IMG/VR virus record: IMGVR_UViG_3300031787_007614
Span: 300,405 to 364,404 of that record
Length of the DNA stretch: 64,000 nucleotides
Reading direction: 5' to 3' (one strand)
Within the stretch, counting starts at the first letter, position 1; every line of letters starts with the position of its first letter. The notes beneath the pieces were generated by a model that saw nothing but the letters and a program-made list of their open reading frames with translations, was not told where the DNA came from and ran no database searches. Below, one piece after another: positions 1-64,000 of this stretch. The position numbers were made by a program, and so were the translations under genes.

Positions 1-3000
1 ACACTCTTCCATATGCCAACAGTTTGCTGTTTGGTGCAAAAGTTTGGGTTGACGACAATGGAGATGGTTTGTGGCAAGTGATTGAAAAACAAAACATTTT
101 CAGCGAAGTTACTTCAATTGCACCAGAGTATCTAGATGCCACAGAGGCATATGGATCAAGCGTATCTCAGGCCACTAATAGATTTGCTGCTTTAGTCGGC
201 AGCCCAAGATATGGATTTCCAACGTCTGCAAATCCAAAAGGCGGCGTTTACACTTATGTAAGAAGCACAAGCGATGTTTACCAGCCAGCTAGTCCTGTAT
301 CAAGCGGCGATGCGCTATTGACTTTGGATATAACTGGAGCAAGAGCGTATGGTACTTCAGTAAAATTTGGCAACAAAGACTGGGCAGTTGCAGGAGCACC
401 ATTGAGCTTGGGATCAGCCAGTCAAACCAATAACGGCTATGCCTGTGTAATCTATCGTGACACTGGATCTTATTTGCCAGACACCAACCCATATTTTAAT
501 TGGCAACTGTTGACCACTCCTGGTAGTGTGAGTGCAGACCAAGGAAGATTTGGCTATTCTGTAGCAATGAGTCTTGACGAACGTTGGATGTACGTTGGTG
601 CACCTGATGTAAACAAAGTGTATGCTTATGGCCGGGTTGACTGGGAAGATCAGTACTTTAGAACTGTAGGCAACGGATCTACAAAAGTATACTTGATCAA
701 TGATTACATCACTATAAGTGCAGCCACACAATTGCGTGTCACAGTTGATGGTGAGATTCAAACGTTGAACACAGATTACACAGTAAATGCTGCGTTGAAC
801 ACAGTGACATTTGTGTCTGCACCTGTAAGTGGATCTGATATTATCATTCGTCGTATTGCATTGCAAGATCTTGATGGCGCTGATTATTTCAGTGTAACAG
901 CCACTGGTGGATCGGGATCAGGAGCCTTGTTCACAGTTAGCAGACGTCGCGGAACTGTCACAGTTGGCGTTCAAGATGGCGGTACAGGTTATACTGTGGG
1001 CAATACATTGACTATTCCTGCTACCAGTTTTGGCGGCGGCACAGTGCCAGCCAATGATATTACATTTACGGTGGGCAGTGTAATAAGTGGTGAAATTATC
1101 ACTATTAGCACACCATCGTACACACCGCCAGCATTGGCAACTGTATTCTCATTAAATGAATATTTCTATCAAGTTGCACTGACAGACAGCACAATATACA
1201 GTTTTCAAATTGAAGTTGATGGAGTGCTTCAACGACCAAACATTGACTACACATTTAACACTTCAACCAAAGATGTTACCTTCTTGAATTCACCAGCCAG
1301 TGGCACCAGTATTTTGGCTCGAGCCAAAGACTATTGGTTGTATGTTGACACACTCACTGCTGGCGGTCTAGCTGCTGGCGCTCAATTTGGCTACAGCGTG
1401 AGTTGTAGTACTGATGGTCGTCAAGTCATGATTGGTGCGCCGTATGCCACTGCTGATGGAGAAACTGAAGCAGGTGTGGTATATGTGTTTGATCGCAATG
1501 TGCAAAAGTTTATCTGGAACAATGATCCAAGCTCGTCAAGTTTCACGGTGCTAGGTACACCAGTTGCGCCGGTGAGTGTGATTGTAAACAATCAGTTCTT
1601 GACCAATCAAAACTCCACCACACAAGATGCAAGCAATACCTTTACGGTCAATGGATCTACTGTGACTGTGAATCTTGCAAGCAATTTACAATCAGGTGAT
1701 ATTGTTGAAATTGAAACCAATCAGTTTGAACTGTTGCAAATCGTAACACAAGACGCTGTAGCTGAATTTAGCAACTTTGGGCAGAGTGTTGATCTCTGCA
1801 AATACAATTGCAGTCTATACGTTGGCGAACCGCAAAGCAGCATCCAGATTTACAAAGGTGGTGTGGTTGAACGAAGTCTAAATCAAAGCAGAGTGTATGG
1901 TGTAATTACTGCGCTGAATGCCAGTCCTGCCCTCACAGCTGGCAATACTTTGCGGGTGAACAATATGGATGTGGCGGTACCAACAGCACCCAACAACACT
2001 GTGTCTGGTTTGGCCGCAGCCATTAACGCTGCTGTGCCCAATGTAACAGCCACAGTGACCAGTGGCCTGCTCACACTCAGCGTGACAAATTTTGATTCTG
2101 CGCCTGCTGGAAACAAACTACAAGTGGCCCCAGGCAGCATAGGAGCAGCATTTGACAGTCTTGGATTTAACACATTTGAATGGACACAAACAATTCAAAG
2201 CCCGTACCCTGTAAAATTTGCTGGGTTTGGCTCCAGTATCAGCGTTGATGATACTGCAACCACTTTGGTAGTAGGTGCTCCTCGTGGAACCATGTACTTG
2301 ATCACAATATTTGATGACTATGTAGAGTTGTTTGATGCAGGTGCAACATCATTCTTTACCACTATAGATCAAAGTGGTGCTGTTTACACATATGATTTGT
2401 TGAACAGTGCCAACAGTAGCATAACCAATCCAAGCAAGTTTATTTTTGGTAATCAGATTGCCATAACTTCAATTGATTATCTGGATCAGTTGGGAGTTTC
2501 GGTTGACTACACATCTGGAGTGCTTTGGATGGGCGCACCTGGTACAGACTTCGGGGACAGTAGCAGTAGCAATTACGGTCAAGCTCATGTGTGGCAAAAT
2601 GCCACACGATCACCAGCTTGGGCTCCAATTAGAATTGAACAACCAGTTGTTGATGTGCGTCTGTTAAACAGCGTTTTCTTGTATGACAGAATATCATCGG
2701 CCACAACAGAATTTTTAGACTTCTTTAATCCATTGCAAGGCAAGATACTTGGTGCTGCTCGTCAGAACATTGATTACATTGGCGCAGTTGACCCTGGCAG
2801 TTACAATGTAGGACCAGTTGGAGTGCGCGGCACCACCTGGGGCGCAGAACATGTGGGAGAAATTTGGTGGGATATCAGTACAGTAAGATTTATTGATCCC
2901 AACCAAGACGATATTGTTTACGCCAGCCGACGTTGGGGACAAGTGTTTCCTGGCAGCTCAATTGATGTGTATCAGTGGATTGTGAGTTCTGTTCCACCTG

Positions 3001-6000
3001 CTAACTATGCTGGTCCTGGAACACCTTACAGCATATCTAGTTATACTATCAACACTGTGTTAAGTCGAGATGGCAACTTTAACACTCAATACTTTTTCTG
3101 GGTGCGTGGTATCACTGATGTGGCCACACAGAAAAATAAAACTCTTAGTGCAGCAACTATTTCTCAGTATATTGAAAATCCTCGATCAACTGGCATTGCA
3201 TATCTAGCACCAATTAATTCCAGCACAGTTGCATTATACAATTGTGAAACATTAATTGAAGCTGAAGATACCATACTCCACATTGAATTTGATAAAGAAC
3301 TAACCAATGCCAATGTTCACGTGGAATATGAACTGATAGCTCAAGGGCGTGCTGATGGCTTCTTGAGTGATAATCTCTATAGAAAACTACAAGATTCATT
3401 CTGCGGAGTTGACACAGCAGGTAATATAGTGCCAGACATTAATCTGGGGCCAGCTGAACGTTACGGAGTACAATTCCGTCCTCGACAGTCAATGTTTGTT
3501 GATAGATTTGCGGCACTAAAAAATTACATTGTTCGAGCCAATACTGTATTAAAACAGTACACAATAAGTGAAAGCCGTAGCTTTGCTTTGTTAAACAGTG
3601 CTGAACCTGAACTGCCATCTACAACGATAGTTAATGGAGCAACAGTAATTAACTGGAACAAGCGGATACCTAACTTAGAAATTTTAACTTATAATTTTGA
3701 AGCACCTGGCGGCGACGCCATTGGTTACAAATATCTTGTGGTTAGCGACAGTGACAATCGAGGTCTTTGGACAATTTACACTGTAGAAGAAAATCCAAAC
3801 ACTGGCAATCCAGAATTGGTATTGAGTCGAGTGCAAAATTATCGCACAACAGACTACTGGAGTTACATTGACTGGTATCGTCCAGGATACAATTCCAGTA
3901 TCAAACCTGTGGCAGAAGTTCCAACTTATTCTAGCTTGGCAACAATATCTGTGACCACAGGAGCCAGCGTAAAAGTAACTGCAAATGCACAAGGCAAATT
4001 TGAAATTTATCTAAAAACTGATCTTGGATTTGAGCGTGTGGGACTTGAAGATGGAACTATTGCAATTTCTGCAGAAATCTATGATTATGCTCTTGGAAGA
4101 TTTGGATTTGACGTTGAAGTGTTTGATGCACAATACTTTGACCAAGAACCTGTAATTGAAACAAGAAAAATTATCCAAGCTATCAATGAAGAATTGTTTG
4201 TGGATGATTTGGCCATTGAACGAAATCGCAGTTTGACTTTGATGTTTGACTTTATACTCAGCGAGTTTGCTGCTCCTGAATGGCTGGTCAAAACATCACT
4301 GATTGACGTTGATCACAGAATTCGAGAATTGCTGCCATTCCAGAATTACAGCCGTGACAATCAAGAATTTGTGATTGACTACCTTCAAGAAGTAAAACCA
4401 TATCACGTGCAAGTGCGCGAGTTCAATCTCACGTACTTTGGCAACGACTTGTACCAAGGAGATTTAACAGACTTTGACGTTCCAGCGTTTTATAACACCA
4501 CATTACCTGTACCACAATATACAAGTCCTATCTTGTTGCCGTACGCACACAGCGCGGCTCAAATTAGTAACACACTAAGTGATACTGAATCAACTGATCA
4601 AATTTGGACAGAGTGGCCTTACAGTCAGTGGTACAACAATTATCTGTTGAGCGTGGAAACAATTGTTGTTACATTCAACGGAACTGGATACACTACTGCA
4701 CCTCAGGTTACCATAGTAGGAGATGCGGTAACGCCCGCAGAAGCCACTGCTTTGATTAATTCAGCAGGACAAGTAGTAGCAATCAACGTAACCAATCCTG
4801 GCAGCGGATACCAAGCAACTCCCGCCATAGTGTTTTCAGGTGGTAACGGCACAGGCGCTCAAGCCTATGCCAACATGATTAACAGAAACTCAGCTGACTT
4901 TGATGCACAAGTTTACAACGTTAACCCTGCGGTAAATTTTGATCAATGGGAAATTGATACCAATAGCAACATACCTCTTACCACGGTGAGAGCATTCAAA
5001 ACAGTAATCAAGTACGACCGTTATCAGTATCAAACATCAGTACAAACTTGGAGTTCTACTGGAATTTACCTCAACGGAACTTTGGTACGTTATGATGATC
5101 GTGTGTGGAGTGCTGACAGTAGCGACGGAAGTTCAGCTGTGGTTGGCCCTACATTTGATCTTGAAGATTGGGTGGAAGTTGACCCGGGCACATTGAGTGG
5201 TGTAGACCGTACCATGGGCTACTATGTGTCTGGCATTAACTCGCCAGGACTTGAATTGCCTTTGTTGATTGATGGTGTTGACTACCCAGGAGTTCAAGTG
5301 TGGGGTGATTACTTCTTGGGCACAGAAATTGTTGATGCTCAATACGAAAGTGAATTTACAGACATTGAATTAGGGCTACGCAACACAGATGTCAATGTAG
5401 ACGGCGGCGAATTTATTGGGCCTTACGAAGGACATGCGCCAGAAGAATTGGTCAACGGATCAGAGTTTGATACATTGGACATAAGAGTTTATACTCGACC
5501 AGGATCTGACTGGCAAATGGACGGTCATGGATTCCAAATTGGTGTTATCAACTATGTGTACAACCCAGCAACATCTTATATTTTGAGCTGGAGCGGAGTG
5601 GTAGATCATCCAGTGCAAGTACTGGTTAGCAATCAAACGTCAGGGCGTACCATGACATTAGATGTGGATTACTACATCAATTGGGGCAACGAAACTGTAG
5701 AAATTGTTCCTAGCGAAGGATTTGCCACTGATGATGTTGTGAACATTTCAGTATATGAATTAGGTGGCGGCAACCAGTTGTATCGGGACAACTATACTGG
5801 TGCAGAAATTGGAAATTCAGTGATAATTCCAGTAGACGATGCAGAAATCTACACTGTGGCTATTTTTGTCAACGGCGAATCGTCTGCTGTCCCGTCTTGG
5901 GAACCATACTACGATGCAGATGCCTGGAACATTTTGCAAAGTTATCCAATCAACATGGTGGTTATTAATACCAGTGTTTACTACAGATCAATACAGGCAG

Positions 6001-7733
6001 TACCAGAAGGCACTGATATAACTGACACAACGTATTGGGAAGTGTATGTTCCCACATTGTTGACCAAAGTAACTTTGGCCAGTACACCCGGCGATGCTGA
6101 CGGTATCGCATTGGTAGCATTTGGAATTCAAACACCAACACAATACTCATGGTCTACTCCACAAGTTCAATATCAAGTGGTTGATGCAACAGTGATCAGC
6201 ACTAGTGGATTTACATTAGATAATTCTGTTGCAGGAACAAATCCTGCCAACATGATTGTAACAGTAAATGGACTGCGCTTGACTCCCCCAGCTGGCATTG
6301 AGTGGCAGGGAGACGACAGCTCAACCAGTTTTGGCCTGCCACAGAGATTGGGAAGTAGCTTTTTACAATCAACTATTAATGCCATAACAGATATACAAGT
6401 ATACAAAAACAGTGAGTTGCAAGTACAGAGCTTTGGTGCAACAGCTGGTGACTATTCTGTAACCAACTGGGACGGATCTAACACTCCAGGAAGACAAGTG
6501 GTGTTCAATGCTGCGCCAGCGGCTGGTGATACAATTTTAATTTCAGTAAGTACCCTGGCTGATTATAGTCTGGCAGGATCGTTATTGCAACTCAATACAA
6601 CACCACCATTGGATAGCATAATATCAGTAACCACATTCAATGAAACCACTCAGCAAAGTATTGCCACATTAGTGTTTGTTGGACCAATTGTTGAAGGTAT
6701 TACTATTGCAGAACCCTACGACAGCACTGATTTTGATACTGGATCAGTCAGCGGATTGCCAGGATCGTTTGACTACAGCGCAGGTACTGCTATCAGCAAA
6801 AATGATTTTTATCTAGATCGTCCAGGCATTGAAGCAGGCAGACTATGGGTAACATTAGATGGTTATCGTTTGTTTGAAGGTCAAGATTACACTGTGGTAG
6901 ACGACTACATAATTTTGGCCAGTGGTGCAATTGGCACATCTCAAATTTTAGCTGTTACAGAATTTACTGAAAGTCTAGTGCCCGAAGCATCCGCATTCCG
7001 CATATTCCAAGACATGCGTGGAGTTCAAGGAACTTACAGAATTACACCAGCAACCACAACCACGCTAACACAACCTTTGTTGGCTGCTGGCAACACAATT
7101 CATGTGGCTGATGCAAACGCATGTGCTGAACCCAATTTGCCAGAAGGTATATTTGGTATAATTACCATCGACGGTGAGCGAATCATGTACAGAGAGCGCA
7201 ATGTGGGCACACATACCTTGACAGGTCTGCGTCGCGGCACAGCAGGAACAGGTGCAGCCGACCATGAAACTGGCGCAGATGTGTATGACATGAGCCGCGG
7301 CAATTTGTTGGCCGAGCAGTATCAAAACTATGTGGTAAGTGATACCAGTGTTGGCGATGGTTCAACAACAATATTCTATGCCCCAAGTATTGATATCAGT
7401 GACTTTGGTGATTCCAGCAGCATTTACACAGAAACTATAGAAGTATATGTTGGAGGTGTTCGTCAGTATAACTACAGCGATAGTTCTGTATCAATTGAGC
7501 CCGGGCAATATCGTTGGATTGTAACTGATTTTGAACCGCTAGCAATTGAGTTTATTACTGATTCAAACCCAATTGATCCTATGTTAGCACCTCCTCCAGG
7601 CGTGGAAATAACCATATTGCAACGCCGCGGCTTGGGCTGGTACGGAACCGGAATCAAAGTCAATGACGGTTTGGCCCTGCAAGAAACTGACACACCGCAG
7701 GCAAGGTTCTTGACCGGGCGGAACGGAGCATAA
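1..7733 (+). CDS. Giant virion structural protein (baseplate/tail-associated) with FG-GAP-like propeller repeats; 5'-truncated
   Basis: Frame is open from the window start (act ctt cca tat gcc aac agt ttg...). Repeated FGxSVxxSxDxxxxxVGAP motifs, VDGxxQxxxxDYT repeats and GxGY beta-rich modules typical of large-phage structural proteins. Confidence 0.75.
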   Translation, partial: TLPYANSLLFGAKVWVDDNGDGLWQVIEKQNIFSEVTSIAPEYLDATEAYGSSVSQATNRFAALVGSPRYGFPTSANPKGGVYTYVRSTSDVYQPASPVSSGDALLTLDITGARAYGTSVKFGNKDWAVAGAPLSLGSASQTNNGYACVIYRDTGSYLPDTNPYFNWQLLTTPGSVSADQGRFGYSVAMSLDERWMYVGAPDVNKVYAYGRVDWEDQYFRTVGNGSTKVYLINDYITISAATQLRVTVDGEIQTLNTDYTVNAALNTVTFVSAPVSGSDIIIRRIALQDLDGADYFSVTATGGSGSGALFTVSRRRGTVTVGVQDGGTGYTVGNTLTIPATSFGGGTVPANDITFTVGSVISGEIITISTPSYTPPALATVFSLNEYFYQVALTDSTIYSFQIEVDGVLQRPNIDYTFNTSTKDVTFLNSPASGTSILARAKDYWLYVDTLTAGGLAAGAQFGYSVSCSTDGRQVMIGAPYATADGETEAGVVYVFDRNVQKFIWNNDPSSSSFTVLGTPVAPVSVIVNNQFLTNQNSTTQDASNTFTVNGSTVTVNLASNLQSGDIVEIETNQFELLQIVTQDAVAEFSNFGQSVDLCKYNCSLYVGEPQSSIQIYKGGVVERSLNQSRVYGVITALNASPALTAGNTLRVNNMDVAVPTAPNNTVSGLAAAINAAVPNVTATVTSGLLTLSVTNFDSAPAGNKLQVAPGSIGAAFDSLGFNTFEWTQTIQSPYPVKFAGFGSSISVDDTATTLVVGAPRGTMYLITIFDDYVELFDAGATSFFTTIDQSGAVYTYDLLNSANSSITNPSKFIFGNQIAITSIDYLDQLGVSVDYTSGVLWMGAPGTDFGDSSSSNYGQAHVWQNATRSPAWAPIRIEQPVVDVRLLNSVFLYDRISSATTEFLDFFNPLQGKILGAARQNIDYIGAVDPGSYNVGPVGVRGTTWGAEHVGEIWWDISTVRFIDPNQDDIVYASRRWGQVFPGSSIDVYQWIVSSVPPANYAGPGTPYSISSYTINTVLSRDGNFNTQYFFWVRGITDVATQKNKTLSAATISQYIENPRSTGIAYLAPINSSTVALYNCETLIEAEDTILHIEFDKELTNANVHVEYELIAQGRADGFLSDNLYRKLQDSFCGVDTAGNIVPDINLGPAERYGVQFRPRQSMFVDRFAALKNYIVRANTVLKQYTISESRSFALLNSAEPELPSTTIVNGATVINWNKRIPNLEILTYNFEAPGGDAIGYKYLVVSDSDNRGLWTIYTVEENPNTGNPELVLSRVQNYRTTDYWSYIDWYRPGYNSSIKPVAEVPTYSSLATISVTTGASVKVTANAQGKFEIYLKTDLGFERVGLEDGTIAISAEIYDYALGRFGFDVEVFDAQYFDQEPVIETRKIIQAINEELFVDDLAIERNRSLTLMFDFILSEFAAPEWLVKTSLIDVDHRIRELLPFQNYSRDNQEFVIDYLQEVKPYHVQVREFNLTYFGNDLYQGDLTDFDVPAFYNTTLPVPQYTSPILLPYAHSAAQISNTLSDTESTDQIWTEWPYSQWYNNYLLSVETIVVTFNGTGYTTAPQVTIVGDAVTPAEATALINSAGQVVAINVTNPGSGYQATPAIVFSGGNGTGAQAYANMINRNSADFDAQVYNVNPAVNFDQWEIDTNSNIPLTTVRAFKTVIKYDRYQYQTSVQTWSSTGIYLNGTLVRYDDRVWSADSSDGSSAVVGPTFDLEDWVEVDPGTLSGVDRTMGYYVSGINSPGLELPLLIDGVDYPGVQVWGDYFLGTEIVDAQYESEFTDIELGLRNTDVNVDGGEFIGPYEGHAPEELVNGSEFDTLDIRVYTRPGSDWQMDGHGFQIGVINYVYNPATSYILSWSGVVDHPVQVLVSNQTSGRTMTLDVDYYINWGNETVEIVPSEGFATDDVVNISVYELGGGNQLYRDNYTGAEIGNSVIIPVDDAEIYTVAIFVNGESSAVPSWEPYYDADAWNILQSYPINMVVINTSVYYRSIQAVPEGTDITDTTYWEVYVPTLLTKVTLASTPGDADGIALVAFGIQTPTQYSWSTPQVQYQVVDATVISTSGFTLDNSVAGTNPANMIVTVNGLRLTPPAGIEWQGDDSSTSFGLPQRLGSSFLQSTINAITDIQVYKNSELQVQSFGATAGDYSVTNWDGSNTPGRQVVFNAAPAAGDTILISVSTLADYSLAGSLLQLNTTPPLDSIISVTTFNETTQQSIATLVFVGPIVEGITIAEPYDSTDFDTGSVSGLPGSFDYSAGTAISKNDFYLDRPGIEAGRLWVTLDGYRLFEGQDYTVVDDYIILASGAIGTSQILAVTEFTESLVPEASAFRIFQDMRGVQGTYRITPATTTTLTQPLLAAGNTIHVADANACAEPNLPEGIFGIITIDGERIMYRERNVGTHTLTGLRRGTAGTGAADHETGADVYDMSRGNLLAEQYQNYVVSDTSVGDGSTTIFYAPSIDISDFGDSSSIYTETIEVYVGGVRQYNYSDSSVSIEPGQYRWIVTDFEPLAIEFITDSNPIDPMLAPPPGVEITILQRRGLGWYGTGIKVNDGLALQETDTPQARFLTGRNGA

Positions 7734-7736
7734 ATA
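7731..7736 (+). promoter_or_regulatory. TAAATA late-promoter-like motif
   Basis: Ends 7 nt before ATG 7744; the same hexamer recurs at a similar distance before many genes. Confidence 0.5.
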
Positions 7737-7743
7737 ATAGACC

Positions 7744-7893
7744 ATGTCAAATACCGAAGTTAATAAACCTCAGAATCCCAAACCCGCTGATCCACAGCGC
7801 CGCCCAAATGAGCAGGGCACTATTTCTGTGCAGGCTCACATGAGGATTTTTGATCCAAAAACCCAAAAAACTTATGTGGAGGGAAGAGCATGA
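7744..7893 (+). CDS. 49-aa hypothetical protein (not in ORF track)
   Basis: MSNTEVNKPQNPKPADPQRRPNEQGTISVQAHMRIFDPKTQKTYVEGRA; fills the gap exactly, with ATGA overlap onto the next gene. Confidence 0.7.
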   Translation: MSNTEVNKPQNPKPADPQRRPNEQGTISVQAHMRIFDPKTQKTYVEGRA

Positions 7894-8495
7894 TAGTACC
7901 AGGACTGTGCAAAATTGAAGGATTTGTAAAAATACATGACCCAGTTTCGGGCGAAATTTTACTAGATAAAAAGAACGCAATTCACTACGAAAATATATCC
8001 ATTGCCATGGCCCAAACACTGAGCAATAGAGGACTGGGTAGAATATACGAAATGGCATTTGGCAACGGCGGCAGCTCTGTAGATCCCACAGGCGTGATCA
8101 CTTACTTGCCCCCAAATACCACAGGACAAAACGCTGATCTTTATAACGAAACATACGCCAAGGTTGTGGACGATAATGATGCAGCAGACACTGACCCAAC
8201 CAATAATAAAATGACAGTGCTACACACATCGGGCACAGTGTACACAGATATCTTGGTAACTTGTTTGCTGGACTACGGCGAACCACCAGAACAACAGGCT
8301 TTTGATAATTCTACCAATTTCAATGGTGAATTTGTTTTTGACGAACTGGGACTCAAATCCTGGAATGGATCTGCTGACGATTTAAGATTGATTACACATG
8401 TGATTTTTCACCCTGTGCAAAAGAGCTTGAACCGTCAAATTCAGATTGACTACACACTGCGGATACAGACGCTGAGCAACATAAACGCTGTATAA
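7890..8495 (+). CDS. Hypothetical virion (baseplate/tail) protein
   Basis: 201-aa ORF coupled between structural genes; beta-rich composition. Confidence 0.6.
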   Translation: MIVPGLCKIEGFVKIHDPVSGEILLDKKNAIHYENISIAMAQTLSNRGLGRIYEMAFGNGGSSVDPTGVITYLPPNTTGQNADLYNETYAKVVDDNDAADTDPTNNKMTVLHTSGTVYTDILVTCLLDYGEPPEQQAFDNSTNFNGEFVFDELGLKSWNGSADDLRLITHVIFHPVQKSLNRQIQIDYTLRIQTLSNINAV

Positions 8496-8498
8496 ATA
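8491..8498 (+). promoter_or_regulatory. T4-type late promoter TATAAATA
   Basis: Exact TATAAATA upstream of the tail-fibre gene. Confidence 0.65.
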
Positions 8499-8523
8499 TT
8501 CGAACTAGGAACAGGTAACTGAC

Positions 8524-10305
8524 ATGGCATATACAATTACACTAACAGACGGCACAGTTTTTGCAACTATTGCTGATGGTGCAACAAACACCGCAAGCGC
8601 AATGACATTAGTGGGCAAAAACTACGCTGGATACGGTCAATTTTTGGACAATAACTTTGTTCGATTGTTGGAAAATGGATCTAACACTTCGGCGCCCGCT
8701 GCTCCGTTGACCGGACAGTTGTGGTGGGACAAAACCAACAACTTGCTGAAAGTTTACAATGGTTCTGTATTCAAAACTATTAGTGCTGCCACTGCAAGTT
8801 CTAGTGCTCCTGCATCAAACGTCACTGGCGACTTGTGGTATGATACCACTAACCAGCAGCTGAAAGTTTGGACTGGCGCTGCATTTATTGTGGTTGGCCC
8901 AGCATACAGTGCCAGCCAAGGAACGTCAGGTGCAATTCCTGAAACCATTACAGACTCAGTTGGTGGTACAAAATACATTACCAGTTTGTATGTAAACAAC
9001 AACCGTGTGGGTATTGTGTATGATACATCAAGTTTTGTTCCTCAAGCCAGCTTGCAAGCAACATTCCCCACAGTTTATCCTGGCATTACATTAACAGCTA
9101 CTAATAGCCCAATTTTTGCTGGTACTGCAAACAATGCCAGCTACCTTAACAGCTTGACCAGTTCACAATTCATGCGCAGTGATACCAATACTTCTACCAC
9201 TGGTATTTTGCGTGTGTTAAACAATTCAGGATTGTTTGTGGGTGCAACCAACGCATTCAGCGTAACACAAAGTTCAAATGATGCACAAATCCGCGGAGAC
9301 ATTTCAGGCGGCAATTTGATTATTCAAGCCAACGTGGGCGGAACTATCTACAACGTTGCTAGAGCATTAGGAGGCAATGGAACATTTGCAGTGGCCAATG
9401 CTGCCACAGTTGGCACCACACTTGGCGTTACAGGCAACGTCACAGGCGGTAACGTATTAACAGGCGGATTGGTCTCAGCCACAGGCAACGTCACAGGCGG
9501 TAACGTGATTGCAACCACCTTGGTACAAGGTGTCACAGTCAGTGCCAGCGGAAACGTACAAGCTGGCAACTTGCGTACTACTGGCCTGGTGTCGGCCACT
9601 GGTAACATTGATTCAGCTGGTAACATTGCTGGCACTTTCTTCCTTGGTAACGGCAGCCAGCTCACAGGGTTGAGCGCAGCGGTTAGCGTGACCAAGATTG
9701 TTAACGGATCCACTGAAGCCAACATTGGCGCACCAGGTGGTAACGCCAACATTTCTGTAGGCGGAACAGGAAACGTAGCAGTGTTTACAACTTCTGGTGC
9801 AATTCTTACAGGCCTAACTGTGCCTAGTATTGACAAGTCTGGCACAAACGCTGTAGGCAACATTGGGTCATCTGTGAATTATTTTAACCGTGTGTTTGCC
9901 ACAGCTACCACAGCCTTGTACGCTGACGTTGCAGAACGTTTTGAAGCAGACGAGTTACTAGAACCAGGCACTGTGGTTGAACTAGGCGGCACAAAAGAAA
10001 TCACTCGAGCACGTAAAGATCTAAGCGAAAATGTGTTTGGTGTGATAAGTACTAGACCAGCTTATACCATGAACGGTGGCGCAGGCGAGGACGATACACA
10101 TCCTCCAGTTGCAATGACTGGGCGTGTACCAGTTCAAGCAATTGGTGTAATACACAAAGGTGATAGATTGGTCAGCGCAGGCAACGGTGTTGCTCGTGCT
10201 GCACAAGCTGGTGAAGCCACAGCCTTCAATGTAATTGGCCGATCACTAGATAACAAACTAGACGCTGGATTGGGTACAATTGAAGCTATTGTGACAATAA
10301 AATAA
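8524..10305 (+). CDS. Tail fibre protein with C-terminal intramolecular chaperone/autocleavage (peptidase G2-like) domain
   Basis: GQLWWD/GDLWYD motifs; 17-aa ATGNVTGGNV repeats; C-terminal YADVAERFEAD..PGTVVELGG..GVIST.PAY.MN..VAMTGRVPV..KGDRLVS. Confidence 0.75.
   Translation: MAYTITLTDGTVFATIADGATNTASAMTLVGKNYAGYGQFLDNNFVRLLENGSNTSAPAAPLTGQLWWDKTNNLLKVYNGSVFKTISAATASSSAPASNVTGDLWYDTTNQQLKVWTGAAFIVVGPAYSASQGTSGAIPETITDSVGGTKYITSLYVNNNRVGIVYDTSSFVPQASLQATFPTVYPGITLTATNSPIFAGTANNASYLNSLTSSQFMRSDTNTSTTGILRVLNNSGLFVGATNAFSVTQSSNDAQIRGDISGGNLIIQANVGGTIYNVARALGGNGTFAVANAATVGTTLGVTGNVTGGNVLTGGLVSATGNVTGGNVIATTLVQGVTVSASGNVQAGNLRTTGLVSATGNIDSAGNIAGTFFLGNGSQLTGLSAAVSVTKIVNGSTEANIGAPGGNANISVGGTGNVAVFTTSGAILTGLTVPSIDKSGTNAVGNIGSSVNYFNRVFATATTALYADVAERFEADELLEPGTVVELGGTKEITRARKDLSENVFGVISTRPAYTMNGGAGEDDTHPPVAMTGRVPVQAIGVIHKGDRLVSAGNGVARAAQAGEATAFNVIGRSLDNKLDAGLGTIEAIVTIK
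9430..9506 (+). repeat. Two identical 26-nt coding repeats, 51-nt period
   Basis: acaggcaacgtcacaggcggtaacgt at 9430-9455 and 9481-9506. Confidence 0.9.
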
Positions 10306-10317
10306 CGGGATACAAGA

Positions 10318-11268
10318 ATGACATATTCATCAGGCGGCTTAATTCAGGCCACAGATTACAACGGTTTTGTTAGCACCACTGCTGGCGCCAACGTTAACGC
10401 CACCTGGAACACAACATATGGGCAAACAGCAGTAGGCACAGTGAGTGCTGCTGGCACAGTAACAGCCACACAATGGGCCAGCTTGGTAAACACTATCAGC
10501 TCGCAGGCCAGCCATCAAGGCACTACAATTACTGCCAGAAGTGCTCCGACCACAGGAACTCTTGTGAGTGTGTTGGCAGCAGTAAACACTGACCTTACCA
10601 ATACCTACAACAATCGATATCAAGCTGTGGCTGTTGGCTCGCAGTTTACTGGCTGGAGTGGTACAAATTCTAAAACAGCAGCCACATCAGGTGCTACCTG
10701 GACTATTACTTTTACTAATACTGTTACCTTTGCATCATCTGCTGCTGCTCAATATTTTTTCAATGCTGGAGGCTTGGTGAAAATTGACGTGGCCAAATCA
10801 GCAACAGGACAAACAGGCGATCCAGAATGGAATGACTTGGCCTCAACCCTGTGCGGCGATATTTGGATTTCAGGACTGGCATCAGCTCACTCCATCGCTG
10901 GTACATCATACACTGGTGTAACCAAAATTGGCGGAACTGGTACACCAAATACATTGACCACAGGCAACGGTTGGGATGCCCTAACCGCTGGTGGAGCTGC
11001 CGTGATAGTTTACAAACAATTTGCTGACACAGCACCTTACACTGCAAACTTCATTCAGCACTCGCTTGCTAAAAATGCAGGATCAACTGCATTGACTATC
11101 ACCACGCTTTGGTCAGCATCTGACGGCGACCCAATTTCAGGCGGTACGGCTGCTTCAGGTGCAACACCTGGCACAGCGCCTTGTACCATTGTGACCTACT
11201 ATCCACCTAGCACAACATATCTAAGCGCAAGTTGGGGAACCCCTTCAGTCGCCGCAACAACAGCTTAA
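10318..11268 (+). CDS. Putative virion structural/tail protein
   Basis: 316 aa, T/A/G/S-rich, follows the tail fibre. Confidence 0.6.
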   Translation: MTYSSGGLIQATDYNGFVSTTAGANVNATWNTTYGQTAVGTVSAAGTVTATQWASLVNTISSQASHQGTTITARSAPTTGTLVSVLAAVNTDLTNTYNNRYQAVAVGSQFTGWSGTNSKTAATSGATWTITFTNTVTFASSAAAQYFFNAGGLVKIDVAKSATGQTGDPEWNDLASTLCGDIWISGLASAHSIAGTSYTGVTKIGGTGTPNTLTTGNGWDALTAGGAAVIVYKQFADTAPYTANFIQHSLAKNAGSTALTITTLWSASDGDPISGGTAASGATPGTAPCTIVTYYPPSTTYLSASWGTPSVAATTA

Positions 11269-11277
11269 CCAAAAGGG

Positions 11278-11306
11278 TTGTAAACCCTTGCACTCTCTGT
11301 TATAAT
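11278..11306 (+). promoter_or_regulatory. sigma70-type promoter (TTGTAA-17-TATAAT, with TG extension)
   Basis: Read directly; -10 ends 5 nt before ATG 11312; the -35 overlaps the hairpin AAGGGTT-gta-AACCCTT. Confidence 0.6.
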
Positions 11307-11311
11307 TCAAT

Positions 11312-11617
11312 ATGGATACTGAAAACTTAATTGCTCATGCACGAGCAAGATTTGATCACGCCACCGCCAAACGTATTCTCCGAGAAAAATACGAAGCACG
11401 GATGATCTTTGCGCACGACGGCGGTATGTGGCGTGCTGGCCCTGAACTCATAAACATCTTGGCCACTGTGCCTCCGGGCAATGCAGTGTTATTGGACTTG
11501 TATGAAACTCCTGTACAAGTTAGACCCGAAGAATTGCGTGGTATGGCCATGACTCGCTGGCAAGAGCAAATGAATGCTTGGCTTGCAGAACACAACAAAC
11601 TTAGCAAAAAGAGATGA
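11312..11617 (+). CDS. Hypothetical protein
   Basis: 101-aa ORF, ATGA-coupled to the next gene. Confidence 0.7.
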   Translation: MDTENLIAHARARFDHATAKRILREKYEARMIFAHDGGMWRAGPELINILATVPPGNAVLLDLYETPVQVRPEELRGMAMTRWQEQMNAWLAEHNKLSKKR

Positions 11618-12411
11618 CCACTGGCGCACTGATATTTGCTTTTGACAACGAGCAAACTGATTATATTTCTATGGCAGCATGGTCTGCCAAAAACATACAC
11701 CGACATCTTGGAATTCCTGTGGCTGTGGTAACTGATTATGAAAACCCGCCAGGCGACTTTGATTATGTCATAAATTCTCAGGCACAAAGTGGTGGTACCA
11801 GATACTTTGAAGATTACAATCAAACTGTGACTTGGCACAATGCTGGTAGAGTAGATGCATATACACTAAGCCCGTGGGAACAGACCCTGGTACTAGATGC
11901 AGACTATGTTGTGGCCAGCTCAGACCTCAAAACTGTTTTGGCATGTGACACAGATTTCATGTGTCACAAAACTGCTGTAAATCTTGCTGGCGGCCATCCG
12001 TTAACAGGACTCAATGTATTTGGACGTCACAACATTCCCATGTATTGGGCCACTGTGATGATGTTTCGACGATCAAACACTGCACAGTACATTTTTGATT
12101 GTATGAACATGATTCGTGACAACTGGCAACACTACAGAGATCTCTATCAGATAGACAAGAAAACTTATAGAAACGACTTTGCGTTGACCATCGCCATCGG
12201 CATTGTAAGCGGGCACACTGGCTCAGTAGACCAAATTCCCTGGCCCTTGATGACTGCCATGCCCGACACTGTGTTGACCAGTAATAGCCCAGACTACTAC
12301 ACAATAAATTACATGGACGGTGATCAAAAGCACAAAACTCTGGGTTGGGCAGGTATGGATTTTCACGCCATGGGCAAACGTCATTTGGAGATGATAATTG
12401 CGTCCCATTGA
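11614..12411 (+). CDS. Putative GT-A-fold glycosyltransferase
   Basis: VLDADY DxD motif, N-terminal hydrophobic strand, RNDFA motif. Confidence 0.55.
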   Translation: MTTGALIFAFDNEQTDYISMAAWSAKNIHRHLGIPVAVVTDYENPPGDFDYVINSQAQSGGTRYFEDYNQTVTWHNAGRVDAYTLSPWEQTLVLDADYVVASSDLKTVLACDTDFMCHKTAVNLAGGHPLTGLNVFGRHNIPMYWATVMMFRRSNTAQYIFDCMNMIRDNWQHYRDLYQIDKKTYRNDFALTIAIGIVSGHTGSVDQIPWPLMTAMPDTVLTSNSPDYYTINYMDGDQKHKTLGWAGMDFHAMGKRHLEMIIASH

Positions 12412-13165
12412 TGAACAAGGTTATGTGATACTGGCTGTCAACTCTGACAAAGTTGACTACTTGGATTGTGCTAGAACATTGACCAAAACAATCAAACGTT
12501 GGGATCCAGGTGCAAAGGTTTGTTTGATCACAGATGCCAAGCAAAGCAACGATCCCGTATACGATCACTATCGAGTGATTGACAATGTGGATCGTGAAAA
12601 CCCTTGGGCCAATGATTGGCAGGTATTCAAGAACTCACCGTTTAGGGAAACCATAAAGCTAGAAGCAGACATGCTGATTGTGAGTGACATATCGCACTGG
12701 TGGACCTTGTTTAGGCATCGTGATGTTGTGGTATCAACTGGTTGCAGAAACTGGCAAGACCAAGTCAGTCTAGCTAGAAACTACAGATCAGTGTTTGATG
12801 CAAACAACTTACCAGATGTGTACAATGCCATAACTTACTGGCGATTGAGCCTCACAGCTCGAGAGTTCTTTATGTTAGTGCGTGATATATTTGCCAACTG
12901 GCCGCAATTCAGGCAACTGTTGAAGTTTGCACCCGAAACAGCAGATACTGATCTAGTGTATGCCATGGCAGCTGAAATAATGGGTGTAGAACGTGTGACC
13001 TTGCCATTTGTTTCATATCCAAAAATTGTACACATGAAACGGCACCACGCTGGCACTGAAACTGAACACTGGGGTCGTGAACTGGTATGGGAATATTCAG
13101 ACTGGCGCCTGCGTATCAACACAGTGGCACAGTGGGGTGCATTTCATTACGGGCGAGGCTGGTGA
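12398..13165 (+). CDS. Putative glycosyltransferase-like protein (paralogue of upstream gene)
   Basis: SPFRETIKLEADM aligns with SPWEQTLVLDADY of the upstream ORF. Confidence 0.5.
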   Translation: MRPIDEQGYVILAVNSDKVDYLDCARTLTKTIKRWDPGAKVCLITDAKQSNDPVYDHYRVIDNVDRENPWANDWQVFKNSPFRETIKLEADMLIVSDISHWWTLFRHRDVVVSTGCRNWQDQVSLARNYRSVFDANNLPDVYNAITYWRLSLTAREFFMLVRDIFANWPQFRQLLKFAPETADTDLVYAMAAEIMGVERVTLPFVSYPKIVHMKRHHAGTETEHWGRELVWEYSDWRLRINTVAQWGAFHYGRGW

Positions 13166-13494
13166 TGACACCTGAAGAATTTTTTGGCGCATTGGAACAC
13201 ATGCCTATGCCTATGCCTGTAACTTATCGACTGTATCACGATGACCAAGGTTGTCCTTTATTTTACAGCATGGAAGGTCTGCCTGGTACATACATAGAAA
13301 TTGATCAAGAAACATTTGCCAAAAATTCCACTCGTGTGCGTGTTCGAGATGGAAAAATTGTAGAAACAACTTGGAAAACCACACAAAAACTTGTACCACA
13401 AAATTCAGGCACAATGTGTCATCCTGATGATGTAACTATTGTGGTAAAAGAACACGGCACATATTGGAGCAAACAAACTTATGAAACAGATTGA
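13165..13494 (+). CDS. Hypothetical protein (start revised to MTPEEFF)
   Basis: TGATG stop/start overlap at 13163-13167. Confidence 0.6.
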   Translation: MTPEEFFGALEHMPMPMPVTYRLYHDDQGCPLFYSMEGLPGTYIEIDQETFAKNSTRVRVRDGKIVETTWKTTQKLVPQNSGTMCHPDDVTIVVKEHGTYWSKQTYETD

Positions 13495-14404
13495 CGTTGC
13501 AGACTTAGATTGCATATACTTGAGCTATGACGAACCACAACGAGAAGAATTTTGGGTCAAGATTAGGAATATGGTTCCTTGGGCACAACGGGTGGATGGC
13601 GTTAAAGGGAGCGATGCAGCTCACAAAGCGGCAGCCTCAGCGTCTAGTACGGATAGATTCATTCTCATCGATGGCGACAATCTCCCCGACCCGGCGTTTT
13701 TTAATCAGACACTTGTTTTTCCTAATGAAGAATATGAGAGTGCTGTGTTCCGGTGGCGGGCACGTAACCATATCAACGGACTGATGTATGGCAATGGTGG
13801 CCTGAGCTCTTGGACCAAAGACTTTGTGGGCAACATGCGTACACACGAAGCCACAGATGGTCGCGCAGAAACTGAAGTGGAGTTTTGCTTTGATCCATTG
13901 TACTGGCCCATGCATGACTGCTACTCCAATACCTATCCCAATGGATCACCATTCCATGCCTGGCGTGCAGGGTTCCGTGAAGGTGTCAAGATGTGCCTGC
14001 AACGTGGGCGCCGACCCACAGTGGAAGAATTTAAAAATCAGGTGCTACGTAATCTTGACAACTTGACTATCTGGCACAACATTGGCACAGACGTTGATCA
14101 TGGAGAATGGGCCATTGCTGGCAGCCGCCAAGGCACATACATGACCATGCTCACAAACTGGGATTACAAGCAGGTGCAAGATTTTGCTGCACTAGAGGCG
14201 CTGTGGAATACTGTGAAAGATTCAAACCCTCGCATACTCAGCAATCAACTGGGCCCAGAACTGGGCACACAATTGGATCTTCCAATGGGTATATTGGAAG
14301 CAGAACAATCAGCGTTCTTCAAATATCACTATCGGTCAGACTGGCGCAATCGTGGTGTTATGACACGCGAGATTGATGTAATTAGACAACAAGAAGGATG
14401 GTAA
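13481..14404 (+). CDS. GT2-like glycosyltransferase domain protein
   Basis: IYLSYDEP...RVDGVKG..AAHKAAA...FILIDGD; AWRAGFREGVKM. Confidence 0.55.
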   Translation: MKQIDVADLDCIYLSYDEPQREEFWVKIRNMVPWAQRVDGVKGSDAAHKAAASASSTDRFILIDGDNLPDPAFFNQTLVFPNEEYESAVFRWRARNHINGLMYGNGGLSSWTKDFVGNMRTHEATDGRAETEVEFCFDPLYWPMHDCYSNTYPNGSPFHAWRAGFREGVKMCLQRGRRPTVEEFKNQVLRNLDNLTIWHNIGTDVDHGEWAIAGSRQGTYMTMLTNWDYKQVQDFAALEALWNTVKDSNPRILSNQLGPELGTQLDLPMGILEAEQSAFFKYHYRSDWRNRGVMTREIDVIRQQEGW

Positions 14405-14405
14405 T

Positions 14406-15326
14406 ATGAAAAAATTAATCGCAACACTTTTGGCCGCACTGGCATTGCATGCTCAGGCAGAAGTAATCACAATCAAGTCTCCATATGGCGCACAGCATGC
14501 AGGGCATGCAGCATTGTATAAAATTATGGAAAAAGCCAATACTGCTCAAACTCAGTACGACTTTATACTAGAGTTAAAACCTGGTGCTAACGGAGTGTTA
14601 GCACTAAAAGATCTGGATCGTGCGCCAGCTACATCGCTGGGATTAATTCATGCTGGCTATGTGCAGAATACCATGGACAATTTGCTAAACGAAACAGACT
14701 ATGTTCCGGTTATGGCTCTTGGCGACGCCTGTTGGTTTGTTGCAAGCAACCAGGGTAATGAACAACAGGGTCTACGCAGTTTATATGGTAACCGTTTAGA
14801 TCTGGTCATGGGCGGTGTTGGCATTGGAACAGCAGCACATTTGACTTCTATGGAGATTGCTGAAAAAATAAATCACCCCATTAGGTTTGTTAGTTTTAAA
14901 TCAGGTGCAGAAGCAAATATTGTATTGGCTGGAGAAAACGGAGTACATGTCAGCATGATGTCAAGCAACGAATTTACAAATTTAAAAACACGGAACCCTC
15001 GCTTGCAAAGACTAGCTGTACATTGTGAACGCAGACTGCCCGAAGCTCCGGGAGTTGCTACCACAAAACAACAAGGCATCACAGCACCGTATGTCTTTAA
15101 CACAATTGTGGCCAATGTACACATGCCCGCAACCAAACTACAAGAAATCAAAGTTATATTAAACAATGCTGTGGTTGCAGTTGGTCAAGATCAAATACTG
15201 GCCATGAGCGATTTTAATCCTCCTAATTTTAGAAATCAAAGTGTTGATGACTATCACAAAGAAAAAGTGCGTGTTATGAAAGCAGCATTGATCAAACACC
15301 GTGCGGCAATTGAGGCTGCAAAATGA
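14406..15326 (+). CDS. Bug/TctC-like periplasmic substrate-binding protein
   Basis: Signal peptide MKKLIATLLAALALHAQA; KPGANGVLA, GxGTAAHL, V.FKSGAEA, VPT-like VATTKQQG motifs. Confidence 0.75.
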   Translation: MKKLIATLLAALALHAQAEVITIKSPYGAQHAGHAALYKIMEKANTAQTQYDFILELKPGANGVLALKDLDRAPATSLGLIHAGYVQNTMDNLLNETDYVPVMALGDACWFVASNQGNEQQGLRSLYGNRLDLVMGGVGIGTAAHLTSMEIAEKINHPIRFVSFKSGAEANIVLAGENGVHVSMMSSNEFTNLKTRNPRLQRLAVHCERRLPEAPGVATTKQQGITAPYVFNTIVANVHMPATKLQEIKVILNNAVVAVGQDQILAMSDFNPPNFRNQSVDDYHKEKVRVMKAALIKHRAAIEAAK

Positions 15327-16408
15327 AACGAGTGGTACTGGCTGTCGCTGACCCTTGGAACTATTTTAATCAATGGCCAGGATACAGCTTGTCCATTATC
15401 AATCCAGACGGCGATGCCAACCGCAAACAATATCTCTTAGACAATTTAGACTGGAGTTTGTTGGTCACATCTGATGGCGTACAACATCGTGATGGTGGTG
15501 ATTACGGCGACGAGAAAATGGTAATGTACACTTCAGGCACAACCGGAGATTCAAAGTTTTTTAGTTATTCCACCACTCAGGTACAGCATGTTGTTGATAA
15601 CATAATTGCCAGCTACGAATTAACAGCCAATGATCGATTTTTGAGCGTTATGCCACTGTGGCATGGCCACGGACATATCCTAAACTATGTTGTTGCAACC
15701 GCTGGCATGCAAGTACACCATGTTCGACCGCCTGACTTGAAAAAACAAATAGAATTCAGCCCAACCTGGGTGTCTGCAATTCCTGACATACTTAGAGTAA
15801 TGTCACGCACTCAAAAATTCCCCGACTTGCGATTTGCTAGATCAGCCAGTGTTGCATTGCCCAACCAAGTGTTTGATGATTTAAAAAGATCATTTAATAC
15901 CCCAATCATTGAATCGTTTGGCATGTCTGAAGCCTGTAGCCATTGCTTTACCAATCCGTTGTATGGTGAACAACGTATAGGAACCATTGGACTTCCTGAC
16001 GGGATTGACGCAGACATACGCAACGGTAGCTTATGGCTGCGCGGCCCACAATGTCACACATCAGATTGGTTTGATACTGAAGACTTGGCTGAGCAAGACT
16101 CTGCAGGATACTACAAAATACTAGGACGTAGATCAGATCGACTGACCTTGCATGGCATCAAACTAAATCCATTGAGCATAGAAAATCAACTGTACAATCA
16201 CATACCACAACTGGATGAAGTTGTGGTGTTTGGCGAAAACAAAATGATGTGTGTGTACACCGGCAATGTTTTGCCCAATCAAGTGCGACAAGCATTAACT
16301 GATATTTCCACACACTGTAACCCCAAGTTCCTTAAACAAGTTGAAAGCATACCTAAAAATACCGCAGGCAAAGTATCACGTTCACTGCTAAAGGAAATTT
16401 ACAATTGA
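15323..16408 (+). CDS. AMP-binding (acyl-CoA/acyl-AMP ligase) family enzyme
   Basis: YTSGTTGDSK P-loop, FGMSE, GRRSD, IPKNTAGKVSR. Confidence 0.85.
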   Translation: MKRVVLAVADPWNYFNQWPGYSLSIINPDGDANRKQYLLDNLDWSLLVTSDGVQHRDGGDYGDEKMVMYTSGTTGDSKFFSYSTTQVQHVVDNIIASYELTANDRFLSVMPLWHGHGHILNYVVATAGMQVHHVRPPDLKKQIEFSPTWVSAIPDILRVMSRTQKFPDLRFARSASVALPNQVFDDLKRSFNTPIIESFGMSEACSHCFTNPLYGEQRIGTIGLPDGIDADIRNGSLWLRGPQCHTSDWFDTEDLAEQDSAGYYKILGRRSDRLTLHGIKLNPLSIENQLYNHIPQLDEVVVFGENKMMCVYTGNVLPNQVRQALTDISTHCNPKFLKQVESIPKNTAGKVSRSLLKEIYN

Positions 16409-17115
16409 ATATCCTAGTGAACGGACCCAGTGTGTCACGAGGCCCTGGCAGTTGGCCGTACTTGTTGCAAGAGCACTACAACGCCGACCTTGTTAATTTG
16501 AGTCAGGCAGGGGCTGGAAATACTTACATTCATGAAACTACCGTGGCTGAACTTGCACAACGATCTTATGATCTAGTGGCAATCATGTGGGGAGATCAAC
16601 AACGACTAGATATCAAAGTAAAAAACATTGATTATTTTCATGATACTATCTACACCAGCAAATTCCAAAAGGCCATGAATGATTGGCCAGAGAAGATAGT
16701 AGAGCCTGTTAACGACCAAGACTATGTGCAAGACAACTGGGTGTTTGGTTGCGGATACATCAATACCAAAGATCCTTGTTTGGTAGAACTGTTTGATTCG
16801 TATTACCAGCATACTGACATTGACTCTCGATACTTTAGCAGTATTATCAAAATGATCAGTCTCCAGGGCGTACTTAAAAATCTTGGAATAAAATATGTAT
16901 TTTGCGGCACCCGCACATTGCCTTTGTTAAAACGCTACGAACATTTGTACAATCTATTAGATTGGAATTGTATAATCAATGATTTTACTCCCCATCACGT
17001 GGCCTACCGGGACAATTGCTGGGAAGCTGATCAACTACACCCTGGCCCGGCCGCACACCAAGAATTTGCCAAACACATGATTGCTCAACTTCAACAAAGA
17101 CATATACTTACATAA
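16405..17115 (+). CDS. SGNH/GDSL-like hydrolase
   Basis: NGPSVS block I, NLSQAGAGN block II, C-terminal DQLHPGPAAH. Confidence 0.6.
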   Translation: MNILVNGPSVSRGPGSWPYLLQEHYNADLVNLSQAGAGNTYIHETTVAELAQRSYDLVAIMWGDQQRLDIKVKNIDYFHDTIYTSKFQKAMNDWPEKIVEPVNDQDYVQDNWVFGCGYINTKDPCLVELFDSYYQHTDIDSRYFSSIIKMISLQGVLKNLGIKYVFCGTRTLPLLKRYEHLYNLLDWNCIINDFTPHHVAYRDNCWEADQLHPGPAAHQEFAKHMIAQLQQRHILT

Positions 17116-18101
17116 TGATTAATATTCCGCACATTGATCTTAAGATTTGGAATCCTGAATTCAAAACAATTGAAATTGTGTCAGAGTTACAACAGCACGG
17201 CAATGTGTCTATTGGCATTGACGGCGAAGGCAGTGATTGTGAAACGCTGGGCTTGTATAAACTATTGGATGCAGTATGCAGTAACTTAGGTTACACACCC
17301 GGCGCCATAAGCATACACACTTGCAATCAATTAGAACACCATTCTTGCTATAAAATTATTAAACATCCGCCGTTGTACATACCCAGCGGGCAACAGTTTG
17401 CATCTCAGCACACGCTACCTGAGAAACGCTGGGACGCAATCAAGCACTTTGGAATTTTTGTTGGACGTAGCAGTTGGCAACGATTGTGGATGGCCAGTCA
17501 CACATGGAGCAACTACGGCGACATAACCTCCATGACTTATCATTACGATAGTAGCGTCGATTATCATCGCACACACTTGAGCTTTGATGAACTAGCATAT
17601 CAAATAGGATTGCCTAATGCAGTTAACACAGCAGGCAAGTTCATGCAACAATTGCCCATCAAGAACGAATCTGTTGATAGCTATCCTATACTAACTCCAG
17701 CACACTTTGCTATTGCTAAACTGTATCCTGATTTTTTTGTGGAAATAGTATGCGAAACTTTTCTAAGCGGCAACAGCTTTTACCCCACGGAAAAAACCTG
17801 GAGACCGTTTATATGTCGTACACCGTTTTTGACTCTGGGCCCACGTGGCTTTTTGGCAAACTTACACAAGCTGGGATTTAGAACATTCTCTCAGTGGTGG
17901 GACGAAAGCTACGACCAAGATGCTGACCTAGACAATGGGCGAATAGCCATCAAGTGTATACAACAAACACAACAACGCTTGAGCATACTCAGCACACAGG
18001 AGCTTGAAGGCATGTACATTGACATGAAAGATACTTTAGAACATAACTATCAACACTTCATGCAGTTAAAAGAAACGGACTTTGTAAAAATATGGCCATG
18101 A
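17115..18101 (+). CDS. 'TEK-motif' putative glycosyltransferase (GT10-like C-terminus)
   Basis: EIVCETF...PTEKTWRP....PF......L..LGFRTF...WDESYD. Confidence 0.5.
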   Translation: MINIPHIDLKIWNPEFKTIEIVSELQQHGNVSIGIDGEGSDCETLGLYKLLDAVCSNLGYTPGAISIHTCNQLEHHSCYKIIKHPPLYIPSGQQFASQHTLPEKRWDAIKHFGIFVGRSSWQRLWMASHTWSNYGDITSMTYHYDSSVDYHRTHLSFDELAYQIGLPNAVNTAGKFMQQLPIKNESVDSYPILTPAHFAIAKLYPDFFVEIVCETFLSGNSFYPTEKTWRPFICRTPFLTLGPRGFLANLHKLGFRTFSQWWDESYDQDADLDNGRIAIKCIQQTQQRLSILSTQELEGMYIDMKDTLEHNYQHFMQLKETDFVKIWP

Positions 18102-19498
18102 ACAAAGGCGATGAAACAGTAGACAACAAGAGTCGGTTCCTAAACTCTGCTGAAAAAATGGCAGAGAACCTAGGCCCTGCGCTGTGCCTGGCCAAATGGA
18201 AGCAAGTGAGCCTGCACCTGCCCACAGGACTTAACAATAGTTGTTACCATCCGCCATTGCACAAGATACCCGTAGAAAACTTAGCTACCAATCCAGGATC
18301 CTTGCACAACACACCGCACAAGAAAGCGCAACGTGTGATGATGCTACGCAACGAAAAGCCCGCAGAGTGCGAGTACTGCTGGAACATGGAAGCGGAAAAC
18401 AAACTGAGTGACAGGCACTATCGTTCAGGCGAGCCTTGGGCCGCAGTGGACTTTGAAAAGATCCAGAACTCAACAGGAGAAGAAAGTGACGTTATCCCTA
18501 GCTACGTTGAGGTTAATTTTAATAATGTTTGTAATCTCATGTGCAGTTATTGCAGTCCGCAATTCTCTAGCAGCTGGCAACAAGAAGTGGATCGATCAGG
18601 CGGCTACCCTACTGCTCGTGTTCACAATGATCCTGGGCATTTTGGTGGAGATCGCCGGGTTATACCAGTTAGAGAGCATAACCCTTATGTAGACGCATTC
18701 TGGGAGTGGTGGCCTACTTTGTACCCAGAACTGGTGCATTTCCGCATGACTGGGGGCGAACCCTTGTTAGACAAGAACACATACAGAGTGTTTGATCATG
18801 TGTTGGAGAACCCATCTGCCAAACTACATTTGAATGTAACATCAAACTTCTCAGTGGATGAAAAGTCATGGCAGAAGTACTTGGGGTATGTCAAGCAGTT
18901 GTGCGACGGGCGCATAGAACACTTCATGCAGTACGTGAGTTTAGACGGCTGGGGCTCACAAGCAGAATACATGCGTCACGGTATGGACTTCAATTTACTA
19001 TGGGACAGGGTAAATCAATTTCTAACAGAAGTACCCAGCTACAACAGTCTAACGTTTATTGTGACCATGAACAATCTATCAGTAACCAGCTTGGAAAACC
19101 TGTTTGCTGGCATTCTAGGTCTGCGTAAAACCTATAGCAAAACCTATCAACGTGTGTGGTTTGATACACCTGTACTACGCGAACCGGCTTGGCAGAGTTT
19201 GCAAATACTGCCAGAAAGCTATGCTGAACGACTGGAATATCTCTGGGCGTGGATGATACGTTGGACAGAAACTGCCGAAGATCCATTCCACGGATTCAAA
19301 GACTACGAACTTGCTAGACTGGACAGAGACATTGCATGGATGCGAGCAGGCCAAGGACAAGATCATTCCGCAGCAAAGGCAGACTTTTATAGATTCTTTC
19401 GAGAACACGATCGCCGCAGAGGCACTGACTTTTTAAAGACCTTTCCAGAAATGAAAAGCTGGTGGGCAGAATGTGCATATCATGCTAGGAACACATAA
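18092..19498 (+). CDS. Twitch/SPASM-domain radical SAM protein
   Basis: CNLMCSYC, GGEP, N-terminal C..KW, CYH and CEYC. Confidence 0.85.
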   Translation: MAMNKGDETVDNKSRFLNSAEKMAENLGPALCLAKWKQVSLHLPTGLNNSCYHPPLHKIPVENLATNPGSLHNTPHKKAQRVMMLRNEKPAECEYCWNMEAENKLSDRHYRSGEPWAAVDFEKIQNSTGEESDVIPSYVEVNFNNVCNLMCSYCSPQFSSSWQQEVDRSGGYPTARVHNDPGHFGGDRRVIPVREHNPYVDAFWEWWPTLYPELVHFRMTGGEPLLDKNTYRVFDHVLENPSAKLHLNVTSNFSVDEKSWQKYLGYVKQLCDGRIEHFMQYVSLDGWGSQAEYMRHGMDFNLLWDRVNQFLTEVPSYNSLTFIVTMNNLSVTSLENLFAGILGLRKTYSKTYQRVWFDTPVLREPAWQSLQILPESYAERLEYLWAWMIRWTETAEDPFHGFKDYELARLDRDIAWMRAGQGQDHSAAKADFYRFFREHDRRRGTDFLKTFPEMKSWWAECAYHARNT

Positions 19499-20585
19499 GC
19501 TCATAGTAGACGAATGGGCCGAAGTCTGGGACTTGCTCAAGCCATATGCTGACAGCAGTTTTTGGCAGTTGCCCAGCTTGGATCCTGCCAATGTGTATGT
19601 TGTTGGCCGTGTGATATTGAAAGACAACTGGCAGACAATAACTGACTGGGCCACTCAGCACCCTGGACGCATTGTGTTCTCCAACCCTGCAGAAGGATCA
19701 GAAACCATACTGCTACAGCTCAAGCGACTGCGCATTGCTGACTTGGTCCAAGACGGGCGCATAGGACTGTTGACGTCTGGGGATTTAGAACCAGGGTGGA
19801 GCTATTGTAAAACAGACTGTTACTTTTCAAACATAGTGGAATACACAGAAAACAAATCGGCGCAACTACAAGCTGACATGGATTCAAAAGCGCATCGCCC
19901 ATATGATTTTCTTTTTTTAAATGGCCGCCTGCGCCCACATCGCAAAGCACTGATAGACGGCCTGCGTGAAAATCAGCTGTTGGATCATGCATTATGGACC
20001 AACCTGGGCAGTTCTGTTGAAATGGCATTTACTTCTGCACTGCAAACCAATCAGCTTGAGCCTATTAGACTGTTGCCCCCAGAATATGAAATTGAACGTG
20101 CTGTACCCAACATGGAATCAGCGTATGCACACAGTTTTTGCAAGCATCATTTGTTTGGCAATACCTGGGGCGATGCCATTGTTAATCCTGCTTGCTACAC
20201 AAGCACATGGTTCTCAGTGGTAACAGAAACCATATTTGATTACCCGCACACATTTAGAACAGAAAAGATATGGAAGCCCATATTAATGGCACACCCATTT
20301 GTGGCAGCTGCCAACAGGGGTTACTTGCGAGACTTGCGCAACGCAGGATTCCGCACGTTCCACAACTACATCGACGAATCCTACGACCAAATTGATTGTC
20401 CAAGCAAGCGAATAGATAGTATAATAGCAACAATTGGCGAGATCTGTCAGAACGGTGCTGCTGAATTCTGGACAGCCGCCCAGGATATCTGTAAATATAA
20501 TCAACAGCACCTAGTGGAGCACAATCAATTGGAACGTGCCCAACTCCCCATCAATTTAGAAAAGTATTTAGATGAACGATCTTGA
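19473..20585 (+). CDS. 'TEK-motif' putative glycosyltransferase
   Basis: SVVTET...RTEKIWKPI...HPF...GFRTF...IDESYD. Confidence 0.5.
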   Translation: MHIMLGTHKLIVDEWAEVWDLLKPYADSSFWQLPSLDPANVYVVGRVILKDNWQTITDWATQHPGRIVFSNPAEGSETILLQLKRLRIADLVQDGRIGLLTSGDLEPGWSYCKTDCYFSNIVEYTENKSAQLQADMDSKAHRPYDFLFLNGRLRPHRKALIDGLRENQLLDHALWTNLGSSVEMAFTSALQTNQLEPIRLLPPEYEIERAVPNMESAYAHSFCKHHLFGNTWGDAIVNPACYTSTWFSVVTETIFDYPHTFRTEKIWKPILMAHPFVAAANRGYLRDLRNAGFRTFHNYIDESYDQIDCPSKRIDSIIATIGEICQNGAAEFWTAAQDICKYNQQHLVEHNQLERAQLPINLEKYLDERS

Positions 20586-21903
20586 GTTCCGTCAGCAAGT
20601 ATTAGACCCTCTCTCAGCCAGCTTTTGTGCGGCAAAATGGTATAACGCAACCATTTGGTTAGGAAGTGGACAGACCACAAGTTGTCATCACCCGCCAGCT
20701 CATTTGATCGACAAAGATAAAGTCAGCATCAACCCTAGGCTACTGCACAATACTGATCAAAAGAAGGCAGATCGCCAACAAATGATCAACGGGGAGCGTC
20801 CCCCTGGCTGTGAGTACTGTTGGAAAATAGAAGACATGGGTCGCAATGCCATTTCAGACCGTGTGTATAAGAGTAAGATATATCCCATAGAGGCATTACA
20901 TGAAGCTAGAAATACACCATACACTGAAGACGTCAACCTCCGTACACTTGAGATCGCTTTTGATCGCACTTGTCAGTTTGCTTGTAGCTATTGTAATCCA
21001 GCTTTCAGTTCAACATGGGTTAAAGACATCCGACGCAACGGAGCTTACCAGAACTTGGTCAGTGATGGTCGCAACCATTTTACCCATGATCATGCTAACG
21101 CACAACTTTGGGATTATGGAGAACACAATCCTTACATTGATGCATTTTTTAAGTGGTGGGAGTCGGATCTGCATCGCACACTGCAAGAGCTCCGTATCAC
21201 AGGAGGAGAGCCCCTCATGTCTGGTCACACATGGAAGCTCATTGACTGGTTTCGAACAAATTCAGGCAAGAGTTCAACACGCCTGGCTATCAACAGTAAC
21301 CTAGGCACAGACGTAGACATTGACCGCTTGCTAGATGCAACGCAAAACATGGCAATTGACATATACACTTCAAACGAAGCTGTGGGTGTGCAAGCAGAGT
21401 ACATACGCGACGGGTTGGTCTGGGCGGACTGGATGAACAATGTCAACCGCTTGTTAAGTTCCAAGCAGTTCCGTAGCATACATGTGATGTGTACCATCAA
21501 TGCCCTGTGCCTAGACAGCTTGGATCAATTGCTAGAGTGCATAGTGAAATGGAAGCTGGAGTATGGGCGTGATGCTATATCATTCACACTAAACATCTTG
21601 CGTTTTCCCAGCTTTCAAAGTCCGTTGATACTGCCTGCGGAGTTGAAAACACACTACAAAACAGTGTTGGAAACTTGGCTCACAAATCACAGCCACAGTG
21701 AATACCTGCACGAACACGAAATCAATCATTTACAAAGATTGATTGATTACCTGGATGTGGTGAAAACACCGCATTCAGACACATTTGAAATGCCCAAGCT
21801 ATTGAATGATTTCAAACAATTCCACACACAGTATGACCAGCGTCGCAACAAAGACTTTGGCACAGCGTTCCCAAATCTGCAGGCCTGGTATAATTCACTA
21901 TAA
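20572..21903 (+). CDS. Twitch/SPASM-domain radical SAM protein
   Basis: CQFACSYC, GGEP, N-terminal CHH and CEYC. Confidence 0.85.
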   Translation: MNDLEFRQQVLDPLSASFCAAKWYNATIWLGSGQTTSCHHPPAHLIDKDKVSINPRLLHNTDQKKADRQQMINGERPPGCEYCWKIEDMGRNAISDRVYKSKIYPIEALHEARNTPYTEDVNLRTLEIAFDRTCQFACSYCNPAFSSTWVKDIRRNGAYQNLVSDGRNHFTHDHANAQLWDYGEHNPYIDAFFKWWESDLHRTLQELRITGGEPLMSGHTWKLIDWFRTNSGKSSTRLAINSNLGTDVDIDRLLDATQNMAIDIYTSNEAVGVQAEYIRDGLVWADWMNNVNRLLSSKQFRSIHVMCTINALCLDSLDQLLECIVKWKLEYGRDAISFTLNILRFPSFQSPLILPAELKTHYKTVLETWLTNHSHSEYLHEHEINHLQRLIDYLDVVKTPHSDTFEMPKLLNDFKQFHTQYDQRRNKDFGTAFPNLQAWYNSL

Positions 21904-21910
21904 TTCACTA
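21891..21910 (+). repeat. 10-bp tandem duplication TAATTCACTA x2
   Basis: Read directly at the gene junction. Confidence 0.9.
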
Positions 21911-21912
21911 TA

Positions 21913-23172
21913 ATGTCATATAATTACAACTCTACAGATCTAGTAAGACCCACAGAATTAACTGAGCGTGAGGAATTCTTACTAAAAGATTCAAAGACAT
22001 TTTGCATTTATCCCTGGATCCATTTGCACGCCTATCCCACAGGCGAGGCATATCCCTGCTGTCATGCTGAAATGAAGCCAGGCATAGTAGGCAACTGTAG
22101 AACAAATACCTTAGAAGAAATATGGCAGGATGCACCCATGCAGAAGCTACGTGCAGACATGCTGAGCGAAACGCCACACGCTGCCTGCACACGTTGTTAT
22201 GAGCAGGAAGAATCAGGATTCTTTTCAGGCCGTAAGAGTGCCAACAAACATCACGGACATCACATAAAGAAGCTGGATCAAAATCCTTTTGAAATGACCT
22301 ACTGGGACATTCGTTTCTCAAACTTGTGCAATCTAAAATGCCGTAGCTGCGGATACATATTCAGCTCACAATGGTATCAGGATCAAGCCAAACTTGCTGG
22401 CGGCGACTGGAAAGCCCGCAACACAGTGCTAAACTATGCAGGGCGTACTGAAACTGACATGTGGGAACAATTAAAGCCTCATTTGGACTATGTGGAACAG
22501 ATCTACTTTGCTGGCGGTGAACCCTTGCTTATGGCGGAACACTACAATATTCTAGACGAGCTGGTGCGAAGAAAACGCTTTGACGTTAGACTCATATACA
22601 ACACCAACTTCACACACACGGATCTCAAGGGTCGTTCAGTATTTGAATACTGGCGCCAGTTCGATTCAGTTGCTGTGGGTGCCAGCCTGGATGCGTCGGG
22701 CGCACGTGGGGAATACATTAGAAAAGGCACAGACTGGGCCGTAGTAGAACAGAACAGACGTGATATGTTGCGTGTGTGCCCTGAAGTGGATTTTTACATT
22801 TCACCTACCTTGAGCATAATGAATGCCTGGCACCTGCCTGATTTCCACCGTGACTGGGTGGAAAAAGGCCTGATCCGCGCACAGGATTTAAATATAAATA
22901 TCCTACAAGATCCTGCGCACTATAGAATAGACATTGCCACAGCCGAATACAAACACTCACTCACAGCACTGTATCAAAATCATATCCATTGGCTTAAAGG
23001 TCAGGACCCGCTAAATCGTGCCACACAAGGCTTTGAATCAGCCATTACCTTTATGATGGCCACAGACAACACACACTTGATAGATACATTCTGGCGCAAA
23101 ACAAATGAACTAGATTCAATAAGAAATGAATCAATATTGGATATAATTCCAGAATTGGCGGCACTAAAATGA
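21913..23172 (+). CDS. Twitch/SPASM-domain radical SAM protein
   Basis: CNLKCRSC, GGEP, N-terminal PCC and CTRC. Confidence 0.85.
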   Translation: MSYNYNSTDLVRPTELTEREEFLLKDSKTFCIYPWIHLHAYPTGEAYPCCHAEMKPGIVGNCRTNTLEEIWQDAPMQKLRADMLSETPHAACTRCYEQEESGFFSGRKSANKHHGHHIKKLDQNPFEMTYWDIRFSNLCNLKCRSCGYIFSSQWYQDQAKLAGGDWKARNTVLNYAGRTETDMWEQLKPHLDYVEQIYFAGGEPLLMAEHYNILDELVRRKRFDVRLIYNTNFTHTDLKGRSVFEYWRQFDSVAVGASLDASGARGEYIRKGTDWAVVEQNRRDMLRVCPEVDFYISPTLSIMNAWHLPDFHRDWVEKGLIRAQDLNINILQDPAHYRIDIATAEYKHSLTALYQNHIHWLKGQDPLNRATQGFESAITFMMATDNTHLIDTFWRKTNELDSIRNESILDIIPELAALK

Positions 23173-24386
23173 ATATTCCACACGATCAATTTTGCGTATT
23201 GCCCTGGGTGAGTTTAGAAGCCTCTCCCATTGGCACTGTACGCCCATGTTGTCTGGCAGATGATGAACTGACGGATGACTCTGGCACAAAGTTCTCGCTA
23301 TTGAATGCTAACTTTGCTGACATACAAAACTCACGTGCAATGACACGCCTGCGTGAACAGTTTCTTGCAGGCGAAAAGCCACAGACCTGCCGCAAGTGCT
23401 GGATGGAAGAACGTGCTGGCCGCACATCAAAACGCATGCACACCTTGGACAGAATGAAACACATGGGCATATCAGGAGAATGGACCACTGACGCCAAGCC
23501 GCTGATGTTCCTGGATTTGAAGCTGGGCAACATCTGCAATTTAAAATGTCGTATATGCGGATCATGGTCATCAAGCCAATTTGCCACAGAAGAATTAAAT
23601 GACATGCATCCAGATGACGATAAGAAAAAGACATTTCCCTATCAGATGCTGCGAGCAGGTGCGTGGCCCAGGGAAAATCAATCATTTTGGACAGAAATTG
23701 ATGCCTGTTTAAATGACATACGCTACATTGAATTTACAGGTGGCGAGCCATTCATGATTGATCAGCACTTTGACATGTTGCAGGGCATTGTGGATCGCGG
23801 AATTGCACATCAAGTGGAAATACACTACAACACAAATGGCACACAATGGCCTGCTCGCGGCCCGGACATCTGGCGCCATTTTAAAACAGTAGAAGTGGCG
23901 TTCTCAATAGATGATGTGGGTGAACGCTTTGAATATCAACGCACCAATGCAGACTGGGCATTGGTGCTGGACACAATCACAAGTTTTCAATATCTTAGAG
24001 ATCAACTGCCCAACCTGCGTTTACAATGCTGTAGTACCGTGAATGTGTTTAATGTGCGGTACATTGATCAACTAGCACACTGGATAGCACTGCAACGCTT
24101 TGACTTTGTGTACTGGAACATGATGCATGATGCCTGGTACTTTTCAATTGCCACACTGCCTGACACAGCCAAAGCTGCTGTCACAGAACACCTACGTTCA
24201 GCAGATGTGCCCGCACAATATCGTGAGGAGTTTGATAGAATCACAGACTTTATGAATGGGGGTGCGTCAACGGACGGCTTTATGTTGCGAATGAAAGTAC
24301 GTGATTTAGATCGCAAAAGAAAACAAAATTTACGTGATGTAGCGCCAGAATTTGCTGAAATAATTGGGTATGACTATGACCAGTAA
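23169..24386 (+). CDS. Twitch/SPASM-domain radical SAM protein
   Basis: CNLKCRIC, GGEP, N-terminal PCC and CRKC. Confidence 0.85.
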   Translation: MNIPHDQFCVLPWVSLEASPIGTVRPCCLADDELTDDSGTKFSLLNANFADIQNSRAMTRLREQFLAGEKPQTCRKCWMEERAGRTSKRMHTLDRMKHMGISGEWTTDAKPLMFLDLKLGNICNLKCRICGSWSSSQFATEELNDMHPDDDKKKTFPYQMLRAGAWPRENQSFWTEIDACLNDIRYIEFTGGEPFMIDQHFDMLQGIVDRGIAHQVEIHYNTNGTQWPARGPDIWRHFKTVEVAFSIDDVGERFEYQRTNADWALVLDTITSFQYLRDQLPNLRLQCCSTVNVFNVRYIDQLAHWIALQRFDFVYWNMMHDAWYFSIATLPDTAKAAVTEHLRSADVPAQYREEFDRITDFMNGGASTDGFMLRMKVRDLDRKRKQNLRDVAPEFAEIIGYDYDQ

Positions 24387-25383
24387 TCTGGTATTGATGC
24401 ACGACACCAGACTGGTTCCTGCCAATTTGTCAAGGCATTTTCCTGTGGACTATGAGTTTTTTGATCCTGGCAAAACATATCCCAGCAACACAGTTTTTGT
24501 TTATGATCATTATCTCAGTGAAATTGCAGTCAAACAGCATCTTGACAGTCATCTGCAAGCTGGCTACAGAGTAATATACGACAACAAAAATGAACATTGG
24601 TTTACCACTGACCAATGGTGGATTGTTGAGCTGCTACAAAAATATCCACAACAACACCTTTTGTTTAGTTTGGGATCACAGCCTGGCGCATTGCCTGGAC
24701 TCAGAGTGCAGGCTGTGCCTGCTTGGATATGGCTGCGTTGCCGAGACTATTGGGAAAAATTGAACTATCACAATATTGCATATACTCCAACTGCACGGTA
24801 TAAAACATTGTGTATGATCAACTACACACGACCCTGGCGAGACCTGGTGTGGCAAGCATTGAATCCCATGGAGGCAGATGTGATGCGTAGTTATTTGTCC
24901 CAGGGGATCAGCATGCCCGACGATGTTACAGGTGATGGACACTTGTGGCAGGTAAATCCACGTTGGTTTCATATTTCTGCAATGAGCTTGGTGTGCGAAA
25001 GTTCAATTGGTGCTGTTTCTGGAGAAATTTCAGTCACTGCACCGTCAGGTGTGTTTGTGAGCGAAAAAAGTCTAAAGCCCATGGCCATGCAACATCCATT
25101 TATTGTGGTAGCAACCCCGGGTACCCTAGCAGAGATACAGAGTTTTGGATTTGAAACATTCCCAGAGTTATGGGACGAAAGCTACGATTCAATTGTGGAC
25201 TTTGGTCAGCGATTAAACGTCATTATGCAACAAGTGCAACAGTTTGATACAGCACAATTAAACCAGCTGGTAGTGCAACAAAAACTCCAACACAATCAGC
25301 ACAGGATTTTTGATCCTGCGGTAACACAGCAATTGCTACAGCAACAGGTGTTGGATCCCATATTAGAATTTTTAAATGAATAA
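24364..25383 (+). CDS. 'TEK-motif' putative glycosyltransferase
   Basis: VCES...VSEKSLKPM..QHPF...GFETF..LWDESYD. Confidence 0.5.
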   Translation: MGMTMTSNLVLMHDTRLVPANLSRHFPVDYEFFDPGKTYPSNTVFVYDHYLSEIAVKQHLDSHLQAGYRVIYDNKNEHWFTTDQWWIVELLQKYPQQHLLFSLGSQPGALPGLRVQAVPAWIWLRCRDYWEKLNYHNIAYTPTARYKTLCMINYTRPWRDLVWQALNPMEADVMRSYLSQGISMPDDVTGDGHLWQVNPRWFHISAMSLVCESSIGAVSGEISVTAPSGVFVSEKSLKPMAMQHPFIVVATPGTLAEIQSFGFETFPELWDESYDSIVDFGQRLNVIMQQVQQFDTAQLNQLVVQQKLQHNQHRIFDPAVTQQLLQQQVLDPILEFLNE

Positions 25384-26665
25384 ACCTGATACCATGTGCC
25401 TGGCACCTTGGGTGCATACCTATCTAAGCCCGCAAACTGAACGGCGCATGTGCTGTGCGTCACGCGAGCCTGCACAGAATTTTCGGCAGTACATAGACAC
25501 TGAGTCAGGTACTGGTCAGTATATTCCTGTCACACTTGAAGAACATTGGAATTCAAATCACATGCGATCAGTGCGTCGCAGAATGATGGCCGGAGAAACT
25601 TTACCTGAATGCGAAGTATGCAATGACCGACTCCTTAACACTAGCGTTTACCGCACCTACTTCGATCATTTATTTCAGCACAAACTGCCAGAAGTATACG
25701 CTAACACACAGCCCGATGGCACTACGACTATGGAACCTGTTTCATGGGATTATAGGTTCTCAAACTTATGTAACTTCAAATGCAGAACCTGCGGAGATAT
25801 GCTTTCAAGTGCCTGGGAGAGTGAACAAAAACAGAACAACATGGTCAACTGGGCTGATCCTAAAAACAATTGGATGCGAGACAGTATACGTGACAGCATC
25901 TCCCAATTTCAGGATAGTCAAATTGAAGCCGAATTTGCTGCCGCCGTTGAACAACATCGTGTAGAAGAAATCTACTGGGTGGGCGGAGAGCCGCTAATGT
26001 ACGAACAGCATTGGCGCCACATGAAAAGAATTGTTGAACTAGGAGATGGACCACGTGTTTATGCTAGATATAATACTAATCTCAGCCGTGTGCGTTACGG
26101 CGGTGTGGATCTATTTGATGATATCCTGGCGCACATTCGCGATTGGCAAATATGTGCTTCCCTGGATGGAACTGAGCAGATCGGGGAATATATTCGTACA
26201 GGATTGGATTATGCACAGTTCTGTCGTAATTTTGAACACGGACTCAAATACGCTACCAACCCTAGACAGATGCGTCTTGACTTTACCCTCACACTGCCCG
26301 GCATGTTCGAGACTGGCGCAATGGAAAAGTTATCACAGACGTATGGGGTACAATTGTTAGCCAAAGTGATATTCAGCTTTAGTCCAGACATTGTTATGAG
26401 TCCACTTGCGCTGCCCAGACACTTGTTGGATCCATGGGTTGACGAACTAGCAGGCCGCTCCGCAGGTGACATGCGTGATGTACTGCTACAATTAAAGAAC
26501 CGTCCATGCTTTGAGGAACAATGGCCGGATACATATCGCGCAGGACTTGCAAAAGGCAAAGCTCGTGTGTTACAATTAGAAAGCATACGCACACAGAAGA
26601 TTACTATGGCAGAAATACTTGCTCAAAGACCAGCAGTGCTAGAATGGTGGAATAAAATTGCTTGA
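25376..26665 (+). CDS. Twitch/SPASM-domain radical SAM protein
   Basis: CNFKCRTC, GGEP, N-terminal MCC and CEVC. Confidence 0.85.
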   Translation: MNKPDTMCLAPWVHTYLSPQTERRMCCASREPAQNFRQYIDTESGTGQYIPVTLEEHWNSNHMRSVRRRMMAGETLPECEVCNDRLLNTSVYRTYFDHLFQHKLPEVYANTQPDGTTTMEPVSWDYRFSNLCNFKCRTCGDMLSSAWESEQKQNNMVNWADPKNNWMRDSIRDSISQFQDSQIEAEFAAAVEQHRVEEIYWVGGEPLMYEQHWRHMKRIVELGDGPRVYARYNTNLSRVRYGGVDLFDDILAHIRDWQICASLDGTEQIGEYIRTGLDYAQFCRNFEHGLKYATNPRQMRLDFTLTLPGMFETGAMEKLSQTYGVQLLAKVIFSFSPDIVMSPLALPRHLLDPWVDELAGRSAGDMRDVLLQLKNRPCFEEQWPDTYRAGLAKGKARVLQLESIRTQKITMAEILAQRPAVLEWWNKIA

Positions 26666-27719
26666 TCACATTGAAATAGACCTACGCGGACAAAACAGCC
26701 TACTAACTGTGCATATAGATGTGGCGGACAACACACTAAGTCGCAAATGGCTAACCGCGCTAAATGACATCATTAGAACTGATCTTCATTTGGAAAAGAA
26801 TTACTGTTGGATGGGATGGACTGAAAGTGAACGAAATGCACAATACCTTTGTGAGCAAATTAATGCTAGTATTGATCACATCAATCGAAGTGGTATTGGC
26901 TATTGTATTGATTGTGATGCTTATACTGTAGAGAATACCATTGAGCCAGGAATCATTGGCACCAATCTAATCATCGGTGGCGTGGTGCATGAAAAAATGA
27001 ACAATCTACACAGGTATTTTGAAGACCTACAAGGGTGGTCAGGTGGCATTTCAAATTATTATACTCGTGCAGATCCTGCTACACGCTGGCACATACGTCA
27101 ACTAAATCTCCTGTGTCATGAATATGAAAGTCTTGTATTGAGCATGCGCAAGGCTGTGCATGCCCCTGAATGGCGCAGACCCTCACAGTTGATGTGTTGG
27201 CTTAATGCACCGCGTTTTGCACTAGAACCCGCGGACTATGAATTGTTTGGCGTAGAAACCATCAACAGAACTCTAGGCGGTGTTTATTTGGGTGTAAATA
27301 AAGCAGTTGGCAAACATCACTGGGAGGTGTTCAATGATGAAGGTAGGGATTCGCGTGTTGGCGAGCTTGTTACTACAGGACTGCGTGCTCAAACTGAAGC
27401 CGCTGGCGACTTTGATATCGAATGGGCCCGTGACCCAGGAGCATATCACTGGCAAATCAAAAAGTTACAAGAATTCCGCGCCTGGCTATTGGACAATGGG
27501 TTTGATCCAGAGGACAAAAGTCTCACCATTGGTCACCCAAAGGTGGCACAAGTTGACGTGATGCGAACATTTGGAACAACGGATTATGAAAAGATTTGGG
27601 CGCAGTTGGCTCAACATCTTGATGTGTTGAGCATACGTACCGGGTGGGGCGAAGCTACATACAACTATCGCTGGAGCGATCCAGACTATCATGAACAGCA
27701 AATAAGGAGATTGAAATGA
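26658..27719 (+). CDS. Hypothetical protein
   Basis: 353-aa coupled ORF; no recognised motif. Confidence 0.7.
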   Translation: MLDHIEIDLRGQNSLLTVHIDVADNTLSRKWLTALNDIIRTDLHLEKNYCWMGWTESERNAQYLCEQINASIDHINRSGIGYCIDCDAYTVENTIEPGIIGTNLIIGGVVHEKMNNLHRYFEDLQGWSGGISNYYTRADPATRWHIRQLNLLCHEYESLVLSMRKAVHAPEWRRPSQLMCWLNAPRFALEPADYELFGVETINRTLGGVYLGVNKAVGKHHWEVFNDEGRDSRVGELVTTGLRAQTEAAGDFDIEWARDPGAYHWQIKKLQEFRAWLLDNGFDPEDKSLTIGHPKVAQVDVMRTFGTTDYEKIWAQLAQHLDVLSIRTGWGEATYNYRWSDPDYHEQQIRRLK

Positions 27720-27817
27720 ATTGGATTAGACAAATTTGGGATAGAATTACACTAGAGTATCGTTATCGTAAAAAACTAAAAGAGCTACGCAAAAGAGATC
27801 CTTTTATCTACAAATGA
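27716..27817 (+). CDS. 33-aa basic peptide (not in ORF track)
   Basis: MNWIRQIWDRITLEYRYRKKLKELRKRDPFIYK; ATGA overlaps at both ends. Confidence 0.75.
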   Translation: MNWIRQIWDRITLEYRYRKKLKELRKRDPFIYK

Positions 27818-28461
27818 AAAATCAGTTACTCACAATAGGTGATAGCTTTACACATGGTGACGAATTGTCAGATGTGTATCAAGCCTGGCCCTATCGTCTG
27901 TCAGACAAACTAGGATACGAAGTCCACAATCTTGGACAGTCAGGGTGCAGTAACGCTAGTATTTTGCGTAGAACATTAGAAGAACTTGCGACCAATCATT
28001 ATGATTTAGTTATTATAGGGTGGACTTATCCGGGTAGAATTGAATGGAAAGATGACATTGGCATAGCGTATGATTTATGGCCAGGTGTGCCCAACGATAC
28101 TAAATTTTTTAAAGATCATCCTTGGAGAGTTGATTTTTTAAACTTTATAAGTCAACATCACAATTCTGCTTATCTATACCAACAGTATCTGATACAAACA
28201 ATTTTGTTGCAATCGTTTTGCCAAGTCAACAGCATTGATTATAGAATGTTAGATGTACAATGGCACAATTACTACAGAAAAGTTGGATCAGAAATGCATG
28301 ATAAGTTAGAAGCAAAAATAGATACAACAAAATTTATAGGTTGGCAAAAGTTTGGTATGAGAGAACTAGTGGCTGATTTACCAAAAGGTCCTCAAAATCA
28401 TCCGCTAGAACAAGGACATGAGAGAATAGCAAATGAAATCGCAAAACATATTGGGAATTAG
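27814..28461 (+). CDS. SGNH/GDSL-like hydrolase
   Basis: IGDSFTHG, NLGQSGCSN, NHPLEQGH. Confidence 0.7.
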   Translation: MKNQLLTIGDSFTHGDELSDVYQAWPYRLSDKLGYEVHNLGQSGCSNASILRRTLEELATNHYDLVIIGWTYPGRIEWKDDIGIAYDLWPGVPNDTKFFKDHPWRVDFLNFISQHHNSAYLYQQYLIQTILLQSFCQVNSIDYRMLDVQWHNYYRKVGSEMHDKLEAKIDTTKFIGWQKFGMRELVADLPKGPQNHPLEQGHERIANEIAKHIGN

Positions 28462-29923
28462 TGCAGGCTTTCATGACGCTGCCTTGACCTTGTTAGACCA
28501 GCACGGCAAGATTGTGTTTGCCGGCCATTCAGAACGTTACAGCAAGCAAAAAAATGATGCTGATATTTCATCAGCCATGCTTGACGAAATTGACATGAGT
28601 CAGGTAGGTACCATTGCGTACTACGAACGTCCGTGGATGAAACAACTGCGTCAATGGTATGCAGGACAGGGTATTGAGTGGAACAAAGTAACCACAAGAC
28701 AAATACTAGAGCAACAGCTTGGCGCTGACCAAGTCAATGGCAAACGCATTAAAAACTACAATCATCATTTGTGTCATGCTGCTGCTGGTTTTCAAACAAG
28801 CCCTTATCCCATAGCCACAGTGGTTGTGATAGATGCTGTGGGCGAATGGGACACAGTGTCAATCTGGGGAGCAATGTATGATAAAAATCTTAAAGCAACG
28901 TATACTCGACTTTGGTCGCAGAGTTATCCACATTCAATTGGATTATTCTACAGTGCTATTACTAAGCGCATTGGCCTACACCCACTAGACGAAGAATACA
29001 TCACCATGGGCATGGCCGGATGGGGAACACCTCGATGGACCGAAGTCATGCGTGATGTACTCGTGGACAATCCAGAACAACTGCGGTTTAGATCAAACTT
29101 ACACACAGGACTTGATTCAAGTTTTTTAGATTGTGCAACCAATGAAGATATTGCTGCTTCGGCACAACAACTCACAGAGTATCTAATACACCAAGTTATG
29201 ACCAAGGCCAAAAACTTTGGGTGGAGTGACAACTTGGTTTACATGGGCGGAGTGGCGCTAAACTGTTTGGCCAATAGGAGGTTAGGTGAATACTTTGATA
29301 ACATATGGATTATGCCTTGTCCTGGTGATGCTGGCAGTAGCCTGGGCGCCGCCGCTCTTGCACACGGCGGTTGTGTTCAGTGGACTAGTGCTAGTCTTGG
29401 CCATAATATACCTGGTGATTACCCTGTTTACAATGCCATGGCTGCTCTTCTCACTGATCGTATTGTGGGTGTGGCATCGGGCCGAGCAGAATTCGGACCC
29501 AGAGCCCTAGGCAATAGATCATTGCTAGCAGACCCCCGTGGCGCTGACATAAAAGACCAAGTGAATTCGATCAAACGCAGACAAAAATTTAGACCTTTTG
29601 CCCCAGTTATTCTGGAGGAGTTGGCTGACGATTACTTTGATATGCCTCGTTGCTGGAGTGACAGTAGGTATATGCAAATTGTCGCTCGTTGCCGGCATCC
29701 TGACTTATTTCCCGCTGTTATTCATGTTGACGGCACTAGTCGTGTACAGACTGTGCCCCGCGACGGATCAGGCATAAGAAAGCTGTTGGAAGCATGGTAC
29801 GCCGAGACAGGTTGCCCTATGTTGCTTAATACAAGTTTAAACATACGTGGGGAGCCAATGGTAAACGACAGAGCAGACGCAGACCGATTTGAAACACTGT
29901 ATGGTGTAAAGGTATGTTCATGA
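28433..29923 (+). CDS. O-carbamoyltransferase (NodU/CmcH family)
   Basis: FHDAA, HHLCHA, GGVALNC, GDAGSSLGAA, EFGPRALGNRSLL, FRPFAP, HVDGTSRVQTV, LNTSLN. Confidence 0.92.
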   Translation: MKSQNILGISAGFHDAALTLLDQHGKIVFAGHSERYSKQKNDADISSAMLDEIDMSQVGTIAYYERPWMKQLRQWYAGQGIEWNKVTTRQILEQQLGADQVNGKRIKNYNHHLCHAAAGFQTSPYPIATVVVIDAVGEWDTVSIWGAMYDKNLKATYTRLWSQSYPHSIGLFYSAITKRIGLHPLDEEYITMGMAGWGTPRWTEVMRDVLVDNPEQLRFRSNLHTGLDSSFLDCATNEDIAASAQQLTEYLIHQVMTKAKNFGWSDNLVYMGGVALNCLANRRLGEYFDNIWIMPCPGDAGSSLGAAALAHGGCVQWTSASLGHNIPGDYPVYNAMAALLTDRIVGVASGRAEFGPRALGNRSLLADPRGADIKDQVNSIKRRQKFRPFAPVILEELADDYFDMPRCWSDSRYMQIVARCRHPDLFPAVIHVDGTSRVQTVPRDGSGIRKLLEAWYAETGCPMLLNTSLNIRGEPMVNDRADADRFETLYGVKVCS

Positions 29924-30606
29924 TTATAATTATGGGCGATAGTTGGGGCGTGGGAGAATGGGGATCGGATAAAGATCGCAGTTGTTGTTTAACGGGTCCG
30001 GGAATAGGTCAATTGTTTTCTTTGCATGGCAAAGTAATAAATTTTAGTCAGGGCGGTGCTAATAATTTTGAACAACAACAGGAGTTTGAACGGTTGTTGG
30101 CAAAATTCAAACCAGATGACAATGATCAATTTTATTGGATAGTTACAGATCCTTTAAGAAATGTTGTACCTAGCACGTTACTAGAAACTGCTTCAAGTAT
30201 TGAATCTGCCGCACAAGAACTGTTAAATTTGTTTTTTAAAAATATTAATTTCATTGCAACTAGTCGCAATATAACCATTAGGTTAATTGGAGGGCTCTGT
30301 GATCTTGAACCTATATCTTACAGCCATTTAAAAGTGGTTGTTCCAAGTTGGTGCAAAATGCTTAATGCAACTCATACATCATCAATTTTTGTAGATGACA
30401 CAATTAAAGAGCTTGCACCATATATTGCAGCGCATAGGCCTGATTTAAAACATGAATGGACAGAAATAGCCAAAACTGCATTGGACAAAAGAAAAAGTGT
30501 TAAGTACTTAGAATCTTGTGGGCTAATAGTGGCAGACCATCCTTCAAGACAAGCGCACAGATTACTAAGAGATTATTTGTCACCGGGCAACGAAAATGTT
30601 TTTTAA
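29914..30606 (+). CDS. SGNH-like hydrolase
   Basis: MGDSWG block I, NFSQGGANN, DHP. Confidence 0.6.
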   Translation: MFMIIIMGDSWGVGEWGSDKDRSCCLTGPGIGQLFSLHGKVINFSQGGANNFEQQQEFERLLAKFKPDDNDQFYWIVTDPLRNVVPSTLLETASSIESAAQELLNLFFKNINFIATSRNITIRLIGGLCDLEPISYSHLKVVVPSWCKMLNATHTSSIFVDDTIKELAPYIAAHRPDLKHEWTEIAKTALDKRKSVKYLESCGLIVADHPSRQAHRLLRDYLSPGNENVF

Positions 30607-30625
30607 AAACATTGGTGTTAATATA

Positions 30626-30751
30626 ATGCTAATTCAATCAGTTGATTCTTGTGGGAGTTTGACCTTGCACATACGTGGTGAGCCCATGGTCAACGATAGA
30701 GCAGATGCAGATAGATTTGAACGTGAGTATGGTGTCAAGGTCTGTTCATGA
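30626..30751 (+). pseudogene. Remnant duplicate of the carbamoyltransferase C-terminus (41-aa ORF)
   Basis: LHIRGEPMVNDRADADRFEREYGVKVCS* vs LNIRGEPMVNDRADADRFETLYGVKVCS* at 29837-29923. Confidence 0.85.
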
Positions 30752-31293
30752 ATGTGCATGCAATTCATTTGCCCAATCAGGCTCGATGTTTTTTAATTGA
30801 CAGCTTTTTCCCACAAAGTCATCTAGCCAGCATACATGAAATATGTGAGGCTTTCAGCAAAGAGTCTGTGGCCTGGCAGCATCCTGAGTGGACCACGTAT
30901 CGTTACATATATCAAAACTGCTCACCTGAATGGCAGTCAGTTGTGGACTATCTAAAAGTTCCCAACCCAGAACTCACTCAAGCACTGGGCTATGCTGTGA
31001 CATGTGATGAAGTGTTGTTATGGGCAGAGTTTCAAGGCATTGGAATATTGCAACCGCATGTTGAAATACCCGGCGGTAAAAATCTCAGTCAGTTGTATAT
31101 TACCAAACAGCCAGTGCCCAATAACGGCACTACCATCTATACCGATCAAAAAGAAATATTATGCTTGTTGCCGTATCGTGACAACTTTGGATGGTTCTTT
31201 GATGACAGTGGTCGAGTCATGCATGGGCGTGACAATGACGTACCACCAGACATCATACGTTTTACCATGATGATGCACTGGTCTAAAGTGTAA
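30748..31293 (+). CDS. Putative 2OG-Fe(II) oxygenase-like protein
   Basis: PHVE ... MHG ... RFTMMMHW jelly-roll-type pattern. Confidence 0.5.
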   Translation: MNVHAIHLPNQARCFLIDSFFPQSHLASIHEICEAFSKESVAWQHPEWTTYRYIYQNCSPEWQSVVDYLKVPNPELTQALGYAVTCDEVLLWAEFQGIGILQPHVEIPGGKNLSQLYITKQPVPNNGTTIYTDQKEILCLLPYRDNFGWFFDDSGRVMHGRDNDVPPDIIRFTMMMHWSKV

Positions 31294-32334
31294 TTACAGA
31301 TAAGTTTCTAAACCGCCACGACGGCGGATATCCTGTGTGCAACAAGATATACCGCCGTCCCAGAAGTAGCTGTGACGCAACTCACATATAATGGGTTCAA
31401 TCCCATGCTTCCTACAGTAATCAAAAACTTCTTTGTTGTACGCACTAAAGATCACGTGCGATTCATCTAACACAAGACAGTTGACATCAAACACAGTTTC
31501 GGCCACAAAGCCAGTCCATTTGGTCAGATAAGTGTTCACAAAGTCTGTGAACTCAGGTGTGGGTGTTTGGCCTTGCACATACCATGCGCCAGGTGATTGT
31601 TCGTACTTGAACTTGCCCACTTCCATAGCGGCCCAGATTGAACTGTCCCAGATCTTACATACGTCCCAGCCAGGAAAGTCTTTGGCTAGATCCAAGTTAA
31701 CATCGTGCTTGCTGGACAGTAACACACCGGGTTTGAGAATAGCAAACACAGCATCACCGTGTCCATCTGTAACAGCTTCGTGTATGCGATACTCTGGACC
31801 TAGGCAATTGTCCACAATCCAACGAGTTTGATCAGGACGCAAAAAGTCTGAGTTGTCAAAGAACACATCACGCCCCACACGCACAATACAACTTGCACTT
31901 GCACCATTTAGTATGCAATCTGGATCCCAGGCGCTTTTGTGTGGGTTAATGACTGCATCTCCGTAGCCTCGGCAAACGTTATCCAGTTCAGGCATGGCCA
32001 ACACACGCAACAATTTGCCGCCCAAGGTGATTTGCCAGTCGCGTGGTGTGAGTGGCGGCAGCGGAGCACCTCCTCCTTCAGTTTGGAACCATACAAATTG
32101 ATCTTTTGCAGGTAGATCTGGACGACGAACTTGAGCTCCAAACTGCTCAATGGTCTTGGACAAGTTAGCAAGATCTTCTTCAGTTTCATGGAGAATCTGT
32201 TGCAGTTGATTGCGCACTTGTGGATTGTCTATGAAATCAAAGTAGTCAGGCGAGTAAGCACGACCCACAATTACTTCTTCAAGTGGTTGCCAGCTGGTGT
32301 AGGAGTTAACGATATTGCTCATGTATTTTCTCAA
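31294..32334 (-). CDS. Amidinotransferase (glycine/inosamine-phosphate amidinotransferase family)
   Basis: SWQPLEEVIVGRA, TPRD, GHGDAVF, DVN, DGGISCCTQDIRR. Confidence 0.85.
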   Translation of the reverse strand: MRKYMSNIVNSYTSWQPLEEVIVGRAYSPDYFDFIDNPQVRNQLQQILHETEEDLANLSKTIEQFGAQVRRPDLPAKDQFVWFQTEGGGAPLPPLTPRDWQITLGGKLLRVLAMPELDNVCRGYGDAVINPHKSAWDPDCILNGASASCIVRVGRDVFFDNSDFLRPDQTRWIVDNCLGPEYRIHEAVTDGHGDAVFAILKPGVLLSSKHDVNLDLAKDFPGWDVCKIWDSSIWAAMEVGKFKYEQSPGAWYVQGQTPTPEFTDFVNTYLTKWTGFVAETVFDVNCLVLDESHVIFSAYNKEVFDYCRKHGIEPIICELRHSYFWDGGISCCTQDIRRRGGLETYL

Positions 32335-33496
32335 TCAAGCTATTTAAACGCTTGCTCTTGTTGGCAACAAATAATTGCTGGTTGTGTTCTATGTCTGCTC
32401 TGGCAGCTTCGAACAACTGCGGTAACCTGGGTTGAGCGGCTGCTATGCTGTCACGCAAGCTCTCCCAACGCTGTGTGTGGTTTGCAATTTTATCGTAACT
32501 GTTATCCAGTATGCCATCAAACACACGATAGCCCAGATCACGCAACACTTGCAAACTACCAGCACCACCGCCCACAAAAAACAACTGCCCGTGTTTGATA
32601 GGTTTGAATGTTTTTTCTGTAACAAATGCACCATTTGACTGATCCACATCAAATTGACTTTCCAACACTATGTTACAGTATGCGTTTGCAAAATATTTTG
32701 GTTCCATTACAGAATGATTGTTGCGATCGCTATCACTTAGTTCATCGCTGATGTAAGGTGCCTGATCCAGGAACCGTTTGCGATCATAACGCAGCTGACT
32801 GATCATATCTACTTCTATTGGGCAGTCGGTATCTTCACCGTAAGGTTCTTCACAATAACTCCAATAACTGTTGCTCAGTATACCAGAGCGATGCAGGTCT
32901 GCCATGGCAGTGGCCCGCCACCATTTGTGCAGTCTGCTCAAACAAGTAAAATCTCGTTCTCGTGGCAAGTTGTGAATTTCTAAAGGCGCACTGTTGATGT
33001 TGCGCTGATAATACCACAGTTCAAAGTCGTGAAATGTAACAAAGCCGGGCAACTGGTCTGCGGATGTATTACTGCTGACAAATATATAACAGTCTGGTGG
33101 CAACAGGTGTTGTTCGGCTAATGCGTCCAGTCTGTTTTTGATTCGTCTAGGACTGTCACCTTCGTGGTACATGAACAACACACGTAACTCACTGCGGTGC
33201 AGTTTTTTTCTTACAGCAACTGTCATTAATTCAAAGTAGTCAATGTCAAAGTCAAAGAATCCCAAGCAAACAGGATAGTATGTGTTGGCTGGCAAGCTGT
33301 GGTCGATGTTGTGAACTGTTAAATCAATACCATGTTGACCACAGTATTCTTGTATTCGCACAGGAGTAGTGTATGGCCAGTGCTCGCCAAACTGTCTCCA
33401 GCCGGGAGTGTAAGGTCTAGCTTCGTGCCGTGCCAGGGCAGGATATATTTTACCTTTGATGGTTTGATCAGCAACAAGATTAAGTTTGTAATTCAT
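32306..33496 (-). CDS. 'TEK-motif' putative glycosyltransferase
   Basis: NIVLES...VTEKTFKPI...LRDLGYRVF...DNSYD. Confidence 0.5.
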   Translation of the reverse strand: MNYKLNLVADQTIKGKIYPALARHEARPYTPGWRQFGEHWPYTTPVRIQEYCGQHGIDLTVHNIDHSLPANTYYPVCLGFFDFDIDYFELMTVAVRKKLHRSELRVLFMYHEGDSPRRIKNRLDALAEQHLLPPDCYIFVSSNTSADQLPGFVTFHDFELWYYQRNINSAPLEIHNLPRERDFTCLSRLHKWWRATAMADLHRSGILSNSYWSYCEEPYGEDTDCPIEVDMISQLRYDRKRFLDQAPYISDELSDSDRNNHSVMEPKYFANAYCNIVLESQFDVDQSNGAFVTEKTFKPIKHGQLFFVGGGAGSLQVLRDLGYRVFDGILDNSYDKIANHTQRWESLRDSIAAAQPRLPQLFEAARADIEHNQQLFVANKSKRLNSLIEKIHEQYR

Positions 33497-34676
33497 ACAA
33501 CATGTTTTGTAGTTCAGGCCAAAGTATGCTAGTCAATCCGCCTTGGTAAAAATGATGAAAGTTGTGTTCTACTAAGGGCACACATGCACGATGAATTTGC
33601 TCACGTTCTTTCAACGACAAACTGTCAAGGTCCTTGAGTAATTTTACTACCTTTTCCACACGCAGTTGATCATCGGTTTCTTGGTCGTAACTTTCGTCAA
33701 ACACAGAATCAAATGTTTTGAAACCATAACTGCGCATGTATTCCAAACTGCCAGCAGGCGCCATCAACACAAACGGCATTTCTAATGCAATGGCCTTGAA
33801 TGTTTTTTCAGTAATGTGCAATCGACGTCCAAAATAAACTGTTTCAGTTGGCACATACACAAGAGAATCCTGCGCTTCTGTAAAATTGGTAAGCCAACAG
33901 CTGGCCATCTGTTGAGTTTCTTCGCCAGCAAACAGTCTAGGCAATTCAGCAGTTCGAAACACTTGCTCAATGTCTGGATATATGTTATTATACTTCTTAG
34001 CAATGTCAACAATGTCAACATTTTCATACACACAGACTCGTGGAGCTGAAATGTGATTGTGTTCCAATTGCTGTTTGAACACATGATACAAAAACAACAC
34101 TCGATGATCACGTTTGCCAGCAACAATCCGATTGGGACTCATGAACGTTTTGGTAGGAGCACGATCACGTGCTCTAGGAATCAAAAAAGACTTATCGTAT
34201 CCACGAAACCAATCTTGACAGGCCCATCCATGATAAAAATAGTAATGACTTTTCCAGCCATATATATCACACAACTGTTCAACTTGTTCTCCATGCTCGC
34301 TAACAATAACATGTCCTTGTGATGTTTTTATTTGTTTGTTTTTAATAATGTTTGCTAAATTTAGATCAGTATAATTTGCAATTAAAAAATCAGCCATGTT
34401 AATGTAGTTGCTGTCAGGATCGTTAAGTCTGTACACAACATCAGCCATGCGATCTAACACTTCGTTAAACAATCCTCCATGTGCATCTAAATGAACTGGT
34501 TCTTGATCATGAAAAAATATATAATCTTCTTCCTCGATGCCATCATACCCAAAATTCAACAATGCGTTGGGGCTGGTATCACCAGGTGGATCACAAAAGA
34601 ACATGCGTGTGCCAGGAACATTTTGCTTGATCCAAGGCCAAAATGTATTGTTGTAAATTTCGTCTATTCTAATCAT
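33480..34676 (-). CDS. 'TEK-motif' putative glycosyltransferase
   Basis: VPTET...ITEKTFKAI...MPF...GFKTF...FDESYD. Confidence 0.5.
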   Translation of the reverse strand: MIRIDEIYNNTFWPWIKQNVPGTRMFFCDPPGDTSPNALLNFGYDGIEEEDYIFFHDQEPVHLDAHGGLFNEVLDRMADVVYRLNDPDSNYINMADFLIANYTDLNLANIIKNKQIKTSQGHVIVSEHGEQVEQLCDIYGWKSHYYFYHGWACQDWFRGYDKSFLIPRARDRAPTKTFMSPNRIVAGKRDHRVLFLYHVFKQQLEHNHISAPRVCVYENVDIVDIAKKYNNIYPDIEQVFRTAELPRLFAGEETQQMASCWLTNFTEAQDSLVYVPTETVYFGRRLHITEKTFKAIALEMPFVLMAPAGSLEYMRSYGFKTFDSVFDESYDQETDDQLRVEKVVKLLKDLDSLSLKEREQIHRACVPLVEHNFHHFYQGGLTSILWPELQNMLYELQT

Positions 34677-37600
34677 GTTTGATGTTTTTTATTCGGGGAA
34701 AAAACCCAATGTTGTGGTGGGAGTACAAGAAGCTGAATCGATTGATCATGCACGTCAGTTGAGTCGCACACGATATTTTTGGTGGATACACTACTTAGCA
34801 GATCTCGAGCACTGGGATTTTTCTTGGGAGCCTGTACCGTGGCAAAGTCACCAACGCCACGCCTGGGCCAACCAACATCAACCTGACGCTGGCATATATC
34901 TTGTGCCTGCAAACTGGGATGGGCAAGAAACCAATTATCACTCTGCTCCTGCAATACATCACGGGGTTGATGCAAACTACTGGCACATTCCCGGCTGGAT
35001 TGATGCTACCAGCATAGATCCACAATGGAGTCCAGACCCAATGGATCCACCTTATATCTACGAGTTTCCTGTGGAGTGGGGATGGGATAGAATTGGTGGG
35101 CCACAGTATCGAGTTCCTGGTGCTAGTGAAATCAAATACGTCAACGCTTTTGTAACAAAAACTCAGCACAATCCATTGCCTTGGTTTCAGCATTGTGAGT
35201 TTAACTGGACTGACGAAGCCTATCGTTGGCGCCCATGTCCCGAAGATCCTCCTTACATCTATGTGTTTGGTAATCAATGGTATCCAGCTGAAGTCATGCC
35301 TACTGTGGAATATCGAGTTCCTGGCGCCACAGAACGCAAATACATGGATCTGCGTGTGCAGTTACCAGAACGTCACACTAACCACTGGCACACTTTGCAT
35401 GATTGCGAATGGGATTATTCATGGGTGCCAGACCCAGGAGATCCACCTTATATCTATGTTTTTGGCAATCAACATTGGCCTGCTGAAAAAATGCCCACAG
35501 TGGAATATCATGTGCCAGGCGCTACCGAGCGCAAGTACATGCACATGACTGCAAGATTACTCAGTGACAAAACCAATTGGACCATACACGAATACATCAA
35601 ACGATGGGACTATTCATGGGTGCCGGATCCAGGAGACCCACCATACATCTACATATGGGGCAATCAACATTGGCCCGGCGAGATCATGCCCACCTTAACA
35701 TATACAATGCCTGGTGCAACAGATATCAAATACGTAGATGGACCACAACCTGAGTTGGGCAGTTGCATGGGCAATTGGGAATGGTGCGAAGATATCAACG
35801 ACAGTGAGTGGGATTGGACGTGGGTACCCAACCCCAAGGACCCTCCCTATATCTATGTGTTTGGCAATCAATGGAATCCGCCAGAATTAAAAGCCAGTAT
35901 CAAGTATCATGTAGATGGTGCTACAGAAGTCAAGTATATGGATCGACGCACCACAAGATTGCCGCAGCCTGATCTTTTTACTAATGTTCTTCCAGTGACG
36001 CAGTTTGATTACTCTTGGGAACCTGATCCCACAGATCCGCCAATGACCTATGTGTTTGGTAGTCAGTGGAATCCTGGTGTGCTAGAACCCGCTGTAACAT
36101 ACAGCACTGGAGGCACAGAAATCAAGTATGTAGACAACATAATTGCTCAAGTGGCACCAAACCCTGAGTCCTGGACACTGCTGGACGATGTGATAGAGTT
36201 TGACTACAGTTGGAGACCAAATCCCACAGATCCCCCTTACATTTATGTGTTTGGTAATCAATGGCTAAGTGCAGAAGTCCGACCTGCACTAGAGTATCAT
36301 GTGCCAGGTGCTACAGAACGCAAGTACATGGATCATCCACGGGCTCAACGTCGTGGCAACCCAGAGTTATTTGTGAAGTTACATCCTTGTGCGTTTGATT
36401 GGTCGTGGGAACCAGAACCAGGATCGCCTCCTTACAAGTATGTGTTTGGTAATCAATGGCACGCCGCAGAAATCATGCCCACAGTTGAATACAACATGCC
36501 AGGTGCTACTGAACTCAAGTATATGGACGAGCCAAAAGCTAAACTACCCGAAAACCCCAATCGACCTTGGTACAATGTAGTTGAGAGCGACATGGATTAT
36601 TCATGGGTACCGGATCCCGGAGATCCTCCATATATCTATGTGTTTGGCAATCAATGGCACTCAGCTGAAATCATGCCCACAGTAGAATATCGCATGCCCG
36701 GCGCTACAGAACGCAAGTACGTGGATATATCCGCACAATTGCTACCTGACTTGACACACTGGCACATACCTGATCATGTTGATGTCACGGACATGGACTT
36801 CTCTTGGGTACCTGATCCAGGTGAGCCGCCCTACATCTATCAGTTTGCCACACAGCACCAAAAAACAGGCGGCCCGCAATATCGGGTGCCATGTGCTAGT
36901 GAAGTCAAGTATGTGGATATGATGCGAGCCGAAGTCAAACGTGAGGCTGTGCCTATTTTTGAAATTGATCACATGGACGGCAATGCTGGTCAGATCCCTA
37001 ACGTGGTCAAAAAGATTCGATATTTTGACAACTATAGAGACACTCTAATACGTCTGGCCAAGAGTCTAGTGGGCGAATACGAGCATGTGTGGGTGTGTAG
37101 CAGTATATGCGATTACACTGACTTTGATTTTTCATGGCATCCAGAAACATGGCAAAGCACCATGCTCCATGTGTTCCCTAGCAACAAACAAAAGTTTGGG
37201 GACACATTCTACATGCATGTGCCTACCTTTGCTGAACGAGCAGAAAAGAAACAGTTGTTAGAATGGTATTCGGTAAACTATGTGTCACGACGGGCAGTGC
37301 CACGCAGACCTATGCCTGTGATTGTGCATGATGGCGACAGTCAAGTTGATGCTGTAAAGTCACAAGACTTTGTGGGTCCATTGGCCATGTTTACCAATCA
37401 TGACTATGTGCCTAGCGACCTTGTTACAGTGCCCTTGTGGCGGCAAGAAACCAAGACTATTGTGCCTGTAAGTTCAGGCGCTGGCAGTGTAGTTGTGCCT
37501 AAAGTGGCTGTGCCCTTTATCAAGACACAGTTGTATGACTATCCGCACATAGACAAAACACAACGAATGTTGAAAGACAAGCCATTAGACATTGTGTTTA

Positions 37601-38274
37601 TCAGCAATGGTGAAATCAACGCTAATCGACACTTTGAACATCTAGCCAGTGCGACTTGTAATTTAAAAAATAAACTGCATCGTGTGGATGGTGTGAATGG
37701 ACGTGTGGCTGCTTATCATGCTGCCGCACAGGTCAGCGGTACACCTTGGTTCTTTGCAGTATTTGCTAAGTTGCAGGTCAATAAAGAATTTGACTGGAAC
37801 TGGCAACCTGACCGCATGCAACAGGCCAAACACTATATCTTTCATGCCAAGAATCCTCTCAATGGACTGGTATACGGACACCAGGCCATGATTGCATACA
37901 ACAAGAAGTTAGTGCTAGAGAACAAAGGTCTGGGCCTAGACTTCACACTAGACCAGCCACACGAAGTAGTACCCATCTTGTCAGGCACAGCATGGTACAC
38001 TGACTCACCGTGGATGGCCTGGCGTACTGCTTTCCGTGAAGTAATTAAACTGATGACCACTTTGCCTGATGTGGAAAGTGAATACCGCTTGAACAAATGG
38101 CTTGATATCAACAGCGACGAAGCGGACCCGCAGTGGAGTCGACTTGGTGCAGAAGATGCTGAGGAATATTACAACTCAGTCAACGGAGACTTTGCAGAAC
38201 TGCGAAAGAGTTATGATTGGGCTTGGCTGGCTAGCTATGCGTTTATTAAACGATCTCTAACAACTGATCAATAA
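34675..38274 (+). CDS. 1199-aa protein: ten ~65-aa W/P/Y-rich repeats plus GT2-like C-terminal domain
   Basis: Repeats DxSWxPDPxDPPYIYVFGNQW..ExMPTVEY..PGATExKY; the C-terminus matches ORF 13481 (RVDGVNG..AAYHAAA; AWRTAFREVIKL). Confidence 0.7.
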   Translation: MFDVFYSGKKPNVVVGVQEAESIDHARQLSRTRYFWWIHYLADLEHWDFSWEPVPWQSHQRHAWANQHQPDAGIYLVPANWDGQETNYHSAPAIHHGVDANYWHIPGWIDATSIDPQWSPDPMDPPYIYEFPVEWGWDRIGGPQYRVPGASEIKYVNAFVTKTQHNPLPWFQHCEFNWTDEAYRWRPCPEDPPYIYVFGNQWYPAEVMPTVEYRVPGATERKYMDLRVQLPERHTNHWHTLHDCEWDYSWVPDPGDPPYIYVFGNQHWPAEKMPTVEYHVPGATERKYMHMTARLLSDKTNWTIHEYIKRWDYSWVPDPGDPPYIYIWGNQHWPGEIMPTLTYTMPGATDIKYVDGPQPELGSCMGNWEWCEDINDSEWDWTWVPNPKDPPYIYVFGNQWNPPELKASIKYHVDGATEVKYMDRRTTRLPQPDLFTNVLPVTQFDYSWEPDPTDPPMTYVFGSQWNPGVLEPAVTYSTGGTEIKYVDNIIAQVAPNPESWTLLDDVIEFDYSWRPNPTDPPYIYVFGNQWLSAEVRPALEYHVPGATERKYMDHPRAQRRGNPELFVKLHPCAFDWSWEPEPGSPPYKYVFGNQWHAAEIMPTVEYNMPGATELKYMDEPKAKLPENPNRPWYNVVESDMDYSWVPDPGDPPYIYVFGNQWHSAEIMPTVEYRMPGATERKYVDISAQLLPDLTHWHIPDHVDVTDMDFSWVPDPGEPPYIYQFATQHQKTGGPQYRVPCASEVKYVDMMRAEVKREAVPIFEIDHMDGNAGQIPNVVKKIRYFDNYRDTLIRLAKSLVGEYEHVWVCSSICDYTDFDFSWHPETWQSTMLHVFPSNKQKFGDTFYMHVPTFAERAEKKQLLEWYSVNYVSRRAVPRRPMPVIVHDGDSQVDAVKSQDFVGPLAMFTNHDYVPSDLVTVPLWRQETKTIVPVSSGAGSVVVPKVAVPFIKTQLYDYPHIDKTQRMLKDKPLDIVFISNGEINANRHFEHLASATCNLKNKLHRVDGVNGRVAAYHAAAQVSGTPWFFAVFAKLQVNKEFDWNWQPDRMQQAKHYIFHAKNPLNGLVYGHQAMIAYNKKLVLENKGLGLDFTLDQPHEVVPILSGTAWYTDSPWMAWRTAFREVIKLMTTLPDVESEYRLNKWLDINSDEADPQWSRLGAEDAEEYYNSVNGDFAELRKSYDWAWLASYAFIKRSLTTDQ

Positions 38275-39361
38275 TGTATTCTACCTCTAAGTCTGTAAGC
38301 TCAGGGTAGATAGGCAAACTCAAACATCTGCGGCTAAGTGCATAACTGGCACTCAACATGTCTGGCCCTTGGTACTGTTGGAATACAGGCAGTTCCTGTA
38401 GTGGTTCGGCATAGTGGATCTTGGTTTCAATCTTGCGCAAAGAGAGATTGCGTTGCACAATGTCACGTTGATCCACTTCAATCACAAACTTGTGATAGCA
38501 ATGTTTGTCAAAATTGCTTTTGTCAATCAATGATCGTATGGGTGACTTTTCCAAGCGGTTCATCCAATAGGCAGCAATAGTACTTCTACGACTTTGCCAT
38601 GCAGCCAAGTGCCGGGTCTTGATCATCATTTGCGCACAGTCCACCTCACTCATGCGTGAGTTGGTGCCTATTTCGCTGTGCTTGAGATACTTGCCGTTGT
38701 TTACATAGTCTCTAGCAAACTCTTGCAGTTCATACCTGTTGGTCACTACAGCACCACCGTTGCCGTAGTTGGCAAAGTTTTTTGTAGGGTCAAAACTTAT
38801 AGCGGCTGATTCGCTATGTCTATGGCATTTGTCGGCCAACCAGTGCTGTGCGGCATCTTCCACAATGATGTCGCCGTGATTGCGCCAGTGCTGATGAACA
38901 CTCTGTCCATACAGGCCAACAAGGCACACTGCTTGATAACTTAGGTCTCGAGGCAACTTTCTATAGTCCATTTGCCCATAGTTGTCTGTGTCCAAGATGT
39001 AGATATTCCAGCCGGCTCGAATCCAAGCATTGGCAGTGGCTGGATAGGTCAGCGCAGGTATGACCACTGTGGGTGGTGTGATGCCGATCTTGCTTCTAAA
39101 GTATTCAGCAATGATCTCTAGGGCATGTGTGCCTGAGTGACACAAGGTAGCATACTTGACACCGTTCTTTCTGCTGATCCAATGCGCAAACTCAGCAGTA
39201 TAGTTGCCATCCATCAGTTGTCCCGAACGCAACACTTCATCAGTCACGTCCAGGATTTCCTGTCGGAGATTGTTATACTGCTTGCGGAGACCAGTAAACG
39301 GAATTGTTAAGCCAGTGGTAGTAATTTTCAAATCCTTCTTGAACATCAACCCGGGGATCAA
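38246..39361 (-). CDS. DegT/DnrJ/EryC1/StrS PLP aminotransferase (start probably TTG near 39330)
   Basis: SGTHALE, TYPATA, EDAAQ, SFDPTKNF catalytic Lys, GNGGAVVT, G.NSRM. Confidence 0.92.
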   Translation of the reverse strand: MIPGLMFKKDLKITTTGLTIPFTGLRKQYNNLRQEILDVTDEVLRSGQLMDGNYTAEFAHWISRKNGVKYATLCHSGTHALEIIAEYFRSKIGITPPTVVIPALTYPATANAWIRAGWNIYILDTDNYGQMDYRKLPRDLSYQAVCLVGLYGQSVHQHWRNHGDIIVEDAAQHWLADKCHRHSESAAISFDPTKNFANYGNGGAVVTNRYELQEFARDYVNNGKYLKHSEIGTNSRMSEVDCAQMMIKTRHLAAWQSRRSTIAAYWMNRLEKSPIRSLIDKSNFDKHCYHKFVIEVDQRDIVQRNLSLRKIETKIHYAEPLQELPVFQQYQGPDMLSASYALSRRCLSLPIYPELTDLEVEYIIDQLLEIV

Positions 39362-40241
39362 AGCCTAATACTTGTCTGGCCTTGTCGATATTTAGTGCGC
39401 CACGGCTGGGAAAGTCTGCGTCTTTGTCTTTTACTTCTATTGAGCCCGAGCCCACAATGTCAACCACCATTTGGGCGGCCTGGAGGAGTGAGACTGAATG
39501 AGATTTAGTGATATTGTAAGTGTCGTTCGCAGCACCCACTTCCAATGCAGCCGCCACAATGCCATCCGCAGCGTCATCAACATAGGTAAAGTCAAGAGTC
39601 TCTCCCGCTCCGTTGACATTGAGAACTTGACCACGCATGGCTCGGAGCATAAATTTTGCCACAACACGATCTTCAACATCCAACGGACCGTATACCGCTG
39701 AGGGGCGTATAATAACATATTCCATTCCTGTTCGACGAGCATAATCTTTTACCAGCCATTCTCCTGCAAGTTTCATGATGCCGTATTGTCCAATTGGATT
39801 GCACGGAGCATCCTCAGTTACCTGATCGTCGAAGTCTCCGTACACCATTGAGCTTGAGATGTACACAAAGCGTCTAACACCGTATCTTTTGGCACTCTCA
39901 AGAACGTTGATCAGGCCACGCATCATTACATCAGCGCCGTGTGCAGGATTGGCGTTGACAACTTTCTGACGTGGAAATGAGGCCATATGGACAATCACTT
40001 CAGGCTGTTGAACTCTGATCACATAGTCAATGGTGTCCGCAGTTTCAATTGAGGCTGCATACAAAGGATGCCGATCAATCTTGACGGCTCGTTCTTCCAT
40101 CAAGTAGTCTAATTCGGCCTGTGGAATAATGCCATAGTTGGTTTTGTTGTCAATGATGCTGACTGTGTGACCCTGGCGTTTGAGCCTTTGCACCACATTG
40201 TGTCCAATTAGGCCGTAGCCACCAGTTGTTAGTATTTTCAT
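39273..40241 (-). CDS. NAD-dependent sugar epimerase/dehydratase
   Basis: MKILTTGGYGLIG, SSSMVYG, YGIMK (YxxxK), RPSAVYGP, LDFTYVDD. Confidence 0.92.
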   Translation of the reverse strand: MKILTTGGYGLIGHNVVQRLKRQGHTVSIIDNKTNYGIIPQAELDYLMEERAVKIDRHPLYAASIETADTIDYVIRVQQPEVIVHMASFPRQKVVNANPAHGADVMMRGLINVLESAKRYGVRRFVYISSSMVYGDFDDQVTEDAPCNPIGQYGIMKLAGEWLVKDYARRTGMEYVIIRPSAVYGPLDVEDRVVAKFMLRAMRGQVLNVNGAGETLDFTYVDDAADGIVAAALEVGAANDTYNITKSHSVSLLQAAQMVVDIVGSGSIEVKDKDADFPSRGALNIDKARQVLGFDPRVDVQEGFENYYHWLNNSVYWSPQAV

Positions 40242-40537
40242 TTGTTTCTCCACTTCATTTGATACCACATATAGACTCGTTCGTCCATTATGGTAAAGTT
40301 GCCTGCTCTACTGTAGTCCCAAAAACGCCCATTGATATATTGTCCTGGATAGCCATAAGTTTCGATCAACCAACGCTCTTGCTCTATAGTATGCACACCT
40401 TTGTGTTTGTACAGTGTCATTGGCACAAACTTTTCACCATCCCATACCTGCTTGCGCACCGGAGGTGGGAGAACTATATCTGACTCGTCGGCATATTCTA
40501 TTACTGGTTGCCACCCCATTTGAGCCTCCAGAAACAT
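40238..40537 (-). CDS. Hypothetical protein
   Basis: ATGA-coupled ORF; start may be 40519. Confidence 0.55.
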   Translation of the reverse strand: MFLEAQMGWQPVIEYADESDIVLPPPVRKQVWDGEKFVPMTLYKHKGVHTIEQERWLIETYGYPGQYINGRFWDYSRAGNFTIMDERVYMWYQMKWRNK

Positions 40538-40830
40538 TCATTCTGTTCGCTGAGTCTGGCCACAATATCATAACGATGCCCGTAACTGGCATAGTCAGTA
40601 GTTCTGTGCCAGTAAGGTTTTTCCACAGCATGTTCCATGACGAATTTACCAGCATCACTTTCTTGCCATTCGTAAATGGGCTGTGCCACAAACAGGTCTG
40701 GATCTTCAACATCGCCCATGCGGATGGTGTGTACTATAACATCACGGAAACTGATCCATTTACCATCAACCCATTTGGTTTGAGATGGTTGCCAGTGAGT
40801 GGGTTTGGTATGATCTTGTGTGATGCCCAT
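40501..40830 (-). CDS. Hypothetical protein
   Basis: 109-aa ORF in the minus-strand operon. Confidence 0.6.
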   Translation of the reverse strand: MGITQDHTKPTHWQPSQTKWVDGKWISFRDVIVHTIRMGDVEDPDLFVAQPIYEWQESDAGKFVMEHAVEKPYWHRTTDYASYGHRYDIVARLSEQNECFWRLKWGGNQ

Positions 40831-40850
40831 GTGCTAGTATAGCACACCGA

Positions 40851-41543
40851 CTATGATTGTGCAACCAAGTCTGCAGCCATTGGAAAGATTGCAGTAATGG
40901 CCTGGGCACAAGCACGGGCAATATCCATGTGTTCTTTTTGGGTGCCATTGCTGGCACGAAGTTCGATGTAATGTATCCACGAGCGCAATGTACCGTTCAT
41001 GTACATGCGGCTAACAGTGAGACCTTCGGGCAACACTGCACGAGCTTGTTCTTTGGCAATACCGTTGTCAATAGCCCACTTGTACTCTTTCTTCACAGCA
41101 TACAACACACGCTTTTGAGCACGTTCCCACTCGTAAGCAAGAAGCTTCTGCTCCTCATCCTCCATGTCCAAGTCTACGCTGTTCTGTCTATTCCGGGTGT
41201 CTTGGAATCGTGCCTCACGTAACACAAACGCCTCATCGAGTTCAGCTGTAGGATCAGCATATCGCTGGGAGAACTCTTGAAAGCTGAAACTTCTGTGACG
41301 TAGAATCTGTCGCGCAATGTCACGGGTGGTGACAATTTCCATGCAGGCAGAGACCATTTCGAGTGGGCTCCAGTGCTGGTGCTTGATAAGGTATCTGATG
41401 AGTCGTTCGCTTGTGTCTGTGTTGAATTGATTGGCTGGGTTGGACACACGGGCGCAATACGCAATGAGTTCCTGAGCGTCATCAACACCTTGGGATCTAA
41501 ATGATTCAGTTGGTTGACTGTAGGAAAGTAGCTTAACATTCAT
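40851..41543 (-). CDS. thyX: FAD-dependent thymidylate synthase
   Basis: HWSPLEM, ARQILRHRSFSFQEFSQRY signature, EQARAVLP, QKEH. Confidence 0.95.
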   Translation of the reverse strand: MNVKLLSYSQPTESFRSQGVDDAQELIAYCARVSNPANQFNTDTSERLIRYLIKHQHWSPLEMVSACMEIVTTRDIARQILRHRSFSFQEFSQRYADPTAELDEAFVLREARFQDTRNRQNSVDLDMEDEEQKLLAYEWERAQKRVLYAVKKEYKWAIDNGIAKEQARAVLPEGLTVSRMYMNGTLRSWIHYIELRASNGTQKEHMDIARACAQAITAIFPMAADLVAQS

Positions 41544-41845
41544 TTTAATTTGATAAGAATTTTATCAGTTTCGGGTTGTACAATTTCGGCAACAGCCGCG
41601 GCATCAACAATAAAGTTAACGGTATGAAGATCAGCTTCAATTTCACTAAGTGTGCGGCCCACAACAATCTCTAGTTCTTCACTGTCGAGACCCTGGCGCC
41701 GCAGTGTCTGCAGATTGATGGTTTTCTGTTTGCCACCTTTCTGCCGAATCACCACTTTTTTAATACATTCAAGTGGAATTTGTGTTTTGGTAACCTCATC
41801 AATGAGGTGCTCCCACTTGGCTAGAAATTCGTCACTGAACGGCAT
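41540..41845 (-). CDS. Hypothetical protein
   Basis: 101-aa coupled ORF. Confidence 0.65.
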   Translation of the reverse strand: MPFSDEFLAKWEHLIDEVTKTQIPLECIKKVVIRQKGGKQKTINLQTLRRQGLDSEELEIVVGRTLSEIEADLHTVNFIVDAAAVAEIVQPETDKILIKLK

Positions 41846-42560
41846 GTGCGGTTACCTTGGCAGGTCGACCACGTTTCTTTGCTGGTGCAGCCACAGGTGC
41901 TTGCACGGTGTTGTTTACAACCACTCCAGGAAACATACGTTCAGCTTCTTTTTTCATTCTAGCAGCTTCGTTGATCAAGCCCTGTGCGTCAGCTTCCATG
42001 CGCTTGGCTTGCGTTAACATATTTGATGCAAGTGTTTTGTCATCCAGTGCATTGGAGGCATCGGCTTGCATGACTGGCATGCCGGCACGTTGTTGAGCAG
42101 CTTCTTGTTCTAAACGTTGACGTTTGAACTCTTGCTCGGCCTGGCGCTTTTGCGCAGGATCAACCAAGCCAGAATTTGAATCTAGATCAGCCATGCGTTT
42201 GGCAGCATCTTGACCTGATTCCATTTCTTTGACCAGTCGATTGAGTTCGTCTAGCTTGACTGAACTGGTTGTGGTAGGAGTAACAATAACTTGATTGGTA
42301 GGAATCTTTTTAAGCATGCCTTCTTTGTGCAATGCTTCAAGGATTGCACGACCATCAGGCAGCAAGCTACGATGTAATGCATTGGCTAATGAAGTTTCTT
42401 GTTGTCCTGTTGGACTTTCTAACACTCTCATTACGGTATCATGAATGTGTGTGGGCAACACATCTGGATAAATTACAAGGCACATGTGATCTTCGCCAGG
42501 TATCTCTCTGAATATAATTGCGACCTTTCGATCGCCGTGACGTCCTACGTGTTTAAGCAT
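41832..42560 (-). CDS. Hypothetical protein (start revised to MLKHVGRHG)
   Basis: GGAG SD before ATG 42560; coiled-coil C-terminus. Confidence 0.7.
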   Translation of the reverse strand: MLKHVGRHGDRKVAIIFREIPGEDHMCLVIYPDVLPTHIHDTVMRVLESPTGQQETSLANALHRSLLPDGRAILEALHKEGMLKKIPTNQVIVTPTTTSSVKLDELNRLVKEMESGQDAAKRMADLDSNSGLVDPAQKRQAEQEFKRQRLEQEAAQQRAGMPVMQADASNALDDKTLASNMLTQAKRMEADAQGLINEAARMKKEAERMFPGVVVNNTVQAPVAAPAKKRGRPAKVTAHAVQ

Positions 42561-42747
42561 TTTGATCTCCTTGTGCTTGTTGTGCTTGTAGTTGAGCTTG
42601 ACTATGGTCGAGAAACTTAGACAGTTTGTCATAGAGTCCACCAACAGTGCTCATTTCGGCTGCTTTGAATGCACCCCGATTGCAAGCCGCTTCGAGAAGC
42701 GACTTCATTGAAGCCATATCGGCTAGGGTAAGTTGTACATTTTCCAT
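42553..42747 (-). CDS. Hypothetical protein
   Basis: 64 aa, preceded by TAAATA 5 nt upstream. Confidence 0.65.
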   Translation of the reverse strand: MENVQLTLADMASMKSLLEAACNRGAFKAAEMSTVGGLYDKLSKFLDHSQAQLQAQQAQGDQNA

Positions 42748-42785
42748 ACAGATATTTAATATATAAACATCTGACGGAAATGTTT

Positions 42786-42992
42786 TTATGGGGTATTTTG
42801 GAAGAATTTGTTGGCCTTTTGGACAGCCTCTTCAATGGTCAGCGCAGGCACTATCACAAATGCCTGGTTGCTCACTATCTCCATGTCGTAAGGTATGCTA
42901 CCAGTAAAACAAAAATCTTCTGGCACTTCCACCTGCACTTCAAAGTCCTGCATGCGGCGTGCTCGATCAATTACGTCAAGATGATCGCTCAC
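42786..42992 (-). CDS. Hypothetical protein
   Basis: 68-aa acidic ORF, coupled to the upstream gene. Confidence 0.55.
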   Translation of the reverse strand: MSDHLDVIDRARRMQDFEVQVEVPEDFCFTGSIPYDMEIVSNQAFVIVPALTIEEAVQKANKFFQNTP

Positions 42993-43177
42993 AGGATCTT
43001 ACGCTCGTGGATCAGTGTTTCAAAGGTATCCCAGACTTTTTGGAACTTGCGTTCGTAGTAGTCAATCAGGACCTTGGTGTCTTCAATGCTGGCACCTTGA
43101 TCAATGTACATTTGCAAATCATTCGTGATCTTCCAGCACTCCATAATTTCTTGCTCAAAATCAAAACGGTCACTCAT
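42989..43177 (-). CDS. Hypothetical protein
   Basis: 62-aa coupled ORF. Confidence 0.6.
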   Translation of the reverse strand: MSDRFDFEQEIMECWKITNDLQMYIDQGASIEDTKVLIDYYERKFQKVWDTFETLIHERKIL

Positions 43178-43413
43178 TTGAACTCCTTTAGTTCTTTGGG
43201 TTTCACAAAAATAAAATTATGCACTCGGCCATCCAGCTTGATAGGCAAATCCAAATGCACACTCACACGCGGACCTTCTACTAAGTTTATCTGCGTGTCA
43301 TTGCCTACAGTGCCTCGGAATGGAATTTTGTTCCAAGTGCCTTGCACACGGTCTCCTATAAACCAAGTTGGCTTATATCCCACACGATTAAAATAATCAG
43401 TTTGATTACCCAC
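43174..43413 (-). CDS. Hypothetical SH3-like small protein (GTG start proposed)
   Basis: WFIGDRVQGTWNKIPFRGTV; a start at 43413 avoids a long overlap with the upstream ORF. Confidence 0.5.
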   Translation of the reverse strand: MGNQTDYFNRVGYKPTWFIGDRVQGTWNKIPFRGTVGNDTQINLVEGPRVSVHLDLPIKLDGRVHNFIFVKPKELKEFK

Positions 43414-43549
43414 GGGGCTGACTCCATTCATCACGTGCCAGTTTGAACTCTGCATACACTCGGCGGAGCATGGTCACCACAGGAATAAAGAAAAAGCCCG
43501 CAATAAATCCATACAGCAACCACTTTACGGCTTCCCATAAATCCATCAT
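43406..43549 (-). CDS. 47-aa membrane peptide (not in ORF track)
   Basis: MMDLWEAVKWLLYGFIAGFFFIPVVTMLRRVYAEFKLARDEWSQPRG; one hydrophobic segment; overlaps the upstream stop. Confidence 0.65.
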   Translation of the reverse strand: MMDLWEAVKWLLYGFIAGFFFIPVVTMLRRVYAEFKLARDEWSQPRG

Positions 43550-43779
43550 ACAATTTGTCCTAGTCCTGCATAGATAAGTTGATCCAGCTCTGTTTGATAA
43601 TCTGTACGACCCATTCTGCGTTTAAGCCAAATAGCGTTCAACAAATCTTTGGCACCATGCGAACTGTCAACAGGCAACTCGGCTCTAGACTCTAGTTCTT
43701 CTAAGAGATCTTCAGTATCAAAGTCACCAAGATCAACATCTACTTCTACTTCTGTGGTAATAGTTCTATACATCTTCAA
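43546..43779 (-). CDS. Hypothetical protein
   Basis: 77-aa acidic ORF. Confidence 0.6.
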   Translation of the reverse strand: MKMYRTITTEVEVDVDLGDFDTEDLLEELESRAELPVDSSHGAKDLLNAIWLKRRMGRTDYQTELDQLIYAGLGQIV

Positions 43780-43990
43780 TTCCTAATGTTGCAGGAGCAT
43801 GATCCAACACATCTTGATCATCGCGGCGATAAAAATGCGCATCTGGATCTGTTATGGTCACACACAAATCACTGTGAGCGATGTCGTAGTCAACAAAGTC
43901 TCCACTGCTATTGTATACTCTAAACAAATAGGTGTCAAGTAATGCACTGTAGATCAAATGCCCTTCCACGCCGTTTGCAGATTGTGTCAT
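43766..43990 (-). CDS. Hypothetical protein (start revised to MTQSANG)
   Basis: ATG 1 nt after the stop of the VWA gene. Confidence 0.6.
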   Translation of the reverse strand: MTQSANGVEGHLIYSALLDTYLFRVYNSSGDFVDYDIAHSDLCVTITDPDAHFYRRDDQDVLDHAPATLGIEDV

Positions 43991-43991
43991 C

Positions 43992-45302
43992 TTACTTTTC
44001 CTCGTAGTAGGCGTATTGACCCCAGGGCGGAACAATGCTGTCGGTGCCATGCAGTATCCATACAGTGTCTGCATAATTCTCATCACCCCACGAACCAAAC
44101 GGGTAGCCGTCTGTAAACACAACCAGACGCTTGGGCTCAATTTCATTTTCTTTGAGATAGCGGAAGATAGCATCAAAGTCTGTTCCGCCGCCACCTGCGA
44201 CTTCGTAATCACAAATACCGTCCAAATTGTCCGAGTCGTATTGTGCAGGGTTATAACACTCGGTATCAAAGGTAACCACATGGATTCGGTATGCAGGGAA
44301 CGATTCCATGATGCCTTGGATTTCGCTTAAGAAGTCCTTGAGCATGCTCTCGCTAATGGATCCACTTGCATCCAACGCCACTGCAATATCAATCATAGGA
44401 TCCAGCTTCATGCCTGGCATCACAGCATCCATGTGCCAACCTTTGCGGCTGGCTCGCATCCATGTGTAGTCTGACTTGATGGTTGACTCCAATTGCATAC
44501 GGAGCAATTCGCGCCAGTTCATCTTGGGCTCGGTCAAGTCCTGAATCAGACGTTTGACACCTGCGGGCAAGTTACCTGCTCCATCCACTGTAGCGGCAGC
44601 CGCTAACATGGCTTCCTTGATCTCGTCCTTAATTGCTTGACGCTCTTCGGGTGTGAGTTTGGGGCGACCCTTGCCTTTGCCTTCCTCGTCTCCGTCTCCG
44701 TCACCATCTGCGGGATCGCCATCACCGTCCAGATGGTCGTCCAACAACTTGTCAACAAGGTCGCTCAAGTTAATTTTCTTGGCGTTCTTCATCAAGTCAT
44801 CATACACTTCCTCCGAACTCATACCCTCATACTTCTTGTCATACAGGCAAGGCACGGAAGTAATGAACTCACCCACATTGTGCTTTTTCAAGTCTGCGTT
44901 AACACAGAAGTCATTGGCAACGTTCCAAATCTGCGGGTCCCGCTCGCCACGGCGTCCAAAGTGGTCATACACACAATGCAACACCTCATGTCCAAACAAG
45001 AATTCAACTTCTTTGGGCTTGAGCAATTTAATGAACTTGCAGTTATAGTAGAAATTGCGTCCATCCGTTGCGGCAGTAGGACACCATTCGTCAGCGTTCA
45101 CCAACTTCAAACGAGTAGCAAGATTGCCAAAGAAACTGGCCTTAAGCAACAAACCCACACGGGCAGTAATCAATTGTTCACGCACCTCGCGATCCAGTTT
45201 GGGATCCATCTTGCCCAATAGATTTTTAAACTTGTCTGCTTCTTTGGAGTCAGCAGTGGTGCCTGCTTTGGCATATAACATGTCTGGATTGAAATATTGC
45301 AT
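43992..45302 (-). CDS. Putative metallopeptidase (DUF2201-like) + VWA domain protein
   Basis: TAATDG, HEVLH (HExxH), DASGS MIDAS motif, GGGTDF, VFTDG; AAGGA SD before ATG 45302. Confidence 0.85.
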   Translation of the reverse strand: MQYFNPDMLYAKAGTTADSKEADKFKNLLGKMDPKLDREVREQLITARVGLLLKASFFGNLATRLKLVNADEWCPTAATDGRNFYYNCKFIKLLKPKEVEFLFGHEVLHCVYDHFGRRGERDPQIWNVANDFCVNADLKKHNVGEFITSVPCLYDKKYEGMSSEEVYDDLMKNAKKINLSDLVDKLLDDHLDGDGDPADGDGDGDEEGKGKGRPKLTPEERQAIKDEIKEAMLAAAATVDGAGNLPAGVKRLIQDLTEPKMNWRELLRMQLESTIKSDYTWMRASRKGWHMDAVMPGMKLDPMIDIAVALDASGSISESMLKDFLSEIQGIMESFPAYRIHVVTFDTECYNPAQYDSDNLDGICDYEVAGGGGTDFDAIFRYLKENEIEPKRLVVFTDGYPFGSWGDENYADTVWILHGTDSIVPPWGQYAYYEEK

Positions 45303-45327
45303 GGGCTGTTCCTTAGTTGATGTGTAT

Positions 45328-45356
45328 ATTATAGCAAAAGATGATTTATTCGTCAA
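45328..45356 (-). promoter_or_regulatory. sigma70 promoter TTGACG-17-TATAAT
   Basis: Read directly; upstream of the VWA gene. Confidence 0.85.
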
Positions 45357-45661
45357 CTTACGACTTCAGTATTAGTTGTGGGTCTGTTCAGGTATTTGAG
45401 CTGGAACCAACTTTGTGCGGCTTCGCTAAAGAAGTCAACATGCACTTGCTGTTCGTAGTGCATGCTGGGACCGTCTTTGTATGGATGCTCGTTTGCAACC
45501 AAGCCACGATGGTGCCGATACGTGAAACCCATCTCTTTTCGAAGCTGAGTCCGCAGTGCCATTTTCATGCCAAAGTCTCGAAGAATCATGGCATAGATGT
45601 CCGACCACTCTCCGGGGTTGTGAAAGATGATCAAGTTCTTTTTGACAGTTACTTTGGACAT
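45353..45661 (-). CDS. Hypothetical protein
   Basis: 102-aa ORF between moxR-like and VWA genes. Confidence 0.6.
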   Translation of the reverse strand: MSKVTVKKNLIIFHNPGEWSDIYAMILRDFGMKMALRTQLRKEMGFTYRHHRGLVANEHPYKDGPSMHYEQQVHVDFFSEAAQSWFQLKYLNRPTTNTEVVS

Positions 45662-45666
45662 ACTCT

Positions 45667-45724
45667 AAAAAGAGAGAGCCGTGTAGTCCACAGCCCGTGT
45701 ATTTAATCTACACAGCCCTCTCTT
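45667..45724 (-). terminator. 17-bp stem-loop (2 G-U pairs) followed by short U run
   Basis: AAGAGAGGGCUGUGUAG / CUACACGGCUCUCUCUU with a 21-nt loop, downstream of the moxR-like gene. Confidence 0.55.
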
Positions 45725-45727
45725 ATA

Positions 45728-46813
45728 TTAGGCTGATGCCTGCAAGATGTACTTGCCGTATTTGCTGTGGAACTCGTCAAAGTTCTTGAGCTTGGTGGGC
45801 AAGAACGGCAAGTCGTATGTGGTAAGTGCAATACGAGCACCCATCACAGTGAGCTCAGTCTCAAAGTTCTTCATCATGAAACCCAGGAAGTTATCCGCCA
45901 TCTCATGGAACTTCTTGTCCTCAACCTTCTTCTCCACTGCATCCTTGAGCTCATAGCACATGGAGATAACCAGTGAGTACATGGCACTGACCTCTTTCAC
46001 GTTCAAGTCCTTGACCTTGCCTGCCAACACATCTGCAGGGTTGGGCATCTTGCTGGACACCTTGCGGTGGGCCATGAACTTAACTGCAAGACCTTCGCCC
46101 ACAGTACCAGCAATCAAGTTGGTAAGGGTATCATTGTCTCCATCCTCGTCCTCCAACAGCTGGCTCACAAAGGTCCAGGTACGTGGAGTAGCAAAGGCAC
46201 GGCTAGAACTCTTGGCATCAAAGTCGTACAAGTCCTGCTTGGCAAAACTCAAGTAACCCACCACGTCCTTGTGGATTTTGTTTTTAACAGCCCAGTCTTG
46301 GTAGCTGGCAAAGTCCACTTTCATTTCCTGGTGCAGGAAACGGTTTGCAAGCGGAGTAGGCATGCGGTAGGTAACACCCTTGTCCGACTCACGGTTACCT
46401 GCGGCAACCATCACAACGTTCTTGGGCAAGTGGTACTTGCCAATGCGTCGATTCAGAATCAACTGGTATGCGGCACTCTGCACTGACGGAGCCGCAGAGT
46501 TGAGCTCGTCCAAGAACAGTACCACAATGGGATACTGGCTGGCAGTAGCCTCATCAGGCAATTCCACAGGAGGTGCCCAATCCATGACACCTTTGTCTTT
46601 GTTGTAATAGGGAATGCCACGGATGTCTGTGGGCTCCATCTGACCCAAGCGGAGGTCAATCATGAGTCCGTCAAGTTCTTTAGTAATGCCCTCAACCAGC
46701 TCTGACTTGCCGATGCCGGGAGGACCCCACAGGAACAACGGACGCTGAACTTTAAATGCTTTGAGCAGGCTTTTACGTGCCTGGACGGAATTGACGGTGC
46801 GGGTATCTGACAT
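45728..46813 (-). CDS. MoxR-family AAA+ ATPase
   Basis: GPPGIGKS Walker A, LFLDELN Walker B, AAGNR sensor, PLANRF. Confidence 0.9.
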   Translation of the reverse strand: MSDTRTVNSVQARKSLLKAFKVQRPLFLWGPPGIGKSELVEGITKELDGLMIDLRLGQMEPTDIRGIPYYNKDKGVMDWAPPVELPDEATASQYPIVVLFLDELNSAAPSVQSAAYQLILNRRIGKYHLPKNVVMVAAGNRESDKGVTYRMPTPLANRFLHQEMKVDFASYQDWAVKNKIHKDVVGYLSFAKQDLYDFDAKSSSRAFATPRTWTFVSQLLEDEDGDNDTLTNLIAGTVGEGLAVKFMAHRKVSSKMPNPADVLAGKVKDLNVKEVSAMYSLVISMCYELKDAVEKKVEDKKFHEMADNFLGFMMKNFETELTVMGARIALTTYDLPFLPTKLKNFDEFHSKYGKYILQASA

Positions 46814-46847
46814 GGGCTGTGTCCTTAAAATGTGTTAGTAAGCCGTT

Positions 46848-46876
46848 AGTATAACTGAAGTTGATTTATTGGTCAA
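46848..46876 (-). promoter_or_regulatory. sigma70 promoter TTGACC-17-TATACT
   Basis: Read directly; upstream of the moxR-like gene. Confidence 0.8.
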
Positions 46877-47049
46877 CTATTGCAAGTCTCAAAAGGACTA
46901 AACAATTCTTCGTGATTGTCGCTTTCTTGCGACAGTTGTTCGTAGACCCACTCCACAGGGATCTCAAGATATCGTGCAATGGCACGAGGTTCGTGGCCTT
47001 CTTCCAGCATGGATTGGATGTCAATGCTAAGTTCGCTCATTCTACTCAT
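46873..47049 (-). CDS. 58-aa hypothetical protein (not in ORF track)
   Basis: MSRMSELSIDIQSMLEEG...PFETCNS; TAATG coupling with the upstream ORF. Confidence 0.7.
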   Translation of the reverse strand: MSRMSELSIDIQSMLEEGHEPRAIARYLEIPVEWVYEQLSQESDNHEELFSPFETCNS

Positions 47050-47330
47050 TATACAGTTCCTTCAAGGTAAGGTTGAATTCGTTTGGCTTGACGGAAATCT
47101 TTTTCGGTCCACAACAGCCAGCTGTCAATGTCTTTTCTAGAGTCAGACAGTGTCATGTAATAACAAATATGGTGTCCACTGGGTGATTTGGCAAGCAGAG
47201 TATTTTTATAATCTTCGTATGTGACAGCGGCTGGATTAAACACCTTGACAAGGCGAGTGTAAGGATCGTAAAAATGCGTCTGTGTGACCAGCTCCACGTA
47301 GAAATCTCTTAGTTCAGAAAAATTACTCAT
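47049..47330 (-). CDS. Hypothetical protein (start MSNFSEL)
   Basis: TAATG coupling. Confidence 0.55.
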   Translation of the reverse strand: MSNFSELRDFYVELVTQTHFYDPYTRLVKVFNPAAVTYEDYKNTLLAKSPSGHHICYYMTLSDSRKDIDSWLLWTEKDFRQAKRIQPYLEGTV

Positions 47331-47593
47331 TATGCAGTCTCCTTCATGCAATATTCAAACAAAACCCACTTGGCGCGGTTCAAAAATTGACGAGCATAGT
47401 CGGCACGCTTGGCGTTAACCTTACCATATTCCGAGTCGATCATTTCCTGGGCATCACTCATCAAACTGGCTACCAACGTAGCAGGACTAGAATAACGATA
47501 GATCAGGTCTTGCTCAACTTCTTCGCGCAATTCTGCTTCGGTCATGCCATACATGTGGATATCGCGTTTTTGACTTTCATTTAGTTGCTTCAT
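47330..47593 (-). CDS. Hypothetical protein
   Basis: AAGGAG SD; first gene after the 47624-47652 promoter. Confidence 0.7.
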   Translation of the reverse strand: MKQLNESQKRDIHMYGMTEAELREEVEQDLIYRYSSPATLVASLMSDAQEMIDSEYGKVNAKRADYARQFLNRAKWVLFEYCMKETA

Positions 47594-47623
47594 TCCAGGC
47601 TCCTTTTTGCTTTGTATGCCACT

Positions 47624-47652
47624 ATTGTAGCAGATAGGGATTTATTGGTCAA
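47624..47652 (-). promoter_or_regulatory. sigma70 promoter TTGACC-17-TACAAT
   Basis: Read directly. Confidence 0.85.
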
Positions 47653-47655
47653 ACC

Positions 47656-47684
47656 AAAAAAAAAGCCCTACATGTTGTAGGGCT
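47656..47684 (-). terminator. Intrinsic terminator
   Basis: AGCCCTACA-aca-TGTAGGGCT then a T run. Confidence 0.85.
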
Positions 47685-47729
47685 ATTGTAACACTTGAGT
47701 ATTACCTTTTGAAATGTAGTACTCTAGTA

Positions 47730-48461
47730 TTACATTGGGATCAAATGCTCCAGCTCGCTTTGCCCATGCACATCAATGATAAAGTGCAGTCTTGGATGTG
47801 GGCTGTTATTTTTTACCCAGTGCTTTAGACCTGCGTTGAAAAAATAAACACGACCGTCTGCTGGTAGGTGCTGTTCTTGTATGCCTTGTTTGGTTAGCAT
47901 AAACATACTGACGTCAGGGTGAGTCAGCACAGGAATGTGAAACCTTGTGACATAACTGGGGTCATAATCAAAGTGCGGTTTGATTTCGTGACCTGCTCCT
48001 AGGTATGCCAGTCTTGCTCTAGTAATTCGACTGGTAAACATGTCAAAAATCCGTTCAATCTCACCAGTCACCATGTTGGTGCGTACTCCGTAGTTGAGAT
48101 CGTCAGCTTCGGGCACATACCGAGGATCATTGGGATCCTGACGCTTGACTCGTTCTATCATGGTTGTGGCTTTAACTTCCACAGGCCCACGGCTTTTTGA
48201 TTTGTCAAACTCAGTAAGTTGTATCTGTCTAAATTTTTCACTTTCCAAACTGGGTGCATCTGCTTCTTTAAACAAATTATCCAAGGTCCATTGGTTGGCT
48301 TTGATGAATGGAGTGAATGCACCATCAGTACTGGCCTTGACATCAACATAGTGATCCCAGTCTAGGAGACTGTTGTCTTTCAAGTGTTTGATCAATTGTG
48401 GTGTGTCTATGTGAAAATTGTTCAGATAGCCAAACGCTGGAAGTTGTTTTCGTGTTTTCAT
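47730..48461 (-). CDS. Aspartyl/asparaginyl beta-hydroxylase-like 2OG-Fe(II) oxygenase
   Basis: IKPHFD, RFHIPV, G.VYFFN..LKHWVKN....RLHFIID. Confidence 0.8.
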   Translation of the reverse strand: MKTRKQLPAFGYLNNFHIDTPQLIKHLKDNSLLDWDHYVDVKASTDGAFTPFIKANQWTLDNLFKEADAPSLESEKFRQIQLTEFDKSKSRGPVEVKATTMIERVKRQDPNDPRYVPEADDLNYGVRTNMVTGEIERIFDMFTSRITRARLAYLGAGHEIKPHFDYDPSYVTRFHIPVLTHPDVSMFMLTKQGIQEQHLPADGRVYFFNAGLKHWVKNNSPHPRLHFIIDVHGQSELEHLIPM

Positions 48462-49189
48462 TGTTTGACCAGTCTAATTAAATATCCAGCAACATCAATT
48501 TGCCACCACTTTAGTCCAAAGCGCCAGTCACTGGGATTGGCATGATGATTGTTGTGCCATCCTTCGCCCCACACAAGTACACCTAAAATAGGATTGTTAA
48601 CACTGGTATCTTTGCCAGGATAATCTTGCCAGCCTATGGTGTGACCAATGTTGTTGATCAAACCGCCTGCATGGAATAAAAACAAAGCAGGCACCAAGTG
48701 AGCATAGACCACAGCCATTGGATCTATAGCATACAGTATCACAGCATACGCACCGTGTATGGCCCAATAGTAATTGTGCATGAATGCATGAAATCTACTG
48801 CGCATGAGATCAGTAACCATTCTAAGACTGGGCTGATTGAACATGATTAAAAATTGCACACGGAAGAATCCTTTGTGCAAGGGACTGTGGGGATCGCGTT
48901 CGGTATCCACAAATTTATGATGTTCACGATGTATGGCAACCCAAGCAATACTAGAGCCCACTCCACCGAGAGTGCCAATTATGGTGCCAAGGTATTCCCA
49001 CCAAGCAGGTGCTTTATAACTTCTATGACTCAATAGTCTGTGAAAAGTTGCACTGGCACCAATACTGCCAGTTACAACGTATACGCCAAACGCTACGGCC
49101 CATTGCCACCATTCACCATTCACCATTAGGCACACCAAGGCAGCTATGCACATGGTTTGAAAAACAAACAACCAGTTTATGCGTTTCAT
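48458..49189 (-). CDS. Membrane fatty-acid (delta-9-like) desaturase
   Basis: His boxes HRLLSH, HREHH, HNNHH; DPHSP; GEGW. Confidence 0.9.
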   Translation of the reverse strand: MKRINWLFVFQTMCIAALVCLMVNGEWWQWAVAFGVYVVTGSIGASATFHRLLSHRSYKAPAWWEYLGTIIGTLGGVGSSIAWVAIHREHHKFVDTERDPHSPLHKGFFRVQFLIMFNQPSLRMVTDLMRSRFHAFMHNYYWAIHGAYAVILYAIDPMAVVYAHLVPALFLFHAGGLINNIGHTIGWQDYPGKDTSVNNPILGVLVWGEGWHNNHHANPSDWRFGLKWWQIDVAGYLIRLVKQ

Positions 49190-49887
49190 GATCTTACTAC
49201 CTCGCCATAGATTCTTCTAGTGTTGTTGCCACCAGCCAAAGAAACAATCTCTCCCGGTTCTACATCTCTAGTAACAGTGATTCGAGGATGTAGTTCAGCA
49301 TTACTACCAATATTTGGTCCGCGCTCATTGTTAAATTTGCCGTACCCTACAATTGCAGTGTCAGGGTGAATTAACACATTGTCACCTAATGTTACTCTAC
49401 TACAAATTTTTACAAATTCATGTAGGATGCAATTTTTTCCAATAGTGGTATGATGCGCAACAGTAGTAGAATTATGTATTCGGCTGTGAGCACCAATCTT
49501 TGTATAATGTGCTACTCCGGCGTTGAATCCAATATAGCACCCTGGGCCAATTTCTGCTTCGTCATACACCTCACTGGCTGGATGTATCAGCGTTGCACAG
49601 TTGAGTTTATGTTGATCAATCAGATCAATATACGCAAGTCTTTTGGATTTCGATCTTAGATCAAGACTTGACCAAGACATTCCAACAAAAAAATCATACT
49701 GGTCTCGAGCAGCCTCAAAATCAAACGAGTCTTCGCTTCCAATCACAGGCAATCCATTTTTAGTATCAGTGTTCCTGTAATAATCACTGTCAACAATACC
49801 TGCAACGGGTATGTTACGAAGAGTACACACTCTTATAAAAATTTCTAAGTTTGTACTGGTGCCTAAAAAAACAATTGGTTTGTGCAT
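49186..49887 (-). CDS. Hexapeptide-repeat O/N-acetyltransferase (PglD/NeuD-like)
   Basis: N-terminal Rossmann-like segment, TLIHPA, left-handed beta-helix repeats with H residue; start MHKPIV. Confidence 0.75.
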   Translation of the reverse strand: MHKPIVFLGTSTNLEIFIRVCTLRNIPVAGIVDSDYYRNTDTKNGLPVIGSEDSFDFEAARDQYDFFVGMSWSSLDLRSKSKRLAYIDLIDQHKLNCATLIHPASEVYDEAEIGPGCYIGFNAGVAHYTKIGAHSRIHNSTTVAHHTTIGKNCILHEFVKICSRVTLGDNVLIHPDTAIVGYGKFNNERGPNIGSNAELHPRITVTRDVEPGEIVSLAGGNNTRRIYGEVVRS

Positions 49888-49892
49888 GCGAT

Positions 49893-49922
49893 TATTTAAG
49901 TTAGTGTGCGAGCAAATAAATA
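49893..49922. promoter_or_regulatory. Back-to-back TAAATA motifs driving divergent genes
   Basis: Minus TAAATA at 49893-49898 (5 nt to ATG 49887); plus TAAATA at 49917-49922 (6 nt to ATG 49929). Confidence 0.55.
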
Positions 49923-49928
49923 TTTCAT

Positions 49929-50711
49929 ATGAAAATCTCTCGCTCCTTGATCGACCCAGTGGCACTCAGTTCCGTTGGCATGTTATTTCCAATTTGGACA
50001 GTGATCTGGTTGACAATAAACTGGTCATGGACTACATTTTTTGTTGTGCTATTGACCAGTTGGTTTATGGGAATTCACATCACTATGTTTGCGCATCGCG
50101 CCTGGTGTCATCGCGCCTGGAAACCTAGTTCAGTAGTTGATTTGTATGGACTTGTTGTATTTACCTTGTGCCTAGTAGGCAACAGCATTGGATGGGTGGG
50201 AATTCATCGCGAACATCATGCACATTGTGACACTGACCGTGATCCACATTCTCCATATCATAAGAGTCGGTGGGCTATTCAATTTTTGAGCTATTTCAAT
50301 CAAGTCAAAACCAAATACATTGTGGACCTTGGTAGAGATTCTCGCCATCTTTGGTTTTATCATTGGTACTGGGCCCTCAACATAGTTTGGTTTGCATTGT
50401 TATTTGCAATTGATCCTGCCCTGGTAGGATTATGGATAGCAGTAATTGGACTCACAGTGTTCAAACTTCACACAATCAATTCATTGTGTCATCGCACACC
50501 TTGGTTCTTGCTACCTATACACAATGATGACACCAGCAGTAACAGTGTGCTGATGGTGTTATTAAACATCAACAATGGCGAAGCTTGGCACAAGAACCAT
50601 CATCAAAATGCAGCCAACTATAGATTCAGTCAACGCTGGTATGAAATTGACCCACCTGCCAGAATAATTGAACTACTGGCGCAATTCAAGCTGGCCAGTA
50701 TCAATCGCTGA
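49929..50711 (+). CDS. Membrane fatty-acid desaturase
   Basis: HRAWCH, HREHH, HKNHH; DPHSP. Confidence 0.9.
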   Translation: MKISRSLIDPVALSSVGMLFPIWTVIWLTINWSWTTFFVVLLTSWFMGIHITMFAHRAWCHRAWKPSSVVDLYGLVVFTLCLVGNSIGWVGIHREHHAHCDTDRDPHSPYHKSRWAIQFLSYFNQVKTKYIVDLGRDSRHLWFYHWYWALNIVWFALLFAIDPALVGLWIAVIGLTVFKLHTINSLCHRTPWFLLPIHNDDTSSNSVLMVLLNINNGEAWHKNHHQNAANYRFSQRWYEIDPPARIIELLAQFKLASINR

Positions 50712-51584
50712 CCCATCAAATGGGCTAACATAGCCCATGGCTCTCCACAACAGACGGTTTTCAATATTTTCAAATGCAGGACGAGCATGCATGCTCAACC
50801 ACTGGCAATTGATAATTATTTCATAGTCTTGCCAATGATGAGCGTACTGGTACTTGGGCTGAGTTAGAAATTTGTACAGATAACTGAACCATGCTTGTTG
50901 TCCAGCGTTTGGAACTGGTGTTTTGCCAATATAGAATATTGGATTTTGCATGGGTGACCAATGGATGCCCGTGGCCCCTGATTTGTTTTGAGTAACAAAT
51001 TTGTTAAATCCTGTTCTGCCTTGATAGTTAACGTCTGCAGCCATAGGCCCGTTATCTGTACTGCCTGAGTAATTGTAATAACACATGAGCTGATCCAGAC
51101 TTCTTAATAGTCCAACTGGTGTATCGGTTGCTTGCCTAAGATCGTTTAATGCTTGTATGCTGTTGGTAAATCCTGTGATGCTGCCTTCAGTATGTTCTAC
51201 CCCGTACAAACACAAAGCATCGGGACGTTCTGCGGCAGTTCTTCCTGGTTCGTTGCAGTGCCAAGGCAAATCATCTGGCATGCCAAATAATCCAGTGATT
51301 TCACCGTGGACATCTTTCTTACCAGTGACTCTGATAATTTCTTTGTTGGTTTGTTCGACAAATATTTTTTCTTTGGCTGGAAGATCGTTATTGAGATCAT
51401 CAAACACACCAGAAGTAAATTGATGATATTGATCAATGGTTAACGGTTGCGTGTTATGGATTACAACCAGCAAGTTGGTATAAGGTAGCGTTCTTAATTG
51501 ATCGCGTTCGGTGCTGTTTACATCTAGCACGTTTAGTTGATCTACATGCACTACCCAGCCGTTTGGATCTAAAGTTAATTTCAT
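50673..51584 (-). CDS. TauD/TfdA-family dioxygenase
   Basis: GWVVHV, WHCN, T.F.N...A, Y.HHWQDY.....NQW.SMHAR. Confidence 0.75.
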   Translation of the reverse strand: MKLTLDPNGWVVHVDQLNVLDVNSTERDQLRTLPYTNLLVVIHNTQPLTIDQYHQFTSGVFDDLNNDLPAKEKIFVEQTNKEIIRVTGKKDVHGEITGLFGMPDDLPWHCNEPGRTAAERPDALCLYGVEHTEGSITGFTNSIQALNDLRQATDTPVGLLRSLDQLMCYYNYSGSTDNGPMAADVNYQGRTGFNKFVTQNKSGATGIHWSPMQNPIFYIGKTPVPNAGQQAWFSYLYKFLTQPKYQYAHHWQDYEIIINCQWLSMHARPAFENIENRLLWRAMGYVSPFDGSAIDTGQLELRQ

Positions 51585-51599
51585 AATTGTAATAAAATT

Positions 51600-51703
51600 A
51601 CCGGTTACGACTCCGGTGCTGAACTATGGTGTCAGCCGTTCTGATCTGTACCCTATCACTTCACCATACTTTCACAAGCAGAGGGCTAGGCAGAAAGCCG
51701 CCT
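51600..51703 (-). ncRNA. Candidate structured RNA with pseudoknot
   Basis: Four hairpins/stems plus 7-nt loop complementarity UAUGGUG/CACCAUA. Confidence 0.45.
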
Positions 51704-52324
51704 TTAATCTACATGATGCTCAGTTTTGAAATTGCCGTTTTGCAAGCCAATCCGTCCACCTTCTGCTTCAATGCGTTTGTACACATCTTCCAACAAGATA
51801 GGCGCAAAATCAGTCTGCTCCACACATACGCAATGATACCGCACATCCAGTTCTGTGCCATACAAGATCTCTCCTGTACGGGCATCAACACCACGAGCTT
51901 TCTTAACTCGAGTGGCGTGCAAGTGTCCGTGGATGTTTACACCAAAGCGACCCAAGCTAGATTCATGCACAGGAATGTGACTCAAGATCATTCCGTTCAA
52001 CACATGATATGCTCGCAATTCACGAAAGTACCTGCGGTACTCATCATCACGGAAGATATCATGGTTGCCGCGGATCAATACCTTGTCGCCGTTCAAGCGA
52101 TGTAACGTAGGCAATGCCTTGCGGTTAATAACCACGTCACCCAAATGGTAGACCTTGTCTGATGGACGAACACGGTCGTTCCAACGGCGGATCATTTCCT
52201 CATCCATCTCTGCAGGATCATCCCACGGACGCAATTTCACAGTGTCATCATCTGGGTGTGTAAACTTGCACACGCCAACATGACCAAAATGCGTGTCGCT
52301 TACCAAAAATGTTGCTGGCATCAT
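51704..52324 (-). CDS. Calcineurin-like metallophosphoesterase
   Basis: DTHFGH, LGDV, GNHD, SHIP, HGHLH; AGGAGG SD. Confidence 0.9.
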   Translation of the reverse strand: MMPATFLVSDTHFGHVGVCKFTHPDDDTVKLRPWDDPAEMDEEMIRRWNDRVRPSDKVYHLGDVVINRKALPTLHRLNGDKVLIRGNHDIFRDDEYRRYFRELRAYHVLNGMILSHIPVHESSLGRFGVNIHGHLHATRVKKARGVDARTGEILYGTELDVRYHCVCVEQTDFAPILLEDVYKRIEAEGGRIGLQNGNFKTEHHVD

Positions 52325-52335
52325 GTGCCTCCTTT

Positions 52336-52569
52336 TTATTCTACTACTTTACAATAACGGCACTGAAATGCAAATGCTAATTTTTGATGAGTTTTTCTCT
52401 CACCATTGTCTTGCCATTCGTATTCAATCCAGTCACCGTCTACTGTGACAATTTTGACTTCGCGGTTACTGCCGTCGGCAGGTGCCCAGCGTTGACCGCT
52501 TGCAAGCTCGTCGGCCGGGAAGAAGTGGCCACAAACAAGGTTGCGACCGTTTACAGTTTCAATTCTCAT
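52336..52569 (-). CDS. Hypothetical protein
   Basis: AAGGAG SD; downstream of promoter 52596-52624. Confidence 0.65.
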   Translation of the reverse strand: MRIETVNGRNLVCGHFFPADELASGQRWAPADGSNREVKIVTVDGDWIEYEWQDNGERKTHQKLAFAFQCRYCKVVE

Positions 52570-52595
52570 TTTGCACTCCTTTCTGTTAATGTGTA

Positions 52596-52624
52596 ATTAT
52601 AGCAGATCAGGAATTTTTGGTCAA
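52596..52624 (-). promoter_or_regulatory. sigma70 promoter TTGACC-17-TATAAT
   Basis: Read directly. Confidence 0.85.
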
Positions 52625-53494
52625 TCACACTAAAGTATTAGAAATGTTGCAGTGATCAAAGTTAAGAGCAATGCGATGCACCACTCGATTCTGAATGTTT
52701 TCACAGCGCCATCTTTTGTGAATACTTAACCATTGTTCACTTAACACAATGTCACCGTCTTGCCAATCGTGGTGATATGTGTATTTTTCTTGCTCCACAT
52801 GTTGTCGTAATTTTTGAATTAGGGCATCGCTTTTGTCTTTGTCAAAACCCAGTATCTGATGAATTTGTAAAAACGAAAAAAACATGCCTGTGACACCAGC
52901 CTGGTTGGTGTGTAACAAACTTGGATACCAATTGTGGTTGATGGCATTTGAATCTCGACTGGTGATTGTGTAAGTGTCTTCAGAGATCACCCTAGCATCA
53001 AACCCCATGACCAGTTTTAAATCTTTGATTTGTTCTTTGAGTTCTTGGTCAAGATCTTGATAACTCAAAATGTTGTTGATCCAACTGGTTCGGCTGCCAA
53101 CAGAATCTTTTACTGAATACAACCAAATCAACGGATCTCGGTCTTCACTACCGGTTCTATTGCAGTGCCAATCTAGATCACTCACATGTTCAAACACACC
53201 TGGTTGTCCATGATGGTGACCACCGCCACCTACTCTGACAATTTTACCACGCCCGCCTTGTACTAATTTTGTGCCCGGTGTTGGCGTATTAGCCGGCGCC
53301 ACTTGCTCACATGCACCAATTTTTTCACAGATGTCAACTTCGTCTCCGGGCAAAAGGTGTTGATCGCGTATCACAACCACGGTGTCTTTGGCAGCAAGCC
53401 AAGCAATGGTATTCATCTCTTGCTGTGAAGCAGAACGTAAATCAATATCAGTAATGATTGAAGTCCAACCATTTTCGTGTAGTTGTATTTTCAT
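52625..53494 (-). CDS. TauD/TfdA-family dioxygenase
   Basis: VVIRDQHL, WHCN, Y.HDWQDGDIVL.EQW.SIHKR, RVVHRI. Confidence 0.8.
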   Translation of the reverse strand: MKIQLHENGWTSIITDIDLRSASQQEMNTIAWLAAKDTVVVIRDQHLLPGDEVDICEKIGACEQVAPANTPTPGTKLVQGGRGKIVRVGGGGHHHGQPGVFEHVSDLDWHCNRTGSEDRDPLIWLYSVKDSVGSRTSWINNILSYQDLDQELKEQIKDLKLVMGFDARVISEDTYTITSRDSNAINHNWYPSLLHTNQAGVTGMFFSFLQIHQILGFDKDKSDALIQKLRQHVEQEKYTYHHDWQDGDIVLSEQWLSIHKRWRCENIQNRVVHRIALNFDHCNISNTLV

Positions 53495-53916
53495 GTGTCT
53501 AATTGCACTTCTTGCCAGGTCGAGTCGCCGAGCATTTTAACTGCCATCACGTAGGTGTGCTGTTCTCCAGGGCCAGCGCACCAGTGATGCGGATGATTCA
53601 TACTCAACCAATGCTCGTTTTTTATTGAGTTAAAATACACATAGTAAGTTTTACCATGTCGAGGTTGTAAGCCGTACTTGACGCCGTGCATGATCTCACT
53701 AACATGCAGGCGTTGTTGAAGTGCGTCGGCCTGTTGTTTTAACACTTCAACTTGTTGCATGATCCTGTCATATTCTTGTTGAGCATGCATTCGCCCTACA
53801 TTGAGTATGACATCTTTTTCTCGTTCAACAGGAACAGGGGCAAACGCAGGACTGCCCAACTCCATTGGGTAAGGCAGACTGTTTCTTCTATCTCCGTCTT
53901 CTTTAGATAGATCCAT
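53491..53916 (-). CDS. Hypothetical protein (DUF2452-like)
   Basis: LPYP..LGSPAF, coiled coil, P.HGKTYYVY. Confidence 0.5.
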   Translation of the reverse strand: MDLSKEDGDRRNSLPYPMELGSPAFAPVPVEREKDVILNVGRMHAQQEYDRIMQQVEVLKQQADALQQRLHVSEIMHGVKYGLQPRHGKTYYVYFNSIKNEHWLSMNHPHHWCAGPGEQHTYVMAVKMLGDSTWQEVQLDT

Positions 53917-54172
53917 TGGTTCTACGTCTACGTCGGGGTTCTAAATCTTGTTCGCGATAGAGATAGTCTCTTGTGATTTTGCCTTGTTCAATTTCTTCAA
54001 GTACTGCCACTGAGTTGCTGTTTTTACTTGCAACTTTTCGCATGTCGCCGCGATTGAGTTCGCGCAATCGTCGAGAAGCCACTAGCACCAAGTCATAGCG
54101 ATTGCCAATTGCGGCTACTGCGGCTTCGCTGGTCAACCCGGCTGTTCTGTCGTTACTGTGAATAATTTTCAT
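53903..54172 (-). CDS. rpoZ: RNA polymerase omega-subunit-like protein
   Basis: SEAAVAAIGNRYDLVLVASRRLREL...AVLEEIEQGKI matches the omega pattern NR(F/Y)xLVxxAxxRAxQL...ALxEIxxG. Confidence 0.75.
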   Translation of the reverse strand: MKIIHSNDRTAGLTSEAAVAAIGNRYDLVLVASRRLRELNRGDMRKVASKNSNSVAVLEEIEQGKITRDYLYREQDLEPRRRRRTNGSI

Positions 54173-54458
54173 TGTTGTTTCCGTTTGAGTGATGGTGGTT
54201 GAGGGAATCTAAATCTTGAAATAGTTTTTTCTCTTGGGCTGTAAGTTTGTCTTTATGTGTCTTACGTGGATTGCCACACAAGTAACATGCAGGATTGCCG
54301 CAGTCCATGGCATGATGTTTGGCCAGGCGATGTGTTTGCCTAATGCTTCGTAAGTTGTAGGTGCTATGACTTTTGGCAATTTTGACTTGTCTAGCAATTG
54401 CAACATCTGTTTTATGACGGCGAGCTGAGTTTTTGAATTTAGCAAAGTCGTTAGCCAT
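54153..54458 (-). CDS. Hypothetical basic protein with CxxxxCxxC motif
   Basis: CGNPACYLCGNPR. Confidence 0.6.
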   Translation of the reverse strand: MANDFAKFKNSARRHKTDVAIARQVKIAKSHSTYNLRSIRQTHRLAKHHAMDCGNPACYLCGNPRKTHKDKLTAQEKKLFQDLDSLNHHHSNGNNNENYSQ

Positions 54459-54631
54459 CAGCCACCTCTTCCGCTGGCTTTTCTAACAGGTGCTCCTTTG
54501 ATCATTGGTGCGCCGTAGTTTTGTTTGGTCTTGGTAGTTTTGGTTTTTACTGTGGGTCGAGCAGCCTCATGCTTTTTGGCAAGAGCCTCTCGCACAGCGT
54601 CAGTGAGTTTGGAAGATTTTGGATCGTTCAT
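54458..54631 (-). CDS. 57-aa basic hypothetical protein
   Basis: Start MNDPKS, 5 nt after TAAATA. Confidence 0.55.
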   Translation of the reverse strand: MNDPKSSKLTDAVREALAKKHEAARPTVKTKTTKTKQNYGAPMIKGAPVRKASGRGG

Positions 54632-54655
54632 ATAACTATTTAACAATGTAGAACC

Positions 54656-54684
54656 AGTATAACACAGTTCTACATTGTTGTCAA
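54656..54684 (-). promoter_or_regulatory. sigma70 promoter TTGACA-17-TATACT
   Basis: Read directly. Confidence 0.8.
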
Positions 54685-54685
54685 G

Positions 54686-54814
54686 TTACATTGCCTGGAA
54701 TTCTTCCTTACCGCAACCACACTCTGGACAGTTATAGTATTTTGGCAAATCGTCAAATTTACCATCTGTCTCTTCATTGTGGACATGGCCACATACAGTG
54801 CATACGTATTCCAT
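54686..54814 (-). CDS. Rubredoxin (42 aa)
   Basis: MEYVCTVCGHVHNE...FDDLP..YNCPECG.GKEEF; GGAG SD. Confidence 0.9.
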   Translation of the reverse strand: MEYVCTVCGHVHNEETDGKFDDLPKYYNCPECGCGKEEFQAM

Positions 54815-54824
54815 TTCCGTCTCC

Positions 54825-55262
54825 TTATTGTGCTTCTTTGTGAGCAGCCAGGGCTTTGGTGAAACGATTGGCATGTGAGCGTTCGGCTTTGGCCAGTGTT
54901 TCAAACCAGTCAGCAATCTCGTCTAAGCCTTCGTCTCTGGCAGTTTTGGCCATGCCAGGATACATGTCAGTGTATTCATGTGTTTCGCCATGAATAGCAC
55001 TTTCCAGAGCCTGCTCAACAGATTTGGCACTCATGCCAGTGGCGGGATCTCCAGCACCACCTTCGATCAAGTATTCCATATGACCGTGTGCATGTCCAGT
55101 TTCGCCTTCGGCAGTTGAACGGAACAAGGCAGCAACGTCATTGTCGCCTGCTACGTCGGCCATGTTTGCGAAATACAAGTATCGACGATTGGCTTGCGAT
55201 TCTCCGGCAAATGCCGCCTTCAAGTTTTCTTCGGTACGGGTACCTTTTACAGATTGTGTCAT
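54825..55262 (-). CDS. Rubrerythrin (four-helix diiron domain)
   Basis: [35 protein letters not shown]; GGAGG SD. Confidence 0.92.
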
Positions 55263-55364
55263 GTTTCCTCCTATAGTGACATCACTAGTATATAGTATAG
55301 AACATACCTAAGTCAAGGCATTTTGCTATTGTATTTTTCTATGACGGAGTTTGAGGTTTTTTAT

Positions 55365-55439
55365 TGGCCGGCCCTGAGAGGATCGAACTCCCACCGCTTG
55401 TTTCGAAGACAAGCATGATATCCATTTCACCAAGGGCCG
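55365..55439 (-). tRNA. tRNA-Arg(UCG)
   Basis: Cloverleaf; CTTGT-CT TCG AA-ACAAG; CCA end. Confidence 0.9.
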
Positions 55440-55444
55440 AGAAT

Positions 55445-55518
55445 TGGTGCTCCCAACTGGTAACGATCCAGTGTTTCTACATTACCAATGTAGTGTAATG
55501 CCTTTATACTATGAGAGC
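55445..55518 (-). tRNA. tRNA-Thr(GGU), non-canonical T-loop AUCGUUA
   Basis: CTACA-TT GGT AA-TGTAG; CCA end. Confidence 0.85.
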
Positions 55519-55522
55519 TAAG

Positions 55523-55596
55523 TGGAGCAGGATACCAGAATCGAACTGGTGACTGGACCTTGGCAAGGTTCTATTTTACCCCTAAACTAATCCTGC
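55523..55596 (-). tRNA. tRNA-Gly(GCC)
   Basis: GAACC-TT GCC AA-GGTCC; U73, CCA. Confidence 0.9.
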
Positions 55597-55609
55597 ATTC
55601 CGTTACTTA

Positions 55610-56086
55610 TTAGGCAGCTCGTAAACTCTTAAATCTATCTGCCGCGTATGATGCTGCAAATGCTTCTGGCTTCACAAACGGAATCACATTGCATGTTCCT
55701 TTGATGTAGCCCACAGCTTGCGAGATCACACAACTTGAACCGTATTGTTCGTCTGGGTTGATGTCCAAGTGAACTTCAACTTGACGGCCTTCTAGTACGT
55801 CAGCCAGTTTCAAATACAGTTCTGAAACCTTGTACACTTCGGTCATCAAACGCATGGCAGGTTTGCCTGGTTTCACGTCCCACACACGCTCGCGTTGAAC
55901 TTCGCCAAACAGTTTGCAGCCGTTGTTGCCGTTGATGTGTACCACAATGGCCAACACATAGTCGGCATACCAGGTACCGTCAATTTTGATTCGTTCAGAG
56001 TCGCAGCCAAGGTAGATGCGAGTTTCGGGCGTTTGTTTCTGGATAAATTCTGCTACTGATGCTATATCGAGCTTTTTCATTTTCAA
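55610..56086 (-). CDS. RNase H-like YkuK/DUF458 family protein
   Basis: IYLGCDS, RL..EV..., EVHLDIN, KPEAFAASYAAD. Confidence 0.8.
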   Translation of the reverse strand: MKMKKLDIASVAEFIQKQTPETRIYLGCDSERIKIDGTWYADYVLAIVVHINGNNGCKLFGEVQRERVWDVKPGKPAMRLMTEVYKVSELYLKLADVLEGRQVEVHLDINPDEQYGSSCVISQAVGYIKGTCNVIPFVKPEAFAASYAADRFKSLRAA

Positions 56087-56109
56087 CTTTCAAAAATATT
56101 TATTGATAG

Positions 56110-56186
56110 TGGTACCCCAGGAGGGATTCGAACCCTCAGAATTCTCCTTTTGAGAGAGACACGTATTCCAGTTCCGTCACCGGGGC
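56110..56186 (-). tRNA. tRNA-Leu(CAA), short variable loop
   Basis: TCTCT-CT CAA AA-GGAGA; 5-nt V region; A73, CCA. Confidence 0.88.
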
Positions 56187-56192
56187 ATTTGC

Positions 56193-56227
56193 AAAAAAAA
56201 AAACAGTAGGACTGGCCTACTGTTTTT
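56193..56227. terminator. Bidirectional intrinsic terminator
   Basis: A11-CAGTAGG-actgg-CCTACTG-T5. Confidence 0.8.
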
Positions 56228-56257
56228 ATAACTTGTGTCAGACAATCTGATCATGCG

Positions 56258-56557
56258 TTATTCTGTATAATCTTCTACAGTAAATGACACAGGAACAACA
56301 CTAAAAGTTGAAAGTTGTGCAGTCATCCATTCAACAAAGTCTTCTGCATTTTTTTTGTTTTCCCATTTTCGAGTTACAGTTAAATGGGTGGGACCTAGTT
56401 CTGACGGGTCGAGACCTGCGGTACCAACCACAGTAAAGTCATCATGCCCACCGTCTCCAACAATTTGTAAATAATTACTCCAAGGGATAATAGTTCTTGC
56501 TGTTTCTCGATCTTCTACAGACGCATACACCAACACAGTTTTAGCAACTATAGCCAT
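56258..56557 (-). CDS. Hypothetical protein (start MAIVAK)
   Basis: AAGGAG SD and upstream TAAATA. Confidence 0.65.
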   Translation of the reverse strand: MAIVAKTVLVYASVEDRETARTIIPWSNYLQIVGDGGHDDFTVVGTAGLDPSELGPTHLTVTRKWENKKNAEDFVEWMTAQLSTFSVVPVSFTVEDYTE

Positions 56558-56576
56558 AATAATCTCCTTTTTGTAT

Positions 56577-57350
56577 TTATTGCTTTGCGGCAATCACGCT
56601 TAAATGCCAACCTAGCTGTTGATTGACAGCCTGGCGTTGTGCATCGCTCATGGCAGCAAACCATGGTTCCAACACATAATTTCCTTGTTTGTACTGCTCT
56701 ACATTGTACATAAAACAGTAATCTTGCTTGATGCTTTTGATATCAAAGTGTACGTCCAGCAGTTTTTGTATTTCTCCTTGACTGTAAACTCTGGCATATG
56801 GGCAGTTGTCTTGCGCTTCAAACTGGTCCAGCCCAGACTGAATCATTGCCCATTTCCAACTGTTGCGAGCATACACTAGGAAACGAAACTCCCCATCAGA
56901 TGCTAGACTTGCGTAAGCATTGCTGACCACTTGTTCTACATTGGGATAGTGATGCAATACACCACAAGCATACACCATATCAAATTGTCCTAGCCCTGCA
57001 ACACGCTGACTGTCGCCTGCGTCCATGTGATAGAATTCAGCATCTAATCCCATAACAGTAAATCTCTGCTCACAAAGTTCTATGCTACGACTGCTAAGAT
57101 CAATCCCAACGTATTCAGCACCATGCCGTACAAATTGTTCAGCATCAGATCCAATGCCGCATCCTAGTTCTAGCACCCGCCGTCCCTTGCAGTTTTCAAA
57201 GTCGGCCAACTGCCACAAATGCGGCCCAACAAACCATCTACGACGATTGATGTTGTTCCAAAATTCTTCTGTGCCTTCTGGTGCCAACCCATGCTTTATA
57301 TTACAAGGTTGTTGATCCCAGTACTGTTCTATTTGAGTAATTGTAGCCAT
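56577..57350 (-). CDS. Class I SAM-dependent methyltransferase
   Basis: VLELGCGIGSD, GIDLS, FDMVYACGVLHH. Confidence 0.9.
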   Translation of the reverse strand: MATITQIEQYWDQQPCNIKHGLAPEGTEEFWNNINRRRWFVGPHLWQLADFENCKGRRVLELGCGIGSDAEQFVRHGAEYVGIDLSSRSIELCEQRFTVMGLDAEFYHMDAGDSQRVAGLGQFDMVYACGVLHHYPNVEQVVSNAYASLASDGEFRFLVYARNSWKWAMIQSGLDQFEAQDNCPYARVYSQGEIQKLLDVHFDIKSIKQDYCFMYNVEQYKQGNYVLEPWFAAMSDAQRQAVNQQLGWHLSVIAAKQ

Positions 57351-57388
57351 ACAGTGTATTTAAAAGTCTGTGCAAGCTACATTAAATT

Positions 57389-57465
57389 TGGTGCCCCAGA
57401 GGAGACTCGAACTCCTAAAATTTGGCTTCTAAGACCAACACGTATACCAATTCCGTCACCGGGGC
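57389..57465 (-). tRNA. tRNA-Leu(UAG), short variable loop
   Basis: TTGGT-CT TAG AA-GCCAA; 5-nt V region; CCA. Confidence 0.88.
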
Positions 57466-57476
57466 TTAAATACATC

Positions 57477-57680
57477 ATGCAAACCAAACAAGACTCCATC
57501 AAAAAAATAGAGCGTTTGCTTGCAATGGAAACATTGGGCAAAACGTTTGTGACCAAACAACAACAGTTGGCCTACGAGCGCGGATATCTAACAGGCTTGC
57601 TGGCTGCTATGGCCTACAACGACAATTCAGTCGAGCATGTGGTGAATCAACGCATCAAACATCTTACACCTAAAATCTAA
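57477..57680 (+). CDS. 67-aa hypothetical protein on the strand opposite the tRNAs
   Basis: MQTKQDSIKK...; TAAATA 4 nt upstream; fills a tRNA spacer. Confidence 0.6.
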   Translation: MQTKQDSIKKIERLLAMETLGKTFVTKQQQLAYERGYLTGLLAAMAYNDNSVEHVVNQRIKHLTPKI

Positions 57681-57681
57681 C

Positions 57682-57757
<76 letters not shown>

Positions 57758-57762
57758 ATGAA

Positions 57763-57837
57763 TGGTGGGTGATGAGAGGATCGAACTCCCGACAAACTGC
57801 GTGTAAGGCAGCGACTCTACCGCTGAGCTAATCACCC
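57763..57837 (-). tRNA. tRNA-Val(UAC)
   Basis: Canonical cloverleaf, CCA. Confidence 0.95.
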
Positions 57838-57842
57838 GTATA

Positions 57843-57933
57843 TGGTGGAAGTGGTGAGATTCGAACTCACGGACCCCTTTCGGAGCCGGCAGTTTTCAAG
57901 ACTGCTGCAATCAACCAACTCTGCCACACTTCC
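57843..57933 (-). tRNA. tRNA-Ser(UGA)
   Basis: Long V arm; GCAGT-CT TGA AA-ACTGC; CCA. Confidence 0.95.
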
Positions 57934-57949
57934 TAAAAAATTAAAAAAG

Positions 57950-58100
57950 ATACTGCTTTGCGTTTAAAGGTACTGAACATCCTTTCGGGTAGCTCACATC
58001 CTTCCTGGCACATGGTTCGACTGTGACTAGCAGTCTGGAACTTAATCCCAGCGGCACCTGGATAACGTTAAGGTCCCTAGCAGTTGGGCCCATAGTCAAT
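57950..58100 (-). ncRNA. Candidate structured spacer RNA
   Basis: Possible closing helix ACUGCU/AGCAGU, CC-GAAA-GG hairpin, CTAGCAGT repeated twice; no ORF called. Confidence 0.3.
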
Positions 58101-58127
58101 GAGTTTTTCACACATCTTTTCTAAACT

Positions 58128-58203
58128 TGGAGTAGGTGACAGGACTCGAACCTGCATTATACGGATTTGCAATCCGGCGCCTAGCCATTCGGCACACACC
58201 TAC
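58128..58203 (-). tRNA. tRNA-Cys(GCA)
   Basis: U73, CCA; TT GCA AA loop. Confidence 0.92.
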
Positions 58204-58209
58204 ATCTAT

Positions 58210-58286
58210 TGGTCGGAGTACGAGGGTTCGAACCTCGGACCTCCTGGTCCCAAACCAGGCGCACTACCAGGCTGTGCTATACTCCG
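58210..58286 (-). tRNA. tRNA-Pro(UGG)
   Basis: C1-G72; CCTGG-TT TGG GA-CCAGG. Confidence 0.95.
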
Positions 58287-58292
58287 TGTATT

Positions 58293-58511
58293 TTATTTTA
58301 CTTTGGGTTCTTGACTTTTGTCAAGTTCATGGGGTTCAGCAAATCTTGTGCCGTGGCCCAGATTCCAACTGTCTGCTGTGAAAATTTTTACAGGCTTCCA
58401 GTAACGACTTATGATGTTGTTGACAGCAACAGCCGCCGCCACAATCACTACAAATCCTATTGCTGTCAAAATACTACCAGCTAAGAATACAGCCGCTTGA
58501 TCCATGTCCAT
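58293..58511 (-). CDS. Small membrane protein
   Basis: One hydrophobic helix; fills the spacer between tRNA-Gly and tRNA-Pro. Confidence 0.6.
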   Translation of the reverse strand: MDMDQAAVFLAGSILTAIGFVVIVAAAVAVNNIISRYWKPVKIFTADSWNLGHGTRFAEPHELDKSQEPKVK

Positions 58512-58524
58512 TGTTTGTTCCTTG

Positions 58525-58598
58525 TGGAGCAGGGTAGGGGAATCGAACCCCTCGCTTTAGCTTGGAAGGCTAAGGTATTACCACTATACGAACCCTGC
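58525..58598 (-). tRNA. tRNA-Gly(UCC)
   Basis: TTAGC-CT TCC AA-GCTAA; CCA. Confidence 0.95.
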
Positions 58599-58610
58599 GT
58601 TAAAATACTT

Positions 58611-58639
58611 ATTATACAACACTCAGACACTGTTGTAAA
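58611..58639 (-). promoter_or_regulatory. Internal sigma70 promoter TTTACA-17-TATAAT
   Basis: Read directly; just upstream of tRNA-Gly(UCC). Confidence 0.65.
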
Positions 58640-58646
58640 GATCATT

Positions 58647-58721
58647 TGGTTGCCATGGACAGTTTCGAAATGTCGACCTATCGCTTATCAAGCGATTGCT
58701 CTTCCTCTGAGCTACACGGCA
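58647..58721 (-). tRNA. tRNA-Ile(GAU)
   Basis: ATCGC-TT GAT AA-GCGAT; CCA. Confidence 0.9.
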
Positions 58722-58727
58722 AAAACT

Positions 58728-58801
58728 TGGCACGGGTACTAGGGCTCGAACCTAGAATGACAGAGTCAAAGTCTGTAGTGTTACCATTACACTATACCCG
58801 A
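58728..58801 (-). tRNA. tRNA-Gln(UUG)
   Basis: ACAGA-CT TTG AC-TCTGT; G73; U1-U72 mismatch. Confidence 0.92.
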
Positions 58802-58813
58802 ACAAAAACTATT

Positions 58814-58888
58814 TGGTGGATGTAAGTAGAGTCGAACTACCACTTGACTCCGTATGAAGGAGGCGCACTACCATTATGCTATACATCC
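58814..58888 (-). tRNA. tRNA(CAU): elongator Met or Ile2
   Basis: G1-C72, A73, loop TT CAT AC; identity not resolvable by eye. Confidence 0.85.
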
Positions 58889-58892
58889 ATGT

Positions 58893-58984
58893 TGGTACCC
58901 CCACCGGGAGTCGAACCCAGATGAACCAATTATCTGTTGCTTACGGGATATAAATCCGCCGTTTTACCATTAAACTATAGGGGC
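58893..58984 (-). tRNA. tRNA-Ile(UAU)-like with 22-nt variable arm
   Basis: Loop TT TAT AT, A31-C39 mismatch, canonical T-arm, CCA; 92 nt. Confidence 0.7.
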
Positions 58985-58989
58985 ATGTC

Positions 58990-59064
58990 TGGGGTGTCGT
59001 ATGAGAATCGAACTCATGACAGCGGAATCACAACCCGCGGTTTTGCCACTAAACTAACGTCACC
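58990..59064 (-). tRNA. tRNA-His(GUG)
   Basis: G-1:C73 encoded; TT GTG AT loop. Confidence 0.92.
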
Positions 59065-59153
59065 ATATAGGAACACACTCAGGCGTAGTAGTTCGTTAGC
59101 CCACTAAGATACACGGCTACCACCCGTGTCATTAGTTGAATGTGTTTTTATAT
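59065..59153 (-). ncRNA. Closing-stem spacer element A
   Basis: 16-nt arms AUAUAAAAACACAUUC / GAGUGUGUUCCUAUAU filling the whole Lys-His spacer. Confidence 0.55.
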
Positions 59154-59227
59154 GGTAGGGGCGCCGGGATTCGAACCCGAAATTGGCAGATTAAAAGTCT
59201 GCTGTGATACCGTTTCACCACACCCCC
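59153..59227 (-). tRNA. tRNA-Lys(UUU)
   Basis: GCAGA-CT TTT AA-TCTGC; CCA. Confidence 0.95.
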
Positions 59228-59288
59228 GGTATCTTGTCACTCTTGTCACTATTCATGACAGACTCTCCTTTTTAAAATAAGTATTTGA

Positions 59289-60413
59289 ATGAACAAATAT
59301 TGTCCAAAACCATTTGTTAGTATTCATATGTATACTGATAAAGATCTCAATCCAACTGTTAGGCCTTGTTGCAATTACAAACCTATCAAGCAGTACGCAA
59401 CGATTAATGATTATTTGCAATCATCTGAACTAGCGTCTCTTCAGCAACATTTGCTTACAAAAGAATCATTGCCAGATGGATGCAAGGCATGCAAAGTAGA
59501 CGAAGATAATAACTTGCCTAGTATCCGAAACAAGTATATTAAAGTGTTTGAGCATGAAACCAAAACTAAAATTGTTGACTTGGAAATTTTCCCTGGCAAC
59601 GCATGTAATCTCAGTTGCTTGTCGTGCAATCCTTCTCATAGTACCAAATCAGGTCAGGAATATGCCAAACTTGGATGGATTAAACAATCAATAGTGATCA
59701 ATCACGAAGATCATGCACTTGAAGTTATTAAACAGTTGCCAGACCTTAAATCAATAGGTTTTATTGGCGGCGAATTTTTTGTAACCAAACACAATATTGA
59801 ATTGCTCGATGCGGTTATTGAAAAAAATCTTAAAACACGAATTATTACCAATGCCACTCAACTAACCAAAAAACATCTTGAGCGGTTACAAAAAATATCT
59901 GACCTTGATGTGATGGTTAGTGTAGACGGTACTGGGCCAACATTTGAATTTTTACGCTATCCGGCACAATGGTCAGTTGTGCAATCAAACATTGTTGCAC
60001 TACAACAGGCATTGCCCGGAGCAAAGATACATTTGTCGGCAGTGTTGCAATTTTTAAATTTGCAAAATATCATTGAACTGTTTGAATACGCCAATGTCCG
60101 TCGACTGCCATTTAATGTGATCCCTTTATCTTATCCTGTTTGGCTACAGTCAGAAGTGCTTACCACTCTCGAACGTCAGCAGTTGATTGCAGTTATACAA
60201 AAACAACTAACAGTTGCAAAACTTACCAAAACACAAAAACAGTTAATGACTGATACATGTAGTATGCTAGAAACAATACAGCACTCACCTGCTCAACGAG
60301 AACAGTTTGTGTCTCGAACAAGCCAGCTGATTCGACTGCGCAACATCACACAACACACAATCAACTCAGTGTTTGGTGTGCTAGAAAATTTAGCGCAAGA
60401 AGTTATACAATAG
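59289..60413 (+). CDS. Twitch/SPASM-domain radical SAM protein inserted in the tRNA array
   Basis: CNLSCLSC, GGEF, N-terminal PCC and CKAC; TAAGTA 5 nt upstream. Confidence 0.85.
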   Translation: MNKYCPKPFVSIHMYTDKDLNPTVRPCCNYKPIKQYATINDYLQSSELASLQQHLLTKESLPDGCKACKVDEDNNLPSIRNKYIKVFEHETKTKIVDLEIFPGNACNLSCLSCNPSHSTKSGQEYAKLGWIKQSIVINHEDHALEVIKQLPDLKSIGFIGGEFFVTKHNIELLDAVIEKNLKTRIITNATQLTKKHLERLQKISDLDVMVSVDGTGPTFEFLRYPAQWSVVQSNIVALQQALPGAKIHLSAVLQFLNLQNIIELFEYANVRRLPFNVIPLSYPVWLQSEVLTTLERQQLIAVIQKQLTVAKLTKTQKQLMTDTCSMLETIQHSPAQREQFVSRTSQLIRLRNITQHTINSVFGVLENLAQEVIQ

Positions 60414-60453
60414 CCAGGGACCTAACTCGTCAAGGGAGAGTATGGCTATGTGT

Positions 60454-60531
60454 TGGTACCACCTGAGAGATTCGAACTCCCCGCCCCTGCGTTCGTAGCA
60501 CAGTGCTCTAATCCAAATGAGCTAAGGTGGT
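60454..60531 (-). tRNA. tRNA-Arg(ACG)
   Basis: CTGTG-CT ACG AA-CGCAG; CCA. Confidence 0.92.
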
Positions 60532-60539
60532 GTATTGAA

Positions 60540-60739
60540 TTTGAGAGTAGTAGCATCACTGTTATTGCTACCATTGACCCGTGTAATAAAGCCGGCCGGG
60601 AGGGTGATACGTCACTTGGAATACTTAACACACAGATTGATTACTTAGTTGTGTACGGAATCACGCCGCCCGTGCTTTACACTAGGTTGACCTTCGAAGA
60701 ATCTTCCTAGCGTGTCTTTCTCTTGCTGACACTCTCAAA
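60540..60739 (-). ncRNA. Candidate ~200-nt multibranched RNA
   Basis: Perfect 9-bp terminal stem UUUGAGAGU/ACUCUCAAA enclosing at least six hairpins. Confidence 0.6.
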
Positions 60740-60742
60740 ACT

Positions 60743-60816
60743 TGGTGCCCCACGACAGAATCGAACTGCCATCACAGGATTACAAAACCAGTGTACTACC
60801 ATTGTACTAGTAGGGC
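60743..60816 (-). tRNA. tRNA-Thr(UGU)
   Basis: TT TGT AA loop; weak anticodon stem; CCA. Confidence 0.85.
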
Positions 60817-60822
60817 GAATTG

Positions 60823-60912
60823 TGGTGGAAGACTAGGGAGTCGAACCCTATGACCCTATTACTAGAATCTACAGATTAGCAATCTGCTGCATTACCGTCC
60901 TGCCCGTCTTCC
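60823..60912 (-). tRNA. tRNA-Ser(GCU)
   Basis: Long V arm; TT GCT AA; CCA. Confidence 0.93.
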
Positions 60913-60917
60913 TGACT

Positions 60918-60993
60918 TGGCTCCCCAGCGTGGGATCGAACCACGGACACCTTGATTAACAGTCAAGTGCAACTACCGCTGTGCTACTAGGGA
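60918..60993 (-). tRNA. tRNA-Asn(GUU)
   Basis: CTTGA-CT GTT AA-TCAAG; G73. Confidence 0.95.
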
Positions 60994-61033
60994 ATAATCT
61001 ACTTAGTAGGCACTCGAGCCTACTACAAAAATA

Positions 61034-61126
61034 TGGTGGAGCAACTTGGAGTCGAACCAAGAATGTTTACCACGAGGGGACGGATTTACAGTCCGCCGAT
61101 GCACACGCCATAGCATCAATTGCTCC
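61034..61126 (-). tRNA. tRNA-Tyr(GUA) with extended D-arm
   Basis: GCGGA-CT GTA AA-TCCGT; D stem GATGC/GCATC; 18-nt V region. Confidence 0.85.
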
Positions 61127-61131
61127 ATATT

Positions 61132-61206
61132 TGGTGGACCGGCGGGGGATCGAACCCCGACTAAAGGCTTGCAAAGCCCCTGTGCTCCCATTATCACTAC
61201 CAGCCC
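61132..61206 (-). tRNA. tRNA-Ala(UGC)
   Basis: G3-U70 identity pair; TT TGC AA. Confidence 0.93.
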
Positions 61207-61212
61207 AAATTT

Positions 61213-61286
61213 TGGCATCCCGGGAGGGACTCGAACCCCCACGAACGGTTTTGGAGACCGTCATGCTGCCATTACACCACCGAGAC
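61213..61286 (-). tRNA. tRNA-Trp(CCA)
   Basis: ACGGT-CT CCA AA-ACCGT; G73. Confidence 0.93.
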
Positions 61287-61294
61287 ATAATTTT

Positions 61295-61370
61295 AACACA
61301 CTCTTGCGAATGTGTGTATTAAAACATTCTAAACTACTTAGGCTGCCTGTTTGTAAAGAATGTTTTAATA
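61295..61370 (-). ncRNA. Closing-stem elements B and C (tandem)
   Basis: ACACAUUC-GCAA-GAGUGUGU hairpin, and a perfect 14-bp inverted repeat UAUUAAAACAUUCU/AGAAUGUUUUAAUA. Confidence 0.55.
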
Positions 61371-61468
61371 CGCTCGGATTTTTTTATGTACAAGAACATA
61401 AGCCATCCCCGAGGCCGCCCATTTGTAGTTTAGAGTGATACAGGCTCGCGTTGCCGTTGCACTAAATG

Positions 61469-61496
61469 AAAAAACCCAGGGTTTTTACGCCTGGGT
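61469..61496 (-). terminator. Attenuator terminator
   Basis: ACCCAGG-9nt-CCUGGGU followed by U5. Confidence 0.8.
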
Positions 61497-61524
61497 CCTT
61501 GGGTAAGATACGGTTGTATACTAC

Positions 61525-61632
61525 TTAGGACCCTCTGCCTCCTGGAATGCTATTCATGCGACCATAGGCGTGTGACCAAACTGGTGTCTGGGCAAACTTG
61601 GGTAGCAGTGAACAATATTGTGTTTTCATCAT
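61525..61632 (-). CDS. Putative 35-aa leader peptide (leaderless)
   Basis: MMKTQYCSLLPKFAQTPVWSHAYGRMNSIPGGRGS*; the stop codon overlaps the antiterminator 5' strand. Confidence 0.6.
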   Translation of the reverse strand: MMKTQYCSLLPKFAQTPVWSHAYGRMNSIPGGRGS

Positions 61633-61639
61633 AAGTCCT

Positions 61640-61668
61640 ATTGTACAGTATTTACCTTTTGAGGTCAA
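61640..61668 (-). promoter_or_regulatory. sigma70 promoter TTGACC-17-TACAAT (nested TAAATA in spacer)
   Basis: Read directly; the -10 lies 7 nt before the leader ATG. Confidence 0.85.
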
Positions 61669-61704
61669 CCACTGTGTTAAAGTTATTTAGCCTTTCGGCT
61701 GAAT

Positions 61705-61779
61705 TGGTTGCGGGGGAAGGAATCGAACCTCCGTCTCCCAGGTTATGAGCCTGGTGGTCTACCGCTGACGTACCCCGCG
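61705..61779 (-). tRNA. tRNA-fMet(CAU)
   Basis: C1-A72 mismatch; CT CAT AA; CCA. Confidence 0.9.
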
Positions 61780-61790
61780 ATTGAATTATT

Positions 61791-61872
61791 TATATAGAAA
61801 CACACTCTATGCTTGGGGAACAATTCATTGAATTGAGCAACCACCAACGGGTACGGAGTGCGTTTGTATATA
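61791..61872 (-). ncRNA. Closing-stem spacer element D
   Basis: 17-nt arms UAUAUACAAACGCACUC / GAGUGUGUUUCUAUAUA. Confidence 0.55.
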
Positions 61873-61875
61873 AAG

Positions 61876-62774
61876 TGGCGGACTGAGAATACATCCTAAC
61901 CCAGTAACACCTCGGACATTATTACAAACCTTGCGAGTCTGCTTTCTTCCGATTTCCACTGCAACCATATTGCTATGTATCACAGTCTGTTACCAGTATC
62001 GCCGTTTTTAAAGACAGGCAGTAGTCTTGTCATCACATGCTACTCTACACCATCTATCCCGTTGACCTTTAGAGCCATTCACTGTCGCTAAACAGTTACG
62101 AAACTTCCAGTATAAACAGATTTCACCTTGCGAGTTACGTCTGACTGTATTGCCTTGCGGCTACAGCATTAGATACTTTTCACACATGACCGAGTCAGTC
62201 TTTGCTTTTATGTTAGATAGTGGTTTTGAAGCCACAGCCTATTCCTTAACAGGGAATTGCTCTACGATGAGCTATATCAACCTACTGCGATGTGCTGACT
62301 CAGTTGCTTCATACTCTTTTGGAATACAAAATACAACACACCACGTTCCTTTTGTCTTGCGAACTACTCAGACGTCTTTTGCGATCAGTGTCGGGTCTCG
62401 GCTTTCGCGTACCTCCACCAACCACTCAAACTGCATACGAGCCCTTGGGTGCAACCCCTCGGACCGATACGCTACCCTTTCTCATACCAATTAACTGGGC
62501 TGGTTTTGTATAGAAGTCAGCACCACCTGTTACTTTTCTGCAACTCCGGTTACCCTTGCGGGCCGGTAAGTTACAGCTCTTTCCTATACTCCCAGCGTCA
62601 TTGTTACAACCACCGGTCTTATCAGTGATCGGATCCTCACGGACCTGAGCAGGCTTGTTTACATGAACCATTGCTGGCGGACTTATGTAGGCATACATCC
62701 TTTGGCTGGGTCACCCCAGTTATTCTTCGTACAGCTGGGCGAACCATACTGCACAGGACAATAAACTGCCCTAT
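61876..62774 (-). ncRNA. ~900-nt highly structured ncRNA, GOLLD-like candidate
   Basis: Own consensus promoter, many GCAA/GAAA tetraloop hairpins on the minus strand, long-range complementarities, no credible ORF, heads a phage tRNA array. Confidence 0.65.
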
Positions 62775-62780
62775 GTATCT

Positions 62781-62809
62781 ATTGTAAGACAAACGTCTTT
62801 TGTTGTCAA
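62781..62809 (-). promoter_or_regulatory. sigma70 promoter TTGACA-17-TACAAT
   Basis: Read directly. Confidence 0.9.
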
Positions 62810-62900
62810 ACAGTTTTGGATAAATTTGTTGTTTATCTATCCAAAATAGTCTGTAACAGTTTTCTGCAGTCGTGTTACAGTGGGCAAATAAGTACCCCAC

Positions 62901-63872
62901 ATGATCACTGAAATCTTAACCTATCACCACAGTCTCGACTGGAACATTGAACAATTCGTTGATAGCACATGTCTAGCAAACATTGTTCAGCCACACTGGC
63001 CAATGGTAACTTCTTCCAAAGGAGGATTGATACCAACAAATAAACCCAGCCGAGACTTTTTTGAGCTCAATAAAAAACGAGGACGTCCTACTGAACTTAG
63101 GAACAGTACCATTGACGCCTTGGTCAGTCTTGTGGCAACAAAATTGCATCTCAACGGATTTGTTACGAATGTGGTAGCAGAATGCAGTGGAAGCATGCAT
63201 GCCTTGTACACTGCATCCATGGTGAGCTTGCAACACCAATTACCAGTGATTGTTTTTTGTGCTGATAATTTAGTTGATGACGAACTTCACATGTGGCGAT
63301 TTGCCAGTATGGGTGCATTGGATCAATCCTCAGGAAGAGCATTTGACTCAACCAGTACTGGATTTCGAATGGGTAGAGGCATGGCTGCAATGTTGATAAA
63401 ACATCCAAGTGTAAAATTCAACATGAGTGCATTTGCCACAATCAGCAATTATATCTTTCGTACCAACCCCACACTCATAGCCAATCCAGGTGATGCGCAC
63501 CAATTGGCCAGAGATATTTCTGGCATCAATTTTGACACCATTGATTTTTGGAATGCACATGCAACAGGCACTCCAGTGGGAGATCAATTTGAGTACAATG
63601 TTTTTAATTCTTTAGTTCACAAAGACATACCTATTGTCAGCTACAAAAGCCGCATAGGGCACTGTATCTCAGCCAGCGGCGCCATTGAAATGTGCATGAG
63701 TTTTGACGATTACCGTGCAAAAACCCTAAGACCCAATGTGTTAGCTGGTGATCTCATAGTCAAAGATTCAAGGATCATCGTAGATGCTGTGCCGTTTCCG
63801 GGCAAACGCATACTCAAGGCCAATTTTGGATTTGGCGGCAAAAACAGTTTTTGCCAAATTGACATTGAATAG
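62901..63872 (+). CDS. Beta-ketoacyl synthase (FabF/FabB-like, short)
   Basis: AECSG catalytic Cys, NAHATGT, SYKSRIGHCISASGA, NFGFGGKN; TAAGTA 6 nt upstream. Confidence 0.88.
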   Translation: MITEILTYHHSLDWNIEQFVDSTCLANIVQPHWPMVTSSKGGLIPTNKPSRDFFELNKKRGRPTELRNSTIDALVSLVATKLHLNGFVTNVVAECSGSMHALYTASMVSLQHQLPVIVFCADNLVDDELHMWRFASMGALDQSSGRAFDSTSTGFRMGRGMAAMLIKHPSVKFNMSAFATISNYIFRTNPTLIANPGDAHQLARDISGINFDTIDFWNAHATGTPVGDQFEYNVFNSLVHKDIPIVSYKSRIGHCISASGAIEMCMSFDDYRAKTLRPNVLAGDLIVKDSRIIVDAVPFPGKRILKANFGFGGKNSFCQIDIE

Positions 63873-64000
63873 ATTCTATAGTCAAGCACCGAGAGATGCT
63901 CAATTTATGCGTCCTCCGCTAAGAGTGCAATAGCCGATAGCAGTTATATTAGGATCCGTTCCCGGCCGGTTGGACCCGAATAGCGTAAGCGTCCTTACAC

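What the first reader, a model, noticed from the sequence alone, without database searches (positions are those of the whole stretch)
61876..62809. ~900-nt ornate non-coding RNA heading the tRNA array (GOLLD-like or new)
A near-consensus TTGACA-17-TACAAT promoter fires into about 900 nt with no credible ORF. Minus-strand GNRA hairpins include CCC-GCAA-GGG, GCC-GCAA-GGC, CAUA-GCAA-UAUG, GC-GAAA-GC and three copies of a bulged-U C-GCAA-G hairpin (ACUCGCAAGGU identical at 61928-61938 and 62125-62135). The 3' end CUCAGU can pair with ACUGAG near 62300, and ACUGGG near 61900 with CCCAGU near 62495; the RNA ends in CCGCCA. Size, tetraloop density and phage tRNA-cluster context match what is established for GOLLD RNA, a giant RNA of unknown function. 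I cannot confirm the family by eye.
Basis: partly seen in the sequence, partly recalled or inferred. Interest (0 to 1): 0.82.

Follow-up and report, generated by a model that had tools for sequence, protein, structure and literature searches.

The report
GOLLD RNA of a lake jumbo phage
This stretch encodes a GOLLD RNA, an already described giant cage-forming non-coding RNA of phages. It sits at the head of a jumbo phage's tRNA array and is abundant in lake and river RNA samples, so it is a well-supported new member of a known family and not a new kind of RNA.

Summary
The promoter, the GNRA hairpins and the repeated ACUCGCAAGGU motif are at the stated coordinates, and no ORF is conserved.

The RNA is a GOLLD RNA. 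Rfam RF02032 matches 61880-62344 (-) end to end with 204.1 bits against a gathering score of 150. That model covers only the 3' domain. The full unit is about 896 nt (62772 to 61877) and is conserved from end to end in at least 94 IMG/VR phage contigs, many of them 210-374 kb. About half of its predicted pairs show compensatory changes.

Contigs from three independent metatranscriptomes cover only 61885-62770. A DNA run covers the whole stretch evenly, so this is a discrete, stable transcript.

The internal linker holds a tRNA-like insert (62211-62281, anticodon GUU). Here its T arm is degenerate. In 40 of 55 relatives the same position holds a callable tRNA-Asn, tRNA-Lys or tRNA-Arg(UCU).

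A conserved 17-19 bp hairpin follows the 3' end and is absent from the RNA contigs. It is probably a processing site.

The cage assembly and the biological role are inferred, not shown.

The parts
62804..62809 (-). -35 hexamer TTGACA of the GOLLD promoter
   Evidence: A TTGAC(A/C/T)-16/17-TAnAAT promoter sits 5-8 nt before the conserved 5' end in 16 of 55 aligned sequences, counting the window and its identical twin L025.
62781..62786 (-). -10 hexamer TACAAT. The predicted start is at about 62774-62772.
   Evidence: Conservation among relatives begins at about 62775-62772. No RNA-derived contig extends beyond 62770.
61877..62772 (-). Full GOLLD RNA, about 896 nt
   Evidence: Conserved end to end in 54 distinct full-length relatives at 66-88% identity, plus one identical contig. 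RNAalifold predicts 274 pairs, 141 of them with compensatory changes. Metatranscriptome contigs lie only on 61885-62770.
62345..62772 (-). 5' domain, specific to this clade and not covered by the Rfam model
   Evidence: nhmmer finds it in 94 of the 119 fetched loci. For the subdomain 62657-62471, 98.6% of cells are paired and 37 of 51 pairs change on both sides; 0 of 500 shuffles reach this and slid controls give at most 14. An extra covarying tertiary pairing joins 62766-62761 to 62662-62657.
61880..62344 (-). 3' domain, the universally conserved GOLLD core (Rfam RF02032)
   Evidence: 204.1 bits against a gathering score of 150, E 3.5e-56, model positions 1-416 of 416. Its helices covary.
62192..62301 (-). 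Helix closing the linker: 62301-62295 pairs with 62198-62192. It forms a pseudoknot with the first 3'-domain helix.
   Evidence: 100% canonical in 55 sequences, with U-A to G-C in 19, U-A to A-U in 1 and A-U to U-A in 2. It is not in the Rfam consensus structure line.
62211..62281 (-). tRNA-like insert in the GOLLD linker. The anticodon loop is CUGUUAA (GUU).
   Evidence: Rfam tRNA model 50.6 bits against a gathering score of 29. ARAGORN does not call it. The T arm has a C.A mismatch and a 6-nt loop, the acceptor stem has a bulge, and there is no CCA. The D and anticodon stems covary at 4 of 4 and 5 of 5 pairs. RNA contigs run across it unbroken.
61877..61901 (-). Terminal hairpin of GOLLD with the nearly invariant loop UGUAUUCUCA
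   Evidence: 8 pairs, 5 of them with compensatory changes.
61790..61873 (-). Conserved long hairpin immediately after the GOLLD 3' end (arms 61873-61856 and 61807-61790). Candidate processing site.
   Evidence: 17 pairs, 97% canonical, 6 with compensatory changes. Folding energy -32.8 kcal/mol, z = -3.07. A comparable hairpin lies within 0-2 nt of the 3' end in 52 of 55 sequences. No U tract follows it. No RNA contig lies on it.
61705..61779 (-). tRNA-Met(CAT), first of the 25 co-oriented tRNA genes downstream
62807..62853 (.). Imperfect palindrome abutting the -35 hexamer in the divergent intergenic region. Possible regulator site.
   Evidence: 19-nt arms, 79% complementary, 9 nt apart. Closest relatives have a similar element. 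Its function was not tested.

Best explanation
The region is the gene for a GOLLD RNA of an uncultured freshwater jumbo phage. The window is identical over this kilobase to a 364-kb IMG/VR contig.

Shown here:
- A near-consensus sigma-70-type promoter sits 5-8 nt before the first conserved helix.
- An RNA of about 896 nt (62772 to 61877, minus strand) is conserved, with pervasive compensatory base-pair changes, across many related phages.
- Its 3' 465 nt match the GOLLD covariance model end to end.
- In three metatranscriptomes it is the only part of this 5.9-kb stretch recovered as RNA contigs.

Inferred from the solved GOLLD structures (env-38 14-mer, S. agalactiae 12-mer):
- The two domains fold separately.
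- The 3' domains form the ring and the 5' domains the cap of a closed RNA-only cage made of identical subunits.
- The linker between the first 3'-domain hairpin and the rest of the 3' domain points into the cage lumen. Here that linker is a tRNA-like element closed by a covarying 7-bp helix.

Inferred from anatomy:
- The RNA is made at the head of a tRNA operon.
- Its 3' end is set by cleavage at the conserved A/U-rich 17-19 bp hairpin that follows it, in the manner of an RNase III site. The hairpin is absent from the stable RNA.

Most likely role (speculative): a late-infection RNA compartment tied to the phage's tRNA supply. It would keep a tRNA-shaped cargo covalently held and shielded inside the cage.
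For: - Family: Rfam GOLLD 204.1 bits against 150, full model.
- Conservation of both halves: 94 and 102 of 119 IMG/VR loci, with one 364-kb contig identical.
- Boundaries of conservation: about 62775 and 61877.
- Covariation: 141 of 274 pairs. The formal test on the 5' subdomain gave 0 of 500 shuffles.
- No conserved ORF.
- Promoter.
- Expression: RNA contigs lie only on 61885-62770 in X15, X16 and X18, with depth up to about 880. DNA run X1 is roughly even, about 3-6x, from 59676 to 64000.
- Phage context: 25 co-oriented tRNAs follow. The window encodes a virion structural protein. In relatives, 47 of 49 have a same-strand tRNA within 1 kb downstream and 42 of 48 within 1 kb upstream.
- Cage, domain separation, lumenal linker and tRNAs in the linker: PMC12286853 and PMC12990946.
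- 3' hairpin.
Against: - No experiment here shows oligomerisation.
- The 5' domain, which forms the cap and sets the subunit number in solved GOLLDs, cannot be aligned to the env-38 type by HMM or by covariance model, apart from one small hairpin. The stoichiometry is therefore open.
- Logan contigs have no strand and drop rare species, so exact ends and co-transcription with the tRNAs are not established.
- The processing role of the hairpin is an inference. No nuclease or cleavage site was identified.
- The biological function of GOLLD is unknown in the literature.
Confidence: 0.9

Rival explanations
1. The embedded tRNA-like element is the point of the RNA. GOLLD would be a storage or delivery precursor, and RNase P and RNase Z would release a working tRNA from it when the cage opens (the 'inhibited storage' idea).
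For: - 40 of 55 relatives carry an ARAGORN-callable tRNA at this position: Asn-GTT 28, Lys-CTT 6, Lys-TTT 4, Arg-TCT 2.
- The cultured phage DSS3_MAL1 has an annotated tRNA-Arg inside its GOLLD.
- The literature reports a tRNA-Phe in Mycolicibacterium GOLLD and proposes this idea.
Against: - In this window the insert has a mismatched T stem, a 6-nt T loop, a bulged acceptor stem and no CCA, whereas the three array tRNAs printed for comparison all end in an encoded CCA.
- ARAGORN rejects it.
- 15 of 55 relatives are likewise not callable.
- RNA contigs run unbroken across the insert, both here and in relatives.
- The array already has a tRNA-Asn(GTT).
Confidence: 0.12
2. The cage displays or hides anticodon stem-loops of the Asn/Lys/Arg(UCU) group. 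It would act as a decoy or a protected reserve against host tRNA-cleaving defence nucleases.
For: - The insert's anticodon loop reads CU-NUU-AA or CU-UCU-AA in the 40 relatives with a callable tRNA and in the aligned sequences read by eye.
- The D and anticodon stems covary fully even where the T arm has decayed.
- From my own knowledge, not tested here: tRNA-Lys and tRNA-Asn are recurrent targets of anticodon nucleases such as PrrC, PARIS and colicin E5.
Against: - This is purely inferential.
- Other GOLLDs carry tRNA-Phe or no tRNA at all.
- The linker is thought to face the closed lumen, where a nuclease could not reach it.
- No defence or counter-defence gene was linked to the RNA here.
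Confidence: 0.1
3. The region is only the leader of the tRNA operon transcript, a by-product of processing with no function of its own.
For: It lies between the promoter and the first tRNA. In most relatives it sits inside co-oriented tRNA arrays.
Against: - About 900 nt are conserved with compensatory changes in at least 54 distinct relatives.
- It matches a curated structured-RNA family.
- It accumulates far above its flanks in three metatranscriptomes.
Confidence: 0.02
4. It is a new class of large RNA unrelated to GOLLD, or a protein-coding region.
For: The 5' half has no Rfam match and cannot be aligned with the env-38 5' domain. ORFs of 87-114 aa exist in the region.
Against: The 3' half matches GOLLD end to end, and GOLLD 5' domains are known to vary. 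The two ORFs tested (90 and 114 aa) are not conserved and indels ignore the reading frame.
Confidence: 0.01

Closest known systems
GOLLD RNA env-38 (833 nt, cryo-EM 14-mer, PDB 9MEE; PMC12286853)
   Same: - Same Rfam family.
- Same two-domain plan, with a conserved 3' domain and a lumenal linker after the first 3'-domain hairpin.
- Both lie beside a tRNA-Met: env-38 downstream of one, this RNA upstream of one.
- The two share a small AAC-NGG-UGGUGC-CNG-AC hairpin in the 5' domain.
   Different: - This RNA is about 63 nt longer.
- Its linker holds a 71-nt tRNA-like insert, where env-38 has a 42-nt disordered loop.
- Its 5' domain is not alignable to the env-38 type by nhmmer or by a covariance model. 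The conserved hairpin lies about 177 nt before the 3' domain, against about 75 nt in env-38.
- The subunit number is therefore unknown.
Streptococcus agalactiae GOLLD (700 nt, dodecamer 9L0R; 3' domain alone mostly a decamer) (PMC12990946)
   Same: Same family and the same conserved 3' domain. It shows that the 5' domain caps the assembly and fixes the stoichiometry.
   Different: It comes from a bacterial or prophage setting in Lactobacillales, is shorter, and lacks several helices. The window RNA comes from a lake jumbo phage and is larger.
GOLLDs with an embedded tRNA: Mycolicibacterium (tRNA-Phe in J13/15) and phage DSS3_MAL1 (MN602268, tRNA-Arg)
   Same: A tRNA sits in the same linker. 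The GOLLD lies inside a tRNA array.
   Different: Here the insert is a decayed tRNA-like element with anticodon GUU that ARAGORN does not call. In DSS3_MAL1 the GOLLD is followed by a permuted tmRNA; here a hairpin and tRNA-Met follow.
ROOL RNA (octameric or hexameric cage, phage tRNA islands)
   Same: Same kind of genomic setting and the same kind of RNA-only cage.
   Different: The sequence and fold are unrelated. No ROOL match appeared in the window even at E up to 1.
RNase III processing hairpins of phage T7 early transcripts and of rRNA operons (for the 3' flanking hairpin only; from my own knowledge)
   Same: A stem of about 17-19 bp with a conserved internal mismatch, placed between units of a polycistronic transcript and absent from the stable product.
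   Different: No cleavage was shown. The arms are conserved in sequence as well as in pairing, which RNase III does not require.

Membership tests
GOLLD RNA (Rfam RF02032) | Scores at or above the curated gathering score of the family covariance model, over the full model | tested here: met
   204.1 bits against 150, E 3.5e-56, model positions 1-416 of 416, window 61880-62344 (-).
GOLLD RNA (Rfam RF02032) | Helices of the conserved 3' domain kept by compensatory changes | tested here: met
   The 3'-domain helices are 94-100% canonical, and most contain pairs with compensatory changes across 55 sequences.
GOLLD RNA (Rfam RF02032) | Giant size (over about 700-800 nt) with a separate, less conserved 5' domain | tested here: met
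   About 896 nt in all. The 428-nt 5' domain is structured and covarying. It cannot be aligned with the env-38 type, which agrees with the known variability of this domain.
GOLLD RNA (Rfam RF02032) | Variable linker after the first 3'-domain hairpin, sometimes holding a tRNA | tested here: met
   tRNA-like insert at 62211-62281. tRNAs are called at this position in 40 of 55 relatives.
GOLLD RNA (Rfam RF02032) | Encoded by phages or prophages, next to tRNA islands | tested here: met
   25 co-oriented tRNAs lie downstream. Relatives are IMG/VR viral contigs of up to 374 kb. The window encodes a virion structural protein. tRNAs flank the RNA in 47 of 49 and 42 of 48 relatives.
GOLLD RNA (Rfam RF02032) | Accumulates as a discrete RNA | tested here: met
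   Contigs from three metatranscriptomes lie only on 61885-62770, while the DNA control is roughly even over GOLLD and its flanks. Strand and exact ends are not resolved.
GOLLD RNA (Rfam RF02032) | Self-assembles into a closed RNA-only cage of identical subunits (10-14 subunits in solved members) | not testable with these tools
   Known only from cryo-EM of other members. No RNA 3D or oligomer prediction was available here.
GOLLD, env-38 structural subtype | 5' cap domain homologous to the one in the solved 14-mer | tested here: inconclusive
   Six env-38 20-mers gave no hits in the lake-type loci. A profile HMM of the window's 5' domain gave no hits in 44 env-38-type loci. Covariance model R1 matched only the UGGUGC hairpin. 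The same HMM approach also failed on the homologous 3' domain, so sensitivity is low.
ROOL RNA | Match to the Rfam ROOL model | tested here: not met
   No match at the gathering score or at E up to 1 on 61500-63000.
tRNA (for the insert 62211-62281) | Cloverleaf with a canonical T arm, a regular acceptor stem and a 3' CCA or a processing context | tested here: inconclusive
   Rfam tRNA model 50.6 bits against 29. Against this, the T stem has a C.A mismatch, the T loop has 6 nt, the acceptor stem is bulged and there is no CCA. ARAGORN does not call it.
Intrinsic terminator (for the hairpin 61873-61790) | G+C-rich stem followed by a U tract | tested here: not met
   The scan does not list it. 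The stem is A/U-rich and is followed by AAAUAAUUCAAUCG.

The most novel reading that the evidence does not exclude
This freshwater jumbo-phage clade may be a distinct structural subtype of GOLLD. It has its own 428-nt cap domain, which is not alignable to either solved GOLLD and includes an extra covarying loop-to-strand pairing (62766-62761 with 62662-62657). Nearly every member also carries a tRNA-shaped cargo from the Asn/Lys/Arg(UCU) anticodon group. Such an RNA could build a cage with a different subunit number, with a lumen holding ten or more anticodon stem-loops. That cage could serve as a shielded reserve or a decoy in the contest between phage tRNAs and host tRNA-cleaving defences. 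The flanking hairpins would be a dedicated excision signal.
Probability: 0.15. Interest if true: 0.7.

Novelty: new member of a known kind. Interest (0 to 1): 0.33.

Why it matters
GOLLD is one of the largest bacterial and phage non-coding RNAs, and its function is unknown. Since 2025 it has been known to form RNA-only cages larger than a ribosome.

This locus adds no new class, but it offers four useful things:
- A well-bounded natural example with its own promoter, clear ends, and environmental expression far above its neighbours.
- A large comparative set, at least 54 distinct full-length relatives, that covers the 5' domain missing from the Rfam model.
- A natural series in which the lumenal tRNA ranges from canonical to decayed while the anticodon arm is kept. 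That bears directly on whether the cargo must be a working tRNA.
- A conserved flanking hairpin that may explain how GOLLD is cut out of tRNA operon transcripts.

Each point can be tested with in vitro transcripts.

Tried and rejected
- Close cultured relatives: blastn against 50,697 phage records found only tRNA-sized matches and a 154-nt stretch in DSS3_MAL1. That stretch turned out to lie in an unannotated GOLLD.
- Link to the env-38 5' domain: 20-mer probes, a profile HMM and a covariance model of the best-supported 5' subdomain recovered only one small hairpin. That hairpin was partly used to select the loci, so the test is inconclusive and not negative.
- Coding potential of the internal ORFs: rejected.
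- The 3' hairpin as a terminator: rejected, because there is no U tract.
- The idea that such long hairpins enclose tRNAs: only 22 of 524 do.
- RNAalifold paired 62748-62738 with 62003-61994. I regard this as an artefact. The 5' partner forms a local tetraloop hairpin in relatives, and the 3' partner belongs to an Rfam helix.
- Host: a scan of 185,579 species genomes for a lake-type 5' motif gave one 2.8-kb contig in a Polynucleobacter MAG. This is only a weak hint.
- The original 2009 GOLLD paper could not be read.

Full report
**Observation.**
- The promoter TTGACA-17-TACAAT lies at 62809-62781. It is the best sigma-70-type match in 55000-64000, with 11 of 12 positions. Promoter-like sites as a class are not enriched there: 18 were found against 15.8 expected.
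- The GNRA-capped hairpins, the three UCGCAAG copies and the duplicated ACUCGCAAGGU are all present.
- GNRA hairpins number 7, against 2.3 +/- 1.4 in shuffles.
- ORFs of 87-114 aa exist in the region. Of the two that were tested, 17 of 54 relatives keep the 90-aa sense ORF open and 2 of 54 keep the 114-aa antisense ORF open. Length differences fall evenly into the three frame classes. The region is non-coding.

**Identity.** Rfam's GOLLD model (RF02032) matches 61880-62344 on the minus strand with 204.1 bits against a gathering score of 150, at E 3.5e-56. The match covers model positions 1-416 of 416. Nothing else in 61500-63000 reaches E of 1 or better except two tRNA matches. One is the first array tRNA. 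The other lies inside GOLLD at 62211-62281. ROOL and the other large-RNA models do not match. The Rfam model covers only the conserved 3' domain, so about 430 nt between the promoter and the match were still unexplained at this point.

**Extent and conservation.**
- nhmmer with the window's two halves found the 5' half in 94 loci and the 3' half in 102.
- One 364-kb contig (L025) is identical to the window over the whole kilobase. Many of the host contigs are 210-374 kb, which is jumbo-phage size.
- I collected 54 distinct full-length relatives at 66-88% identity, all 880-905 nt long.
- Column conservation rises from background to above 0.8 at about 62775-62772 and stays high to about 61877.
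- A MAFFT alignment folded with RNAalifold gives 274 pairs. Of these, 141 have compensatory changes in at least two sequences, spread over both domains.
- For the 5' subdomain 62657-62471, the pair-count tool gives 98.6% paired cells and 37 of 51 pairs changed on both sides. None of 500 shuffles reached this, and slid-partner controls gave at most 14.
- A scan for covarying runs recovered the Rfam helices and two elements that neither RNAalifold nor the Rfam structure line contains. One is a 6-bp pairing between the first hairpin loop (62766-62761) and 62662-62657. The other is the outer helix of the first 3'-domain hairpin.
- A 7-bp helix (62301-62295 with 62198-62192) closes the linker. It is 100% canonical, with U-A changed to G-C in 19 sequences.
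- The CCA-like end varies among relatives.

**Expression.** The stretch is held by freshwater DNA runs and by six metatranscriptomic runs. I laid three RNA runs from different studies and one DNA run on 58100-64000.
- The DNA run covers the GOLLD region and both flanks fairly evenly, at about 3-6x from 59676 to 64000. It is patchier further into the tRNA array.
- The RNA runs have contigs only between 61885 and 62770, with word depth up to about 21, 99 and 883. They have none on the ketoacyl-synthase-like gene upstream and none on 61252-61842, and only low depth on three tRNAs and their spacers (60644-61251).
- X15's two contigs (61885-62031 and 62002-751) are identical to the window.
- Illumina adapter sequence abuts fragments at 61904 and 62760.
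- DNA carry-over therefore cannot explain the signal. A discrete, abundant RNA with ends near 62770 and 61885 fits the predicted start (5-8 nt after the -10 hexamer) and the end of conservation.
- Caveats: the contigs are unstranded, low-abundance transcripts may not assemble, and depths sum over close relatives.
- Contigs run unbroken across the tRNA-like insert.
- The 'joints' at 62209/62279 are relatives with a different insert, not splicing. Their loose ends match other relatives' tRNA ends.

**The linker insert.**
- The insert scores 50.6 bits on the tRNA model and has the anticodon loop CUGUUAA. However, its T stem has a C.A mismatch, its T loop has 6 nt, its acceptor stem is bulged, and it has no CCA.
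- ARAGORN does not call it. The three array tRNAs printed for comparison all end in an encoded CCA.
- At the same position, 40 of 55 relatives have a callable tRNA: Asn-GTT 28, Lys-CTT 6, Lys-TTT 4 and Arg-TCT 2. The other 15, including the window's subgroup, do not.
- The D and anticodon stems covary at every pair, while the T stem is only 88% canonical.
- The literature already records tRNAs in the GOLLD linker (PMC12286853; tRNA-Phe in Mycolicibacterium, PMC12990946).
- The cultured phage DSS3_MAL1 carries an unannotated GOLLD (160.5 bits) around an annotated tRNA-Arg, followed by a permuted tmRNA.

**Flanks.**
- Three nucleotides after the terminal GOLLD hairpin, a 17-19 bp A/U-rich stem (61873-61856 with 61807-61790) encloses about 48 variable nucleotides. 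It is 97% canonical, 6 of its pairs have compensatory changes, and it has a conserved internal mismatch.
- It folds at -32.8 kcal/mol with z = -3.07.
- A comparable hairpin lies within 0-2 nt of the 3' end in 52 of 55 sequences.
- No U tract follows it and the terminator scan does not list it. It is absent from the RNA contigs. I read it as a processing signal of the RNase III type. This is inferred, not shown.
- A sigma-70-type promoter sits 5-8 nt before the 5' end in 16 of 55 sequences. In about 19 others, a long hairpin ends within 10 nt of the 5' end instead.
- Similar hairpins recur between tRNAs in relatives and rarely enclose tRNAs: 22 of 524 do.

**Context.**
- All 25 ARAGORN tRNAs (55365-61779) are on the GOLLD strand.
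- In relatives, tRNAs lie within 1 kb downstream in 47 of 49 and within 1 kb upstream in 42 of 48. None is on the opposite strand.
- The window also encodes a 2569-aa virion structural protein, several radical-SAM enzymes and a carbamoyltransferase.
- It further encodes a ketoacyl-synthase-like protein, two TauD-family dioxygenases, a methyltransferase and a MoxR/VWA pair.
- No close cultured phage exists in GenBank.
- Among 185,579 species genomes, a lake-type motif occurs once, on a 2.8-kb contig of a Polynucleobacter MAG.

**Comparison with the known.** According to PMC12286853 and PMC12990946:
- GOLLDs have a universal 3' domain and a variable 5' domain that fold separately.
- env-38 (833 nt) forms a D7 14-mer. 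Full-length S. agalactiae GOLLD forms a 12-mer, and its 3' domain alone forms mostly a 10-mer.
- The linker faces the lumen.
- The function is unknown. Expression rises during phage lysis, ribosomes were pulled down with the RNA, and 'inhibited storage' of embedded tRNAs has been proposed.

The window RNA meets every testable family criterion. Its 5' domain could not be aligned with 44 env-38-type loci or with the env-38 sequence printed in the paper's supplement. The exception is a small AAC-NGG-UGGUGC-CNG-AC hairpin. The same HMM approach also missed the homologous 3' domain, so this result is inconclusive. The subunit number of this clade's assembly is therefore open.

**Verdict.** This is a bona fide GOLLD RNA gene: a new member of a known kind, well bounded and demonstrably expressed in nature. 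The cage assembly is inferred by homology, and the 3'-end processing and the role of the decayed tRNA-like cargo are hypotheses. Interest is moderate to low for novelty. The locus is still useful material for the open question of what GOLLD does.

Noticed in passing
window 61790-61873 (-); also 61314-61373: Long A/U-rich hairpins with conserved arms follow GOLLD. Similar hairpins recur between tRNAs in related phage arrays. A second one in the window (about 15 bp, 28-nt loop) lies between tRNA-Met and tRNA-Trp. They rarely enclose tRNAs and have no Rfam match.
   Followed up: partly
window 59261-60409: The DNA run X1 contains a contig that joins 59261 to 60409 with 21 other letters in between. 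It thus lacks the plus-strand radical-SAM ORF (59289-60413) that interrupts the minus-strand tRNA array. This is a presence/absence polymorphism in the phage population.
   Followed up: no
window 62807-62853: An imperfect palindrome (19-nt arms, 9 nt apart) abuts the -35 hexamer in the divergent intergenic region between GOLLD and the ketoacyl-synthase-like gene. Closest relatives have a similar element. It is a possible regulator binding site.
   Followed up: no
window 58893-58984 and 61034-61126 (-): tRNA-Ile(TAT) is 92 nt long and tRNA-Tyr(GTA) is 93 nt long. The Ile tRNA has an unusually long variable region and a rare UAU anticodon.
   Followed up: no
window 13000-30000, 50673-53494, 56577-57350, 62901-63872: A dense set of enzyme genes sits beside a 2569-aa virion structural protein (24-7733). 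The enzymes are at least four radical-SAM proteins, a Nol-like carbamoyltransferase, two TauD-family dioxygenases, a methyltransferase and a ketoacyl-synthase-like protein. This looks like an auxiliary biosynthetic or modification cluster in a jumbo phage.
   Followed up: partly
window 55610-56086 (-): A 158-aa protein of the RNaseH_like family (PF04308) is encoded inside the tRNA array, between tRNA-Gly and tRNA-Leu.
   Followed up: no
L164 (MN602268.1 5921-9076): Cultured phage DSS3_MAL1 has an unannotated GOLLD (160.5 bits). Its linker tRNA is annotated as a free-standing tRNA-Arg gene, and a permuted alpha-type tmRNA follows immediately.
   Followed up: partly
window 61843-62827, read laying depth table: In run X18 the 3' domain has roughly 5-7 times the contig depth of the 5' domain. 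In X16 the 5' domain is the deeper one. This could reflect mixtures of relatives or differing stability of the two domains. Contig depths are too crude to decide.
   Followed up: no
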